Translations under genes and position numbers: made by a program | Assembly (NCBI RefSeq): GCF_009914755.1 | Contig: NC_060930.1 | DNA length: 64,000 nucleotides | Strand: one strand, 5' to 3' | Source: the human T2T-CHM13v2.0 reference genome, Homo sapiens | The notes under the pieces: model-generated | What the model was told of the DNA's origin: nothing | The model's input: the letters and a program-made list of their open reading frames with translations, nothing else | Database searches by the model: none | Part shown: positions 1 to 64,000 of the stretch, in pieces | Layout of the letters: each line of letters starts with the position of its first letter | Position numbering within the stretch: position 1 is the first letter of the stretch

Positions 1-774
1 AAAGCTGATATCCTAGTGAGAAATAATATAATTAAACCAACAATTAATGGTAAAAATAACTTCTACAACCATGTGGTTGACAGCAAAAAGAACAGAAGCT
101 CTTAAACTACTGTTGGGAGTGTAGGAAAGGCTTTTTTTTCCCCCCCAGAGGAAAGGGCATTTAATCTGAGATTCAAAATAAATATAACTTACCTTGACAA
201 AGTAATTTACAAGATAGGAGGAGTGGATGGTTTAGTAAGGAAGATACTATACAAAGGACCAAAAGATTGCAAAGACTGTGGGGGCATTGAAGAAATAAAA
301 GGCTCGTGAATACGGCCAAAGTGGCTGCAAGGGGAAGATGAGTCTGAAAAGTTGAGACAGAAGGAATATACATACAGAAATAAAAACTAAGAGAATATGC
401 CATTGAAGAATCCAACATAAAATGTCGTTGACTATGGGCAATCCTTTTGAGCAAACAACAAAATAACATTGCTGCATAAAAAAAAAAAGTAGCAAAGATG
501 CTGTTGTTCTTAATGAGGACAGTTCCAGAAGTTAGGGATAGAAGCTACTCTGTAGTGGACTGATAAATAAGTGGATATTGAGACAGTAGAGGCATTGAAT
601 AGAGACCTATTATAGAAGCCTAATTAATCCATTTATTGTTGACTTACTGAAAATATTATAGATAGATTTCAGAGTTCAAGATACCTAGAAATTTGAGCAC
701 TGGTGATGCTATAGTACAAACAATGGAAACCAAAAAATAGTGTAATTATCTCTTTGAGATGTTGAGATGCAATT

Positions 775-900
775 ATGAACAGCCTGGAATTCTATTCCAG
801 GGAAATAGTATCTTTTAGGGATGAAGGTGACATGAATTTATTTTCAATCAAAGAAAAACTGAAAGCCTTCATCATCAGCAGATTTATACTGCAGGAAATA
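775..900 (+). mobile_element. Ancient L1M ORF1 C-terminal fragment
   Basis: Frame 775..993 reads FYSREIVSFRDEGDMNLFSIKEKLKAFIISRFILQEI, resembling the L1 ORF1p C-terminal motif LYPAKLSFxxEGEIKxFxDKQKLREFxTxRPALQE. Confidence 0.65.
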
Positions 901-955
901 CCAAAGATTCATGCTACAAGAAATACCAAAGATTCATGCTACAAGAAATACCAAA
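895..955. repeat. 25-bp tandem repeat, ~2.4 copies
   Basis: gaaataccaaagattcatgctacaa at 895-919 and 920-944, partial copy at 945-955. Confidence 0.95.
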
Positions 956-1009
956 AGAAATTATTGCAGATGAAAAATTTTAAAGTTATGTGAAGCATAG
1001 GATGAGACT

Positions 1010-1410
1010 ATATTTTTTCAGAGAGGACTTACCTTTGCTTCTGTCAGGCAGCCAGAGAAACTTGCAATCTGGGATCGCCTTAACCCAAGCTCAAGGATCA
1101 AGATGATTCAAAGTTGGGCATCAGTCCCCGAGAGAGCAAGCTACTTGTAATTCACCCTGACTCCTATCAAAAGAGCTGCTCATCTCCTTAGACTTTCAGC
1201 CAAATTTTCAGGAACCGCAGATGTCCCTAAGGAAAAAGTAGGCTCAATTGCCAAGCTTACTTGTCTAGGTTTCAGCTTCTCCCAGATCTTGGCCTTCAGA
1301 GCTCTCCAAAGCATTCAAGTATTTGAATATTTATCCAGTTTTTTTAGTGTCTTTAGCAGGAGTGTTAGTAGGAATTATTTAATCTACCATTACCAGAAAT
1401 AGAAGTCTGA
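1010..1410 (-). mobile_element. Old L1M 5'-region-like remnant
   Basis: gagaggacttacctttgcttctgtcaggca... resembles antisense L1M 5' sequence (recall only). Confidence 0.4.
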
Positions 1411-3668
1411 AGTTTGTGCTATGTAAATAACCAAGTAACCAAACTTCAAAATGTAAATTGCTTTAACACAGTCACATAAAACAAGTAGGACCATTACACT
1501 GACGTTGTCCTTGGATATGTGCTTTTGCCAGAAGTACACCAATATATAGTCTGAATGGGGAGCCATTTGTTTCAAGAGTGAAGCAAAATCCTGCCTTGCC
1601 TAATGCTCAGAATTTCCTTCTATTGGATTCTCAACTTCTACGTAAGGTATTGTCTTGTAAAGACAACAGAAAAAGAACACATACTGAAGAGAGTCCACAT
1701 GCATACATTGTAACATCAACATTTTTATCAGTTCCATATGGTAAGCTGCCACCAAGAAGAGAAACATTTGTATTGATTTTTTTTCTGATTAAAAAAGTAA
1801 ATATTTAGACAATAGAGAAAAATATAAAGAGTAAAAATATTCCCTATGATCTTACCACTTGTATATAATTACTATGAACATTTTGTTACATATTGTTCCA
1901 TTCCTGAATTATATGTTACATCTATACTATACATTATATTTAGTAAACATGTTTAAAGTTTTCAAATAAAAATGTAACCATGCTGCAGATACTCTTTCCT
2001 ACCTGTTCTTTTTTTTTTCTTAATACATTGGTGATTTTTCTATCTTAGTTAATTTGTATTAATTCATTTCTTTTTATAATTGTTTAATATTCTATATTTT
2101 AAAAATTATTTATTGATGGTATTCAAGTAGTTTCTATGACCTTTGATTTTTCTCTCAACATGTATTCCTTAACATATTCTCTTCTCCAATTCCTGCTGGT
2201 GGAACTTGGGGATGTCAAAACAGTGCAAAGGTGCAGTCTCCAGTAGGAATGGACAAAAGAGGGAAATTGTGACAATTCACGTGTGAGAGAAAGTCACAGT
2301 TCTACCTAGGCTTTATTTATTTTTTCTTTCCTTTTGGATTTATTGAAGTGGTCTAAAGTTAGCTGGGGTATTGTAAATCCCACATTCCCTCTTTACTCAC
2401 CCAGCTTCTCTTATTGAAGAACACCAAGGTAAAATACAAGCTTCATACAAACTGTGCATCAGATGAAGTAAAAATAAACAATGGGCCACCCTTCTGGGAG
2501 ACAGCCTCCTCTAGGAACTGTCTTTGCTTTATGTCGTACTGTGTAGACCTTGGGGATTTTCTGAGTTCTGTTGGGGAAACCTAACTACTCAGTTTGTAAG
2601 TTCTTCTCCTTTGTTAATGTTGAATAACAGGCCAGTCAACAACAATCAGTTTTTCTTTTAATCTAAGTCATTCTCCTTCACAACTTCCAGAAAAGAAAAA
2701 TTAATGTTTCTTGACCATTGACAGCTTCTGTATTTTAGCAATACCAAGTATTTTTTAAAAGTTGTTTTTGTATTTTTTCATTTTTAAATTTGCTTTTTAA
2801 TTTTTTCATCATGTCAGTGATATTTTACAGGGATGTGTAGACTCAATCATTATTGAAATGGAATGTTGACCCTTTAAGGTTTAATGGGGAGGAAGAAGAT
2901 GAAAATATTTAATATCCTTGTTAAACATGGGCTGGCATCATGGGATGTTGCTGATGGAGGTGTTTCACATTTTAATCATGCCAAAGAACCACCAAACTCC
3001 TGGGTTGGTGTAAGGACTGGAACACTAGACAGAGATGCAAATGTGTATAAAGAAAAGGTAATAATATTTTGGGAACATGCTCTCTTGACTTCGCTTGGTG
3101 TAGAACAGACTCAGTAATTGAATTACCCTGTGGATAGGATTGTGATGTTGTAATAAGGTCCTTTGCTCTTTTAGATACTAACGATTTATTGATGTTTTCA
3201 AAAGAACCTTTTTTTAACTGTCTTCTTGGATGAAACAAATATTATAATCAATTTTTTTAAGAGCTTGACTTTCTGATTTTGTTACCTTAAAAGTTCTTTC
3301 TCTGTGTTTGGATAGAATTTCAGTTGCTGCTGGCTGGCAGCCATTCTTGAATGAGAGAAGAGAGTTGTGCTGGCAGGCGAATGAATTTGTCCTACATGTC
3401 CTCTCCAGCAGAATGTCATGTGGGGTCAACTTCTAGTCCCAAGTTTGATATCATCTGATGAATTCCTCTGTACAGATATTCTGATTCTTCCATGTTATAG
3501 TATGGAGCTGCTTCATAGATCTTTGGTTATGTGGACATTTGTATATCTACCATTTTTCTATGCCCAAACAGATTCTGGATGAATCTGTTTTTAAAAAACT
3601 ATCTGGGATCACCAATTAAATGATTTTCCTGATGCTAGGGTCAGTGATTGTTCGAGCTCAGTAGAAGC

Positions 3669-4155
3669 TGTGGTGTCTTGCCTAGGTCCCCCTTCCTGGG
3701 TTGTTGCACTTATTCCTCAGCTGCTGGCAATGCTGTTTGCAAATGTATCAGAGCTCCCATCCACCCACCTCCTAACTCCTCATCTCTCCACCCACTGCGC
3801 CCTAAAAATTGCCCTTAGCTATTAGGAGCAAACTAGCCAAGGAGGCTGTGACACTTCTTTCCTCCTTCAGGAATGGTATGTAAACAATGCCTGGAATATA
3901 CAGGGCTATAGAAGTCTAGCTTTCTTGCCTCAAAAGGGAACAACACTCCAGTGGGATTTATATTTCAGACTCCCTACAATACAAATGGATCAGCCCAAGA
4001 CTACACTTTACCCGAGACCACATTCTTGATCACCTCTTTCTTCTTCCCTATCCTGCTTTATGCTCACTCTTAGAGGCACTCCTGAAAACATCTTCCTCAA
4101 TAAAGCTCTAAAAACCCTGGATCAGGCTTTGTTTCTAGGGAAACTGGCTTAAAAT
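3669..4155 (+). mobile_element. ERVL 5' LTR (LTR16 family)
   Basis: Starts TG; ends ...caataaa...caggctttgtttctagggaaactggcttaaaa like the LTR16 3' end; directly followed by ERVL leader (gtggtcttagaaagcagacc). Confidence 0.7.
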
Positions 4156-4715
4156 TCTATCAAAAGTGGTCTTAGAAAGCAGACCTCAAGAATGGCATCC
4201 TGAAGTTAGAAACTTGAGAGCTGGCTTATACCAATGACTTATCACTGGTGGTAGCTTCTGACATGCAGCCACAGTGCAATTGCTAAGGTTATCACTGAGG
4301 TCAACTTGGATGGGATATGGGCAGAAGAAGATGCACTGGTTTGTGCAAAATCTCTGGTGTTGGAGAGGTACAAGAGAAATATAAATTTGAAGGTCTGTGG
4401 AATTCAGAGGCTATTTCTGAATGCCATTGATGTTTCAAAGAGATGAAATAACAGGCTCAGGGCAATCAATCACCAATTTAAAGCCAAGTATGAAAGTCAG
4501 AGGGCCTCTTTGGCAGCTTGTAAACAGACCTTCAGTTCCTACAGCTGGAGGGCAGATGAACTGAAGAACAGGCATAGGACTTAATTATAAAAGTCACAGA
4601 ACTAAAGAGAAAGCATAATTCCCAGCCATGGAAAGTCTTATATGCCAAACTCAGAGTCCTGAAAAGTAAAGAAAAGGGCACTGAAACTTGGGATAGGGTT
4701 ATCTGGGTATATATA

Positions 4716-5585
4716 GAGTAAATCTTCACTTAATGTTATTGATATTTTTTTGGAAATGGTGATTTTGAATAAAATGACACATAATGAAACAAAATTTACC
4801 ATAGACTAATTTATATAAACAAGAGTTAAGTTCCTATGGAATATTTCTGGTCAAAAAAAAATCACCAAACTTCTAAATAAAGACCCCAAACACTCCTAAT
4901 ATTAAACACTGACTTAAGTGTGAGCAGTACACACACTTAAGAAAGATTAATAAAAACACATAAGATAATTCTTTACCCATTTTTTTTTGGTGAATCAGTG
5001 AGTGATGGTGATCATGGTGCAGGTGGGTTAAATGAAGGAATAAATGTTTGCAAAGCAAAAATTGTAAGAGCACCTCTTGCCAGCACACAGTTCAAATGCA
5101 AATAAATATTGTGGGCTCAATGGGCACTTTCTCCCTGCATCATTTATTGTTGTGCATTTGTGTGATTATCATAGACTTGAAGAATTTTTATTTGATAGTA
5201 ATTTGTGTTCCATTCATTCATTTATTTTCCAACCCACTTGTTCCAGTTCAGGGTCAAGTGTGTTAGGAGCCTATGATGGCAGTTGAGGGCAGAAGTAAGA
5301 ACCAGCCCTGGACAGGGCTCCATCCCATCATTGCAGGGCATACTCACACATACACCCATGCACACTCAGACTGCGACAACGTGGACATTCCACTTCACCT
5401 CATGTGTACATCTTTGGGTTGTTGGAGGAAATTGGAGTATCTAGAGGAAATCCATGCAGACATGGAGACAGTGTACAAACTACACAAACAGTGGCTCTGG
5501 CCAGAATGCCAGAATGGATTGCTTTTCTTATCAATGTTACAATACAATGACATCGAATGAAACAATGTTATTTGAGGATCTGCTG
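4716..5585 (-). mobile_element. MER6 non-autonomous Tc1/mariner-Tigger DNA transposon, apparently full length
   Basis: Terminal inverted repeats gagtaaatcttcacttaatg / tgttatttgaggatctgctg, TA on both sides (4714-4715, 5586-5587), ~870 bp, body matches recalled MER6. Confidence 0.9.
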
Positions 5586-6338
5586 TACATGTAATCCTTG
5601 GACTCCCAGATTCCCCTGGAACTTTTGGGTTTGTACAGTGGTCCCCCTTGTTGAAAGATAATGCCTCTGCCACCTCTTGGTTGAAGACTGTGAGAAAACT
5701 CACATGAGGCAGGCAGATGCTTTACAGGATGTTACTAAGTACTTCTGGATCTGCCTCCTACTCCCTTCTTGGTCACATAAACAGCAACTAGGATCACTAT
5801 CTTAGCCTAACACAGTTGAAAAAATGTGGAGCTTCCTAAAGGAGGGGATGGATTATATGCTCAGAGTTGCAAGAATAGCTAACAAGTACAGCAGTAACTA
5901 AGAAAGCATTCTTGAGAGTGGATTCTAAAGGTGTTGGATAAGGATTGTGGGGTAGAATATAAAGTTAAATAAGGGAGAGTATGCTAATATAGGGGGACCC
6001 TCCTGTGATACAAAATTTAACAACCAACAGTAGTTCTAAGACACTCCTTGGGAGTATCTTGGAAGCTTGAAAAGCAATGGCTTACATTTAATATAGTAGA
6101 GATGCTAGATTACTGTGACAGACTGGTGGAAATGACCAAAGGCTCAGCAAAGTGGGCATTCTAGAAAGGATTTATTGTATAAATCTTGAAGACCTGCTTG
6201 CTGATTAACTTTCTTAGAAGAATCTAGTGTATAATACATTTATGAAGGAGACATCATCATTATTTAGAAGCTCATATTGGCTATACTTTGTAGGCTGGAA
6301 CTAGATAGAAGAAAACACTATACAGAATTGGATACCAT

Positions 6339-6685
6339 TGTAAGGTACTCTCCAGCTCTCATATATTTCAGGGATTGCCTCGGCTACAGAGAGCTGCCTG
6401 TCTCATGGTCACTCCCTTTATGGATCGATGCAAGTACAAATGCCTGGTTACTTTGGTCGAATGCAAGATAATTCTGCAGGGCCTTTTTAGCTATCTACGG
6501 AGACATTTATCTGGAAATCCCCATGGAGTTGGACAAGACTGAATTAGAGCTTGAATTATTCTCCCCAATCCTTCTTCCTTCTTCTCCCTTCTACAAGTGT
6601 TGCTCTCAAGAGGACTCCTTAATAAACACTCTGTGTTCTAAATTCCATAACTGAGCCAACTCTTATGGGAACCTAACCTGTGACA
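6339..6685 (+). mobile_element. Solo ERVL LTR (LTR16A/LTR33-like) within the ERVL internal region
   Basis: TG...CA ends; aataaa near 6621; 3' end gggaacctaacctgtgaca. Confidence 0.65.
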
Positions 6686-7603
6686 GGCCTCAAGGAGATT
6701 TCCTGTGACCAGGTGACAGAGGGGGATAAAACTTGAGCTTGGTTCACAGATAAAGTGGCTTGCTACCACGGTATGATCCTAAGATAAATAGCTGATGCAT
6801 TACACTTCCATTCAGGTGTAGCTTTGAAACAAAATGATGAAGGAAGGAAACTAACCAATAGGAAGAGCTTTAAATTATTAACTTGCATAAAGAAAGAAAT
6901 GGTTTGAGATAACAACATTTATGGATTTATCGATAGTAACAAATAATCTAGCCTTTAGTCAAGGGATCTGGAAGGAGCAATATTGTGAGATCAGGGTCCA
7001 AGAGGTTTAAGAGGAGACATGTAGGTGGATCTATGGATGTGGAAAGGAAGCATGAAGCTCTTCTCATTGCATGCTAGAGCAGACTCATTGTAGGAGAGGT
7101 GCTAAATAACCAAATAGACAGGATGACTTGGCTGATTGTTTTTAGCTCCTGCCCTTGACTATGACAATAGTGGCACCATGGGTGTATGAATGGAGAAGCC
7201 ATGGGACAGATATGGACTGTATGTATATGCCTAAGAATATGGGCTCCATCTTACCAAGGCCTGTGTAGCCAGTCACTACTGCTGAATGCCCAACTCGTCA
7301 GCAATAGAAACTAATGCTAAGTGTCCTGCATGTGAGTATTCCCCAAAGAGCTCAATCTGCCACTTGGTGCAAGTTTGATTTTGTAGGACCCTTTCCATTT
7401 TGAAAAGGGCAGAATTTATCCTAACCAGGATTAACACATATGGGTTCACTTTTCTTTCCTATAGGACTTTGACAAATACAATTTTTCATGGACTTGTGGA
7501 GTGTTTGATTTGCTGATATGATATTCTGCATAATAACATCTCAGACCAGAACAATCTTTTCTTGGCAAAGGAGATAGAGAAGTGGGCACATGACTATGGG
7601 GAC

Positions 7604-8201
7604 TGCCTTAGTCTATTTTGTGTTGCTATAACATAATACCTAAGGCTGGATAGTTGATAAAGAAAAGAGGTTTATTTGGCTCACGGTCCTATAGGCTGTA
7701 CACAAAACATGGCTTTTGTGCTGCATCAAAACATGTTGCAGAAGGTCAAAGAAGAATATGCACATGTGAAGAAGGACCAAACATTGATAAATGTTACTAC
7801 CTCAAACCATTTTCCTCTTTACACAAGTTAATAACTAGGAGATCTTCTCAAAGCTCTGCCTATTGGTTGATATCCTTCCTTCACTGTTGTTCTTAAGGCC
7901 ACACCTGAGTGGAAGTGTAATGCATCAGCTATTCATCTTGGAGTTGCACCACCACACCAAGCTTTATAATTATCTTTATAATAGCCCACTCTGATGGGAA
8001 CTAATCCAGTCCCATGAGAACTAATTCCATCTTGCTAGAATGTGAACTTGCTCACTACCATGAGAACAACACCAGCCCTTTCATGAGGTACATACCTTCA
8101 TGACTCAAACACCCCCAGCTAGTCCCAACCCCAGCACATTGGGGATGCAATTTTAACATGAGTTTTGATGGGGACAAACAAACTGCATGCAAACCATAGC
8201 A
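7604..8201 (-). mobile_element. MaLR LTR (MSTC/MSTD-like) carrying an internal foreign insert
   Basis: tgccttagtctattttgtgttgctataac...gaggtttatttggctcac...aaaccatagca; TSD gggac/gggcc (7599-7603, 8202-8206). Confidence 0.85.
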
Positions 8202-8398
8202 GGGCCTACTGGTCTCATCAACTACGGCATCCAGTGCTATCCTTGCAGAATGCTTGAGTGACCTTTAAAAGATGCAGATTAAGCACCAGTTTGCACGTGA
8301 CACTTTGAAAAGATGGGACATTATTCTTTAGAATGTAGTTTACTTCTTACACCATATCAATTGCATGGTGCTATGTTAGCAAAAGGCATAATCTATAG

Positions 8399-8773
8399 TG
8401 TTATGGACTTAATTGTGTGTTCCCCCCCTTTTATATCTTGAAGCCCTAACCCCTAATGTGACTATATTTTGATATATGGCTTTTACTTAGGTAAGTAGGG
8501 TTACACAAAGCTATAATCCAATATGAGTAGTGTCATTATAAGAAAAGGAAGGGATATCAAGGATGCGTATACTCAAAGGAGAGGCCATGTGAGTATATGG
8601 AGAGAAAACGGCCATCTGCAAATCAAAGAAAGAGATGTCAGGAGAAACCAATCCTGCAACCATCTTGATCTTGGACTTTTCTTCTTCAGAACCGTGAGAA
8701 AATAAATAAATTTCTGTTAGTTAAGCCAGCTAGTCTGTGGTATTTTGTTATGACAGCCCCAGCAAACTAATAA
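8399..8773 (+). mobile_element. MLT1B MaLR solo LTR
   Basis: tgttatggacttaattgtg...aataaatttctgttagttaagcc...gcaaactaata; possible TSD tatag/tatat. Confidence 0.85.
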
Positions 8774-9460
8774 TATATGCGGTTTGGGAACGAAGTGTGA
8801 AAGTGGGAGTGGCTCCATTCACCATCACTTTCCAGTAATCACTTGGAGAATTTGTGCTTCCTGATCCTGAAACCTTAAGCCCTCTGAGTCTAGACATCTG
8901 TGTGTTTAGAGTGGGTTATTTCCAGCTGTGGAAAGCTGTACACTAAAATTCCTACTACTGTACTTATAAAGGTACACATGCCACTTGGTAGCTTTAGGCA
9001 GTGTGTGCCGGTAGACCATCAAACACAATTTAGGAATAATCCACCCTTTCCTTTTTGGGAGTTAGGAAAGCTAGGGAGGAGGGAAGAACTTGTTTGACGC
9101 TCAGCTGATCCATTGGGCAGGGTAGGGAACCGTCTCTGGATCTTCCTATGCTCATTTGTACCTGTGAATGGTACAGCAACAATGACCTTCCTAGTAAGGG
9201 CATCAGAATGGGAGCTCAATCCTCAGGAATAAGTCTATGTGTTACACCATGAGGTAAGCTACCTCAGCTAGTGGACTTGCTAGAGAGAGAGAGAGAGGAA
9301 CATATGTTCGATGATGGAAGGAGATGATGGGTATCAGTTTTTTCCACAGAACCGATGCAGAAACTAGTAAGTTTCCTCAAGAATTGTAACTACAGTAGCC
9401 TGGAGAATCTGTGCTTGGATAGAGTAAAGTTGATGTAAGAAACAAGTGCATTTGAGTGGA

Positions 9461-9913
9461 TGCTATAGGTTTTCTGCCCAGATCCCCTTTACTAGGCCCC
9501 TTTTATTGTCCCCTAGCTGCGGGGAGTGGGGCTACCCGCAGCTCACTGCTGTCTCCTTCTCTGGAGATTTGCCCTCAGCTGAGGGAGTTGCCTCACCTAG
9601 GAGGTTATACAGCTCTCACCATCCAGGGGTGGCCATTGTTAAGACTGAATAATAAGGGGTACAATTGGCTGGCCCTCCAGCCTCAAGGAGAGGCATTTGT
9701 GTGGCACAGTTTATGCTTCAGACACCCGCTTCCATCCACGTTGAGGAGCACGCCAATGCTAGATTTGGCCTGAGGTCACATCTTTGCTCAGTTGTTCCTA
9801 CCCTGTTTTTCTCCCCCCTTCAGAACCTTTGCTTGAAGATCACGTTCTCAGTACATCATGTGCATTTAATCTATTTTCTCAGGCCCTGCTCCTAGGGAAC
9901 TGGACCTAAGACA
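9461..9913 (+). mobile_element. ERVL 3' LTR (LTR16 family)
   Basis: Follows purine-rich gagtgga; similar to 3669-4155; ends ctagggaactggacctaagaca. Confidence 0.75.
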
Positions 9914-11649
9914 ATTAGTCGTAAGATAAAGTCAACAGGACATATCAATAAGCTCAACTTGATAGAGCTGCTTCTCTGAGCCCAGCACTCTGCCATCAGT
10001 GTGTGGGTGTGCAATGACATGAGGAGCAGCTTCTGCTCCCATCAAGCTTACCATGTAGCTCGGAAGTGAAAACATAAGAGTGTGTACAATGTAAGTTGCA
10101 TCATAATGCTAGCTCTAGATACCAAATTGACAAGTGGTAAAATTTGAGGTCAGCAAACAGGAGTGTTTTCCTCAGAGATCTCCATAATTGAAAGTAAGTA
10201 TCAAAATGCTTGTTATTTAAAGGAATGTTGACTACCATAATTTGAGAATTTGTGTAAGGCTGACAATATGTATTAAAGTGATGAAGTTTGCGAAATGTTG
10301 TTAATTTACTGCATTCATGAGAATTTAAATCAAGTATATATATTTCCCAAATTTAGGATTTGAATCAATGCTCGCATGCTGTAAGGTGTTTATTCTAAAC
10401 TGAGCTAAAGCTAGAAGCATAGTGCCCAGGTGCCACTGTACACCCAGAGGACAGAGCACGTTTCTTTTCCTTGGGAACTGTCAGATAGCAACCATAGGTG
10501 GCAATGCAAGCTCAGCAGTAGCATTCTCTGCTCCCTGTCTGCAACAGCTGAAAGTGTCCTTTTAAGGCATTGCTGTTTTATTATTCTTGTATAAAACAGT
10601 CTGAATCTTTACAGTTTTCCCAGTGTCTTAAAGTGCATAATTACTTTAATTTAGGTTTTGGGGCAAGCTATATGTGGAAATGTAAAATAGTTGAACCTAC
10701 AGAAAAATATTTTATAAAGATACAAAAAGTAAATGGGGATGGAAAGGGTTTGAGTTTACCATTGACACAAAATAGGACAGAAGTTCGTGGCTAGTCCACT
10801 AAGAATCTAACCTGTTTTACTAATTTTTATTTTTCTATTTCCTGTTTCCTAGAAAGACAAGATGACTGTGGAAGTGGAAATTGATTCTTATTTAAATTTG
10901 GTTACATTTCTTAATTAATCTGGTGTTTGAATATTGTGAATAAAAAGATAATTGTTAAATAAAATAGTTCTTACAAATCATTTTAAGAAGCATAAGCATT
11001 TCATGTATTTCTGTTCTGTTATTTTAAGGCAACAGAGTCAGTGTACCAATATATGCATATGGATGCAAATAGATGAGTATGATTTTCCTGTCCATCATTA
11101 TAAAAGTACCTTTCCTAGTTGAACTGTTAATGAAATGATGAGAAAATCTGAGGTGAACATTTAGCAGTCTATTTTCATTTTGTTTCATCAAAAAGAATCT
11201 ATTTTACAATTACTATTTACTTGCAATAACCTGCAGCGAAAAATGATTTAATGTTCAATATGTGCATTAAAATGCACTTGCTTAATATGTAAAAGCTGAT
11301 GGAAATTTCATTTAAGCACAATTCCTGTGTCACAGATTTTAAGCAAAATGAAAGGAAGTTAGGGTACCATTTTAACATGGCTATAAAAATAATTTATTTC
11401 AGTGGCTGGAGGGAAGGAAGGATTGGTCAAAGTAATTTTTATCTTCGATGGGATTCCCCAGTAGCCTGCTTTCTTATTTGGCTTAATGCATGCCACAATA
11501 ATCATGCTATTTCTTGTGAGCATTTTTCTAGCTCACAGTAATAAGAATAATTGCATGGTGTTTACATTCTAAAGTGCCTTGTCTCACTAAGCTCTGAAGT
11601 CCTTTTTGAGTATTAATTTTCACAAGATTTCTGTGTAGCACACAAGCAT

Positions 11650-11790
11650 GTGTATTATTATCTTGTTATTCCTCTTTTAACAACAAGGATAGTGAGGCAC
11701 AGATGCAGAAAATGATACACAAGTCAGAGTCAGGATGCCAGAAACAGATTAAGAATTGTAACTTCCTGTTCAAAAGCAAGGCCATGCTTT
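11650..11790 (-). mobile_element. MIR fragment
   Basis: attattatc...gtgaggcacaga...caagtcaga, antisense MIR core. Confidence 0.5.
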
Positions 11791-12279
11791 CAAGGAATTA
11801 TTAAGGCACTTCATTGAATTCTGGCAATTAGTAGTTATCTTTTAACTCCTAGTTTTTACTCCTAGAACATTAACATTAATAGGAAAAATCTAATAACTTG
11901 TAGTTAGTTAATTCTGTTGCATCATGGGTAGTACAGAGATTGTAAACAAGCAAGTTGTACATAACTGTAAAATAGGAATGTTGTTGATAATAATTTGAAG
12001 TGTAAATGTTTAATGGCATGGATGAAAAATTCACAACAATTAAAACAAACAAACACAAACTTTTAAGTAATAGCCAGCCTGGAGGCTGCTCGGAACAACA
12101 ACAAAAAAAGAATTAGGTGTGTAATTTGAGTACAGAATCAAACCTGTCTAAATGTGTTGACCAGAATTCAAAGATGTGAACATCTGAAGATAGGCCTGGA
12201 ACACAACATACATGCAATATATGTTATTTTGTAATTACATGAATAATATATTTTAAGAATTTCTACACAAATTATTTTA

Positions 12280-12560
12280 ATATCTTTGAGGTATGATTAT
12301 AACACTGCAATTATATATTTTTAAGAATTGTATCCTTTAGAAATGATTATCTAAAAGATAGTATCTATTCTGCTTACAAATGAAATAATTTTGATGTTGG
12401 GGATTTGCTTCAGAGTAATCTGGGGAGTGTGGGGGGCTTGATAAAACAAGATTGGCCATTATCTGATAATTGCTAAAACGGTATAGTTGATATTTGGGGT
12501 TACATATATTCTTTACTTCTGTTTATATTTAAAATTTTCTATAATAAAAATTTTAAAATA
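12280..12560 (+). mobile_element. L1MC/ME 3' end
   Basis: gggatttgcttc...aaacaagattggcca...aaattttctataataaaaa. Confidence 0.6.
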
Positions 12561-12809
12561 TAAAATATTATAGCCATGTATATTAGATAAGACATTATTA
12601 CAAATCTGTTATAAGGAAATACATCTCATCTTGCTGGAACTATAATCTATCAAGAACATAGTCAAGAAATAAAATATACCCTACGAAAGTGAAGAGCGCT
12701 ATCAGAGGGCAATATAAACTTCATAAGATAATATCCTGTCACATGCTATTATTTGAGCCATTCTAATAAAAGATACTACTTAACTACACATGCTTAAGAT
12801 AATTAATAG

Positions 12810-13010
12810 TTTGAGCATTCACAGACTTAGGGTCAAATACTTGTGCTAGAATTTACTCATTTGGTAATTTATTTCAATTCAGTAAATCTCCATCTCCTCA
12901 GATATAAAATAAGTATGATAATATCTACCTTACAGCGTTTTAATGAAGTTTGCATGTGATTAAAGTTTTGCCTGGTACTTGGTGTTATATAAATGGTAGC
13001 TAATAATTTT
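12810..13010 (+). mobile_element. MIR
   Basis: cagacttagggtcaaat...ataatatctacctt...cctggtac...taaatggtagcta. Confidence 0.6.
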
Positions 13011-13289
13011 CAGCTTAATTATATAGATTTTAGATCCACAATATTAAAGCCAGAGACAGCTACATGATTTTCAATGAAGAATGACACCCCTGCTGTACAC
13101 CTAGGAAAATATGGTCGGGAGAAATCTACAAGAGGAAATAAGTTAATTCATAAAAGCAAGAAATCTGAGTCTTCTTTAACTTAAGGACCCAAAGCCCTGC
13201 ATTCCTTGTTAAAGCTTAGGTATGCCTTTGTATTAATATTACAAAACAGGACAATGAGTTACAAAATGATCTTTGAGAATTACTAAGAG

Positions 13290-13680
13290 TCAGAGTAGTA
13301 AATGCTAGCTGTTGGAACACACAAACCTAAAATCTCAGAGTCTTAACATGACAAAATATTTTTTCCCACTCATGACGATGTGGGCCAGCAGGTTCTCCTG
13401 GAAGCTCTTCATCCATACCACTTTCTTTTGGCATGTCACACCATGGAGTATTCTTGGAACTCTGTGATAGTTCCTCTTCATTTGTTTACTTAATGGGTGA
13501 TGGAAGAGAGGTTCCATGGAGGATTGCATGAGATATTTTAGAAGTCATGCCTAGAAGCAAAACCCATCATTTCTGGCAACACTTCATTATTCATGTCCCC
13601 AGCTAGCTACAAGGGACCTGAGAGATGTAGTTTTTCTGTGTGTCCATGATGTGGGGGCCATCGACCATTGTCTGCTATAA
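13290..13680 (-). mobile_element. Old MLT1 (J/K/L-type) LTR remnant
   Basis: gctagctgttggaaca...aaaatctcagagtcttaacatgacaaaa...ctcatg, typical antisense MLT1 3' end. Confidence 0.5.
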
Positions 13681-16600
13681 TCAATAAAGAAAGAAGTATC
13701 TCGTCAGTTCTAGGAAGTTTTATACAAAAAAAAAAAATAGATTGAGTTGTATATCCATATGTAACTCTGTAGACTGTAAGCTGAGGCTGGGGGCACATCT
13801 TGATCATTTCTAACTTGCAACTAGTGTTAAGTGAATAGTTTCTGGTAACTAGTAGGTTTCTTATATAAGTTAATCCAGAAAGCCTAGTTTCTTAAAGATT
13901 CTATATAATTTTGTATTTATGGTATTGCAGTTTGGAAATAATCATCTCACATATTGAAGAGAAATAAAGTTGTAACAAACAATTCAGTGTGGTCTTAAAT
14001 AGCTTTACATGTTAACTGAATAAGAAAATTTATAGTTACTATATTTGAAATATTAAAAACTTTCTGGACACTTTACTGGATCACCTAGAATTCGGGCTAG
14101 AATTTATTTTCATAAAGATAATAGAAATAAACTTGGATATATATATAAATATATAAAATTTGGATTATATAAAATTCTAAGAAGGAAACAGCATTTACAT
14201 AAAACATTTTTGTTTATTCCCTACCTCCACAAATTATTACAAAGGGATTTCATTTTCCTAAGTATTCCTTTGCCTTCTAAATCTGGAGTCATAGAACTGA
14301 AAGAGAGAAAATCTCACTCTCCTTATTTTCTTTTCACCATCAAGAGAGAAATGAGGAGAATTTGATTCATTTACAGTAAATAAATAAATCCTTTAAAATT
14401 TATTGGCACATGGAAGGCAGCAGAACAGATGAGTATTGCAGGAAGTGCAGAAGTATTGCAGGTAGCAGAATCACCCATAGACAATGACAGGCCCTCGGCA
14501 GTAGCTTATTGTTTACAAGTGAGACTTTGGACCATAAATAGCATAAAAATAATGTACTGTTCATGCCAAAGTCATTTACAAGTCTTATGTTTGGAGATGG
14601 GTCAGACTGCTGATGAGAGCTATAGACAATGACATAATTTTGGAAAAAGACATTAGAGTGAAAGAGATGAGAAATGTTTTTGTAAGTAACAGCGACAACA
14701 ATAAAACAGTAATAAAACCATTTAAATGTAAGAATTACATTGGAAGGTACTGAGGATGTTTTAGATTTTTTTGCCATCTCTATCATTGATTCTGGTGAAT
14801 CTTACTTCAGATCAATACTCATCATCCTTCTGTAACACGTAATTTTTAAAAAAGAAAACCAATGAACAAAGCACCAATAAAAATTATTGCTGAAAATAAA
14901 TGGTTATTTTCACTTATTTGAGATGTAATAGCACCTGAACCTCAGTGAAATTTGGAAACTCATAGAAGAATATTGAGAAAGTAAATAAAAATGTATAAAG
15001 GTGTGGCTAAACGTAGGTGATTTTTTTAGAAGGCTTTCGATTTAGAACAATTTTCTTAAAAATTCAAAATCATACTTGTCAGCATCCTGGAGTAAAAGAT
15101 CTGAGAAAGTTGCTGCCGAAAGATTTTTGCTCATCTCAAAACAAACAAAAAAATGAAACATTAGACTTAGTACTAGAGATCGTGTTGGATATGAGAGATT
15201 ATTTCTATATTGTCAGTAGAAATGGAAACAAGTCAAAATTCTATAGTTTATGAAATACAATATATTGTTGACTTTGCTTTGTTACAATTGAAATTATCGG
15301 TTGGGCTTAACAGTGATTTGCTTCTTTAAAGTAACTAAATTGATCACCAGAAGTTATCTGCTTTTAGGCTCTTTTCATGTCCTTCACCACCTAGAACATA
15401 TCTATGTGTAATTAACTTTAAAATGCATGCTTTTTATATCCTCTCCCACAGTTATCAAAACTCCAGAAAGGAACTCTGAGAAATAATTTCTAAATTGTGT
15501 TTGCCCTGCATACACACACAGACACTCACTTTAAACATACAGCTAAGGGTTACATCTTAATGTGATATAGATTGGGTTCTTTAATATCAGAGATTAGTCA
15601 ATATTTTTCTAATTTTATTGAAATCAACCAAGATTTTAATGGTGCCGTTTAGCCAGCTGACACAATCTGAGACACCTTCATTATCAGCATAGGTGAAGCT
15701 AAGTGTAAACCTTTGTACTGCTTTCTACTTTCTTTCATGAATAGAATTGAGTTGTACTAAGGTAATGGTGCAAATTTACAGTATCCATAAAAGCACCATT
15801 ATTGTACTGCTTTGCCTAATGCATTAGGAAGAGAAGACCACTTGGCAGACACCACATATCTACAAATGAACAAAATGGACTAAAATCAAAATTGCATTAC
15901 TTTTGTCAATAATTTGCGTTATAATTTTATGGCAAATATTAATGGAAAGAGTATCTTAAATAAAAATGAGTCTGATGGTTTCCTTTTGTTGTTGCAGCCC
16001 TGATTGTATTTACATCCAGTCATTTATTGCCCATTAAAGGAGTAATGCTATGTTAATGTAAAGGGGGAAAAAATCAATGCTACTGAGATCAGTAGCTGTA
16101 GGGAAACAGTGCGGCAGCTGGTTTGCAAACAGTGAGCCCATATAGATCAATGAAATTACAAGCTAAATCTGCTGATGCTCACAAACTGCTCCAGCGGTGT
16201 GCTGTCTAACCTTTTTCAAGTTCAAGAGCTCTAGAAAGGCAGAGATAAATAAATGGAAAGCAGGGCAAAGGCAACCAGGAGACGGTGACAGTGTACCTAG
16301 AGTACTGTGATATGTGATATTTTACTTTTGCAGATATCAAGATAACTGCACATTTTAACCTATAAAGAAGCCCTATAATCTGTCGGGGAGCCACATGGAG
16401 AGCCTTCACAACCCAGAAAATCTACCTTAAAAGGGTTCTTTTATTTGGAGCATTGGAAGGCTACATGATACTTCACAAATGTGCTTGTTAAGCTAAATTA
16501 CAAAAAATATTATTCAGTGAGCTAATGATGGAATTCTAAAATATATTGTGGGTTGCATTTGATGACTTATTGGAGTCCCCAAAATATTATTGTAAAGATA

Positions 16601-17289
16601 AATATTATATACATTGAGCCTCAGCTTCTTGATAATAAATCACCAATCAGATTCTTGCACATTTAATGTTTGAAAAAAGATAATGAGCTTTTCATCTCAA
16701 TCAAGTGATTTTGTATCAATTTGCATGCCATTAGTAAGTGTTTTTCCTCATAAGTTTTGAATTTTCAGTTTTTCTTTGTCTAAGCCTTCCATGGACACTC
16801 AGCTGTATTTTGACTACATTTCTTGAGACACACAAAATCTTTACTGGAGGACTGTTAATTGACCCAATCAGAGGAATAGGTGATATTTCCAAAAGAGAAT
16901 CATTACATGGATTGATTTTTAAAAAATAAGTTGACTCTGTTTAGAACTACAGAGGACCTTTGACATTGGCCCATGCAACATCATTTTTCACCCATAAAGG
17001 ATCAATGACTTTCCCAAGAACACATACATCAGAACTCATCCAGGGGCTTCCAGGCTAACAGCAGTACTGCTCTCAACCCATGATGCTGCCCTAACATGAT
17101 TGGGGTAGGAAAAAAGGAAGAGAGTGTAGAAGAGAGAAAAAAGTAGAATGAAGGTTTACATGGGATGTTTTTATTCAAATATTCACAGAAAATAAAAATA
17201 CTAAAATCATACATGGGATAAAACTAATCACAGAATATTATTTCTACTAAATTATTCATAAACAAATTGTTGATGCAAAGAACAAAAAC

Positions 17290-17520
17290 CCAGCCTGGCA
17301 ACATGGTGAAACCCTGTCTCTACCAAAAATACAAAAAATTAACCAGGTGTGGTGGTGCATGCTTATAGTACCAACTACTCGGGAGGCTGAGGTAGGAGAA
17401 TCACCTGAGCCAGGGAAGTGGAGGTTGCAGAAAGCTGAGATGGTGCCCTACTGCACTCCAGCCTGGGCAACAGGTGTGAGAACCACACACACACACAGAC
17501 ACACACACAAAGAAGAAAAA
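17290..17520 (+). mobile_element. 5'-truncated old Alu (AluJ/S) with tail converted to (CA)n
   Basis: ccagcctggcaacatggtgaaaccc...gcactccagcctgggcaaca followed by CA repeat. Confidence 0.9.
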
Positions 17521-18189
17521 GATGTCTTTCTCTTTCCTCTCTTCCTCCTTAAATCAATCAAAGAAAATGCAAAACAAAAACACTGATTAAAGAGTCAACC
17601 AAAGTGTAGCCTGTCAGCAAGGCTGACCAAACTTCATCTCTTCCTCAGACACCCTCTGAGTACATGTCCTGAGAGGCACAAGACACGCTTTCTTTGAACC
17701 CTAGTGCAGTAATTATATCGATTTAAATAATTCTATCTGTCTCAATCCTCTAAGATAGTGACACAAGAGTGACATGATCTTTACAGGACTGGCTTACTAG
17801 ATAATGGCAGAAATCTCAGCCAAGTAGCATGAACTGGTAACTCTTATAGTTTAGATCCCTGTATTTAAATATACCTCGGTTTTTACAAACCAGGATGTTT
17901 TGTTTTGGTACACTGTGTTAAAAATTAATAAAATTTTTAGCAGTTGAGATAAATATGAATTATTTTCTACTCCGTGTAAGGAATAATCATACTTGAGATA
18001 AGTTATTACATTTTGGAGAGTATCCTTTAAAAAATAATGTCAAAAATAATCAGAGGACATATACTATCTCCTAAGTAATTTTAGAATAAGTTAAACCTGA
18101 GCAATACATGTATTTACCTTGCTAATGATTCAGGTAATATGAACTCTATCAAATTCACTGTGTTATAATTTTACATTTTATTTTATAAT

Positions 18190-18380
18190 ATCTTATTCTC
18201 ATATTTTCAGGTTTTCAAAGTATGTTCATCTCTACTTTCTGATATCTTCATATGAATACTGTGAAATAGGTAGATTGGATATTATTACCTCCAGTTAACG
18301 TAAGGATACAGAAAGAGGCCAAGCCATTTTCCCAAAGTCACTTGTCAACCATTCAGAGATGAGAACTCAATTCCTGGGAA
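18190..18380 (-). mobile_element. MIR
   Basis: tactgtgaaataggtag...attattacctcc...cccaaagtcac. Confidence 0.55.
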
Positions 18381-19207
18381 AAAAAACTCTATTATTTTAT
18401 TATTGCCTCTACTTTATGCTTTGAATAGGATGCTTTGAATATGGGTAAGAGAAAAACTGAAGCATGAGAAGAAAAATTTTAGCTATACCTTGTTCCTCAT
18501 ACTAAATGATTATACTAATGATCAGAACTCCAATAACGAAACCAGACACTCAGGGTCTTTAAACTTGGGTAAGGGAGTTCATATTACGAAAATAATTTTT
18601 CAGGACATTTTAAGGAGCAATGTGTTAACACTGGCAGAGCGTCACCAAATTATGGTGAAGTCTACACAAAAAAGATACGAGTTAATAAAATACACAACCA
18701 TGTTTTACTGTAGCTATGGAGGATGATTGATGTAACAGGTAACAGCATGGTAGTATTGTGGAGTTAAATATACTCATACTGTGGGGGAGGCATTTCCAAA
18801 TAATTCTTGGCCTGGAGATTTTCCTTTCCCCAGCTAAAAGCCAGATAAATCTCTACACCTTTCATCTTTAACTGTCAGTGATGTTCAGGGCAGGTAGACA
18901 GAGGGCAAAAAAGAGAAAGCAGTGGGTATAGCTGACATTTGCAGAATGTACACTGAAGGGAATAAGATCTCCATAATTTTCAATATTGCAGTGATTTCTA
19001 CTGCCGGCTCTTTTAGTGTCCCTGACACACTGTCTTGCCTCATGCAGGAGGTGACAAATCCAATTTCAGGTACTAATCTGACACTGTACTGAAATGACCC
19101 ACTACCTAATCTCAGATATTCAGATCCAATGGCTTTGGATTCCAGCTCCTTTCTGTTTATGGACCTCTTTCTTGTTATGATGACCTAGTTGTACTCTCTT
19201 TCCTGGT

Positions 19208-19490
<283 letters not shown>

Positions 19491-19674
19491 AGACAGCCCT
19501 CTCTACTCCACTCTTTATTTCTTGTGCACAGCTCTGAATATGGAGACATCCACTGCTCTTGGCAGCAATTTCTTACTCCGGTCAATTCAGACTTGCAGAG
19601 CTGACAAAGTTAAACTGACTTTCTTGTCCCTTCTACTAAAGAGACAAATTGGACATGTTTAATAGGTGAATAAA

Positions 19675-20977
<1,303 letters not shown>

Positions 20978-20980
20978 GAT

Positions 20981-23703
20981 GTCAAATCCCTGAATAGACC
21001 AATAACAAGTTCTGAAATTGAGGCAGTAATTAATAGTCTACTAACTAAAAAATGCCCAGGACCAGATGGATTCACAGCCTAATTCTACCAGAGGTACAAA
21101 GAGGAGCTGGAACCATTCCTTCTGAAATTATTCCAAACAATAGAAAAAGAGGGACTCCTCCCTAACTCATTTTATGAGGCCAGCATTATCCTGATACCAA
21201 AACCTGGCAGAGACACAACAAAAAAGGAAAATTTCATGCCAGTATCCCTGATGAATATCAATGCAAAAATCCTCACTAAAATACTGGCAAACCAAGTCCA
21301 GCAGCTCATCATAAAGCTTATCCACCATGATCAAGTCAGCTTCATCCCTAGGATGCAAGTCTGGTTCAACATACACAAATCAATAAACTTAATCCGTCAT
21401 ATAAACAGAACCAATGACAAAAACCACATGATTATCTCAATAGATTCAGAAAACTCCTTGGGTAAAATTCAACACCCTTTCATGCTAAAAATTCTCAATA
21501 AACTAGGTATTGGTGGAATGTGTCTCAAAATAATAGGAGCTATTTATTACAAACCCACAACCAATATCAAACTGAATGGGCAAAAGCTGGAAGCATTCCT
21601 TTTGAAAACCAGCACACGACAAGGATGCCCTCTCTCACCACTCTTATTCAAAATGGTATTGGAAGTTCTGACCAGGGCAATCAGGCAAGAGAAAGAAATA
21701 AAGGGTACTCAAATAGGAAGAGAGGGAGTCAAATTGTCTCTGTTTGCAGATGTTGTGGTTGTATATTTAGAAAACCCCATCATCTCAGCTCAAAATCTCC
21801 TTAAGCTGATGAGCAATTTCAACAAAGTCTCAGGATACAAAATCAATGTGCAAAAATCACAAGCATTCCTATACACCAAAAATCCTGAGTGAACTCCCAT
21901 TCACAATTGCTACAAAGAGAATAAAATACCTAGGAATACAACTTACAAGGGATGTGAAAGACCTCTTCAAGGAGAACTACAAACCACAGCTCAAGGAAAT
22001 AAGAGAGGACACAAACAAATGGAAAAACATACCATGCTCATGGATAGAAAGAATCAGTATCATGAAAATGGCCATACTACCCAAAGTAATTTATAGATTC
22101 AATGCTATCCCCATCAGGCTACCATTGACTTTCTTCACAGAATTAGAAAAAAACTACTTTATATTTCATATGGAACCAAAAAAGAACCCATATAGCCAAG
22201 ACAATCCTAAGCAAAAAGAACAAAGCTGGAGGCATGACACTACCTGACTTCAAACTATACTACAAGACTATAGTAACCAAAACAGCATGGTACTGGTACC
22301 AAAACAGATATATAGACCAGTGGAACAGAACAGAGGACTCAGAAATAATGCCACACGTGTACAACCATCTGATATTTGACAAACCTGACAAAAGCAATGG
22401 GGTAAGGATTCTCTATTGAATAAATGGTGTTGGGAAGAATGGGTAGACATATGCAGAAAACTGAAACTGAACTCCTTCCTTACACCTTATACAAAAATTA
22501 ACTCAAGATGGATTAAATACTTAAATGTAAAGCCTAAAACTATAAAAACCCTAGAAGAAAACCTAGGCCATACTATTCAGGACATACGCATGGGCAAAAA
22601 CTTCATGACTAAAATGGTAAAAGCAATGGCAACACAAGCCAAAGTTGACAAATGGGATCCAATTAAACTAAAGAGCTTCTGCACAGCTAAAGAAACTATC
22701 ACCAGAGTTAACAGGCAGCCCAAATAATTGGAGAAAATTTTTGCAATCTATCCATCTGACAAAGGGCTAATATCCAGAGGCTACAAGGAACTTAAACAAA
22801 TTTACAAGAAACAAACAAGGAACTTAAACAAATTTACAAGAAACAAACAAGCAACCCCATCAAAAAGTGAGTGAAGGATATGAACAGACACTTCTCAAAA
22901 GAAGACATTTATGTGGCCAACAAACATGAAAAAAAAGTTCATCATCACTCATCATTAGAGAAATGCAAATCAAAACCACAATGAGATACCATCTCACGCC
23001 AGTTAGAGTGGTGATCATTAAAAAGTTAGGAAACAACAGATGCTGGAGAGGATGTGGAGAAATAGGAACGCTTTTACACTGTTGGTGGGAGTGTAAATTA
23101 GTTCAACCATTGTGGAAGACAGTGTGGTGATTCCTCAAGGATCTAGAACCAGAAATACCATTTGACCCAGAAATCCCATTACTGGGTATATACCCAAAGG
23201 ATTATAAATCATTGTACTATAAAGACACATGCACACGTATGTTTACTGCAGCACTATTCACAATTGCAAAGACTGGGAAGCAACCCAAATGCCCATCAAT
23301 GATAGACAGGATAAAGAAAGTGTGGCACATATACACTATGGAATACTATATAGCCATAAAAAAGGATGAGTTCATGTCCTTTGCAGGGACATGGATGAAG
23401 CTGGAAACCATCATTCTCAGCAAATTAACACAGGAACAGAAAATCAAAAACCGCATATTCTCACTCATAAGTGGGAGTTGAACAAAGAACACATGGACAC
23501 AGGAAGGGGAACATCACACACTGGGACCGGTTGGGGTTGGGGGTCTAGGGGAGGGATAGCATTAGGAGAAATGCCTAATGTGGATGTTGGGTTGATGGTT
23601 GCAGAAAACCACCATGGCATGTGTATACCTATGTAACAAACCTGCACATACTGCACGTGTATCCCAGAATTTAAAGTATAATACAAAAAAAAAAAGAAAA
23701 AAA
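20981..23703 (+). mobile_element. L1PA (PA5/PA6-like) 3' segment: ORF2 RT and C-terminus, 3'UTR, poly(A)
   Basis: RT motifs [12 protein letters not shown] and LSLFAD in 21236..21892; 3'UTR gggatagcattaggagaaa; A tail; TSD aggtgaataaa at 23704-23714; frameshifted. Confidence 0.95.
22783..22851. repeat. 32-bp perfect tandem duplication inside L1
   Basis: acaaggaacttaaacaaatttacaagaaacaa at 22783-22814 and 22815-22846. Confidence 0.95.
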
Positions 23704-24276
23704 AGGTGAATAAAAATAGCAGTAGTGAGAACTAAACATTTTAATTGATTAAGACTTAGTTGAACTTTGAGGAACTGCAAAGTAAAATGTCTCTGCAATT
23801 TATGTAATACTTGGTTAAACAGAAGAACTCATTTACTGGGGCCATACATAGCAAGGAATACCAAAAAGGATATGCAAAAACAAAGGAGAATCAGGTTCCC
23901 CACTCTAATATGGCATTTTCCTTGAGCTACGTGGCCCATAGTATGAGCAGTTGGATCTCTGTAAAAAGGTGTCCCAGTGATTATTCTTTGAGGGTTAGAT
24001 GCTGAATTGATTTTGTTCATCTACCTTTCACTCAATACACAGGCCAGACCACTGGCGTCTGTTCTCATTCTTTCATCACTGATGTTCTTTTCTCATAGTA
24101 GTGACCCCTGATGGACTTTTCTCATCCTGGTGACCCCTTCGACACTGTCCAAGAAAATTCTGATATTCTACCCTATTCATGCTGCTGTGAGTAAAATATT
24201 GTCTGTAGACTGATACTTTCTCTTATGAGTGGTTCAACCACCAAGCAAGATCTAGGCAAAATAACAGAATGATAAA

Positions 24277-24540
24277 CTAAAGAGAAAAGGGAGAGAGACT
24301 TTCTTCTAATACATTAATGATTGATTGATCGGCTTATAAATTCTTTTTATGAAGATTGTTTCTTATTATAGATATATATATATAGGTGTTGCCTGAGTTG
24401 ACTCTAAAGAGAAAAGGGAGAGAGACTTTCTTCTAATACATTAATGATTGATTGATTGGCTTATAAATTCTTTTTATGAAGATTGTTTCTTATTATAGAT
24501 ATATAGATACATATATATAGGTGTTGCCTGAGTTGACTCT
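24277..24540. repeat. ~127-bp tandem duplication of unique DNA
   Basis: ctaaagagaaaagggagagag...gcctgagttgact at 24277-24403 and 24404-24538. Confidence 0.97.
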
Positions 24541-24969
24541 TAGGTAAATGTACTTAATTCATTTCACAATGTGACTGACTTTTTAAAAAAATTCTCAACT
24601 AATCCACTTTTCTACATTGTGTAGTTCTGAATTAACATAATCTATTAAGAATGGTTAAAAAAAACCCAGAAGTATCTGAACTTGGTGGAGACCATTAGAT
24701 AATTATAATTACAGTCCTAGCATTGCATAGAAAAATAATAGGATAAGCTATCCTCTCTCAACATACTGCCTTAATAAGGCCTCATCTTGTCTGTGTCATT
24801 CTTCCCAGTTTTAGAATATAAATTGTCCAGATTTTATTTTTCTTTCAATACATTCCACATAAGACTCATGTGTTGAATGAGTAAATTGACTGATGGCATG
24901 CATATGTAGCTTTAAACAATGTGTATGTACAAATAAATGTTAGTTTAGAATTTATTTAGATGTCACACT

Positions 24970-26123
24970 TATAAATTGTTTAATTTTTTGGAATTTATGT
25001 CAATTTTACATGCAATACACTGCATCTAATTTATCAGTTTTGACAGTGGTACACACCCAAGAACTCACCTCCATAGTCAAGTACAGAACATTTTCATTAT
25101 CCCCCTGCGGTTCCTTGTATCCTGTTGTCCCATTGCAGAATATTTCTTTTGCTACCCACTGCTCCAGGCAAGCATTGTTTTTATTTTTTTCTTTTATCCC
25201 TGTAGATTAGTTAGCACTTCAAATAATTTTATGTAAGTGGATTCATGCAATATACACCCTTTGGCTTTTTCACCGAAGATAGTGATTTGGGATTGATTCA
25301 ATCGCTTGTATATATAAATAGTTCCTTTCTTTTTTATTGCTGAGTAGTATTTCATTGTTTGAAATCACATTTTGCCTAACCACTCAGCTGTTGATTGACA
25401 ACTGGGTTGTTTGCGGTTTTTGAATATTTTTAATAAAGATGCCACTAATATTTGTGCATAAGACTTCGTGTAAACATGTTTTTATTTCTTTGTGAAAATA
25501 CCTGAGTGGAATAACTGGGTCAAATGGTATGAATATGTTGAACTCCAAGAAACTGACAAACATTTTTCCAAAGTGGGTTATGCCACATTAAACTCCCATC
25601 ACTAGTGTAGAGTTCTAGTTGCTGCATATCCTTACCAACACTTGGGATTTTGAGTAAATTTTGAATTTAGCCATTTTCATGCGTGTAAAGTGGTAGGTCA
25701 GCTTTAATTTGCCTTTCTCTGATGAATAATGATGGTGAGCATTTTTTCTTGCACTTCTTAATTACTCAATATTTTCATTTGTAAAGTATTATTAAATATT
25801 TTGCTTATTTTTATTGAGTTGTTATCTTATTATTGAGTTGTAAATTTTTTTGTAATCTGGATATAAGTTCCATGTCAAATATATGTATTGCATAATTTTC
25901 TTCCATTCTGTGACTTGCCTTTTTATTTTTGTAAAAGTAGTTTTCAAAGAGCAACACTTTTTAATTTTAATAAAGTTTATCATTTTTTTATTTTATGATT
26001 TGTGTTCTCTGTGTCCTCCCTAAGATATCTTTGCCTCCCCAGATGTCACATATCTTTAAAATGCTTGCTTCTAGAATTTTTATTGTTGTTTTTTTATGTT
26101 CAGGTCTATGATCCATTCAAAAT
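24970..26123 (-). mobile_element. Old L1M (MB/MC/ME) 3' portion
   Basis: ttttattgctgagtagtatttcattg, aaactgacaaacatttttccaaagtgg, catatccttaccaacacttgg. Confidence 0.75.
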
Positions 26124-26125
26124 TA

Positions 26126-27197
26126 CAGGCATACCTCAGATATTACAGGTTGAGTTCCAGACCACCTCACAAAAGCAGATACGCAACAAAGTGAGTCAAT
26201 GATGTTTTTTTGGTTTCCCAGTGCACATAGAAGTTAGGCTTACACTATATTATAGTCTATTAAGTGTGCAATAACATTATGTCTAAAAAATCAATGTACA
26301 TATCTTAATTTAAAATATTTTATTGCTCAAAATGCTAATGATTATGAGTCTTCAACAAGTCATAATCTTTTTGCTGGTGGAGGATCATGCCTTAATGTTG
26401 ATGGATGGCTGCTAACTGATCAGGGTAGTAGTTGCTGAAGGCTGGCATGACTATGGCAACTTCTTTAAAACAAGACAATAAAGAAGTTTGCAGCATTTAT
26501 TCGCTCTTTCTATCACAGAAGATTGTTCTGTAGCATGTGATGTTGTTTGATAGCATTTTACCCAGAGAAGAATTTTTTTCAAAATTGGAGTCAGTCCTCT
26601 CAAACCCTGCCATTGCTTTATCAACCAAGTTTATGGAATATTCTAAATTCTTTGTTTTGATTTCCACAATGTCCACAGCATCTTCACCAAAAGTAGATTC
26701 CATCTTAAGAAACCATTTTCTTTGCTCCTCCATTAAAAAGCAACACCTAATCTTTTAAAGTTTTATCATGAGATTGCAGCAATTCAGTCTCACCTTCAGA
26801 TTTCATTTCTAATTCTAGTTATCTTGCCATTTCTACCACATTGGCAGTTACTTCCTCCACTTAATTCTTGAACTCTTCAAAGTCATCCATGGGGATTGCT
26901 GTCAACTTCTTTCAAAGTCCAGCTAATATTGATGTTTTCACTTCCATTCATAAATCATGAATGTTCTTAATAGCACCTAGAATGGTGAATTCTTTCCAGA
27001 GGTTTTCAATTTACTTTGGCTAGATCCATCAGAAGAATCAGTATCTGTGGCAGCTATAGCTCTATGAAATGTCTTTCCTAAACAGTAATACTTGAAAGTT
27101 GAAATGACTCCTTCTTGATCCATGGGTTGCAGAGTGGATGTTGTGTTAGTAGGCATGAACACAACTTTAACCTCCTTGTACATCTCCATGAGAGCTC
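26126..27197 (-). mobile_element. Tigger1 DNA transposon 3' half (decayed transposase)
   Basis: TA then terminal repeat caggcatacctc; ORFs [25 protein letters not shown] and [18 protein letters not shown] are Tigger1/pogo DDE transposase. Confidence 0.93.
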
Positions 27198-27199
27198 AA

Positions 27200-27513
27200 T
27201 AATAAATATCTATTAATTTGCATGGAAATCAATAATAAGCCCAATACATGTTAACATAAAAAACATAACTTTGTAAAAATATTTATATATTTCAGAATGA
27301 AAAGTTAATGAGAAAAAGAGCATTGTTGTACACTAAAAAATACTTTAATGTCTGTTTCTACATTAAATCTGTTGAGATTTTACAGATCATTTACCTTCTG
27401 GAAAACTCCACTGTAAACTTGTGAGAGTGTGAGAGTGAAAAGGCGATTAGTATCTTACCATTATTAGAAAAATAGTTTTAATTCAGTCCTGGAACAGAAT
27501 TTGAGAACTGCTG
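27200..27513 (+). mobile_element. hAT-Charlie1 3' end fragment
   Basis: ctctggaaaactccactgta-like motif, gagagtgaaaaggc...aaaatagtttt...tttgagaactgctg terminus. Confidence 0.65.
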
Positions 27514-27544
27514 CTCTATTATCTTCTTTTTTAAAACAAATACT

Positions 27545-27724
27545 TCTTTTTTTTAGTTACTTATTTTTTTATTTCCATAGGTTATTGGGGAACAGGTAGT
27601 GTTTGGTTACATGAGTAAGTTCTTCAGTGGTGATTTGTGAGATTTTGGTGCACCCGTAGCCCGAGAAGTATACACTGTACCCAATTTGTGGTCTTTTATC
27701 CCTCATTCCCTTCCCAACCTTTCC
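27545..27724 (-). mobile_element. L1PB1-like 3' end, heavily 5'-truncated
   Basis: tttccataggttattggggaacagg...ttacatgagtaagttcttcagtggtgatttgtgagattttggtgcaccc. Confidence 0.85.
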
Positions 27725-27759
27725 TTAAAAAAAAAAAACAAAAAAAACAAAAAAAAACT

Positions 27760-30700
27760 ATTCTCTTGCCAATATCACACTGTCTTGTTTATTGTAGCTT
27801 TGCAGTGAGCCGTGAAATCAGTCAAATAAATCCTCCAATTTTCTTCTTTTAAAAAAATTGTTTTGGCTATTGCAGGCTGTTTGCATTTCCACATAAACTT
27901 TATAATGACCTTCTTAGTTTCTACTAAACAACCTATTGTAATTTTCACTGGCTTAATGTTTAACTGTAGATCAATTTATGGAGAACTGATATCTTAAAAA
28001 TACTGAGTTTTTTTAATCCATGAACATAGTTTCTCTCTTATTTTATTCAGATATTGTATAATTTCTCTCAGCAATGTTCCATAGTTTTGAGTGAAGAGAT
28101 AGTGTACATATTTTGTTAGAATTATTTCTAATTATTGCTAATTATATTTCATGTGATTGTAAATAATTTTTTAAATTTTATTTTCCAATGATTCATTGGC
28201 AGTATATTAAAATACAATTGAGTTTTATATATTAACATTGTGTACTGAGATGTGGATAAATTTAATTATTTTGAGTTTATGTTAGTAATAAACAATTACA
28301 GTCATTGAAATTATTTTTATCATTATGAAATATTTCTCTTTATCTTTGTTAATACTTTGTAAATTTATCTAATATTGATAAAGATTTTTCTGCCTTTTAA
28401 TATTCATTATTTGCATGTGTATCTTTTTAAAAAATCCACTTATTCTTTAAATAACACACAAAACTTTAAAGTGTGTCTTTTGTAAGCAGCATATTGTTGC
28501 TTTTTTATTCATTCTGATAATATCTGCTTTTTAATTAGAGTGTTTAGTCCATTAATACTTTAAAATTTTTTATTTCTAAATAATTTTAATTTAAAAATGG
28601 GAAAAGTAGTTCAATGATTTCCCATGTAGTCTTCACCTGGATTCCACTAATGTTAACATATGTATACATAATATTATAAAAACTAAGAAACTAACATTGA
28701 TATAACACTCAACTAACCTGTAAACTTTATTCGGTCTCAGAAGCTTTATTGCTGGTTGTGTTTTTTTGTTCCAGGATTTGGTCAGTAATCCTTCATTAAA
28801 TTTAGTTGTTAATTCCTTTTGTGTACTCCAGTCAGTGAGTTTTGTAGTCTTTCCTTGTTTCTCATGGCCTATTAATTTTGATGAGTATTAATGAACTCTT
28901 TTGCAAGAGCCCCTCAATTTGGATTTGTCTGATGTTTCCTCATTATTAAATTGAGGTTATGTATTTTGGACAAAAAGATTGACTTGTTCTTTGCAGGTAT
29001 CAGGGGTACATGATGTTGTAATATTAACTTGATCACTTGATTAGCTTAGTGTTTGCTGGGTTTTTCCACTGTAAAGTTTTGTTATTTGTAATTGATTAAC
29101 ATTTTTAAGGATATGTTATTATTTAATGCAGTTGTTAATATGGCTGGATTGATGTTTACCATTTTATTATTTGCTTTGTTTTCTCTTTTTTGGTCTTTTT
29201 TTCTTTGCTCTTTCTTTGGATCATTTGAATACCTTTATAATTTCATATAATTTAACTTTTGGCTTTTTACCCATAACTCTCCATTTTAGGGGTTTTACTA
29301 GAATTTAAAATATATATTCATAAATTTTTAAACTTTATTTCAAAGTATTATTTGCTACTTTACATAAAAGAAATTTTACAACCATATAAGTACATTTATC
29401 TTCTCCTGTACTGTCCTACATGCTATCACTGTCATATGAATTGCAGCTACATATATTATAAACTCCACCAAACACTATAATTTTTATTTCAAATAGTCAT
29501 ATATTTTTTAAAAAGTGAAAAAGTAATCACTTATATTCTACCAGATACTTACCATTTCTACTGTTCTTTACTTATTCCTGAAGATCCACTTTTCTTTTGA
29601 TATTACCTCCCTTCAACCTTAAGAAACTCCTTCAGCATTTCTCTTAGTGTAGGTCTGGGCCCCACATACTCTCTTCAATTTTTTTTATCTCATAATGTCT
29701 GCATTTAGTCTTTGTTCTTGAAAGCTATTTTTGCTAGATGCAAAATTCCCCTTTGAGCTTTTTATTTTTTTTTCCTTCTTTGGCACTTTTCTGCCCTCCA
29801 CAGCTTCTGATGAGAAATCAGTAGTCATTGAATTGGTATCTCCCTGTATGTAATGTGTCATGTTAATTTCATTGCTTTCAAGATAATTTTCATTATATTT
29901 AGTTTCAAGAGTCTGACATAGTGTGTCTAGGTACAATTTTTCTTTTGTGGGAACTCTGAGCTTGAATCTGGAAATTTATGTCTTTTACCAAATTTGAATT
30001 TTCAGCCTTTGTTTCTTCAAATATTTTCTGCATTGTTCTCTCTCTCCTCTTCTTCTGTAACTCCAATTACCAATATGTTATACATTTTTGTTTTTATTTT
30101 AAATCTCTTCTTTAGACTGGATCATTTCTATAATCTATCTTCAAGATCACTAGTTCTTTTTTGTCTCTGCATTCTTGTATTAGAGCATGCAGTAAATTTT
30201 TTATTTGATATTGTATAATTTTTCCTACTCAATATGTTTTTTGGAGCAGATTTAGGTTCAGATAAAATTTGAGAAGAAATATATAGTTTCCATATACTTC
30301 CTACCCCTACACGCTCATAGCTTCCCACACTATCAGCACCCTGCACCTGAGTAGTACATTTGTTACAGTTGATAAATCTACATTGAGTGACACATCATCA
30401 CCCAAAGTCCATAGCTTACATCAGGGTTCCCTCTTGATGTAATGCATTCTATGGGTTTTAAAGAATGTATAATGACATGTTTCCAAGTTATAGTGTCATA
30501 TAGAATAACTTCACTGTCCTAAAAATCTTTTATGCTCTGCATACTGATTCCCCTTTCCTGCCTAACCCTTAGTAACCACTAATCTTTTTCAGTTTTCATG
30601 GTTTTGTCCTTTTCAGAATGTAATATAGCTGGAATCACATTGATGGAAGCCTTTCTAGATTGTCTTCTTTTGCTTAGTAATATGCATTAAGGTTTTGTGT

Positions 30701-32040
30701 CTTTTCATGGCTTGATATATCATTTCTTTTTAGTGCTGAATAACATTTCATTGTCTCAATGTACTGGTTCATTTATCCACTCATCTTCTGAAGGACATCT
30801 TGGCTATTTCCAGGTTTTGGTAATTATGAATAAAGCTGCTTTAAACACATATGTTCAGGCTTTTATGTGGACATAAATTTTTAGTTTGTTTGGGTAAATA
30901 CCAAAAAGTGTGATTGCTTGATTGTATGGTAAAAGTATGTTTAGTTTTCTGGGAAAGTGTCTTCCAAAATAGCCATATCATTTCGCATTCACACTAGTAA
31001 TGAAATAGAGTTCCTGTTGCTCTGCATCCTTGTCAGCATTTGGTGTTGTCAGTGTTCCGAATTGTGGCCATTCTAACAGTTTTGTAATGGTATCTCTTTG
31101 TTTTAATTTGCATTTCTCTGATTACACATGATGTGAACTCTCTTTTTATATGCTTATTTGCCTGCTGTCTGTATATCTTCTTGACTCCTTCTGTGGCTAG
31201 GAGTCAGTTTAGGTGTTTGACCATTTTCTATTAAGGTTATATGTTTTCCTATTGTTGAGGTAGATATATTTTTTCAGTTATAACATTTCATTAGGTTTAT
31301 TTTTATGTTTTGTATTTCTGTGCTAAAGTTTTCTTTCATCCATCACAGGCATATTTTCTTCTACCTCAATGAGCACATTTATAATAGTTGCTGAGCTGTT
31401 TTTGCCTGATGATTTCAACATTTGGATCATCTTGGAATTGGCTTTTACTTATTTTCTTTTTGCTTGAGATTGTCACATTTTCCTAGCTTTGTGGGTATAG
31501 AGTAATTATACATGGTGTCCTGGATGTTTAGCATGTTATGTTTTACAGTCTCTGGATTCTGTTGTATTTCTTCAAAGAATGCTACTGTTTTGTTTTGAAA
31601 AGCAATTAACTTCATTGGACTTAAACTTCCCACTTGTGGTCAGAGACAGCTTTGATCACTGGCTTTCTCATTTCTTAGGTCCCCCTTACTTTCTGATGGC
31701 TCTGGTTGCCACATGTCCCTTTCTCTAGCTCCTCCAGCCAAAAAAGGGTCAGTTTTATATCAGAGTTTTAGCCACTCCCCTCCATGGGTAGAATTATGGC
31801 TGCCCTCAGGGCAAAGCTACAAAAAACAAGGCACTCCATGCCAGTGTCTTCCTCCAAATTTTAACTCACTTATCCAATACCTCTGCTTTGTTTACTTTCC
31901 AGAGTCTGGATTATTTCTGCTTGTTTGTTTTTCTCTTTTGTTCCTCACCCTCGCCCACCTCAAATGTAGGGTTATTATATGCAGGAATGCAGGAAGTTTG
32001 ATATTAGGAGCTCACTCCTCCTTAATAGTAGCAGACTCTT
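27760..32040 (-). mobile_element. Fragmented old L1M (ORF2, ORF1, 5' region) with nested old elements
   Basis: ORF1-like peptides HYIQGDTNSMTTDFSSEAVEGRK (29685..29936) and QKRTSDLEDR (30128..30346); ORF2-like antisense sequence at 27760-28500. Confidence 0.65.
30235..31260 (-). mobile_element. L1MC/L1MD 3' end nested in older L1M
   Basis: gagcagatttaggttca...gtacatttgttacagttgat...cacccaaagtccatag. Confidence 0.8.
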
Positions 32041-32449
32041 AGACTATTTAATTTTTGATGACTCACGTGTATCTCACTCAAAGAAATTAAGAAAGGTCTT
32101 AAAGAGTTGAGATGCTCTATTGTCTGACATGTCATTTGATTATATTTCTATAAGTGGCTTTTGACTATTTCTAGTTAGTGAGTACAACTAATATCTTAAT
32201 CTTGAAAGATTATTCCATAAAACAAAAGTACAAGTAGAGAAAAAAATGGAGCAGTTAATGAGTGGTTTTTGCTTAGCAAAAGGTAGTTTGAATGAACTCT
32301 CACAGTTGATGGAATCAGTGATGATAAAGCCAAGTCACTCTGATATCTACACAGCATTCCACATTTTTATATATAGTTCCATTTTAATTTTTTCTCATAT
32401 GAATAACTGTTTTAATCTTAAGACACTTGAATTGTTGATTAAAGCTGAG

Positions 32450-32790
32450 GAGGCATTACTGTGCAGTGGATAAGAGTAGATTGTACATGAACCCGGGAGG
32501 CGGAGCTTGCAGTGAGCGGAGATCTGGCCACTGCACTCCAGCCTGGGTGACAGAGCGAGACTCCATCTCAAAAAAAAAAAAAAGAAAAAAAGAATAGATT
32601 GTTTATATTCAAATCACAATCCCACTACTTCCTAGTTGTAAAACCCTGGGTAAGTTACTTAATTTCCTATATATCAATTTTCTCATCTTTAAAATGGGAA
32701 AAATAATGATATATACTTCATTAAGATGCTTATAAAGAAATTAATGTGTTCAGGTTTTAGAGAGTATCTGACACATTAAAAAATGCCATT
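32450..32790 (+). mobile_element. MIR interrupted by an Alu fragment
   Basis: gcagtggataagag...ctgggtaagttacttaa...tctcatctttaaaatggg. Confidence 0.75.
32485..32589 (+). mobile_element. 5'-truncated AluY 3' fragment
   Basis: gaacccgggaggcggagcttgcagtgagc; TSD aagagtagattgt (32472-32484) / aagaatagattgt (32590-32602). Confidence 0.92.
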
Positions 32791-33218
32791 TTTTTTCTTT
32801 TTTTTATTACACTTTAAATTCTGGGATACATGTGCAGAACGTGCAGGTTTGTTACATAGGTATACATGTGCCATGGTGGTTTGCTGCACCTGTCAACCCA
32901 TCATCTGGGTTTTAAGCCCTACATGCATTAGATATTTGTTCTAATGCTCCCTCTCCCCTTGCCCCCCACTCCTGACAGGTCCCAGTGTGTGATGTTCCCC
33001 TTCTTCTGCCCACATGTTCTCAATGTTCAACTCCCACCTATGAGTGAGAACATGTGGTGTTTGGTTTTCTGTTCCTGTGTTAGTTTGCTGAGAATGATGG
33101 TTTCCAGCTTCATCCATGTCCCTGGAAAGGACATGAACTCATTCTTTTTTATGGCTGCATAGTATTCCACGGTGTATATGTGTCACATTTTCTTTAACCA
33201 GTCTATCATTGATGGGCA
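32791..33218 (-). mobile_element. L1PA7-like 3' end
   Basis: ggttttaagccctacatgcattag 3'UTR; TSD aaaaaatgccatt (32778-32790) / aaaaagtgccatt (33219-33231). Confidence 0.92.
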
Positions 33219-33549
33219 AAAAAGTGCCATTATTTGTTATTGTTATTTTTATCCTTAGAAATATCAGGATGATAGATATGTCTTTAAAATTTGAAATAGA
33301 TAAGGGGATTTATGGAGAAGTATACAACATAGAGAGAATGGTAATTATTCCTCATTTAGATCTTGATGGGAGCAAATTTATCATTATTTATGTTTCACCT
33401 CAGCAGTTATTTTTCTCTGGTAATATTTTACATACATTCTTTTTTATCATGTTGGTCCCTCTGGGTAGAATTGTCTGGAAAACTCCTTTGAGGTATATTC
33501 TTTTAAAAATTGTCCAGTTATCCCTTACCACATATTTCAAATGATCCCT

Positions 33550-33780
33550 GAAAGGCAGTATAATGTAGGGAAATTCACCTTCTTTGGAATCAGATAGATT
33601 TTGAGTATCACCTCTGTCACTCACAAGATGTGGACAGTTGAGACTTATCCTCATCTAAAAATGGGGGAAAGATTGTTCATATAAAAGGAATATTGAAGAT
33701 TAAATAAGATGGCATTTGTTTAGTGTTTACTCAGGGTCTAGAATGTTTTAGGTACCCACTCACAGTAAATTCCCTTCTCT
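33550..33780 (+). mobile_element. MIR
   Basis: ggcagtataatgtagg...tttggaatcagatagat...cctcatctaaaaatgggg. Confidence 0.65.
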
Positions 33781-35089
33781 TTTCCCATGTCATTCTGCTA
33801 TGAAGTCTTCCTGAACACTTCTAGGAAGATCACATCTGTCCTTTCTCTAGTCTTTCAATTAAAATCTTCATCATATTTCATTAACATGTCTTTCTTTATC
33901 ACTGTGTTGGCTCCTCCTTCAGGGCAGAAACCTACATGTCTTTTATAGGGTTCACTGTAGATTGTCTCAATGTTTGTAGGTTTAGTGAATGAATAAAAGT
34001 ATGATTAACTTGAATTTTATTTGAACATATAATTTTCACGTACTAATTAATACAATCTGAGAGTAGATCAATGAGCATTTAAATCAAATGAAATACTGTA
34101 GAGCAAAACAAATATAAAGACTTTTCTTTTGTCTTACTCTGACATTTTTTAAAGGTAATGAAAACATCCCCATGACCAGAAATCCTCAGGAATAATTCCT
34201 CTTGACTGCAGTAAGTACCTACTTTTGAGAAACAGAAAGCTGATGAGCTGCAGGCTTCCCTGCTGCTAAATTCATCTAACAAGGCACTCCTGATGTGTTC
34301 TGATTTTAAGGCCAATGGGAACTCTATAGATTGGTTTGCTGCTCTCTTTCCTGATAAAGAGAAGACTTTGAGATGTGCATGTTTATGTTGGTAAATAAAT
34401 TCTGGCATGAAATGAGAATTCAGGAATCAAGCCTAAGGCATCAAAAACAGTAATAAAGTGAATTTGTAGCCATATTGTCTTTGGTGCTTCCAGGACAAAG
34501 TCTGCATATTTAAGGTAAGTCTGAAAAATCAGTAGTCATCTCCACCTCTGGGTGTTATAGCCAGGACCTGAAATGATGTGTCTGTGTGTCTAACAAGATA
34601 GTTGAGAGATACTGGGTCCTTTAAATGGATTAATCTCTTTGAATAAGTTATATGATTGGGAACTAAAACAATGATATCAGAAGTGCCCAAAACAGATTGG
34701 TACAAAGCTTGCCAAATACCAATTACAACTAAAATGACTTTTTATTTGGGTGTAGAAGGAGCTAAGTAAAAAAGGGTTAAGTTTCTTCTTAGGAAGCTGA
34801 GGAGAAACAACAAGACTATTCAATTCCAATTGCTACATTCTACATCAAGAAAAGTGGTATGCAAATGACAAAGAGAGAAGTAACACAAAGGAAGAAAATC
34901 AAACTTACCACTGGGACAAACATGCAAGAGCACATCCAACTGTAACATGTGAATTAATTATTCAAATTAGAGAGACACATTTCATGCTAGGATACTGAAA
35001 ACATGATAGGATGACAGAAACATTATCTATTAGGAATTATGAGAAGTCAGAAAGGTAAAGGACCCAATTAAGAGAGATACAAGAGGGAG

Positions 35090-35152
35090 AGAGAAATGAA
35101 AAGGGAGAGGGAAGGAAGGAGGAGAGGGGAAAAGGGAGGAAGGAAGGAAGAA
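35090..35152. repeat. GA-rich low-complexity tract
   Basis: gggagaggggaaggaaggaggagagggga... Confidence 0.8.
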
Positions 35153-35343
35153 AACGATCTAGTTTTTAGAAGATAGAAGGGTGTTAGGACGAGAATGTTA
35201 ACTGTAGAAACCACAGCTTGCAAACTTTGATGATGGTATTTGGCAGAATTCTGTTCTTCATTGTTAAATTGAATGGTACTAATCTCTTAGCAAAAAGAAA
35301 GCCTTAATTAGGAACCATAAGGAGTATATAAAAACATTTTATT

Positions 35344-35674
<331 letters not shown>

Positions 35675-35854
35675 TTATTGGTAGACTAAAATAATTTTAT
35701 TGGCATGAGCTGTCTTTTTTTCAGCAAGGTGTTTGAAAAGTTTTCTCCATAATGTGCTAATGAACACGTCTTATTGAACATATGTTGAATGATCGTGTTC
35801 AAGATGAGGGCAATGAATTTTCAGCCAGCATCACAACACATTATAATGACATTT

Positions 35855-36100
35855 AGGAATAGCATACTTGTTAAGAGCAAAGGATCTGGAATCAGTCAGA
35901 TCTGGGTTTGAATTTAATATCTAATGCTTAATACTTGTCAGTCCTTTGGAAATGTACTTAGTTACTAAGTCTGAAAAATTGAGATAATAACAGTACCAAA
36001 TTCCTAGAGTTGTTCAGAAGATTAAATATGAGAATACACATAAATTGGTCAGCACAGTGGCTACAGCATACATGGAGATATGCAAAGAGTACTTACTATA
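35855..36100 (+). mobile_element. MIR
   Basis: gttaagagca...tctggaatcagtcagatctgggtttgaat...agcacagtggctacagcata. Confidence 0.7.
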
Positions 36101-37339
36101 AAGGCATTCAGAAAGGCATCTCATCCTTTTGTGGAGTAGGAGTCAGAATTGGTCAGGGAAGGAGAGGTGTAGGGACAGTCACTAGGAGCAAATATATACA
36201 TGCAAGAGGGTAATAGAGCTGATGCATTTCCTCATCTGCAAATAACAGTTACAGCTTTAGCTTGGAGAAAGGGAACACTTAAGGAGACGAAAGTGGTGAA
36301 GGGTGAGACAGGGTAGGGAGACAGGGGTCAAATTAAAATGGAGTTTACATGTCGTATTCAGGGTTTAGAAGTTATACTAAGCATGTGTATGAGAGGAGGT
36401 TTCAGGATAATTTGAAATAGTAGAGCTTGAAAATATTTTAGTAACTATAACATTGAACTTTAAGGGGCTATCAGATTAAAATGGAATAGCTATGCCGATT
36501 CTTCACTGAAAGAGCACAAAGTCAAAGAAGCACCTCATCAATATGTTCAGTAGATCAGGAGGTAGCTCTTTCTCAATAACTTTCAAATAATCCTACTTTT
36601 GTTATGATCTTCAAGTTTCTTTCTGTTTACGAATTTTTTCCCCCCACAAATGCGATTGACGGCATTTGGTAAAGTCCCCACAAGAGGGTTTGCACGTGAT
36701 ACGGTTCTGAACCGTATGCAGCACACACTTATATGTTAGACTGAAAAGAGAATTAGGCATTAGTGACTTTTAAGAAAGATCACTAATGCAAGACAAAAAC
36801 CAATCTTCTCGAGGGTTTTTTTTTTTTTTTTTACTTCAAAGGGAGGCTTTGAATCCTAGCATCTTCTTTGAAACTCTTTAAGATGGCATCAAAATTTTAA
36901 GCAGTTGGTTTCCATTTTGCAAGTGACTCTGAGCTCTTTAAACTTTGGGAATGAAAACAAAAAAAGTGAGTGATGTTAATCTTCTCATTTTCGGGATTTT
37001 TGTGTATTATGATTTCTTTTTTTCAAAATACCTGAATGAATACATTATTAGAAGAAATTGCTTATGACCTTGATTCTGGTATGAATGAACTATGGCTGAA
37101 ATAGTAAAACAAGAAAATGGGAGTGAACTAAAATGTTCTTTCCCCACTCTGAATTAGCTTTTCAATAATGAAATTCATGTTCAAAGAATATAGTGGTTCC
37201 TTCATCTATTCATTCAACTGCAATAAAAGATTACAAGTATTTACATCTATTTATCATAGCAGTGCTTTTTATTTTCTTTACTACTGTTTATAATTTGGTC
37301 TTTAGTCCTATATTTGAGGGTTTTTAAATCTAACATTTT

Positions 37340-37612
37340 GAAATTAAATACTAAGTTCTGAAGCTACAAAATTTGGGTTTGATTCTTTACTCTTTCAAGT
37401 TTTGACTTGCAAAAATGATACCATTTTTTTTAGCTCTAAGTTTCTCCACTATAAAATAGGTCATGAATGGAATCAGAGGCTTGAATTCTGAGACCCCTGG
37501 TTCAAATTTATATAAGGTAATTTTATTTTGAGGGTTAAGTTGTCTAATACCAGTAGTACATTCGATAACACATAGTAAGTGCTGAATAAGAAGGTACAAT
37601 ATTAATAGTAAC
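37340..37612 (+). mobile_element. MIR
   Basis: tgggtttgattc...gtttctccactataaaatagg...acatagtaagtgctgaataa. Confidence 0.6.
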
Positions 37613-37916
37613 ACCTGCTCTTCTTAATTCTAGGCTAATGGTGCAGATTTCTGAGTTTTATGAAATATGTCATCATGTGATGGTATGTATCAGAAAAATA
37701 CTCAGAGGTAGAAAGTGCTAAACAAATATTTGATGAGTAAATGAATTAAAATTGAACATATTAAAACTTAGTATCCTCCTTTGCTCAGAGTATATTATAG
37801 GGGTAATAATAATTGACAAGGTATAAAAATCTTAGCTCAAGATGTAATGTTCTATGATTTGAGGCAAAAAAAAATTATACCTTGTAAGACTCAGCCTCCT
37901 TTTTTGCAAAATGAAT

Positions 37917-38118
37917 ATAACACATGTGATTACTGTTATTTAGGATACTATAACATTAAATTATTATTCACCATTTTTTTGGGAAAAATGCTGTCAGCAG
38001 TTAGATATGTTTGAACTGATAACACGTGATTACTATTATTTAGGATACTATAACATTAAATTATTATTCACCAGCTTTTTGGGAAAAATGCTGTCAGCAG
38101 TTAAGTATGTTTGAACTG
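37917..38118. repeat. ~101-bp tandem duplication
   Basis: ataacac...gtgattact...gggaaaaatgctgtcagcagtt...tttgaactg at 37917-38018 and 38019-38118, a few differences. Confidence 0.95.
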
Positions 38119-38137
38119 TTGTTTTAAAAGAATAACC

Positions 38138-38475
<338 letters not shown>

Positions 38476-39069
38476 TCATTTAGGATAATTTTCAAGTTTC
38501 AACTTTTATAAAGGTTTAGAATTGGTCTCATCGGTTATTTAATTTTGTAATTAAAGCATGTTTGAGGAAAATACACTTTGTTGTTATCCATTGTGAAGTA
38601 TTAGAAGTTGTATGCAAATAACTTGCATTTTGAGAATTCTAGAGTAAATTAGAATTGTACACACATCTCACCTTCATACTGAAACTAGAGGTGGTTCTGT
38701 GTATAATATTTATTACAACACTGAGGCTTTAACTCCACAACTGGTAGGATTAAGCACAAGATAACACACATGACAGTCTAAAGTATATATTCACAATACA
38801 ACCACAGACTGCAGGGTGGACTTATGGATGACTTGTCTGAGGGCTGACAAGTCCTGGATTACATGGGAGCTTCTCATCCTTGGCACATCTGCCTTTGAAC
38901 TGACAGCAGCCACCTGTGGTCTGGCTCGCTGATCTCCCGTGGCCTGTGCTGTTTCACATCCAAACTGGATTAGGCTACTCTCTCTGAGGTTTGAGTCTCT
39001 ATCCATAGACTTATAGTCTAATTGCCATACCCAGTCCCCACCATGTGATCTAGCACTGAACACAGAAAC

Positions 39070-39366
<297 letters not shown>

Positions 39367-39750
39367 CAGAAACACTTCTTATAGTTCATTGAGGATGTTA
39401 AGTTGTTCCTGACTGTGCACATGCTCAAAATAAAGGACAACAAATGCTTTATTTCTCTCCATGTTGTCTCTTGTTCTCCCTGAAATTGGGTGGAAATCTA
39501 TGAATAATACACCTAATGAATATTTACGGAGTGCCTAGTTTGTGCCAGACCTTTGCCAGGTATATTTCATGGATTGCTTTGAAATGATTATATTATTCCT
39601 TTTAAGTGTGCAATATTCTTTTAAGGGCTAAAGGGATATTTGAACAGTTTTCATCAGTTGGAGTTGTGTGTTTGCGAATTGGCAGACAGCGTTATTGTTT
39701 CACACTCTTGATGTGTATGCTGAACAGGTCAGCAATCCAGCTGTTTGTTG

Positions 39751-40460
39751 AGTCTTCGCTGGGGTTCCCTAGAAAACAGATCCTGAGGAGGAAAAGCTCA
39801 CTTGTTAACCATTTAAGGGAGGGGCAGGGCTGGTATGAAATCTCAGAACAGTATGAAGAGGCAGAAAAGGGGAGTAGGATAGAAAAGGAGGAAAGCAAAT
39901 ATAACATTCTGTATTACCAAGATGGCAACAGCTTCCCAGTTAGCTGGTTGATCGATCCTAGGGCCCTTTCAGGACAGGCTGTAGAGAACCACTGTGCCTT
40001 TGAGCAGAGTCAGTGGGCCATGCGCAAAATGAAAATAAATTATCTCCCAGATCCTTCTGTTCTGTTCTCACTGGTCCATGTTCAACCATATAACCCAGCT
40101 GGTTAGCACTCTGAGCTATTGTAGCTCAAGTCCCACTTTTGAGACACTCTGAAGAGCTGTGAATGTTTAAGACGCCCTCCCTTCTAGTGGTGTTATCCAG
40201 TGCCTCCTAGTAGACAATAAGGAGGCCTGGCCGACATTGGGTATTGCACTTCATCTAAGACTGGGTGTCAGGCCAGTAGAGGGTTTGCATCTTCCCACTG
40301 GCTATGCAGAGCATCAGGGAAAGCCATGCCTGAGCCCAGTCCACATGCAGGTTAAGTGGAACCAGCTGGTTGGGGCTCTCCACAGAGCAAGCCATCAAGT
40401 GCCTAGGAGACAAATGGAGCCAAGCAAATCTAGGGAGGTATACAAATTGGGTTGGGTATG
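39751..40460 (-). mobile_element. Old ERVL LTR (LTR33/LTR41/LTR16 group)
   Basis: gtcttcgctggggttccctagaaaacagatcctgag is the antisense of the ERVL LTR 3' end; right boundary uncertain. Confidence 0.55.
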
Positions 40461-41132
40461 ATTAGACTTTTTAATGGACCCGGTATAGAAGTAGGATGCA
40501 AATCAGAAATGGACATTTATTGAGGATCTACTGTATGACAGGCTCTATGTGAAGTTTTTTTTTCCCACGTAACAACATATGTTATGCTGATAAGCATGCA
40601 AATTTTTATATATTAGTATGATGTAAATAAATATGTAGCTATAAAGATTTTTTAAGGCCAAATTGACGTGGAAGATGCTTTTCTTATCTCATATTTCCAT
40701 AATCCTATTTAATTCAGTCAACTCTTTCCAATCCATCTAGAGTTAATTATCTCTCTCATTAATTGTTTGGGAATTACAAGTTGTGTGAGACGTGGACTCT
40801 CCCCAGTGCTCCCATCAAGCTCTGGCAACCTACAGCTTGTGCTGCTTACACATATTGTTATATTTGCTGACTTCCACCTGTAACAAACTCATCTGGACTC
40901 TTAAAAGTTACCTGTATCTGACCTTTATCCTCACTTTCACCTTTTCTGCCTAACCTTCTCCCTTTTTGTGCACTGGGACTTCCTTGTGTCGAAGACTGAT
41001 CTCTTTAACTGTGTCCTGGTTCTGCCATCCTTGCTCCACCTCTCCTTAACCAGAGACCTGCAGCCAGCCCTTCTCTTCTCTCCCTGCTGCACCTCGACCT
41101 CTCTCTGTCTGCTAGATATTTCCATGATAGGC

Positions 41133-41823
41133 TGTGGCCGACACTCTTAACTGTCTAACTCAACTTCTCCCTTCTTTTTGTTTTTTGAGACGGCGTCTTG
41201 CTCTGTCGTCCAGGCTGCAGTGCAGTGACGCGATCTCAGCTCACTGCAAGCTCCGCCTCCCGAACTACTCCCTTCTTTACAATCACTCTCTTGCTTCTTG
41301 CAAGCATAGCAGAGCCCGCATTTTATCACGTGCTTATCTTTTGCTGTCTCGTTTTCCAAGAAGGTGCCCATCTGTAGTTTCAGGGAGTACAGTCTTCAAT
41401 TGTGTTGTAGTCTCACCCACCACCTTACTGATGATTGGTCTAGGGCTGAGCACATACTATTTTGGCCAATAAGGATGAGGGGAAGTTTCCTGAGTGATAC
41501 TGGGAAAAGTTTTCTCATTTCAAAAAGAAATAGGCAGGAAAACATCTTCCCCTGATTCTGCTCCTCCGCCTTTTTCTTTGCTTCTGAATGCTGTTGTTTG
41601 AGGACTAAATGCCTGAAGTTGCTGCAACCATTAAGGAGTATGAAGGGGCAAGCCTGAGGGCAAAATCCAAAATGATGAGGATATAACAGAAAGATGAAAA
41701 GACCTAAATTCTGATGATGTCATTTAACTACTGCCCTACGCATTGATAGGTGGGATAACAAACAGCCTTACTTTTTAGTTGTCAGCTTGTTTCATCTTCT
41801 TTTTACTCTTATACCAAATAACA
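41133..41823 (+). mobile_element. MLT1J/K-type LTR
   Basis: tgattggtctaggg...ttttggccaataaggatg...gcctgaagttgctgcaaccat...tgatgatgtcatt. Confidence 0.65.
41177..41262 (-). mobile_element. ~85-bp 5'-truncated AluY fragment
   Basis: cactgcaagctccgcctcccg; TSD aacttctcccttctt (41162-41176) / aactactcccttctt (from 41263). Confidence 0.92.
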
Positions 41824-42871
41824 TTTGTCATCTGCCCCACGTGTCTTCTGAAGCTGTTCTCAGTAAAGTCACAATAATCTTTCAATTGACAAAACAACTG
41901 ACAGTTTTCAATCTTTATCTTGCTTGACCCCTGCATTTTATCGTTGACCTCAGCCTACATGAAATGCCATCCTTCCCTGGATTCAAGTAAGTAGCTTCCT
42001 CCTGCTTTACTTCCTGACTTTCTGGTCACTTCTCAGGGATTTCAAACATTGTTTTGGAATATTTGAAACAAACTAAAAGTGTAAGAAATAATGTAACAGA
42101 CATCTGTGTTTCCACCAGCTAGCTTTAACAAACATTAACATCTAATCGCATTTATTTGTTTTGGATCTTTTTGGATTCGATCTTCTTTTCTGTCACCCAC
42201 CCTCAAAGTCACCTTCTCTAGAGTTGTTCTTCTGCTTTTATTATTGTTATTATTACGATTTTATTTACTTGTGCCTTCCTTGGCAACTGTATCTACACTT
42301 ATGGCTTTACAATAGATTTTTCCATCTGGGACTGCCTTCCCAAGTTTAAAACCTACGGATCTTAGGCATTTTCACAAAAATATTTTATAGGTACCTTAAA
42401 TACATATAATACACATCTCCGTCTGGTTTTACGGCACACAGAAGTTCATCAACACAGAAGGATCTATTTCTCAGAAGGAGAGTGGCCCCTCAGGGACTGT
42501 GTTCTTTATTCAAAATTCTGGAGACTTCACAATGGTTCTCATTTTAAGGATACACACATATGCTCTCTCCAGAATGGCTGTCTGCCTCAGATACTTAAAG
42601 CAGAGAAGTCATGAGTGCCTTACACTGGAGCTTGGATCAATTAGAGTTTTTTATCTTGCTTTGAGTAAGCCTGTACTCAAGATGAGTAGCTTTATGGTCA
42701 CATACACACACACACACACACAAATCCCTTCCTGGCTGTGAAAAACTCAGAACTGGAAGATTTTAATTTATCAGAATCATCTTTTGTCAGTCAGCTTTTA
42801 ATTAAGTGAATCCTCAAGCTTCCAATGGAGACTAATCGCAGCACTGTGTTGCTCAATGCACATTATACACC

Positions 42872-43240
42872 CATTCACGCATTCAATCAATGTTTATTGA
42901 ACGTTTACCACATGCTATTAGGCACTGTTATGGGTGATAGGAATTTGGTGGTGATCTCCATGAAGTTGGGATTCTGTTGAGCAAGATAGCCATTAATAAA
43001 TTCATCATCCAAATAAACTTAAAAATATACCGATGATAAGGCTGTGAGTTATAGATCCTATGGACATGTAAAATAGGTGATCTGACATAATTTGGGGATG
43101 GCTATGGCAGAATTGAGTGTGGACCAAAAACTTGCTGATTATTTGGAGCTAACAAGAAAAGTGTGTGTGGTAGAGGTGGTGGGGGTGGGGAGAATGTTCC
43201 AAGAGGAAACAAGATATGTAAAGACCCTATGATAAGAGAG
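42872..43240 (-). mobile_element. L2 3' end
   Basis: cattcaatcaatgtttattgaacgtttacc...aggcactgtt. Confidence 0.7.
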
Positions 43241-43822
43241 TGCCAAACAGGTCTGTATTCTTTCTTTCACTTTGAATTCTCAAAGGGCATACCTAAGAAA
43301 TTTAAGTTTTACAAATACTGTGAGGAAAGTGTTGAATACATCTTAACCTCTTTCCTCTTTTCATAGATTCACAAGGCATTTTAGCCTACTAAAGATTGAA
43401 AAATCATGGCATATATAACTGGTTTAACTTGGTTTAATTAAACATGCCCACATGTCCCAAACTTATTTTACCATGAAATTCTTTTTTTCTGCATTAATGG
43501 TTATTCAGCTGGAGCAAAATTAGTAATCTCATCAAACAAAACAAAACATACAACTGTCTGGGCTACATTATTCCAGGGATTAGTGATTCCCTGGCTCTTT
43601 GATGTGGGACATCTCAGGCCAAAACTGTGGCTGACCAGGTTTAGATAAGAGATAAAGCAGTTAGATCTGCAGGTGTCTGTCCTAGTCTGTAAAACGTGGG
43701 GTCTTTGGTGAAAACCTCATTAACCAGTCATTTCAGCACAAATTACTCCCAGATCTCCCAATCCTGGGGCACACAGACAAGTCTATTCTCTTCTGCTTCA
43801 GTCAGAAATCTCTAGTCTACAC

Positions 43823-44031
43823 CAAGGGTCACGACTTTCTTCTGAAAGGATCAGATAGTAAATGTTTTATGCTTCAGGGCCATGTGGACACTTGCAACTA
43901 CTAAACTCTGCTACTGTAGTAGAAAAGCAGCCATGGACAATAGGTAAATGTATGAGTGTAGCTGCATTTTAATAAAAATATATTTGCAAAAACAGGCAGT
44001 CCACCAGCAGGCCATAGTTTGCCAACTCTAC
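43823..44031 (+). mobile_element. MER58A hAT MITE (orientation relative to consensus not certain)
   Basis: caagggtc...cagatagtaaatgtttta...aaagcagccat...gccatagtttgccaactc; 8-bp TSD gtctacac/gtctatcc. Confidence 0.85.
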
Positions 44032-45937
44032 GTCTATCCTATTTCTGAAAGTCATTCTTGGTGAAGTTACTTTCTAATGCCATTTTGCATCTAAACCACA
44101 GGTTCATGTGCAATCACACCTTCCTTATGGATTACATATTGCAATGTGACAAACAGTGGTGGTGAATACTGTGTGATGGTTTCCACAGGGGTTCTTCCTG
44201 AAGGGTGGTGAACAGTTTGTGAAGGTTTCCACAGGGGTTCATGGGGCAACCTGCTTCTACCCAAGTTTTCTCACATACCTCGTAGATTTTTTTTTTCATG
44301 TTTCTAGAAGAAATTCAACTTTGTGGAGCTATCATGTGGTTTTACAAACAAGGGGTTCTAAAGTTAACTGACATTATGGCTTCAAGAACAGGTTTTAGCA
44401 TACTGACTATGTGACTACAAGCCACAGTCATACGATAGCCCTGTGTTTTCTACCATCGTCTAGCTGTGAAATCTAGAACCAGAATTGGCCTTTGTCTCAA
44501 CAAAGGTCACTCGAAGTTAAAAAAAATTACACCAAAATACATACACACATATAAAATAACTTCACTACCTGTACATCCTTAAACCCTAGGAACAACTTTT
44601 ATGCATCAATCACCAGGCATCTTACTTGCAATGTGCACAGGAAAGCTTTTAATTACCTGCTTTTTCACAGCTAATAATGGGCTCATAGGTTGATATGACT
44701 CCAGGATTGTATTATTTTCAATGACCCTAAGTGCTATGGCATAACCTTATCTAGATTCTGACCTGAGGGCAGTGAACTTGCTGGGTAAGGTCAGCCATAG
44801 GAAATTAGCTCACAAAAGAGATGCCACCCTCTGCCCAGCTTCTGTTACATGGCATTTATTGACACTTGTATCACAGTCTTAGCTGTCAGACCAATCACTT
44901 TTAGATAAGTACTCACAGGAGTGATTGCTCTCACTGCTTCCCACCTTATAACTGCCTTTAAGCCACCAGCAGTTCACATTCCACCTGAGGGTCCATTGTT
45001 GCAGCCCTGTTCCTGGAACTAGTTTGTATGTGTGTGTTTGTCTTTCAGATTGTTAGAAAAATAGAACCCAATGATCTCATATAATTGGGGGATATTGTAA
45101 GAATGAGGCCTCAGCTCTTCCTTCTTGCTCAGCCATTCTGATGCCTCTCTCACCTCTCTGTTGGCCTCTTGATCTCTTTCTCTGTATTTCATCTTCAAAC
45201 TCCCTATGCAAGAAGGACATGATCATCCAGGCTAATTACCATCTGATATCCAGCACAAATTTTCATTAGCATTTGGGCTAGACATAGATTATCTGTCCAA
45301 CAGAAATAGTATTCTTGAAAGCACATGACTTTGCTAGTCATAAAGACTAGTCTGAAGCTGGGCAGAGCTGCTAGCTGATTCTTGAAGGCCTTGAGATCTG
45401 ACCAGTTAGAGTATAGGCATAGAGTATATGAAGTCACAGAAGAAATATTGAGGAAAAAAAAAAGAAAAATAAAATTCCCAGGAAGAAATTATAAATGGTC
45501 CCAGTAGCAGCCACCAGCATCATACTAGTTGCTAAATCCAATTAGTGTTATTCAGTCTTTATTTACTTCATCTCTGCAAAATTCAACATTGTTAAAAACT
45601 GTCTCCTCCCCTTGATTTTCTTCTCCTTTCTACATCTTCTCACCTTTGTTTTTTAGGATTCCTCTTCTTCTTATCTTCTAAATGTTTGTGCCTCTAAGGC
45701 TTATATTTGCCCTCTGTTGATCTTACATTGTCCCTGAAAATCTCATCCAGTTATTGATTATACCATGATTTGCTAGATATATGGCTCCACTCAGAATCTC
45801 TCTTGAATTCTAATTTTATAAAGTTAGCTTTTGGCTGGGCATCGCAACTTGCCTAAATGAAGGAACTAAAACTCATTATAAGACACTGTAACAAAAACTG
45901 AACTTATTATTGTTTTTTCTTTTTTTAAAAAATAAAT

Positions 45938-46154
45938 TAGTGGTTCTCAGTAGGGGATGATTGAGGTCCCATGGGACGTTAGGCAAAGTCTAGAGACATA
46001 GCCTTGACAATGGGTGGGGGTATGTGCTACTGGCATCTAATGCATAGAGGTCAGAGATGGTGGGAAACATCCTACAATGCACAGGACAGTCTCCTCAAAT
46101 AATTTTTTAAAAAATAGCCCAAAGTGTCAATAATGCCAAGGTTGGGAAACCATG
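45938..46154 (+). mobile_element. MER20 hAT element
   Basis: agtggttctca...tgctactggcatcta...aaacatcctacaatgcacaggacag...ggttgggaaaccatg. Confidence 0.88.
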
Positions 46155-46249
46155 CTGTAAATGTATTTCGCATATTCCCATTGTGTGTGGGAATAGCATG
46201 ATTATCTGCCGTGTCACATAAGCCTAGAAATCTACAAGTCATAAAGCAA

Positions 46250-46825
<576 letters not shown>

Positions 46826-46899
46826 ATTCTGACTCTGCCTGACCAACTTCTCCTTCTCTGCTTATTAAATCATTCTTGCTGTTAATGCCTTATTGCACA

Positions 46900-47210
46900 T
46901 AACCTTTTTTTCCCTTAAAAAATGCAACAACTTCCTAATTGATCAGTCTTGCCCTGCTTAAATTCATCTTCTATATACTCACTACAGGGTGCTATTTTTA
47001 AAGCATAGTATTGATCATGTTACCTTCCAATTTAAAACCCTTCAAAGGTTTGCATTGTTTATAGGAAAAAGTCTCAATTATTTGACATGGCATAAAAAGC
47101 CAGAGAGAATAATTTATCTGCAGACATTATTATTTTCATCACTTTCCCATACTCCTCCTATAGCTTGCACTCAAACTTTGCTAAACTACTTCTTATGACC
47201 TGAATTCATC
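46900..47210 (+). mobile_element. L2 fragment
   Basis: caacaacttcctaattg...tgatcatgttacc...taaaacccttcaaaggttt. Confidence 0.6.
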
Positions 47211-49674
47211 ATGTTTAAATTTTATTCACAGAAAAACAGAACAAATGATAAGGATGAAATGAGTATCGTTCAATTATTTATCAAGAGTTAAATATAAAGC
47301 CAACTGTTGTGATAAGTCCTGAGATAATAAAGGTAGACAAGAAATGATCTCTGCCTTCAAATAATTTAAAGTCTTAACTTTTTCTATTTATTATTATTTA
47401 ACTACTACTAGTTTTAAGCATAATTCTCTAATTTCTATTCCCAGACTTGTTTTGTAGAAGTTTGTATTTGTTTCTTAGAGGTTTGCTCTTATAATATTAA
47501 TAACATGGATGATGTAAATTAATCCTTTAAGATTGAAACACTCCAGAGAAATGGCTACAGCCCTTTAGGAAGGTTCTCTGAGATTCATGGTTTCATGGTC
47601 AGTTATTAACCTTCATAATCTATCTATTGATAGAAAAAGTTTTGGGTACACATTGTGGACCACATTTTGTCACCTGACATAAGAATTACTGTAGTTGCCT
47701 AGAACTATGCATTTAGATTTTTTCCTTGTTCATCATATCACTTGATGTACAAGTGATTTTTGTCACTTTTACATTTGTTATATTTTTGTGACTAATGAGA
47801 GTCATCTGTCACTATTTTTCTCCCTCAAATTACTCCCAGACATGGACACAATATTTGATGTAGGCACCTGATCAAGATCCACCAGACTATCAGTGAACTT
47901 GAAAGGTTCCCAGGGACCTGATGTTGATGCTATTTCATTACAATGAGAGCAAATGATCAATTTAACATTTCTGAGATTAATGACTATTTTTGTGGTGTTA
48001 AAAGGCCACCCGTGAGAGTTTGCATTTTAATTCTGTAGCCCTTAATATATTTAGCAATAAAGCTGTAGATTCAAATAAAATATACAGTATTTTGAAAATA
48101 CATTACACTCTAAAATTTAATCTACTTTAAAATTGTTATAGACTCTGAAATGTCTGTCTGATGATGCCACATAAATTGTCAAAAGCAAGAAAACAGTGAT
48201 GTGGAAAGTGACAATCTATTCTTAAACCAACTCCATGTATCACAAGAACTACATAAAATCAGGGAGCCTTAGTCATTATCCATTGTGCTTCAAAATTTGA
48301 GTGATTTAGGAGCAGATTAATTTAACTTAAAACTAATCCCCCCATACTCTCTATTTTAACCCCATGAATATAATTCACATGTCTCTAAGTTAGTACTTAG
48401 TATTAATAGAACAACCAAAATAATGGAGTGTCTTGTATTCGTATGCCGTCTTTATTTTCCTTATATAACCTGCACTATAAGTGAATTTGACATCATTATT
48501 AAATGAGATCTGATACATAATTAAATGTATGCCAATAACGGTAGCCTTATTAATATCTTTGGCATCATTAATTTAGCTTCTCTCCCTTTCTTTCATTAAT
48601 TTGAAACAACCTCTTTTAGTACCTGGGAACACTTTAAGAACTGTCAAACTTTTCTTCTGCCAGCCTTCAAAGGTCAAAACTAGCTGTGACACCTAAAATT
48701 CAAATGTAATTAGTTTGAGATTTACAGGGATTGTATGCCAATCTTCTAGTAGCTTAGAAGTGACGTGGTATCTAACCTTTGGTGGCCTCAAGAGACATTC
48801 AGATAGATGTGAAGATAAATAGAAAAATATTACCCACCACATGCACTGTTGGTGTGCCTATTAGATTTCTTTTTTCCTGGTTTGGGTTTTGGAGTTTGTG
48901 TTTTTACACTTTCTCTTGATTTTAAGAACAAATCTCTCACAGCATCCTAGCACTGAGTTGGTATTCTTATTTAAAGCTTGGCTCACGTGATATATACTTG
49001 GATCATTAAACTGAAGGACTTGTACAGTCACGATTTTTAATGAAGCATGTTTGAATAATTATGCTAATTTACAAAGCACTAGAATCAAATCAAGTGATCA
49101 AAGTTTTCATGATTGCTATCATGTGTTCCTAACCCCCCTCTGCCACCCTCACAATTTGCTGCATGTAGAAGTCTTTCCTAGGAATGTGTTTGGAAATGGC
49201 TATTAATCAATGCTGAGCCATTAGAAAAAAAATTTTGTAAGCAGCCTAATGCACTTTATGTTATGCTTCTATAGTGGACTATATGTGACTGTAGAGGTAA
49301 TATTATTCTGCCACACTCTCGCCTAAATACCACCTACAATCGATACTGCATTCTGCCTTGACAGAAAGCTGAATTTTTATCTGTTAAATGCGTGAGCTTG
49401 GGGCAGTGATGTGTCTGAAGTGGTTTAAATCTGAAATGTGATGTGCTGCAAAGAGAGTTGATTGACATCTTTGTTTATTGAAAAGTATTACATGAACAAC
49501 AAAACATAGGCAGAGGCAGAACACTCCATTGCAAAATGCAGCTGTGTTATTTTTCAATCCTATGTGCTCTGCCCCTTTGAAGCTTGTCTGATGTAATAAA
49601 GCCAGAGGATATAAAACAAACAAGAATCTTCTTGATTCAACACTCAAAAATTTAGACAAGGATGCCAAAGATGC

Positions 49675-49701
49675 TTTTTTTTTTTTTTTTTTTTTTTTTT
49701 T
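49675..49701. repeat. Poly(T) run, 27 nt
   Basis: Uninterrupted T run, no flanking TSD seen. Confidence 0.9.
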
Positions 49702-50269
49702 GGCTTGGGGTAAAATCTCTCCCACACAATGCTTGCTGCCCTGACATTCTATAAGGATACTTACTTCTGAAAAACTGTACATTTAAAATTATGTTCTTAT
49801 GTTTATGAATTTGAATATAAATTCAGAATTATTTAATAAGAAAACAAATTGGAGAGGGTTGAATGTTTTTATGTATCCTCTATAAATGAGAAAAAGGACA
49901 TTAATGACACTAATCTTAAAGCACTAAACATGCAAGAATAAGAAATTAAATTCCCTTTAAATTTTATGTTAGAATAATTATCCCCCTCAATGCAATTTGC
50001 CCATGTTTTATTAAAGCTTTATTATGTCAAGGTAAATAGAGGTTAATGCTGCTGTTACTTCTTCCAATGAAGTATTATCTTTAATCTTGCTTTAATAAAA
50101 TAGTGGCAAATTGCACAGTAGGGGTAATCACCATGGGCTAATTTAGAGAGTTGTAAAATCCTTTACCAAGTATATACTGTAGTTAAAAATAGAAGTAGTC
50201 TTAAAAAAACACAAATTGCAATGTAACTTGGAGGAAGTTAAGGAGATTGCTATTCATAATTTCAATTAC

Positions 50270-50740
50270 TTAATTAAATAGATGATTATTGAGTACCTAC
50301 TATGTGCACTGTTCTGGCTGTGTCGAGGGTATGAAAGTATATAAAAATGGACTTTCTCCCTAAGGAGCTTATGATTAACTACTTGGGAAAATACATAAAA
50401 ACAAATCACTATTGACTATGAAGCTTGCCATAGCAGAATTGTGAACATCCCTGCCATGGATTTTTAGAAGAGAGAAAGGTCACTTCAGGCAGAAGATCAA
50501 GAAGAGGTCATCTGAACTGAGTCTTGAAGGATGGTATAAAATGGAAATGTGTCAGAGGAAAGGGAAGGATATTTTAGGTAAGGAAATGGCAAGAGCAAAG
50601 GACTGGGGCCAAAGGGTACCAGATGTCCAATCAATATTTTCTTGCCAGGTTCAATCAGAGCTGAGAGTTGGACTGAAAGACCAGTCAGAGTCTATTACAA
50701 AAAGCCAGTTGAGAAGCAGAGAGGTCTTCTACCATTCTGG
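50270..50740 (-). mobile_element. L2 3' portion
   Basis: ttattgagtacctactatgtgc...tgaactgagtcttgaaggatg...gcaagagcaaagg. Confidence 0.75.
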
Positions 50741-50909
50741 ATTGGACAGCCTTAGCTGGAAAAAAATTTCGCTAGGTATATATAATATATATGAATATGT
50801 GCATATATTTATATATAATATATATAAAATCTCCTACATTACTGAGTTAATATACTATATACATTATTAAACATATGTACAAATAGAAAAAAGGATGCTT
50901 TTTGTTTTT

Positions 50910-53900
50910 TATCTTCACATTTCTTTTATGTATTTTTTAAAATTTTAATTTAATTTAATTTTAAGATCCAGGATACAAGTGCAGGATGTGCAGGTTTGTT
51001 ACATAGGTAAACGTATGCCATGGCGGTTGGCTATACCTATCAACCCTTCACCTAGGTATTAAACTCAGCATGCATTAGCTATTTTTCCTAATGCTCTCCC
51101 CCTCCCCACCCTGCCCCCTGACAAGCCGTCGTGTGTATTGTTCCCCAGCCCTGTGTCCATGTGTTCTCATTGTTCAGCTCTCGCTTGTAAGCGAGAACTT
51201 GGGGTGTTTGGTTTTCTGTTCCTGTGTTAGTTTGCTGAGGATAATGGCTTCCAGCTCCATCCCTGTCCCTTCAAAGGACATGATCTCCTTCCATTTTTAT
51301 GGCTGCATAGTATTCCATGGTGTATATGTACCACATTTTCTTTTTCCAGTCTATCATTGATGGGCATTTGGGTTGATTCCATGTCTCTGGTATTGTGAGT
51401 AGTGCTGTAACGAACATATGCGTGCACATATCTTTATAAAAGAATGGTTTATATTCCTCTGAGTATATACCCAGTAATGGGATTGCTGGGTTAAATGATA
51501 TTTAATTTTATTTCTACCTCTAGGTCTTTGAGGAATAGCCACACTGTCTTCCCGAATGGTTGAGCTAATTTACATTTCCACCAACAGTATAAAAGCATTC
51601 CTGTTTCTCCACAGCCTTGCCAGCATCGGTTGTTTATGGACTTTTTAATAATTGCCATTCTGACTGGCGTGAGATGGTATCTCACTGTGGTTTTGATTTG
51701 CATTTCTCTAATGATCAGCAATGTTGAGCTTTTTTTCACATGTTTTTTGGCTGCATAAGTGTCTTCTTTTGAGAAATGTCTCTTCGTGTTCTTTGCCCAC
51801 TTTTTAATGGAGTTGTTTGTTTTCTTCTTATAAATTTAAGTTCCTTGTAGATGCTGGATATTAAGCCTTTGTCAGATGGATAGATTGCAAAAATTTTCTC
51901 CCATTCTGTAGGTTGCCTGTTCACTCTGATGATAGTTTCTTTTGCTGTACAGAAGCTCTTTAGTTTAATAAGATCCCATTTGTCAATTTTGGCTTTTGTT
52001 GCAGTTGCTTTTGGCATTTTCATTATGAAATCTTTGCCGGTGCCTATGTCCTAAATGGTATTGCTTAGGTTTTCTTCAAGGGTTTTTATAGTTGTGTGTT
52101 TTACATTTAAGTCTTTAATCCATCTTGTTAATTTTTGTGTAAGGTGTAAAGAAGGGGTCCAGTTTCAGTTCTGTGCATAGGCTAGCCTATTCTCCCAGCA
52201 CCATTTATTAAATAGGAAATCCTTTCCCCATTGCTTGTTTTTGTCAGTTTTGTCAAAGATCAGATGGTTGTAGTTGTGTGGTCTTATTTCTGAGATCTCC
52301 ATTCTGTTCCATTGGTCTATGTGTCTGTTTTTGTACCAATACAATGCTGTTTTGGTTACTGTAGCCCTGTAGTATAGTTTGAAGTTGGGTAGCGTGACGC
52401 CTCCAGTTTTTTTTTCTGCTTAGAATTGTCTTGGCTATGTGGGCTCTCTTTTGGTTCCATATGAACTTTAAAGTAGTTTTTTTCTAATTCTAGGTAAAGA
52501 ATATCAGTGATATTTTAATGGGAATCTCATTGAATCTATAAATTACTTTGAGCAGTATGGTCATTTTCATGATATTGATTCTTCTTATCCACGAGCATGG
52601 AATGTCTTTCCATTTGTGTCCTCTCTGATTTCCTTGAGCAGTGGTTTGTAGTTCTCCTTGAAAAGGTCCTTTACTTCCCTTGTTAGCTCTATTCCTATTT
52701 ATTTTATTCTCTTTGCAGCAATTGTGAATGGGAATTAATTCATAATTTGGCTCTCTGCTTGTTTATTGTTGGTATGTAGGAATGCTTGTGATTTTTACAC
52801 ATTGATTTTGTATCCTGAGATTTTGCTGAAGTTGCTTATCAGCTTAAGAAGCTTTTGGGCTGAGATTCTGGGGTTTTCTAGATATAGGACCATGTCATTT
52901 GCAAAGAGTGACAGTTTGACTTTTTCTCGTCCTATTTGAGTACCCGTTCTTTCTTTCTCTGGCCTAGATTGCCCTGGCCAGAACTTCCAACACTATGTTT
53001 AATAGGAGTGGTGACAGACAGCATTTTTGTCTTATGCCAGTTTTCAAGGGGAATGCTTTCAGCTTTTGTCCATTCAGTATGATATTGGCTGTGGGTTTGT
53101 CATAAATGACTGTTACTATTTTGAGGTATGTTCCATCAATACCTTGTTTATTGGGAGTTTTTAACATGAAGGGATGTTCAACTTTATTAAAGACCTTTTC
53201 TGTGTCTATTGAGATAATCATGTGGTTTTTGTCTTTAGTTCTGTTATGTGATGAATTACATTTATGATTTGCATATGTTGAACGAGCCTTGCATCATGGG
53301 GATGAAGCCCACTTGATTGTGGTGGATACGCCTTTTGATGTGCTACTGGATTTGGTTTGCCAGTATCTTATTGAGGATTTCTGCATTAATGTTCATAAGG
53401 GATATTGGCCTAAAGTTTTCTTTTTTTGTTGTATCTCTGCCAGGTTTTGGTATCAGGATGATGCTGGCATCGAAAAATGAGTTAGGGAGGAGTCCATCCT
53501 TTTGAATTGTTTGAAATAGTTTCAGAAGAAATGGTACCAACTCCTCTTTTACCTCTGGTAGAATTCATCTGTAAATCCATCTAGTCCTGGGCATTTTTTG
53601 GTTGGTAAGCTATTTATGACTGCCTCAATTTCAGAACTTGTTATTGATTTATTCAGGGATTCAAATTCTTACTGTTCAGTTTTGGAAGGGTGTATGTTTC
53701 CAGGAATTTATCCTTTTTGTCTAGATTTTCTAGTTTATTTGCATATAGCTGTTTATAGTATTCTCTGATGGTTGTTTGTATTTCTGTGGGGTCCCCTTTA
53801 TCTTTTTTGTGTGTCTATTTGATTCTTCTCTCTTTTCTTCTTTATTAGTCTAGCTAGCAGTCTTTTTTTTTTTTTTTTTTTGAGATGGAGTCTCACTCTA

Positions 53901-54390
53901 TTGTCCAGTCTGGAGGGCAGTGACACGAACTTGGCTCACTGCAACCTTCATCTACTGAGTTCAAGTGATCCTCCTGCCTCAGCCTCCCTAGTAGCTGGGA
54001 CTACAGTTGCATGCCACCATACTCAGCTAATTTTTGTATTTTTAGTAGAGACAGCATTTCACCATGTTGTCTAGGCTGGTCTCGAACTCCTGACCTCAAC
54101 TGATTCGTCTGCCTTGGCCTCCCAAAGTGCTGGGATTACAAGCAAGAGCCACCATGCCCGGCCCATGGTCTATTTTTTTGATTTTTTTCAAAAAATCCAG
54201 CTCCTGGATTTGTTGATTTTCTTTGGAAGGGATTTTGCTGTCTCTATCTTTTTCAGTTCCGCTCTGATCTTGTTTATTTCTTGTCTTCTGCTAGCTTTGG
54301 GGTTTGTTTGCTATTGGTTCTCTAGTTCTCTTAGTTGTGATGTTAGGATGTCAATTTGAGATCTTTCTAACTTTTTGATATGGGCATTTA
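50910..54390 (-). mobile_element. L1PA8/PA10-like 3' 3.1 kb (ORF2 RT to 3'UTR)
   Basis: 3'UTR acctaggtattaa..cagcatgcattagctatt; ORF2 peptides 52964..53221 and 51736..52023; stops abruptly at tgggcattta. Confidence 0.93.
53863..54163 (-). mobile_element. Alu (Jb/Sz-like) inserted into L1
   Basis: T tail, gagatggagtctcactc...accatgcccggcc; L1 resumes at ggtctatttt. Confidence 0.92.
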
Positions 54391-54393
54391 TTT

Positions 54394-54520
54394 ATTAATT
54401 TATGACCATAGTTTTGTTAAGTATAAAATAGGAATAATAGTAACTATATAAATTAATTTGTGCAAATTCAAATGGGAAAACCATGTTTTACATCAGTTCT
54501 ACTGGGATTATAAAGCACAA
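54394..54520. mobile_element. Scrambled MIR pieces at a rearrangement junction (middle piece +, 5' piece -)
   Basis: 54394-54446 resembles MIR core ...agttt...gtataaaataggaataatagtaacta; 54448-54520 resembles antisense MIR 5' part (weak match). Confidence 0.55.
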
Positions 54521-56764
54521 GGATTTAATTATTATGACATAGTAACTTTATAAAATGAAGTAATCAGAGACATTATTTAATTGGAAGGGCATAACTAGGA
54601 TCAACATGGATAAAAGTGCTAAAAGGAAACAAATTCAAATCAACATTATAAGTATAATTCTTATAAGAACAAGTATACATTATAATTCTTAATTATTTTC
54701 ACCCCATGTTCAAAATGAAACATATTAAAAATTATTTCTTGATTTGACCATGAAAAGTAAATGCCTCCCTTTAAGACTTAAGTAATGAATGAATAAGCTA
54801 TTGAAGTTGTCTGTGGATAGTACAAATATTTTAACCCTAATTTGGGAATTACTACATGGTATATATTAAAAAATGTAAATACAGACCCTTCTTTCCCTAA
54901 CTTATCTTTTGTTCAGCACAGCTTGTGCATCTGTACCTCATGATCAATATTTTCCAAGTATACTGTAGTTTTATACAATAATCTTATTAGATCATGGTAT
55001 GTATTTTTAAGCAATACAGTATCTGTAATTTGAATCTAAAGCTTATTTATTTCTCAGGTAAAATATTTCTACTACATAGTGTCGTATAACGCAGAAGTAC
55101 TAGTTTCTAGATTTTTCACCTAATCACCAGTATTCTTACACTGTAACAGTATTTCATGTCTGCAGGTGAATTGTAATTTCCTCAAGGACAGACACCTTAT
55201 TTTCTATACTGTTTTACCATTTTGCATCTTAAAGCAAAATTAGAGACATATTTTCAGTGTTTCTCTAGCATTTTTTCGTTATGGAATGCTCTGGGATATT
55301 CAAGTTTGGGTTGTACAGTGAAGGATGAAAAGAATCAAAATGACTCTCCATTACTCAGGGGTATTTAGAAAAGTCAGGACTACAGCGTGACAGTGAGTTA
55401 TGGGCCCTCTTATCTTGTGTTCTTGCTTAAGAAAAACTATTTAGTGAATGGATCCCACTTTTTTGCATATGAATAGGGTCACAATCATTCATGCAAACAG
55501 AAACATGCCGTCTTTCTTGGTGCTGACTTAGTTTTTCATCAAGCCTCTTCTCTTCTACTTCCAGACATGACATGCACTCTACTGTGTGGCATGATGGGCC
55601 CTTCTCAATAATCTGTGTAAGACAAGTTCATATCTTTTGTTGTAAAAAAATAACCTTTACACACTGATGAAAATGTTGTTGAAACATGGCACATCTTTAA
55701 GTCTCACACACAAGGTGAGAAGCACTACCAATTGACTCTACAAAAGCATAAACCAGAACATAATTTTTGCACTTAAAAACACTAAGACCTGAAATTAGGA
55801 AACTGTAAAACTGCAGAAGCACTCAAACCAACATACAGCTTTACTCTGAGTAATATAAGAGTAGAGGTATTTTAGACCTAATACACAGAGTTCTAGGTGT
55901 AATTCTGTTAAGCAGCTTTACATTTTGCCATTAGAACTATTTCCCCTCTGTGTTAAGCTTTAATATCCTTTCAAATGCATTAATGTGTCACCAGAACAGA
56001 CTCTCACAGACTCCTGGCTGCTTTAAATATTTCCATTTTAATAACAGCTTCAGATCTTCACTCAGAGCTTTATATACCCCTTACTGTCACAGAGGCTTGT
56101 GAAAGACAGAAGGAAACAGCTCATCATCCACAAAAGTCATCCAATGTACAATTGTTTGCTTTAGAATACAACCCACATGAAAATTAAAGGGAAACATAAT
56201 TTACATTTGATTTTCTCTACCCTTTGTGCTCATCTCTGAATACTTCTACAGACATTTTTGAAGTTCCTGTAAGGACGGCTTAAATTCTCTCTTTCTGAAA
56301 GTGACTGTAGTTTCATACTAAAAGAGTTAAGGTCCCTCTCTTAAATCTCAGAAAGGCAGAGTAGAGCCAAATGTTGTTTAGACCTTCATAATGTGAGGTG
56401 TTGCAATCAGATTTGCTATTAAGTAGCATGGGAGCTGAGAGGTAAGGAGTAGCACTTCACCAATGCAGCAGGGTTAAAACGTTTGTGACAGTGGTGATGG
56501 TTCTTCATGTTTGTCTAAAAGGAAAAGTGGGCATTTAATATTTTGTGTAATTTCTGACCTTACCGGTAACCACTGTCATGCTTCAGAGAAAGCCAATAAT
56601 AATTTTGGGATTAAGGAACAGGGATAAGTTAAGGCAAACTAGAAGAAGGTTCCAGATATAATCTTGAAGACCTGCAAAAGTTTTCATTACAAAAATGAAG
56701 ACAAAATTAGAACAGGCTAGAATGACTATGAAGACACAAATAAAATAAGGAGTTGGCGGGGTAG

Positions 56765-57107
<343 letters not shown>

Positions 57108-57189
57108 GGCACATTTTGTACTTTGCTCATATTGTTTATCTATGAGTATTGTGCCATTTAATATTACACCTTCAAAAAATGCGATTTGG

Positions 57190-57491
<302 letters not shown>

Positions 57492-57870
57492 AAAAAATGT
57501 GATTTGCCAAAGATGGTAAACTCTTTGTTCCCTTACTGAATTTTGGTTAATTTATAATTGTTAATGAAAATATGAGGCAAAACTGCATACTCTCAAATGA
57601 TAGTTCACTCTGATCCACCAGAAAGAGGAATAAGAATGAGGCTCAACATTGTGGGACTAGGCTCCAACCTAAGTGAGTGTTTTAAACTAACTTAGTGTGT
57701 TCCTCATTGATGACAATGACCTATTTGAAGTCTTCCCCTCTTCATTACACCCTCAGTGATCCCAAAGGGTCTTATCTAATTTGTTTTCTTTGGTAAACTG
57801 AAAATAACTATGAATTAATTTCACTTTAATTAACACATATCTTTGAACAATTGAGTGTCTCTCTTTATTT

Positions 57871-58042
57871 TTATTATTTATTTATTCATTCATTTATTTA
57901 TTTTTGAGACGGAGTTTCGTTCTTGTTCCCCAGGCTGGAGTGCAATGGGGCCATCTCGGCTCACTGCACCTCTGCCTTCTGGGTTCAAGCAATTCTCCTG
58001 GCTCAGCTTCCCGAGTAGCTGGAATTACAGGCACCTGCCACC
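57871..58042 (-). mobile_element. AluS right arm only (5'-truncated)
   Basis: gagtttcgttcttgtt...aggcacctgccacc; flanks gtctctctttattt / gtctcttttattt. Confidence 0.88.
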
Positions 58043-58219
58043 AGTCTCTTTTATTTTAAATACTAGTTTAGTTTAGTTTGAATGTTTGGTGTATCCAAAC
58101 AATCAAATCAGCAAACAACACCTGAATTCCAAGTGTTAATTTCCAATTGTTTGCCACTTTTCACATTGATATCACACCAGAAACTACAACACAATACATT
58201 CCAAAAAAGTTTAACATTT

Positions 58220-58410
58220 TTACTCGTAATTCCCTGCTCTTCTGTCTCTTTCTGTTACTAACACTTTATTCACCCAGACCCACAGGCTCAAATCCTTGGA
58301 GTTTCCATTGACTTTTCTCAAGCAAAGCTTACATTTTAAGTTTATAATACTTTCTTCCTACTCTTTTATATTCTAATTCTTTCCTGCTCTTATGACTACC
58401 ACTATGGCAG
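58220..58410 (+). mobile_element. L2 fragment
   Basis: attcacccagacccacaggctcaaatccttggagtttccattgac resembles L2 core. Confidence 0.55.
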
Positions 58411-58497
58411 AGGTCCTCAAGGAGCACAAGATAATCTATTAAGGAAGAAAGAAATCATTAGGATTTCTACAAAAACAACAACAACAAAAAATCCTTA

Positions 58498-60289
58498 GGG
58501 GAGGGGCCAAGATGGCTGACTAGAAACAGCTGCAGTCAGATGCTCCCACTGAGAAAAATGAAAATGGCAAGTGAATCCTGCACCAACAACTGAAGTATTA
58601 GGGTCTCTCACTGGGATTGACTAGATGGTTAGCACGACCTATGGAGAGCGAGGAAAAACAGGGTAGAGTGACAGCCTACCCGGAAGCCACACAGGTAAGG
58701 GGAGCTCCCACTTCCCGCCAAGGGAGGCAGTGAGTGAGTGTGCTACCCCACCTGGGAAACCACGTTTTTTTCCATGGATCTGTGCAACCCATGGATCAGG
58801 ACATCTGCCTCGTGAGCCCACGGCACCAGGGCCTTGGGTCCCAAGCACAGAGCTGTGCAGATTCTCAGCGGCCACTCAGCTGCAGACTGCCTAAGACTAG
58901 TGAGTTCCTGGAGTGAAGGGCATCAGTCCTCATTGCCTCTGCCTGCTGCCTAAGATGACTGAGCTCCGCGGGGAAGGGCAGCAGCCATCACTACAGCTCT
59001 AGTCAGCCATTTTTCCCCTGCTGGCGCTGGGGAGACTGAGTAGTTTGGACCCAGGAGGAATTCCTCACAGTGCAGCACAGCAGCTGACAGATGGTGACCA
59101 GACTACCTCTTTAGGCTGGACTCTGACCCATTCCTTCTCACCGGGTGGAGCCTCACTGCAGGAATTTCAGCAACTCCAGCCAGGAGTTCACAGACAGAAC
59201 TCTTGATTTCCCTGGGAAGGAGCCTCAGTGGGGAGGGACGGTCACAGTCTCCAGGGATCAGCAGTCTTAGTCTTTCCTCCTGCTGGCTCTGAGGAATCCA
59301 GGCACTCCCAATGAGAGGAATTCCCCCGAGTGCAGTGTACCCTCACCAAGGGGCAGCCAGAGTGCTTCATTAAGTGGGTCCCTGATACCATGCCTCCTGA
59401 CTGGGTGAGACCCACCAACAGGGGCCACCAGACACCTTACACAGGACCATTCCCGCCAGCATCAGGTTGGTGTCCCTTTGGGACAGAGCTTCCAGAAGAA
59501 GGAGCAGGCAGCCATCTTTGATATTCTGCTGCCTCCACTGGTGACATCGTCAGGTGAAGGAGGGACCCAGCTGAATTGGGTCTGGAGAGAACTCCCAGCA
59601 AACCGCAGCCCTATAGAAGAGGGGCCTGACTGTTAAAATAAAAACAAACAGAAATCAACGACAACAACAGCATCAACAAAAACATTCCCACAAAAACCCT
59701 ATCCAAATGTCAGCAACCTCAAAGATCAAAGCTAGATAAACCCATGAAGATGAGAAAGAAAACTAAAAACACGGAAAACTCAAAAAACCAGAGTGCCTCT
59801 TCTCCAAATGATCATAACACCTCTCCAGCAAAAACTGGGAGGAGGCTGAGATGGATAAATTGACAGAAGAAGCCTTCAGAAGGTGGGTAATAATGAACTT
59901 CACTGAGCTAAAGGAGCTAAGTTCTAACTCAATGCAAAGAAGCTAAGAACTATGATAAAACATTACAGGAGCTGTTAACCAGAATAACCAGTTTAGAGAG
60001 GAACATAAATGACCTGATGGAGCTGAAAAACACAACAGGAGAACTTCGCAATGGAGCCACAAGTATGAATAGTCGAATAAACCAAGGGGAGGAAAGAATT
60101 TCAGAGCTTGAAGGCTACCTTGCTGAAATAAAACAGGCAGACAGGATTAGAAAAAAAAATGAAAAAGAACAAACAAAACCTCTGAAAACTATGTGATTAT
60201 GTAAAAAGACCAAACCTACGACTGATTGGGGTACCTGAAAGAGATGGGGAGAATGGAACCAAGTTGGGAAACATACTTCAGAATATCAT
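58498..60289 (+). mobile_element. L1PA8/PA10-like 5'UTR plus first ~540 nt of ORF1, 3'-truncated
   Basis: Intact 5' terminus gggaggggccaagatggc; ORF1 start at 59750; ORF1 remnants RPNLRLIGVPERDGENGTKL; ends abruptly with no poly(A). Confidence 0.92.
58508..58516 (+). promoter_or_regulatory. YY1 motif of the L1 internal promoter
   Basis: caagatggc at the canonical position near the L1 5' end. Confidence 0.65.
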
Positions 60290-60380
60290 AGTAACTACAT
60301 CACAAGGTTATTGTAAAGATTAAAGAGAATAATATATATTAGTATAAATTACTCAATGTAGGGTGCCAGTTATTATTATT
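60288..60380 (+). mobile_element. MIR 3' part
   Basis: atagtaactacatcacaaggttattgtaaagattaaa...ttattattatt. Confidence 0.7.
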
Positions 60381-60499
60381 AATTTGTAAAACATACATAC
60401 TTTTACCTATCATGATAATCTTGTTTTGTTACAAAAGAAAAATTAAGACAAATGGGAGATAGAAGAAACACAGAAAGTGTAGAACACATAGAAAACATA

Positions 60500-62075
60500 A
60501 AAATAAATGTAAATATATTAAACTCCCCAGTTAAGGAAAAAGATTTTCAGTCTGTTAATATCCAGTTGTATGCACTATATATGCTCAGTGTGTTTACAAG
60601 AGATGCAGTGGAGATTTACAGATAGACAAATATGCAATTCAAAGTAGGGGAAAAGATATAGCAGATAAAGTCTAACTACATGAAGCCTGGTATGAAATAT
60701 TAATTTCAGATCAAATAGAAAACAGATAAAGAGAATCATTTTATGATGACAAAAAATTCAAGTCACAGGCACTCAACAATTTTAATTGTTATGTACTTAA
60801 CAACATAACTTCAAAATAGTAAAGAAAAAATTGGCAGGACTGCAAGATAAATTGAAAGCCTACCTTATTATTGAAATAATTTAAATAATGGAGTAAATGA
60901 TAAATTAGGCAAATAAAATATTAGTAGGATATTAAAATTTGAACTGCCCAAGTACAAGTTCAACCTAGGGGATGGGCATTAAAGTACACCCCCCAACAAC
61001 TGTGACATGTGCATTCTTCTTAAGCACATCTAGAACATTTATGAAAATTGACTATGTGCTAAGCCATAAAAACTAACCTCGACAAATTTCAAAGATTAGT
61101 GTCATGAAGACCACACTCTGCTTGCAATGCAATTGCATTAGTAAAAAACAACAAAAACTACAAAACTCCCAAACATTTGGAAGTTAAAAAGCAAAGCTCC
61201 AAGTAATTTTTAATGAACGTTAGAAAGTATTTACACCTGAATTATTTTAGAAAGTATTTACACCTGAATTATTTTGAAAATACTACATATCAAAACTTTG
61301 GGATATAGCTAAAATGTAATTTAGACCAAAATGTATGGTTCTAAATGCTTTTGTTAGAAATGAAGAAAGTATAAATTTCCAACTTTATAAGTTAGAAAAA
61401 AGAACAATAGAAAAAAGATTGGAGAAAAGAATTGCAATAAAAGCAGAAATCAATATTATAGAAAATAAATATTTACTAGAAAGGTTTAACAAAGCATTTT
61501 TAAAAAATGAATAAAATAGGCCAACTTTAGCAAAATTGTCAAATAAGAAGAGGTGCTCCTTGTAACAAAATAATATTTAGTATGGAAACGGGGGTATAAC
61601 TACAGACATAGGAGATATTAAAATAACTTAAGATGCTAATCAATAATTTTATATCAATAAATTTACAAGCATTTTAAGATACATTTATCAAACTAGTTCA
61701 AGAGAAGTCAGTACAAGAAAGAAATAAGCAGATTACTCCTGGAAATAGATGCAGAAATCCTAAGCAAATCAAATCCTGTAATGTATAAAAACCACACATT
61801 AAAGGCATTTTGTGTTTGTCCAAAAATACATAATTTAATATTAGAAAATCAATTAGTGTAATTAAAATAGCAGCATATTAAGGAAGATAAATTACAAGAT
61901 TATGTCTTCAGATACAAAAAAAGCATTTGGTAAGATTCAATAAAACAGAAACTATTAGCAAGTGAAGAAGAAAAGAAACTTCCTAACATTGATACAGTCT
62001 ATAAAAGCCCAAAGCAAATATTATATATGCTTAATGAGAAAATATTGAAAGCACTGTCTTTAAGATAAAAACAAA
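60500..62075 (+). mobile_element. Highly decayed L1M ORF2
   Basis: aaatgtaaat...aaactccccagtta (endonuclease start), acatttatgaaaattgactatgtgctaagccataaaa, aaagcatttggtaagattcaa. Confidence 0.75.
61220..61273. repeat. 27-bp perfect tandem duplication
   Basis: ttagaaagtatttacacctgaattatt at 61220-61246 and 61247-61273. Confidence 0.95.
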
Positions 62076-62256
62076 AAACAAGCAAACAACAACAACAAAA
62101 AAAAACCCAAGAATTTTTGCCATACAAAACCATTTTTTTTTCTTGGGAGTATGGGTTTCCCTAGAGTATATTGCAATGGGGAGAAAATGCCACAACTCTT
62201 GTGGGAGTTGGAGGCCAAGTGTTGACTCTAGCATCTAATGAGAAATAAAGTTGCAT

Positions 62257-63146
62257 TGTAAATCAAAAACAAAATCTAGGCCCCCCAAGTGACTGAAAAG
62301 ATCCCTTTTGTGGGCCAAGGGCATTCCAAGGTAAACCTGATAAACTAGTCTGGCCATGATAGAAAGGAGCGTTCAGACATGCCTTGTTACAGTCTCCTCC
62401 CTTTGGAATTCAGGTACAATTGACCAACATTAACATTAAAATAGAGGTCTTAAGAGTGATAAAATAGATTCTTTGTAGCAATAAGATACCAAATTTAGTA
62501 TAGCATCACAAGACAAATAGCAGTCCGTGAAAGAAACTGTAGTGTTTTACCCCAGAATATATTTCTTAGACATATTTTGAAATGACCCCTGTAAAGCTAT
62601 CTCTTGTGGGGAAAACTTTCATTCTGTAGAGAATCTCCTTCCCTTTTCAGGTCTTTTCCTGATCTAGAAGAGGTTAACTAAGAGTCTGGCACCTTTTTAT
62701 GCCTAATTAGAGACAGTTACGGCTATTTTTTCTGAGGCCTGCTACCCGAAGTCTTCATCTGCTTTAAGAACCTTGGTCTCCACAGCCCTTGTTATCTTAA
62801 TAGTCCTTTCTGTTGATTCCAGATCTGTAGATAATAACTTAACTCTTTCAACCAATTGCTAATCAGAAAACCTTTGAATCCATGAATCCAACTGTGACCC
62901 GGAAGCCCAGCCCTTTCCCCACTTTAAGTTGTCCTGCCTTTCCAGACTGAACCAATGCATACCTTGAATATACTGATGTATTGATTGATATCTTATGTCT
63001 CCCGAAAATGTATAAAACCAAGCTGTCATCCAATCACCTTGTGCCTATGTTCTCAGGACCTCCTGGGGCTATGTCATGGGCACTAATATTTGGCTCAGAA
63101 TAAACCTCTTTAACTATTTTACAGAATTTGACTCTTTTCATCAACA
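62257..63146 (+). mobile_element. MER4D-type ERV1 solo LTR
   Basis: tgtaaatcaaaaacaaaatctaggcccccc...aataaacctc...tcaaca; 4-bp TSD gcat/ccat. Confidence 0.88.
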
Positions 63147-63388
63147 CCATAATGTGATAATGGTGGTGATGCTGATTATAGCCATGGTGATAATGATGTC
63201 TTTATACAGCAGAGTTCCAAATTATTAGCGTATATTAATTCATTCTTCAGAAATTTTTTGTGTACTTGCTATGTGCTAAGAAATAAGAAATAACTTTTCC
63301 AGTAATCAAAAACTTGGTCTTCTTAATCAGTAAATTATCTCCCTATATATGATCTTCCTTTTTATTATGGGCTGTTCTGGGTACCTTT

Positions 63389-63850
63389 TGTCAGGCCTCT
63401 GAGCCCGAGCCCAAGCCAAGCCATCGCATCCCCTGTGACTTGCACCAAGTATACGCCCAGATGGCCGGAAGTAACTGAAGAATCACAAAAGAAGTGAATA
63501 TGCCCTGCCCCACCTTAACTGATAACATTCCACCACAAAAGAAGTGTAAATGGCCAGTCCTTGCCTTAAGTGATGACATTACCTTGTGAAAGTCCTTTTC
63601 CTGGCTCATCCTGGCTCAAAAAGCACCCCCACTGAGCACCTTGTGACCCCCACTCCTGCCCGCCAGAGAACAAACCCCCTTTGACTGTAATTTTCCTTTA
63701 CCTACCCAAATCCTATAAAATGGCCCCACCCTTATCTCCCTTCACTGACTCTCTTTTCGGACTCAGCCCGCCTACACCCAGGTGAAATAAACAGCCATGT
63801 TGCTCACACAAAGCCTGTTTGGTGGTCTCTTCACACGGACACGCATGAAA
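63389..63850 (+). mobile_element. HERV-H 5' LTR (LTR7 class)
   Basis: tgtcaggcctctgagccc...catgaaa close to recalled LTR7 consensus; TATA tataaaa at 63714-63720; aataaa at 63786-63791. Confidence 0.97.
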
Positions 63851-64000
63851 TTTGGTGCTGTGATTCGGATCGGGGGACCTCCTTTGGGAGATCAATCCCC
63901 TGTCCTCCTGTTCTTTGCTCCATGAGAAAGATCCACCTACGACCTCAGGTCCTCAGACCGACCAGCCCAAGAAACATCTCACCAATTTCAAATCCAGTAA
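63851..64000 (+). mobile_element. HERV-H internal leader (continues past the window)
   Basis: gggggacctcc...gagaaagatccacctacgacctcaggtcctcagaccgaccagcccaag. Confidence 0.95.
63853..63870 (+). promoter_or_regulatory. Primer-binding site, tRNA-His
   Basis: tggtgctgtgattcggat versus His PBS TGGTGCCGTGACTCGGAT (2 C>T changes). Confidence 0.92.

What the first reader, a model, noticed from the sequence alone, without database searches (positions are those of the whole stretch)
6758..7963. Inverted local copy of ERVL pol pasted inside the MST LTR (templated insertion)
Seen: 7787-7963, in the middle of the MST LTR, is the reverse complement of 6758-6922. It includes a 24-nt exact match (aatagctgatgcattacacttcca at 6787-6810 versus 7910-7933). 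The copy keeps about a dozen nt (gagaagatctcctag) that the donor lacks, and the right junction has a short ctttataat duplication. There is no poly(A) or TSD. Inference: this is a fossil of break repair by template switching (TMEJ/MMBIR-like) from a template ~0.9 kb away. It happened after the MST insertion and is old, because the copies have many substitutions. It leaves a ~170-bp inverted repeat that could fold if transcribed.
Basis: partly seen in the sequence, partly recalled or inferred. Interest (0 to 1): 0.7.

Follow-up and report, generated by a model that had tools for sequence, protein, structure and literature searches.

The report
Ancient repair scar: inverted local copy
A 177-base piece of a long-dead retroviral element sits copied backwards 0.9 kb away inside another dead element, most likely pasted in while a DNA break was repaired in an early primate ancestor; it is a real but ordinary example of a known kind of local duplication.

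Summary
Observation confirmed. Window 7787-7963 is an inverted copy of 6758-6922: 128/165 identical, a 24-nt exact core, and the only non-self hit in a whole-genome search. It replaces about 16 nt of an LTR: 14 of 15 sister LTRs have 16 nt where this one has 191, so it is not part of the LTR family. It descends from this donor, not from another family member. Donor and copy share 20 rare bases (control pairs: mean 3, maximum 11) and two length changes, and form a 100/100 clade against 34 paralogs. Divergence (K2P 0.20-0.28) is close to the LTR's own (about 0.32), so the event likely came soon after the LTR inserted. Size, distance, a small deletion and the lack of poly(A) or TSD match the 'repair-mediated duplications' of Pace et al. 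2009 (824 human cases within 5 kb, mean 162 bp). I did not find this locus in their table, whose pipeline excluded repeat-derived donors. Classic Pol-theta insertions are much shorter and closer, so SDSA-like or microhomology-primed strand invasion fits better. No gene or function is evident. New member of a known kind; low interest.

The parts
6758..6922 (+). Donor (template): decayed RNase H-region segment of an old class III (ERVL-type) internal sequence; lacks 12 nt after 6871 that the copy and most paralogs have
   Evidence: homology to paralog L005, whose matching stretch gives Pfam rve (E 2e-12) and a weak RNase_H match (E 0.009, below cutoff); the window's own frames gave 0 families
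7787..7963 (-). Inverted copy of the donor (acceptor), 177 nt
7783..7786 (.). 4 nt of filler at the left junction, or a mutated continuation of the template after a slip between two 6-nt repeats in the donor
   Evidence: sequence shown; interpretation inferred
7962..7982 (+). Right junction: possible 2-nt microhomology (GC at 7961-7962), then a 9-nt direct repeat with a 3-nt spacer
   Evidence: 14 of 15 sister LTR spacers end in G
7604..7782 (+). 5' half of the host solo LTR (MST-type MaLR; family and subfamily label recalled, not tested)
   Evidence: aligns to sister LTR loci
7974..8201 (+). 3' half of the host LTR; about 16 nt between the halves are missing here
   Evidence: 14 of 15 sister LTRs have 16 nt, 1 has 8 nt
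7599..7603 (+). Left target-site repeat of the LTR (4 of 5 match to the right one)
8202..8206 (+). Right target-site repeat of the LTR
6690..9457 (+). Old ERVL-type internal element that holds the donor and is interrupted by the LTR (and by a second insertion at about 8399-8771)
   Evidence: paralog L005 aligns to 7300-7599, resumes 6 nt later at 8208-8392, then at 8786-9457

Best explanation
The stretch is an inverted copy of a segment 0.9 kb upstream that replaces about 16 nt of an LTR, most likely the scar of a germline double-strand break repaired by ectopic strand invasion and synthesis (a proximal repair-mediated duplication). Shown: local donor, orientation, descent from this donor, LTR deletion, no poly(A) or TSD, order of events, age close to the LTR's. 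Inferred: a break in the LTR was trimmed; one 3' end annealed to the opposite strand near 6922-6933, possibly through 2-3 nt of microhomology; about 177 nt were copied; the new strand came off and joined the other LTR end near 7961, with a short stutter. Later the donor lost 12 nt and both arms decayed neutrally. The copy has no evident function.
For: Donor is the only non-self hit and the reciprocal best hit. 20 shared rare bases against a mean of 3.0 and a maximum of 11 in 276 control pairs; 24 of 162 columns with the corrected pairwise alignment. Both arms are longer than the modal paralog in one segment (45 and 46 vs 44 nt in 22 of 34). In another segment the copy is 1 nt shorter (52 vs 53 in 22 of 34), and the donor is too once its 12-nt loss is set aside. 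Clade support 100/100. Sister LTRs have 16 nt here. K2P 0.283 (95% 0.19-0.40; core 0.204) against 0.32-0.34 for host LTR vs sisters. Pace et al.: proximal cases average 162 bp and 1.2 kb apart, carry deletions of 1-15 nt, microhomology or filler, and had no poly(A) in 39 of 39 examined.
Against: At about 22% divergence the junctions cannot be read with certainty; the microhomologies are only compatible, not shown. No orthologue with an empty site could be examined. The genome search skips common words and scored only 2 candidates, so a closer copy elsewhere is not strictly excluded. One of 276 old paralog pairs reached 75% identity, so identity alone is not decisive. The donor seems to have changed more than the copy (branches 0.20 vs 0.075; polarity 21:10, p 0.07), and the distal 25 nt are far more diverged than the core (p 0.003, boundary chosen after the fact). 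Neither is explained. The pathway (SDSA, MMBIR, other) cannot be told from sequence.
Confidence: 0.85

Rival explanations
1. Replication template switch (FoSTeS/MMBIR type) at a stalled fork instead of a two-ended break: the nascent strand jumped to the opposite strand 0.9 kb back, copied about 177 nt and returned about 16 nt past the exit point.
For: Inverted orientation, nearby template and possible microhomology match the MMB-TI signature; germline examples exist (PMC8421209 passages). The possible slip at the left junction and the stutter at the right one fit low-processivity synthesis.
Against: The MMB-TIs surveyed there are limited by the method to templates within 100 bp. Size and distance match the Pace distribution. 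The product would look the same, so this is a variant of the best explanation.
Confidence: 0.07
2. RNA-templated patch: a read-through transcript of the neighbouring element was reverse-transcribed and captured at the break (class 2 templated sequence insertion).
For: Class 2 TSIPs also lack TSD and poly(A) and show microdeletion and microhomology (PMC5110952 passages).
Against: Those templates are described as distant. A diffusible cDNA has no reason to land 864 nt from its source. No transcript is annotated in the window (hub annotation).
Confidence: 0.03
3. The insert is the scar of the recombination that collapsed the provirus to a solo LTR: the two halves come from the 5' and 3' LTRs and were joined through the templated patch.
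For: Donor-copy divergence overlaps the LTR's own age. The element is a solo LTR with target-site repeats.
Against: No positive sign. The two halves are equally diverged from sisters (0.336 vs 0.324), which fits either model. End joining would have no reason to keep register within 16 nt, whereas a break in a single LTR explains it directly.
Confidence: 0.03
4. Independent insertion of a fragment from another ERVL-type locus, perhaps later made similar to the neighbour by gene conversion.
For: The family is large, and the genome search gives lower bounds only.
Against: 0 of 34 paralogs come near: local scores 37-107 against 181. Shared rare bases and length changes run along the arm.
Confidence: 0.02

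Closest known systems
Proximal repair-mediated duplications (Pace, Sen, Batzer, Feschotte 2009, PMC2671141)
   Same: Insert of 50 bp or more interrupting a transposable element; donor within 5 kb; size near the mean of 162 bp; small deletion; no poly(A); opposite orientation also occurs (their ACSBG2 example); MST-family hosts are in their table.
   Different: The donor is itself repeat-derived, a case their pipeline excluded by design. Divergence of 17-22% is above every chr6 row in their <5 kb sheet (maximum 16.3%). The locus is not among those rows.
MMBIR templated insertions (MMB-TI; PMC8421209)
   Same: Inverted copy of a nearby template, possible microhomology, germline occurrence.
   Different: Surveyed only for templates within 100 bp and inserts up to read length; here the template is 864 nt away.
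Pol theta (TMEJ) templated insertions (PMC7165422)
   Same: Templated filler at a break, direct or inverted; the small right-junction stutter resembles one.
   Different: Typically 3-30 bp from within about 30 bp; distal templates made up under 0.1% of repair in that study.
Templated sequence insertion polymorphisms (PMC5110952)
   Same: Class 2 lacks TSD and poly(A).
   Different: Templates are distant and the events are recent polymorphisms; this one is local and ancient.

Membership tests
Proximal repair-mediated duplication (Pace 2009) | TE interrupted by 50 bp or more, the two halves continuous within 30 bp | tested here: met
   191 nt in place of 16 nt; judged against 15 sister LTRs, not a RepeatMasker consensus
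Proximal repair-mediated duplication (Pace 2009) | Donor more than 50 bp and less than 5 kb away on the same chromosome | tested here: met
   864 nt
Proximal repair-mediated duplication (Pace 2009) | Donor and acceptor are reciprocal best hits | tested here: met
   the searches give lower bounds for repeats
Proximal repair-mediated duplication (Pace 2009) | No poly(A/T) tail or retrotransposition hallmarks | tested here: met
   insert ends shown
Proximal repair-mediated duplication (Pace 2009) | Deletion, filler or microhomology at the breakpoints | tested here: met
   deletion of about 11-16 nt and 4 nt of apparent filler are seen; microhomology is only compatible
Proximal repair-mediated duplication (Pace 2009) | Insert single-copy and not a nested TE (a detection filter that the authors call a limitation) | tested here: inconclusive
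   2 matches genome-wide, but the sequence derives from a repeat family; filter described
Proximal repair-mediated duplication (Pace 2009) | Empty site in an outgroup orthologue | not testable with these tools
   no other mammalian genome is held (no relatives)
TMEJ templated insertion | 3-30 bp, template typically within 30 bp of the break | tested here: not met
   177 nt at 864 nt
MMB-TI as surveyed by MMBSearch | Inverted copy of a nearby template | tested here: met
MMB-TI as surveyed by MMBSearch | Template within 100 bp (search definition) | tested here: not met
L1-mediated insertion (class 1 TSIP) | TSD of 5 bp or more and poly(A) tract | tested here: not met
Part of an MST LTR subfamily | Segment present in sister LTRs | tested here: not met
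   0 of 28 LTR loci; best local scores 31-53, shuffled maximum 41, donor 181
MSTB2 subfamily label for the host LTR | Best match to that Dfam/Repbase model | not testable with these tools
   label recalled; no repeat library is held

The most novel reading that the evidence does not exclude
The patch records the very event that collapsed the MaLR provirus to a solo LTR: a break repaired by invading DNA 0.9 kb away and joining the 5' half of one LTR to the 3' half of the other. Some solo LTRs would then be products of template-switching repair, and repeat-derived patches, left out of the only genome-wide count I found, would be a large unread record of early primate break repair.
Probability: 0.05. 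Interest if true: 0.45.

Novelty: new member of a known kind. Interest (0 to 1): 0.15.

Why it matters
It matters little by itself. It is a clean, very old example of a class with 824 catalogued human cases, in the sub-type that the catalogue could not see (repeat copied into repeat). The methods point has some use: such cases can be assigned by shared rare bases and indels against paralogs, which could extend the count back to early primates. The arms are predicted to pair over 135-148 bp if transcribed, but nothing indicates transcription.

Tried and rejected
Pfam scan of the three forward frames of the donor region and three frames of the copy: 0 of 6 matched; 2 of 3 frames of paralog L005 did. 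The 'pol' label therefore rests on homology to that paralog (about 60% DNA identity). Chance match: rejected. LTR-family feature: rejected. The 9-nt junction repeat as a TSD: rejected, since it does not flank the insert. Large interruptions in three sister LTR loci (L026, L036, L040) and four other within-locus repeats were checked as possible further local copies; all seven matched repeats at other loci or in the window. Already catalogued? I read chr6 places 1-90 of 120 in Pace Table S1, which covers the whole <5 kb sheet: no row between hg18 chr6:96.08 and 101.26 Mb. The expected hg18 place, about 98.3 Mb, is recalled; no liftover was run, and places 91-120 (distant sheet) were not read. 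A paper search for the neighbouring lncRNA name listed 6 papers, none on this feature by title or abstract start (listing only). Earlier scan findings were not available.

Full report
Observation. Self-BLAST of the window gives one hit in the 4-12 kb region: 6781-6922 against 7939-7787, minus strand, 76.8% over 155 columns. It scores 180 against a maximum of 44.5 in 300 shuffles. A global alignment of 6757-6922 with the reverse complement of 7787-7964 has 165 aligned columns, 30 transitions, 7 transversions, one 12-nt gap in the donor and one internal 1-nt gap. The distal 25 nt align without gaps but differ at 12 sites, 10 of them transitions.

Context. The donor lies in a decayed class III (ERVL-type) internal sequence. 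Its own frames match no Pfam family, but the homologous stretch of paralog L005 matches rve (E 2e-12) and weakly RNase_H (E 0.009, below cutoff). That element continues across the LTR: L005 aligns up to window 7599 and resumes 6 nt later at 8208. The LTR (7604-8201) has 5-nt flanks that match at 4 of 5. The donor element is therefore older than the LTR. The MST family label, and MSTB2 as likely subfamily, are recalled; no repeat library was on hand.

The insert is not part of the LTR family. Of 28 sister LTR loci, 22 aligned on both sides with a gap of 6-72 nt where the window has 180-274; 6 did not give a short contiguous gap. For a finer count I kept 15 of the 28 and dropped 13 with other spacer types, interruptions or poor alignment: 14 have 16 nt and one has 8 nt where the window has 191 nt (7783-7973). 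None of the 28 loci resembles the insert: scores 31-53, shuffled maximum 41, against 181 for the donor under the same scoring.

The copy descends from this donor. The insert finds only itself and the donor genome-wide (2 candidates scored, a lower bound), and the donor region finds the insert first (E 8.5e-24, next 8.3e-13). I compared 34 family members: 20 short stretches, 4 older loci, and 10 members of a younger high-identity clade (4, 6 of the 29 others). They are 48-61% identical to the copy and 42-60% to the donor. Donor and copy share 20 bases carried by at most 20% of the 24 older paralogs; 276 control pairs share 3.0 on average and 11 at most. With the pairwise alignment and 23 older paralogs the count is 24 of 162 columns. 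Both arms depart from the modal paralog length in the same direction in two segments, and they form a clade with 100/100 support, on a long shared stem (0.33) (the bootstrap had not fully settled). Against: one control pair reached 75% identity, so identity alone would not have settled it. The copy and most paralogs have the 12 nt that the donor lacks, so the donor lost them after the copy was made.

Age. Donor-copy K2P is 0.283 (bootstrap 0.19-0.40), or 0.204 for the core. The host LTR halves are 0.336 and 0.324 from sisters, and sisters 0.315 from each other (105 pairs). The sisters were picked as best hits and CpG sites were not removed, so this is rough. At the 2.2e-9 per year rate used by Pace et al., 0.20-0.28 gives about 46-64 million years (hand arithmetic). 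MSTB2, MSTC, MSTD and MSTA1 were mainly active before the haplorhine-strepsirrhine split (PMC10735291, passages). The copy was thus likely made in early primates, not long after the LTR arrived.

Junctions. Left: 4 nt precede the copied block. They match at 3 of 4 the template sequence that lies 8 nt further on, behind a 6-nt repeat in the donor, which would fit a polymerase slip or a later deletion. Sister LTR spacers mostly read TGA, CAA or CGA at positions 2-4 (9 of 15), compatible with a CpG-containing 3-nt microhomology to donor 6931-6933 (inferred). Right: GC is shared by the template end and the LTR (14 of 15 spacers end in G), followed by the 9-nt repeat, which may be a repair stutter or a later tandem duplication. 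At this age none of this is certain. There is no poly(A) and no TSD.

Mechanism. Best supported: a germline break in the LTR, short trimming, invasion of the opposite strand about 0.9 kb upstream, synthesis of about 177 nt, release and rejoining (SDSA-like). Fork template switching gives the same product and cannot be separated here. Canonical Pol theta insertions are 3-30 bp from within about 30 bp (PMC7165422, passages), so TMEJ fits at most the small stutter. RNA-templated patches (PMC5110952, passages) do not explain the proximity.

What is known. Pace et al. 2009 (PMC2671141; I read parts 1, 2, 3 and 5 of 8, the methods section on identification, further passages, and searches in Table S1) found 824 such duplications within 5 kb, inserted in transposable elements, mean 162 bp, mean distance 1.2 kb, with deletions, filler or microhomology and no poly(A) in 39 of 39 proximal cases examined. 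They state that their pipeline excluded all cases in which part of a repeat was duplicated. This locus is not among the chr6 rows of the <5 kb sheet; the hg18 position I compared against is recalled. Other searches (listings, plus the passages cited) showed no description of this locus. Subscription papers and bioRxiv supplements could not be seen.

Function. ViennaRNA predicts 135 (plus) or 148 (minus) arm-to-arm pairs, longest helix 33 or 30 bp, and duplex energies of -172 and -193 kcal/mol against shuffled means of -46 and -58. This follows from the duplication and is no evidence of function. No gene is annotated, and the nearest lncRNA ends about 14 kb upstream of the donor (hub annotation). 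The arms have diverged about as far as neutral LTR copies, so no constraint is seen.

Unexplained. The donor appears to have changed more than the copy, and the distal 25 nt hold a cluster of differences (p 0.003, boundary chosen after the fact). Chance, CpG decay or a second small local event in the donor are possible.

Verdict. Real, correctly described, and a new member of a known kind. Interest 0.15.

Noticed in passing
window 6758-6782 vs 7938-7962: Cluster of differences at the distal end of the arm (12 of 25 vs 24 of 139 in the core), mostly transitions; may be a second local event in the donor.
   Followed up: partly
window 7700-7711: The host LTR also lacks about 29-35 nt in its 5' half compared with 15 sister LTRs (two nearby alignment gaps).
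   Followed up: partly
window 24277-24540: Head-to-tail tandem duplication of about 130 nt, 93% identical.
   Followed up: no
window 37917-38118: Head-to-tail tandem duplication of about 101 nt, 93% identical, just before a masked repeat.
   Followed up: no
window 20985-23716 and 50906-53661: Two long repeat copies (likely L1, label recalled) in inverted orientation, 80.6% over 2.8 kb.
   Followed up: no
window about 6340-6685 and about 8399-8771: Two further insertions break the same ERVL-type element; they look like LTR16-type and MLT1-type LTRs (labels recalled). The paralog alignment skips 8399-8771.
   Followed up: partly
L006-L010 (G000:C1, 120-149 Mb): Five hits on one chromosome to the same integrase-region stretch, four with almost the same alignment, probably copies within segmental duplications.
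   Followed up: no

What the first reader, a model, noticed from the sequence alone, without database searches (positions are those of the whole stretch)
50891..60297. Hidden ~5.8-kb inversion that split one full-length L1 and a MIR
Seen: (a) a minus-strand L1PA 3' part ends abruptly at 54390, and a plus-strand L1PA 5'UTR plus half of ORF1, of similar age, ends abruptly at 60289 with no poly(A), which normal retrotransposition does not produce. (b) The flanks match as an inverted TSD: aacaaaaaatcctt (58483-58496) versus the reverse complement of 50891-50906, aacaaaaagcatcctt (2-nt indel). (c) A MIR is cut at the same points, with its 3' part at 60288 and its 5' part antisense at 54448. (d) Flipping the segment makes the L2 piece at 58220-58410 co-oriented and collinear with the L2 at 50270-50740. 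Inference: one full-length minus-strand L1 inserted, then 54447-60287 was inverted with loss of roughly 1.4-1.5 kb of L1 (rest of ORF1 and the endonuclease region). The breakpoints are non-homologous. Repeat annotation would list these as unrelated fragments.
Basis: partly seen in the sequence, partly recalled or inferred. Interest (0 to 1): 0.85.

Follow-up and report, generated by a model that had tools for sequence, protein, structure and literature searches.

The report
Old L1 split by local inversion
One ancient full-length L1 retrotransposon was broken, and its front end plus about 4 kb of neighbouring DNA now lies flipped inside a split MIR-like repeat; this is an ordinary kind of small rearrangement in a gene desert.

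Summary
The core observation holds. A minus-strand L1 3' part (about 50910-54403) and a plus-strand L1 5' part (58498-60289) both end abruptly. They do not overlap in L1 coordinates (gap about 1,435-1,440 nt). Their coding parts are equally diverged from the same 15 reference copies. Their outer flanks carry a 14-of-16 matching target-site duplication in inverted orientation (chance about 1%). The 4 kb between them is single-copy in the genome, which argues against 5' transduction. No inverted repeat joins the two breakpoints, which argues against homologous recombination. A textbook twin-priming L1 elsewhere in the window looks quite different.

The MIR claim is only half right. A profile built from 17 genomic copies shows one MIR-like element split at 54446/54447 and 60287/60288. 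Both halves point the same way, both lie outside the block, and they overlap by a 10-nt direct repeat. A plain two-break inversion does not predict this.

My reading is a three-junction rearrangement after a full-length L1 insertion: about 1.4 kb of L1 lost, a 5.84-kb block reinserted inverted, and a 43-nt MIR island left at the left junction.

The L2 claim could not be tested, and no outgroup genome was available. Known kind; interest low to moderate.

The parts
50891..50909 (-). Target-site duplication copy next to the short A-rich tail of the L1 3' end
   Evidence: Its reverse complement aligns to 58480-58496 with one 2-nt gap. 2 of 165 non-cognate pairs score as high.
50910..54403 (-). L1 3' part, about L1 positions 6432 down to 3231 in reference L034. 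It is interrupted by a later Alu.
   Evidence: blastn against 15 L1 copies; RVT_1 at 52967-53293 on the minus strand; end of homology from MAFFT.
53860..54165 (-). Alu inserted into the L1 3' part
   Evidence: Metazoa_SRP/Alu-type Rfam matches on the minus strand; Alu-to-Alu blastn hits.
54404..54446 (+). 43-nt island at the left junction: a MIR-like fragment in the same orientation as the part at 60288 onward. Strand is given relative to my profile.
   Evidence: Profile nodes 94-134 match 54409-54446 (6.5 bits, E 8.8e-4 in a 501-nt search). 82% identity to chrX copy L049, with 0 of 300 shuffles as good. The repeat does not continue past 54446 (-4.4 bits).
54437..54446 (+). Left copy of the 10-nt direct repeat ATAGTAACTA
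   Evidence: Exact match to 60288-60297. About 1% of random AT-rich 60-mer pairs share a 10-mer (2,034 of 197,156).
54447..58479 (.). Non-L1 part of the inverted block. It is single-copy DNA with later Alus at about 56800-57106 (-), 57189-57490 (+) and 57895-58045 (-).
   Evidence: Only self-hits in the whole genome for 55000-56700, 58060-58482 and 54469-54999. Alu matches.
58480..58496 (+). Target-site duplication copy directly upstream of the L1 5' terminus
   Evidence: L1 homology starts at 58498 in 6 of 15 references and within 12 nt of it in all 15.
58498..60289 (+). L1 5' part: a 5'UTR of about 1.25 kb plus the first 0.55 kb of ORF1 (L1 positions 1-1795 in L034)
   Evidence: Pfam Transposase_22 positions 1-29 of 98, E 8.5e-10.
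60288..60338 (+). Right copy of the 10-mer and the continuation of the same MIR-like element
   Evidence: Profile nodes 122-175 match 60285-60338, E 4.8e-4 over the whole window. The in-register continuation scores +17.2 bits.

Best explanation
A full-length L1 inserted on the minus strand tens of millions of years ago and made the duplication AACAAAAA(GC)ATCCTT. Later, one local DNA-level rearrangement with three new junctions reshaped it. (1) The L1 was broken, and about 1.44 kb of it was lost (the rest of ORF1 and the endonuclease region). (2) The block holding the L1 5' 1.8 kb, its duplication copy and about 4.0 kb of flank was turned round. (3) That block was rejoined inside a neighbouring MIR-like repeat, 43 nt to the right of where the L1 3' part now ends, with an 8-10-nt duplication (ATAGTAACTA) at that site. 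The likely mechanisms are end joining of three nearby double-strand breaks, one of them staggered, or replication template switching. Shown here: the L1 geometry, the equal divergence, the inverted duplication, the split co-oriented MIR-like element, and the lack of homology between breakpoints. Inferred: the order of events, the repair pathway and the age.
For: The L1 pieces are complementary and opposite in orientation: 6432 to 3231 on minus and 1 to 1795 on plus in L034 coordinates. Their ends are sharp against 15 references. Divergence is equal: the ORF1 part of the plus piece has median identity 87.0% (n=15), and the ORF2 parts of the minus piece 86.0% (n=9) and 87.1% (n=11) to the same references. 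References chosen through the 5' piece match the 3' piece as well as the genome-wide best hits do, at 80-85% (40 of 25,721 candidates scored). The inverted duplication has a chance of about 1.2%. One MIR-like element is split into nodes 94-134 and 122-175 in the same orientation with a 10-nt overlap. The block DNA is single-copy. Among the 25 longest of 37 inverted-repeat pairs, none joins the two breakpoints.
Against: No outgroup or pre-rearrangement state was seen, so the orientation change is inferred from repeat anatomy alone. The left MIR-like hit is weak: 6.5 bits, and not reported in the whole-window scan at E up to 10. One genomic copy (L049) aligns on to 54468, across the proposed junction. 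I read that as a selection effect of picking the best of very many copies, but it could mean two separate MIR-like elements. The 10-mer has about 1% chance and I noticed it post hoc. ATAGTAACT also occurs at 54539 and 14034. The duplication includes an A-rich stretch that cannot be told from the poly(A) tail. The positive controls failed.
Confidence: 0.6

Rival explanations
1. Single-event origin: the inversion arose during the L1 retrotransposition itself. The double-strand-break ends made by ORF2p were resected and remodelled, or a second cDNA was primed from a nearby break. The flanking DNA and the L1 5' part were then ligated back inverted.
For: Passages of bioRxiv 10.1101/2024.12.14.628481 report L1 insertions with inversion of adjacent genomic DNA in cell clones and cancer genomes. 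Examples are a 917-bp inversion and one inverted 3,275-bp stretch that includes both L1 and genomic DNA. They also report a duplication-like overlap between the primary and the reciprocal breakpoints, which is the topology of the inverted duplication seen here. The L1 gap would then simply be RNA that was never copied.
Against: The duplication copy sits exactly at L1 position 1. That is what a completed ordinary full-length insertion gives. A one-step route needs a full-length cDNA joined normally and then two more breaks. I found no one-step path that leaves the 43-nt MIR-like island un-inverted. The paper's examples carry no second L1 piece at the far end of the inverted DNA.
Confidence: 0.15
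2. Plain two-break inversion of about 54404-60289. The MIR-like stretch at 54409-54468 is a separate element that belongs to the inverted block. The shared 10-mer only reflects common family descent.
For: The chrX copy L049 aligns at 82% over 54412-54468, across 54446/54447. This is the simplest break count. The 10-mer has about 1% background probability.
Against: The profile alignment stops at node 134, which is 54446. The in-register continuation scores -4.4 bits, and 15% of AT-rich controls do as well, whereas the continuation at 60298 scores +17.2 bits. The node ranges of the two parts abut with exactly the 10-nt overlap and share orientation. Undoing such an inversion would place two truncated MIR-like pieces tail to tail.
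Confidence: 0.12
3. One retrotransposition by twin priming of a read-through L1 RNA that carried about 4 kb of 5'-transduced upstream sequence.
For: The order of the pieces resembles a 5'-inverted insertion: 3' part, then upstream DNA plus L1 5' part in the opposite sense. A 10-nt direct repeat flanks the block.
Against: No source paralogue exists. 55000-56700, 58060-58482 and 54469-54999 hit only themselves in the 3.1-Gb genome. The L1 coordinates leave a gap of about 1,435 nt, whereas twin-priming cDNAs normally abut or overlap (median 12 bp, passages of PMC12016303). The twin-priming L1 in this same window overlaps by about 7 nt. The 10-nt repeat does not enclose the poly(A)-bearing part. 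The duplication next to L1 position 1 matches the one at the poly(A) end.
Confidence: 0.04
4. Two unrelated L1 fragments: an ordinary 5'-truncated minus-strand insertion, plus a plus-strand full-length L1 that later lost its 3' 4.6 kb by deletion.
For: L1 fragments are very common. No direct test of common origin exists.
Against: This needs several coincidences: equal divergence, non-overlapping L1 coordinates, opposite orientation, and a 1.2% duplication match. It also needs the 5' fragment's deletion point to fall in the same MIR-like element that abuts the other fragment. No direct duplication was found for the minus piece; the best alignment of 50870-50925 against 54385-54450 scores 15, near the null mean of 11.9.
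Confidence: 0.06

Closest known systems
Small evolutionary inversions with non-homologous breakpoints and breakpoint deletions or duplications (end joining or template switching)
   Same: A kilobase-scale inverted block. No homology between the breakpoints. Loss of about 1.4 kb at one junction. A short duplicated or retained stretch at another.
   Different: The inversion is recognised here without an outgroup, because it split a full-length L1 and left its duplication copies in inverted orientation. There are three junctions rather than two.
Twin-priming 5'-inverted L1 insertions (Ostertag and Kazazian 2001, cited; not read)
   Same: Two parts of one L1 lie in opposite orientation, with the poly(A)-bearing part non-inverted.
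   Different: The parts are 4.1 kb apart rather than abutting. There is a gap of about 1,435 nt instead of an overlap of about 12 bp. The inner end of the inverted part is L1 position 1 with a duplication copy. The window's own twin-priming L1 (19663-20975 and 20985-23678) shows the normal pattern.
L1 insertion-coupled local inversion of genomic DNA (bioRxiv 10.1101/2024.12.14.628481, passages read)
   Same: A poly(A)-bearing truncated L1 is followed by inverted flanking DNA. The far end of that DNA carries the duplication-like overlap.
   Different: Here a complete L1 5' end follows the inverted duplication copy, and an un-inverted 43-nt island precedes the block. The reported cases are somatic or experimental; this one is fixed in a germline reference.
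Retrotransposon recombination-mediated inversions (L1-L1 or Alu-Alu; recalled, not read here)
   Same: An L1 lies at an inversion breakpoint.
   Different: Those need two inverted homologous copies at the two breakpoints and leave both copies chimeric but whole. Here the partners are an L1 and a MIR-like repeat with no homology.

Membership tests
Post-insertion inversion splitting one L1 | Two L1 parts in opposite orientation with non-overlapping, complementary L1 coordinates | tested here: met
   6432 to 3231 on minus and 1 to 1795 on plus in L034 coordinates. Sharp ends against 15 references.
Post-insertion inversion splitting one L1 | Both parts of the same age and subfamily | tested here: met
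   Median identity to the same references is 87.0% for ORF1 and 86.0% and 87.1% for ORF2. Genome-wide best hits to the 3' part are 80-85%. The subfamily name was not determined, because no Dfam or RepeatMasker was available.
Post-insertion inversion splitting one L1 | Target-site duplication copies in inverted orientation at the poly(A) end and at the L1 5' terminus | tested here: met
   Score 22; 2 of 165 non-cognate pairs reach it. Part of the match is A-rich.
Post-insertion inversion splitting one L1 | Outgroup genomes show the block in the opposite orientation | not testable with these tools
   Only the window's own genome is held.
Simple two-break inversion | A second split marker has its inner half inverted at the opposite end of the block | tested here: not met
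   The MIR-like halves at 54409-54446 and 60285-60338 are co-oriented and both lie outside the block. There is no minus-strand profile hit in 54300-54800.
Twin-priming 5'-inverted L1 | The inverted and non-inverted cDNAs abut, and their L1 coordinates meet or overlap by a few to tens of bp | tested here: not met
   4.1 kb of non-L1 DNA lies between them, with a gap of about 1,435 nt. The norm is a median overlap of 12 bp (PMC12016303 passages).
L1 5' transduction | The transduced DNA has a source paralogue next to a progenitor L1 | tested here: not met
   Only self-hits for three stretches of the block. A lost source cannot be excluded.
Inversion by homologous recombination between inverted repeats | Inverted homologous repeats at the two breakpoints | tested here: not met
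   37 inverted pairs were found in 50700-60600. The 25 longest are Alu/poly(A)-based or lie away from the junctions.
MIR (mammalian-wide interspersed repeat) | Significant match of the junction fragments to a family profile | tested here: inconclusive
   The profile came from 17 dispersed genomic copies of the element found. The right part has E 4.8e-4 window-wide. The left part scores 6.5 bits and is significant only locally. That this family is MIR is my recollection; no named library was available.
   Only self-hits. No L2 model is held.

The most novel reading that the evidence does not exclude
The flip was made in one step by the L1 retrotransposition machinery itself, through remodelling of ORF2p-induced break ends with a second break 4 kb away. 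This locus would then be a germline-fixed, tens-of-millions-of-years-old example of the L1-coupled genomic inversions so far documented in cell models and tumours. Its inverted target-site duplication would be a signature that can be searched genome-wide.
Probability: 0.15. Interest if true: 0.55.

Novelty: new member of a known kind. Interest (0 to 1): 0.3.

Why it matters
The practical lesson is that old small inversions can be recognised from a single genome. The signs are a retrotransposon's two halves in opposite orientation with their target-site duplication copies inverted. A second split repeat can then show that the event had more than two junctions. Repeat annotation would list these pieces as unrelated. 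A genome-wide scan for such pairs could count ancient micro-rearrangements and test how many are coupled to L1 integration. The locus itself lies in a gene desert, with no annotated gene in the window. The nearest RefSeq enhancer feature ends at 50722, outside the rearranged block, so no functional effect is indicated.

Tried and rejected
- Pfam on whole frames failed because of stop codons, so I used stop-free fragments. Of 17 fragments, 2 gave L1 domains, 1 gave only sub-threshold coiled-coil matches and 14 gave nothing.
- Self-comparison of the junctions and the putative L2 pieces, by blastn with word size 7 and by single-sequence nhmmer, gave nothing usable.
- Rfam at E up to 10 over 50000-61000 gave only Alu/SRP-type and Alu-derived miRNA matches. 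Nothing bore on MIR or L2.
- 5' transduction was rejected on single-copy evidence.
- Homologous recombination between inverted repeats was rejected.
- Ordinary twin priming was rejected on geometry.
- A direct duplication for an independent 5'-truncated insertion was not found.
- I considered retrocopying of an antisense transcript into the MIR and rejected it. There is no T-run at 54447, no canonical polyadenylation signal near the would-be RNA 3' end, and a poor endonuclease site (read).
- A gapped 45-nt direct similarity between 54410-54455 and 60306-60351 (1 of 500 shuffles as good) is in a different register from the 10-mer. I attribute it to AT-rich MIR-like sequence and leave it unexplained.
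- Literature searches (listings only, apart from the two papers read in passages) found no description of this locus. They did not search by coordinate.
Full report
**The region.** I read 50200-61000 directly. A T-rich tract at about 50899-50910 is followed by antisense L1 sequence up to about 54400. Then comes AT-rich non-L1 DNA with three Alu copies. At 58497/58498 an L1 5' terminus begins on the plus strand. It runs through a 5'UTR of about 1.25 kb into ORF1 and stops at 60289 with no A-run.

**Are the two pieces L1, and where do they end?** Of 17 stop-free frame fragments, two gave L1 domains.
- Window 60186-60320 matches positions 1-29 of the 98-position L1 ORF1 RBD-like domain (E 8.5e-10). 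ORF1 is therefore cut early in that domain.
- 52967-53293 on the minus strand matches RVT_1 (E 2.6e-9).

The window's own genome could be searched. The 5' piece found many L1 copies at 77-84% identity (40 of 7,433 candidates scored). I fetched 15 that cover its whole length, extended to 7 kb. Results against these:
- The plus piece starts at 58498-58510 in 15 of 15. It ends at 60289 (12), 60290 (1), 60258 (1) or 60261 (1).
- The minus piece reaches the left junction in 13 of 15, ending at 54376 (1), 54389 (4), 54390 (3) or 54401 (5). Two references have no alignment there.
- A MAFFT alignment of the junction with 12 references shows plausible L1 homology to about 54403-54405.

In reference L034 the minus piece covers L1 positions 6432 to 3231 and the plus piece 1 to 1795, a gap of 1,435 nt. 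In L044 the gap is 1,440 nt. The left L1 end is about 13 nt further right than stated.

**Same element?** Median ungapped identity to the same references:

| Region | Piece | Median identity | n |
|---|---|---|---|
| ORF1 | plus | 87.0% | 15 |
| ORF2, first part | minus | 86.0% | 9 |
| ORF2, second part | minus | 87.1% | 11 |
| 5'UTR | plus | 80.3% | 15 |
| 3'UTR | minus | 83.3% | 11 |

A genome-wide search with the 3' end gave best hits of 80-85% (40 of 25,721 candidates scored). So the references chosen through the 5' piece are as close to the 3' piece as anything found. Both pieces are consistent with one subfamily and one age. A pairwise identity of about 87% between copies implies several per cent divergence per copy, which I take to mean tens of millions of years (inference). 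I could not name the subfamily.

**Target-site duplication.** The 30 nt upstream of the L1 5' terminus and the 80 nt beyond the L1 3' end, read in L1 sense, align as AACAACAAAAA--ATCCTT against AAAAACAAAAAGCATCCTT, score 22.
- The match ends exactly at the L1 start.
- Among 165 non-cognate combinations of flanks and tails from the other L1 copies, 2 reach that score (1.2%).
- The references' own duplications scored only 10-20, because I located their ends roughly. The test's power was therefore not demonstrated.
- Part of the match is A-rich and merges with the very short tail.

Point (b) holds with moderate significance.

**What it is not.**
- *Ordinary twin priming.* The same window holds a textbook case. 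19663-20975 is L1 3668 to 2363 on the minus strand and 20985-23678 is L1 3661 to 6412 on the plus strand. The parts abut and their L1 coordinates overlap by about 7 nt. Passages of PMC12016303 give a median cDNA overlap of 12 bp and 5' inversions in 18-22% of L1 insertions. The finding instead has a 1.4-kb gap, 4.1 kb of host DNA between the parts, and L1 position 1 with a duplication copy at the inner end.
- *5' transduction.* 55000-56700, 58060-58482 and 54469-54999 match only themselves in the 3.1-Gb genome. The left flank 50260-50745 is also single-copy.
- *Recombination between inverted repeats.* Among 37 inverted pairs in 50700-60600, the 25 longest are Alu or poly(A) based, or lie away from the junctions.

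**The MIR claim.** No repeat library was available, so I built a reference from the genome.
- The search with 54391-54999 gave one extra hit, a chrX locus (L049), at 82% over 54412-54468. In one search, 0 of 300 shuffles scored as well.
- That element has at least 39 further dispersed matches at 69-90% identity (40 of 64 candidates scored). It is therefore an interspersed repeat. From recollection it is MIR.
- I fetched 16 of the longer copies, aligned them with L049 and built a 244-node nhmmer profile.
- The profile finds nine places in the window. One is the right junction: nodes 122-175 at 60285-60338, plus orientation, E 4.8e-4.
- In a sensitive scan of 54300-54800 it finds nodes 94-134 at 54409-54446, in the same orientation. 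This hit is weak (6.5 bits, E 8.8e-4 for that 501-nt search). There is no minus-strand hit.
- An in-register extension test separates the two junctions. The sequence after 54446 scores -4.4 bits against nodes 135 onward, and 15% of 2,578 AT-rich control positions do as well. The sequence after 60297 scores +17.2 bits.
- The two parts overlap by nodes 125-134. This is the exact 10-mer ATAGTAACTA at 54437-54446 and 60288-60297. About 1.0% of random AT-rich 60-mer pairs share a 10-mer (2,034 of 197,156).

But both halves are co-oriented and lie outside the block, like the flanks of an insertion with a 10-nt duplication.

Three things count against this reading.
- The left hit is weak.
- L049 aligns 22 nt further, across 54446/54447. 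I attribute this to having picked the best of very many copies.
- ATAGTAACT also occurs at 54539 and 14034.

**What follows.** The L1 evidence says the block 54447-60287 carries the 5' end of the same L1 in the opposite sense. The MIR-like evidence says the block sits between two co-oriented halves of one repeat.

Together these require three new adjacencies:
1. L1 (position about 3231) joined to the MIR-like island at 54403/54404.
2. The island joined to the block at 54446/54447.
3. L1 (position 1795) joined to the MIR-like continuation at 60287-60289, where 2-5 nt are shared.

The simplest history has two steps. First, a normal full-length insertion. Second, one local rearrangement in which the segment holding L1 1-1795, the duplication copy and the 4-kb flank was freed, turned and rejoined 43 nt further right at a staggered break. 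About 1.44 kb of L1 was lost, and probably the upstream part of the MIR-like element too.

Three closely spaced breaks repaired by end joining would give this result. So would serial template switching during replication. I cannot tell the two apart.

**Single-event rival.** Passages of bioRxiv 10.1101/2024.12.14.628481 show that L1 integration can itself invert adjacent genomic DNA. The duplication-like overlap then ends up inverted at the far end. One example is 917 bp. In another, the inverted 3,275 bp includes L1 sequence. That topology resembles this locus. However, the complete L1 5' end joined precisely to the duplication copy is what a finished normal insertion gives. I also found no one-step path that leaves the 43-nt island un-inverted. 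I give this rival 0.15.

**Not tested.**
- The L2 collinearity argument (d). Both pieces gave only self-hits.
- Outgroup orientation, the decisive test. No other primate genome is held.

**Verdict.** This is a real, correctly spotted structural feature of a known kind. It lies in a gene desert with no sign of function. Interest is low to moderate. The main value is methodological.

Noticed in passing
window 19663-23678: A textbook twin-priming (5'-inverted) L1. 19663-20975 is L1 positions about 3668 to 2363 on the minus strand. It is followed 10 nt later by 20985-23678, L1 positions about 3661 to 6412 on the plus strand. The L1 coordinates overlap by about 7 nt.
   Followed up: partly
window 56800-57106 and 57189-57490: Two full-length Alu copies in inverted orientation, only about 82 nt apart. 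One 58-nt arm pair is 95% complementary. Closely spaced inverted Alus are known to be unstable and to form editable hairpins if transcribed (recalled).
   Followed up: no
window 54412-54468 and L049 (G000:C23:77180563-77180618): The MIR-like fragment at the left junction is 82% identical over 57 nt to one chrX copy, with 19-nt and 11-nt exact runs. This is far closer than the 69-77% typical of the other long copies. It may be a selection effect, a shared subfamily or something else.
   Followed up: partly
window 60651-60857: Another old interspersed repeat just right of the finding. It has five dispersed genomic matches at 71-85% identity. The family was not identified.
   Followed up: no
window 46264-46424, 32603-32780, 12862-12982, 35970-36082, 33648-33762, 46754-46811, 40509-40560: Further copies of the same MIR-like family, detected by the profile built here (E 1.8e-24 to 1.6e-3). 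The pair 46264-46424 and 46754-46811 flanks the masked stretch 46399-46756. It may be one element split by a later Alu.
   Followed up: no
window 54410-54455 versus 60306-60351: A gapped 45-nt direct similarity of about 75%, with 1 of 500 shuffles as good. It is in a different register from the 10-mer repeat. Unexplained; possibly low-complexity AT-rich sequence.
   Followed up: partly
window 50770-50830: An AT/TATA-rich microsatellite lies between the putative L2 piece and the L1 insertion site.
   Followed up: no

What the first reader, a model, noticed from the sequence alone, without database searches (positions are those of the whole stretch)
54391..54460. Flipped ~55-bp fragment with 10-nt duplications at both ends at the inversion breakpoint
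Seen: 54394-54446 starts with attaatttat, whose reverse complement ataaattaat follows at 54448-54457. It ends with atagtaacta (54437-54446), which recurs exactly at the far breakpoint (60288-60297). Merging the overlaps rebuilds one continuous MIR-like sequence: ...tgaatttgcacaaattaatttatgaccatagttttgttaagtataaaataggaataatagtaactacatcacaaggttattgtaaagattaaa. Inference: two staggered cuts with ~10-nt overhangs released a small piece that was re-ligated against the L1 break, or serial template switching produced it. This is a miniature complex rearrangement. Caveat: both 10-mers are AT-rich.
Basis: partly seen in the sequence, partly recalled or inferred. Interest (0 to 1): 0.7.

Follow-up and report, generated by a model that had tools for sequence, protein, structure and literature searches.

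The report
Old inversion with flipped 53-base fragment
A 5.8-kb stretch of human chromosome 6 lies flipped through an old LINE-1 element, with a 53-base piece moved to the other end and two 10-base duplications; this is likely the scar of one ancient broken-DNA repair event, a known kind of rearrangement with no annotated gene nearby.

Summary
The chance of this geometry is about 6e-6. The 53-nt piece (B) sits at the left junction of a real 5.84-kb inversion (54448-60287). The inversion splits one old full-length L1, which has lost about 1.43 kb. A TSD-like pair and an older repeat flanking that L1 now face opposite ways. B and the sequence at 60288 are consecutive parts of one MIR-like copy. 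B keeps its ancestral orientation relative to the outer flanks; it is flipped only relative to the inverted block. Junctions carry 1-2-nt microhomology or 1-3-nt insertions, and B's end has a 5-6-nt inverted match inside B. Most likely (0.40) a break in the L1 was repaired by fold-back of a resected end, nicking and end joining. Template switching, staggered-cut fragment release and formation during L1 insertion remain open. It is absent from published human-chimp and human-macaque inversion tables, so probably older than the ape/Old World monkey split. A real, ordinary complex inversion with no annotated function; interest is low.

The parts
50762..50889 (-). Distal part of an older AT-rich interspersed repeat that the L1 inserted into
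   Evidence: Top window hit of a profile from 23 genome copies: model 124-256, E 4e-4; E 0.47 with the iterated model, high composition bias
50891..50905 (-). 3' copy of the L1's TSD-like duplication (15 nt)
   Evidence: Matches 58484-58496 in L1-sense orientation apart from a 2-nt indel
50906..54393 (-). Segment A: 3' part of an old L1 (about L1 nt 3174 to the A-rich tail), interrupted by an Alu at about 53863-54165
   Evidence: 82-84% identical to intact copies
54390..54394 (.). Junction J1 (L1 to B): 3-nt insertion TTT or 4-nt slip with 1-nt microhomology; an imperfect 8-nt homology is also possible
   Evidence: Continuation of the intact L1 copies that hold this part
54394..54446 (+). Segment B: 53-nt middle piece of a MIR-like copy, displaced about 5.8 kb
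   Evidence: Profile positions 96-134; B plus 60288 side beats 500 of 500 random controls
54394..54403 (+). Duplication 1, copy in B (ATTAATTTAT)
54408..54413 (+). Inverted match to 54442-54447; candidate fold-back priming site
   Evidence: chance 0.7% within 10 nt, 3.9% anywhere in B's core; pairs in the fold of 54394-54457; found post hoc
54437..54446 (+). Duplication 2, copy in B (ATAGTAACTA)
54447..54447 (.). Junction J2: one extra T between B and the inverted block
   Evidence: readable as templated base, untemplated base, or a later C>T in a 13-nt duplication
54448..54457 (-). Duplication 1, inverted copy at the start of the inverted block
54448..60287 (.). Segment C: 5.84-kb inverted block (4.05 kb of former L1 5' flank with Alus, plus the L1 5' part)
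   Evidence: L1 collinearity in 9 of 12 copies, split older repeat, TSD-like pair
58418..58469 (+). Proximal part of the older repeat split by the L1
   Evidence: Model 39-92, E 0.03; not independent, since the family was seeded from this stretch
58484..58496 (+). 5' copy of the L1's TSD-like duplication (13 nt)
58498..60289 (+). 5' part of the same L1 (nt 1 to about 1744-1817: 5' UTR and part of ORF1)
60288..60289 (+). Junction J3: 2-nt microhomology AT shared by the L1 and the MIR-like side
   Evidence: 11 of 12 L1 copies continue with AT, then differ
60288..60342 (+). Segment D start: 3' part of the MIR-like copy, beginning with duplication 2 (60288-60297)
   Evidence: Profile positions 134-187

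Best explanation
The locus is a 5.84-kb inversion through one old L1, with 1.43 kb of the L1 lost and a 53-nt MIR-like piece moved to the left junction, and it likely arose in one germline repair event in which a resected broken end folded back, was nicked and was then end-joined. Shown: the pieces, their orientation, the two 10-nt duplications, the 2-nt microhomology at J3 and the 5-6-nt inverted match inside B. Inferred ancestral order: A, lost 1.43 kb, inverted C, B, D. Inferred steps, after the L1 had inserted: (1) a double-strand break inside the L1, widened by resection; (2) the L1-side end was joined to the MIR through AT, and a staggered break or a nick in the fold-back stem left 10 nt on both sides (duplication 2); (3) the freed MIR end, ending AACTA, folded back on TAGTT inside B, was extended (extra T templated, 4 nt skipped or lost later) and was opened 10 nt further out, which flips B and leaves duplication 1 inverted; (4) that end was joined to A with about 1 nt of homology. 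It most likely has no function.
For: One L1: both pieces are collinear in 9 of 12 intact copies, with gaps of 1382-1437 nt in 8 of the 9 and 1616 in one, and equally diverged (13-15% and 12-16%). The TSD-like pair and the halves of an older repeat face opposite ways, so C is this L1's own flank, inverted. One MIR-like copy. Junctions have 1-2-nt homology or tiny insertions, not the long homology of recombination between repeats. The inverted match accounts for the extra T (chance 0.7-3.9%). Precedent: fold-back, cleavage and fill-in giving locally inverted inserts with inverted microhomology at one breakpoint (median 5 bp) and little at the other (10.1101/2020.06.23.168138, passages; PMC13532658, passages), and self-annealed flaps giving inversions (10.1101/2024.12.14.628481, section 9). 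L1 at one breakpoint only (41 of 252 inversions) and accompanying deletions (75 of 252) are common (PMC2603318).
Against: The inverted match was found post hoc and needs a 4-nt skip with no homology. B alone forms no stable hairpin (MFE 0 kcal/mol), and the 64-nt stem is no better than shuffles (z -0.98). The extra T reads equally as a later C>T in a 13-nt duplication with AT microhomology. Longer homology at J3 is not significant (10% by chance). Continuity of C with B has only weak MIR support. No orthologue could be examined, so the ancestral order and the timing relative to the L1 insertion are inferred.
Confidence: 0.4

Rival explanations
1. Serial template switching during replication (FoSTeS/MMBIR type): one nascent strand jumped three times, copying B, then C backwards, then resuming at D, with no fragment released.
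For: Gives the identical product. Short homologies and a local switch to the opposite strand fit the four-point model (PMC7954356, Introduction part 1). Overlapping copying explains duplications of any length (inference).
Against: Needs three long jumps, with four breakends falling within 53 nt by landing alone (inference). No further templated inserts at the junctions.
Confidence: 0.22
2. One reading: two staggered cuts with 10-nt overhangs released B, which was filled in and ligated between the L1 end and the inverted block. A variant has B cut from the sister chromatid or homologue by meiotic SPO11 double cutting: a 53-nt donor piece over a 33-nt gap.
For: Both duplications are exactly 10 nt and B is concentric with the 33-nt single-copy core. 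Staggered breaks leave duplications at inversion ends (PMC1885836, passages). Double-cut spacing has about 10-bp periodicity from three turns, and double-cut fragments are inserted at junctions in mouse germ cells (PMC13532658).
Against: Needs four nicks or two cut chromatids plus the L1 break. It does not explain the inverted match or the T. Microhomology makes the lengths uncertain by 2-3 nt, so the periodicity fit is loose (inference). One passage cited for L1 notes that nuclease- or radiation-induced translocations rarely show such duplications.
Confidence: 0.18
3. The rearrangement formed during the L1's own insertion: the 5'-side target end, already carrying the L1's 5' part, was resected, folded back or joined to the MIR 4 kb away, and was then joined to the first-strand cDNA, as in twin priming spread over two sites.
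For: Both inversion junctions carry pieces of the same L1 in twin-priming order, with the TSD-like pair kept. Such inversions with kept TSDs occur at L1 insertions in cells and tumours. The event seems older than the human-macaque split.
Against: The gap is 1.43 kb, whereas the ordinary twin-primed L1 in this window has 3-5 nt. Both 10-mer pairs are perfect, which has probability 0.03-0.13 at the L1's age (boundaries are defined by the match, so this is weak), while the TSD-like pair has diverged. No good L1 endonuclease motif at the MIR cuts (read from the sequence; motif recalled).
Confidence: 0.15
4. Chance matches between two separate MIRs next to an ordinary inversion, or an assembly error.
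For: Both 10-mers are AT-rich; the inverted one alone is expected 0.5 times per window.
Against: Joint chance about 6e-6. B and D cover consecutive profile positions. Three independent older features are split.
Confidence: 0.03

Closest known systems
Locally inverted insertions at deletion junctions in mouse germ cells (Lukaszewicz et al., 10.1101/2020.06.23.168138; PMC13532658)
   Same: Small piece (16-709 bp there, 53 here) from beside a break, set in reverse, with about 5 bp of inverted microhomology at one end and little at the other; fold-back or triple-cut models.
   Different: There the main event is a deletion between hotspots, mostly in ATM-deficient mice. Here it is a 5.8-kb inversion with 10-nt duplications; no hotspot evidence was tested.
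Inversions from remodelling of L1-induced break ends (10.1101/2024.12.14.628481, Fig. 4)
   Same: Kilobase inversion beside an L1, TSD kept, 2-bp homology at fold-back junctions.
   Different: Those are new somatic insertions. Here the L1's full 5' end lies inside the inverted block, 1.43 kb is missing, and there is a second nested flip.
Non-homologous primate inversions with an L1 at one breakpoint (PMC2603318)
   Same: L1 broken at the inversion, other break in unrelated sequence, deletion at the breakpoint (94 bp to 11 kb there).
   Different: Adds a displaced fragment and two duplications; probably older than the human-chimp set.
Staggered-break inversions (Ranz et al., PMC1885836)
   Same: Duplicated sequence at paired breakpoints.
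   Different: A simple staggered inversion leaves inverted copies at opposite ends. Here one pair is inverted and adjacent and the other direct and 5.8 kb apart, because B is re-flipped.
Twin-primed 5'-inverted L1 insertions
   Same: Order and orientation of the two L1 pieces.
   Different: 4 kb of the element's own flank lies between the pieces and the TSD-like copy is inside the inverted block.

Membership tests
Complex non-homologous inversion with junction insert | A block inverted relative to both flanks | tested here: met
   left side; right side, weaker
Complex non-homologous inversion with junction insert | No long inverted repeat at the breakpoints; 0-few nt homology or small insertions | tested here: met
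   the L1 pieces do not overlap
Complex non-homologous inversion with junction insert | Insert derived from beside a breakpoint | tested here: met
Complex non-homologous inversion with junction insert | Uninverted ancestral allele seen in another genome | not testable with these tools
   No primate genome is held (no relatives)
Recombination between inverted L1s (RRMI/NAHR) | Two oppositely oriented L1s with overlapping homology, giving chimeric elements at both ends | tested here: not met
   Pieces are nt 1-1744 and 3174-6315 of one element, each joined to non-L1 sequence
Twin-primed 5'-inverted L1 | TSD at the outer ends of the whole insert, pieces adjacent | tested here: not met
   TSD-like copy lies at 58484-58496, not at 60288; 4 kb of flank between pieces
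Fold-back-derived inverted insertion | Inverted microhomology at one insert end, little at the other | tested here: inconclusive
   5-6-nt match present, chance 0.7-3.9%, needs a 4-nt skip
SPO11 double-cut insertion | Breaks at meiotic hotspots, spacing on a 10-bp lattice | tested here: inconclusive
   33 and 53 nt fit loosely; ancient hotspots cannot be tested
MIR SINE (name recalled; no repeat library is held) | Similarity to the dispersed family core | tested here: met
   The D motif has 2080 genome matches vs 231 for the control; profiles

The most novel reading that the evidence does not exclude
The whole structure was made by a single L1 retrotransposition event in an early primate germline: the target end was remodelled by two nested fold-backs, one of 5.9 kb and one of 53 nt, each leaving a 10-nt stem duplication. 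It would be a fixed fossil of the L1-driven inversions so far described in cultured cells and tumours.
Probability: 0.15. Interest if true: 0.5.

Novelty: new member of a known kind. Interest (0 to 1): 0.22.

Why it matters
As it stands it matters little: no gene is annotated in the window and the annotated enhancers (48360-50722, 63210-63986) lie outside the inverted block. It is a clean base-level record of an ancient germline repair event, and usable as a rare phylogenetic marker for primates. It would matter more if outgroups showed that no species ever carried the intact L1, because L1 insertion itself would then have fixed a multi-kilobase nested inversion. It also suggests a scan: old split L1s with paired 10-nt duplications could be counted genome-wide to tell nuclease-cut from replication models.

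Tried and rejected
DNA search of the genome with 58370-58497 found only itself. The first pattern search for the older repeat gave 29 places, one the window itself; by eye only 2-3 of the other 28 looked like the family, so it was re-seeded from one of them. MIR profiles did not extend into the inverted block's end. Extended homology at J3 is not significant. No stable hairpin in B. Recombination between two inverted L1s and simple twin priming were rejected. Two successive inversions were rejected because they need exact reuse of J1 (inference). Literature by locus: no 'chr6' text in the 2 supplementary files of PMC2603318. Feuk 2005 Table S1 has one human chr6 entry between 96 and 99.99 Mb, 152 bp long. 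Ding 2024 Table S7 has none between hg38 chr6 95.08 and 98.87 Mb. Supplements of PMC7140787 and PMC7605249 could not be read, those of bioRxiv preprints are closed, and a human inversion catalogue sought by id was not held; any of them could list this locus. Earlier scan findings were not available.

Full report
Observation. 54394-54403 is the exact reverse complement of 54448-54457, with one T at 54447 between the 53-nt piece B (54394-54446) and the second arm. 54437-54446 recurs exactly at 60288-60297. Neither match extends. Each alone is weak in AT-rich DNA, but both begin at breakpoints fixed by L1 homology, and the joint geometry has probability about 6e-6 (single parts 0.26% and 0.25%).

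The inversion is real. I fetched 12 of the 42 genome matches to the L1 5' piece. In 9 of 12, the piece at 58498-60289 (+) and the piece ending at 54390 (-) are consecutive parts of one element; the other 3 lack the part next to J1. The gap is 1382-1437 nt in 8 of the 9 and 1616 in one. Against two intact copies the pieces are nt 1-1744 and 3174-6315, or 1-1817 and 3254-6318, so they do not overlap. Both pieces differ from those copies by 12-16%; from memory this is an L1PA8-13-age element, a label no call gave. A TSD-like pair lies at 58484-58496 (+) and 50891-50905 (-), differing by a 2-nt indel. A profile of 23 copies of an older AT-rich repeat has its two best window hits right beside the L1 ends, on opposite strands and at consecutive model positions: 39-92 at 58418-58469 (+) and 124-256 at 50889-50762 (-). 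The first hit is circular, since I seeded the family from it. The second has E 4e-4, falling to 0.47 in the iterated model. So block C is this L1's own 5' flank plus its 5' part, inverted.

The fragment belongs with the far side. The motif at 60306-60324 has 2080 genome matches against 231 for the control; the family name MIR is recalled. In profiles from 20 and 31 copies, B covers positions 96-134 and the 60288 side 134-187. Merging the shared 10-mer lifts the score by about 12 bits, beyond 500 of 500 AT-matched random pieces and 499-500 of 500 shuffles. A profile seeded from another locus's motif agrees. Against my reading, the end of block C adds nothing to these scores, and only its last 13 nt fit the profile better than chance (32 of 5000; 242 and 412 of 5000 for 23 and 33 nt). 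The link between C and B rests mainly on the 10-mer and on C being inverted.

Anatomy. Inferred ancestor: A, 1.43 kb of L1, inverted C, B, D. Present: A, B, C, D. B positions 1-10 and 44-53 are present twice, 11-43 once. J3 has 2-nt microhomology: 11 of 12 L1 copies continue with AT. J1 has three extra T's, readable as a 4-nt slip after a 1-nt homology or as an imperfect 8-nt homology. J2 has one extra T. The 6 nt ending at that T are the reverse complement of 54408-54413, which chance gives 0.7% of the time within 10 nt and 3.9% anywhere in B's core. B does not fold stably, and longer homology at J3 is not significant.

Mechanism. I favour fold-back of a resected end (0.40). A break in the resident L1 is widened; the L1-side end joins the MIR through AT; the freed MIR end anneals to its own 5-nt inverted match, is extended and opened 10 nt further out, and joins A. 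All steps are inferred. The same logic is proposed for inverted inserts in mouse germ cells (10.1101/2020.06.23.168138, passages; PMC13532658, passages) and for inversions at L1-induced breaks (10.1101/2024.12.14.628481, passages and section 9). Its cost is a 4-nt skip. Serial template switching (0.22; PMC7954356, abstract and Introduction part 1) gives the same product. Formation during L1 insertion (0.15) fits the order of pieces. Against it are a gap far larger than the 3-5 nt of the twin-primed L1 at 19675-23699 and two still-perfect duplications (0.03-0.13 at L1 age, a weak test).

Age and print. The hg38 place is about chr6:97.77 Mb, from a recalled offset of about 1.17 Mb. The table of 1972 human-macaque inversions has no entry between 95.08 and 98.87 Mb (PMC11092980, Table S7 part 38 read, passages of the text). 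The human-chimp table has only a 152-bp entry in 96-99.99 Mb (PMC1270012, Table S1 searched). So the event is probably shared with Old World monkeys, unless both lists missed it. Nine full-text searches (listings only, apart from the papers named) were by topic and cannot find a coordinate; none of the listings named this locus. Unread supplements (bioRxiv files) could list it. The class is common: 41 of 252 human-chimp inversions have an L1 at one breakpoint only, and 75 of 252 carry deletions (PMC2603318, passages and section 6).

Verdict. A real, well-preserved complex inversion junction; a new member of a known kind; no sign of function. Interest 0.22.

Noticed in passing
window 19675-23699: A second old L1 with an ordinary twin-primed 5' inversion: L1 nt 2311-3610 inverted, then 3614-6324, with a TSD-like GGTGAATAAA at about 19667 and 23705.
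   Followed up: partly
window 32794-33218: A 5'-truncated L1 3' end of about 420 nt on the minus strand, of similar age.
   Followed up: no
window 56792-57508: Two oppositely oriented Alus only about 75 nt apart inside the inverted block.
   Followed up: no
window 58470-58490: An A/CAA-rich run lies where other copies of the older repeat have a T-rich run; perhaps expansion from the TSD or a micro-inversion.
   Followed up: no
window 24277-24509: Two 106-nt copies 127 nt apart, 98% identical: a recent tandem duplication.
   Followed up: no
window 61224-61277: A near-perfect 27-nt tandem duplication inside older L1-like sequence.
   Followed up: no
window 32630-32778, 35868-36062, 46262-46434: Three further MIR-like copies, all on the plus strand.
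   Followed up: partly
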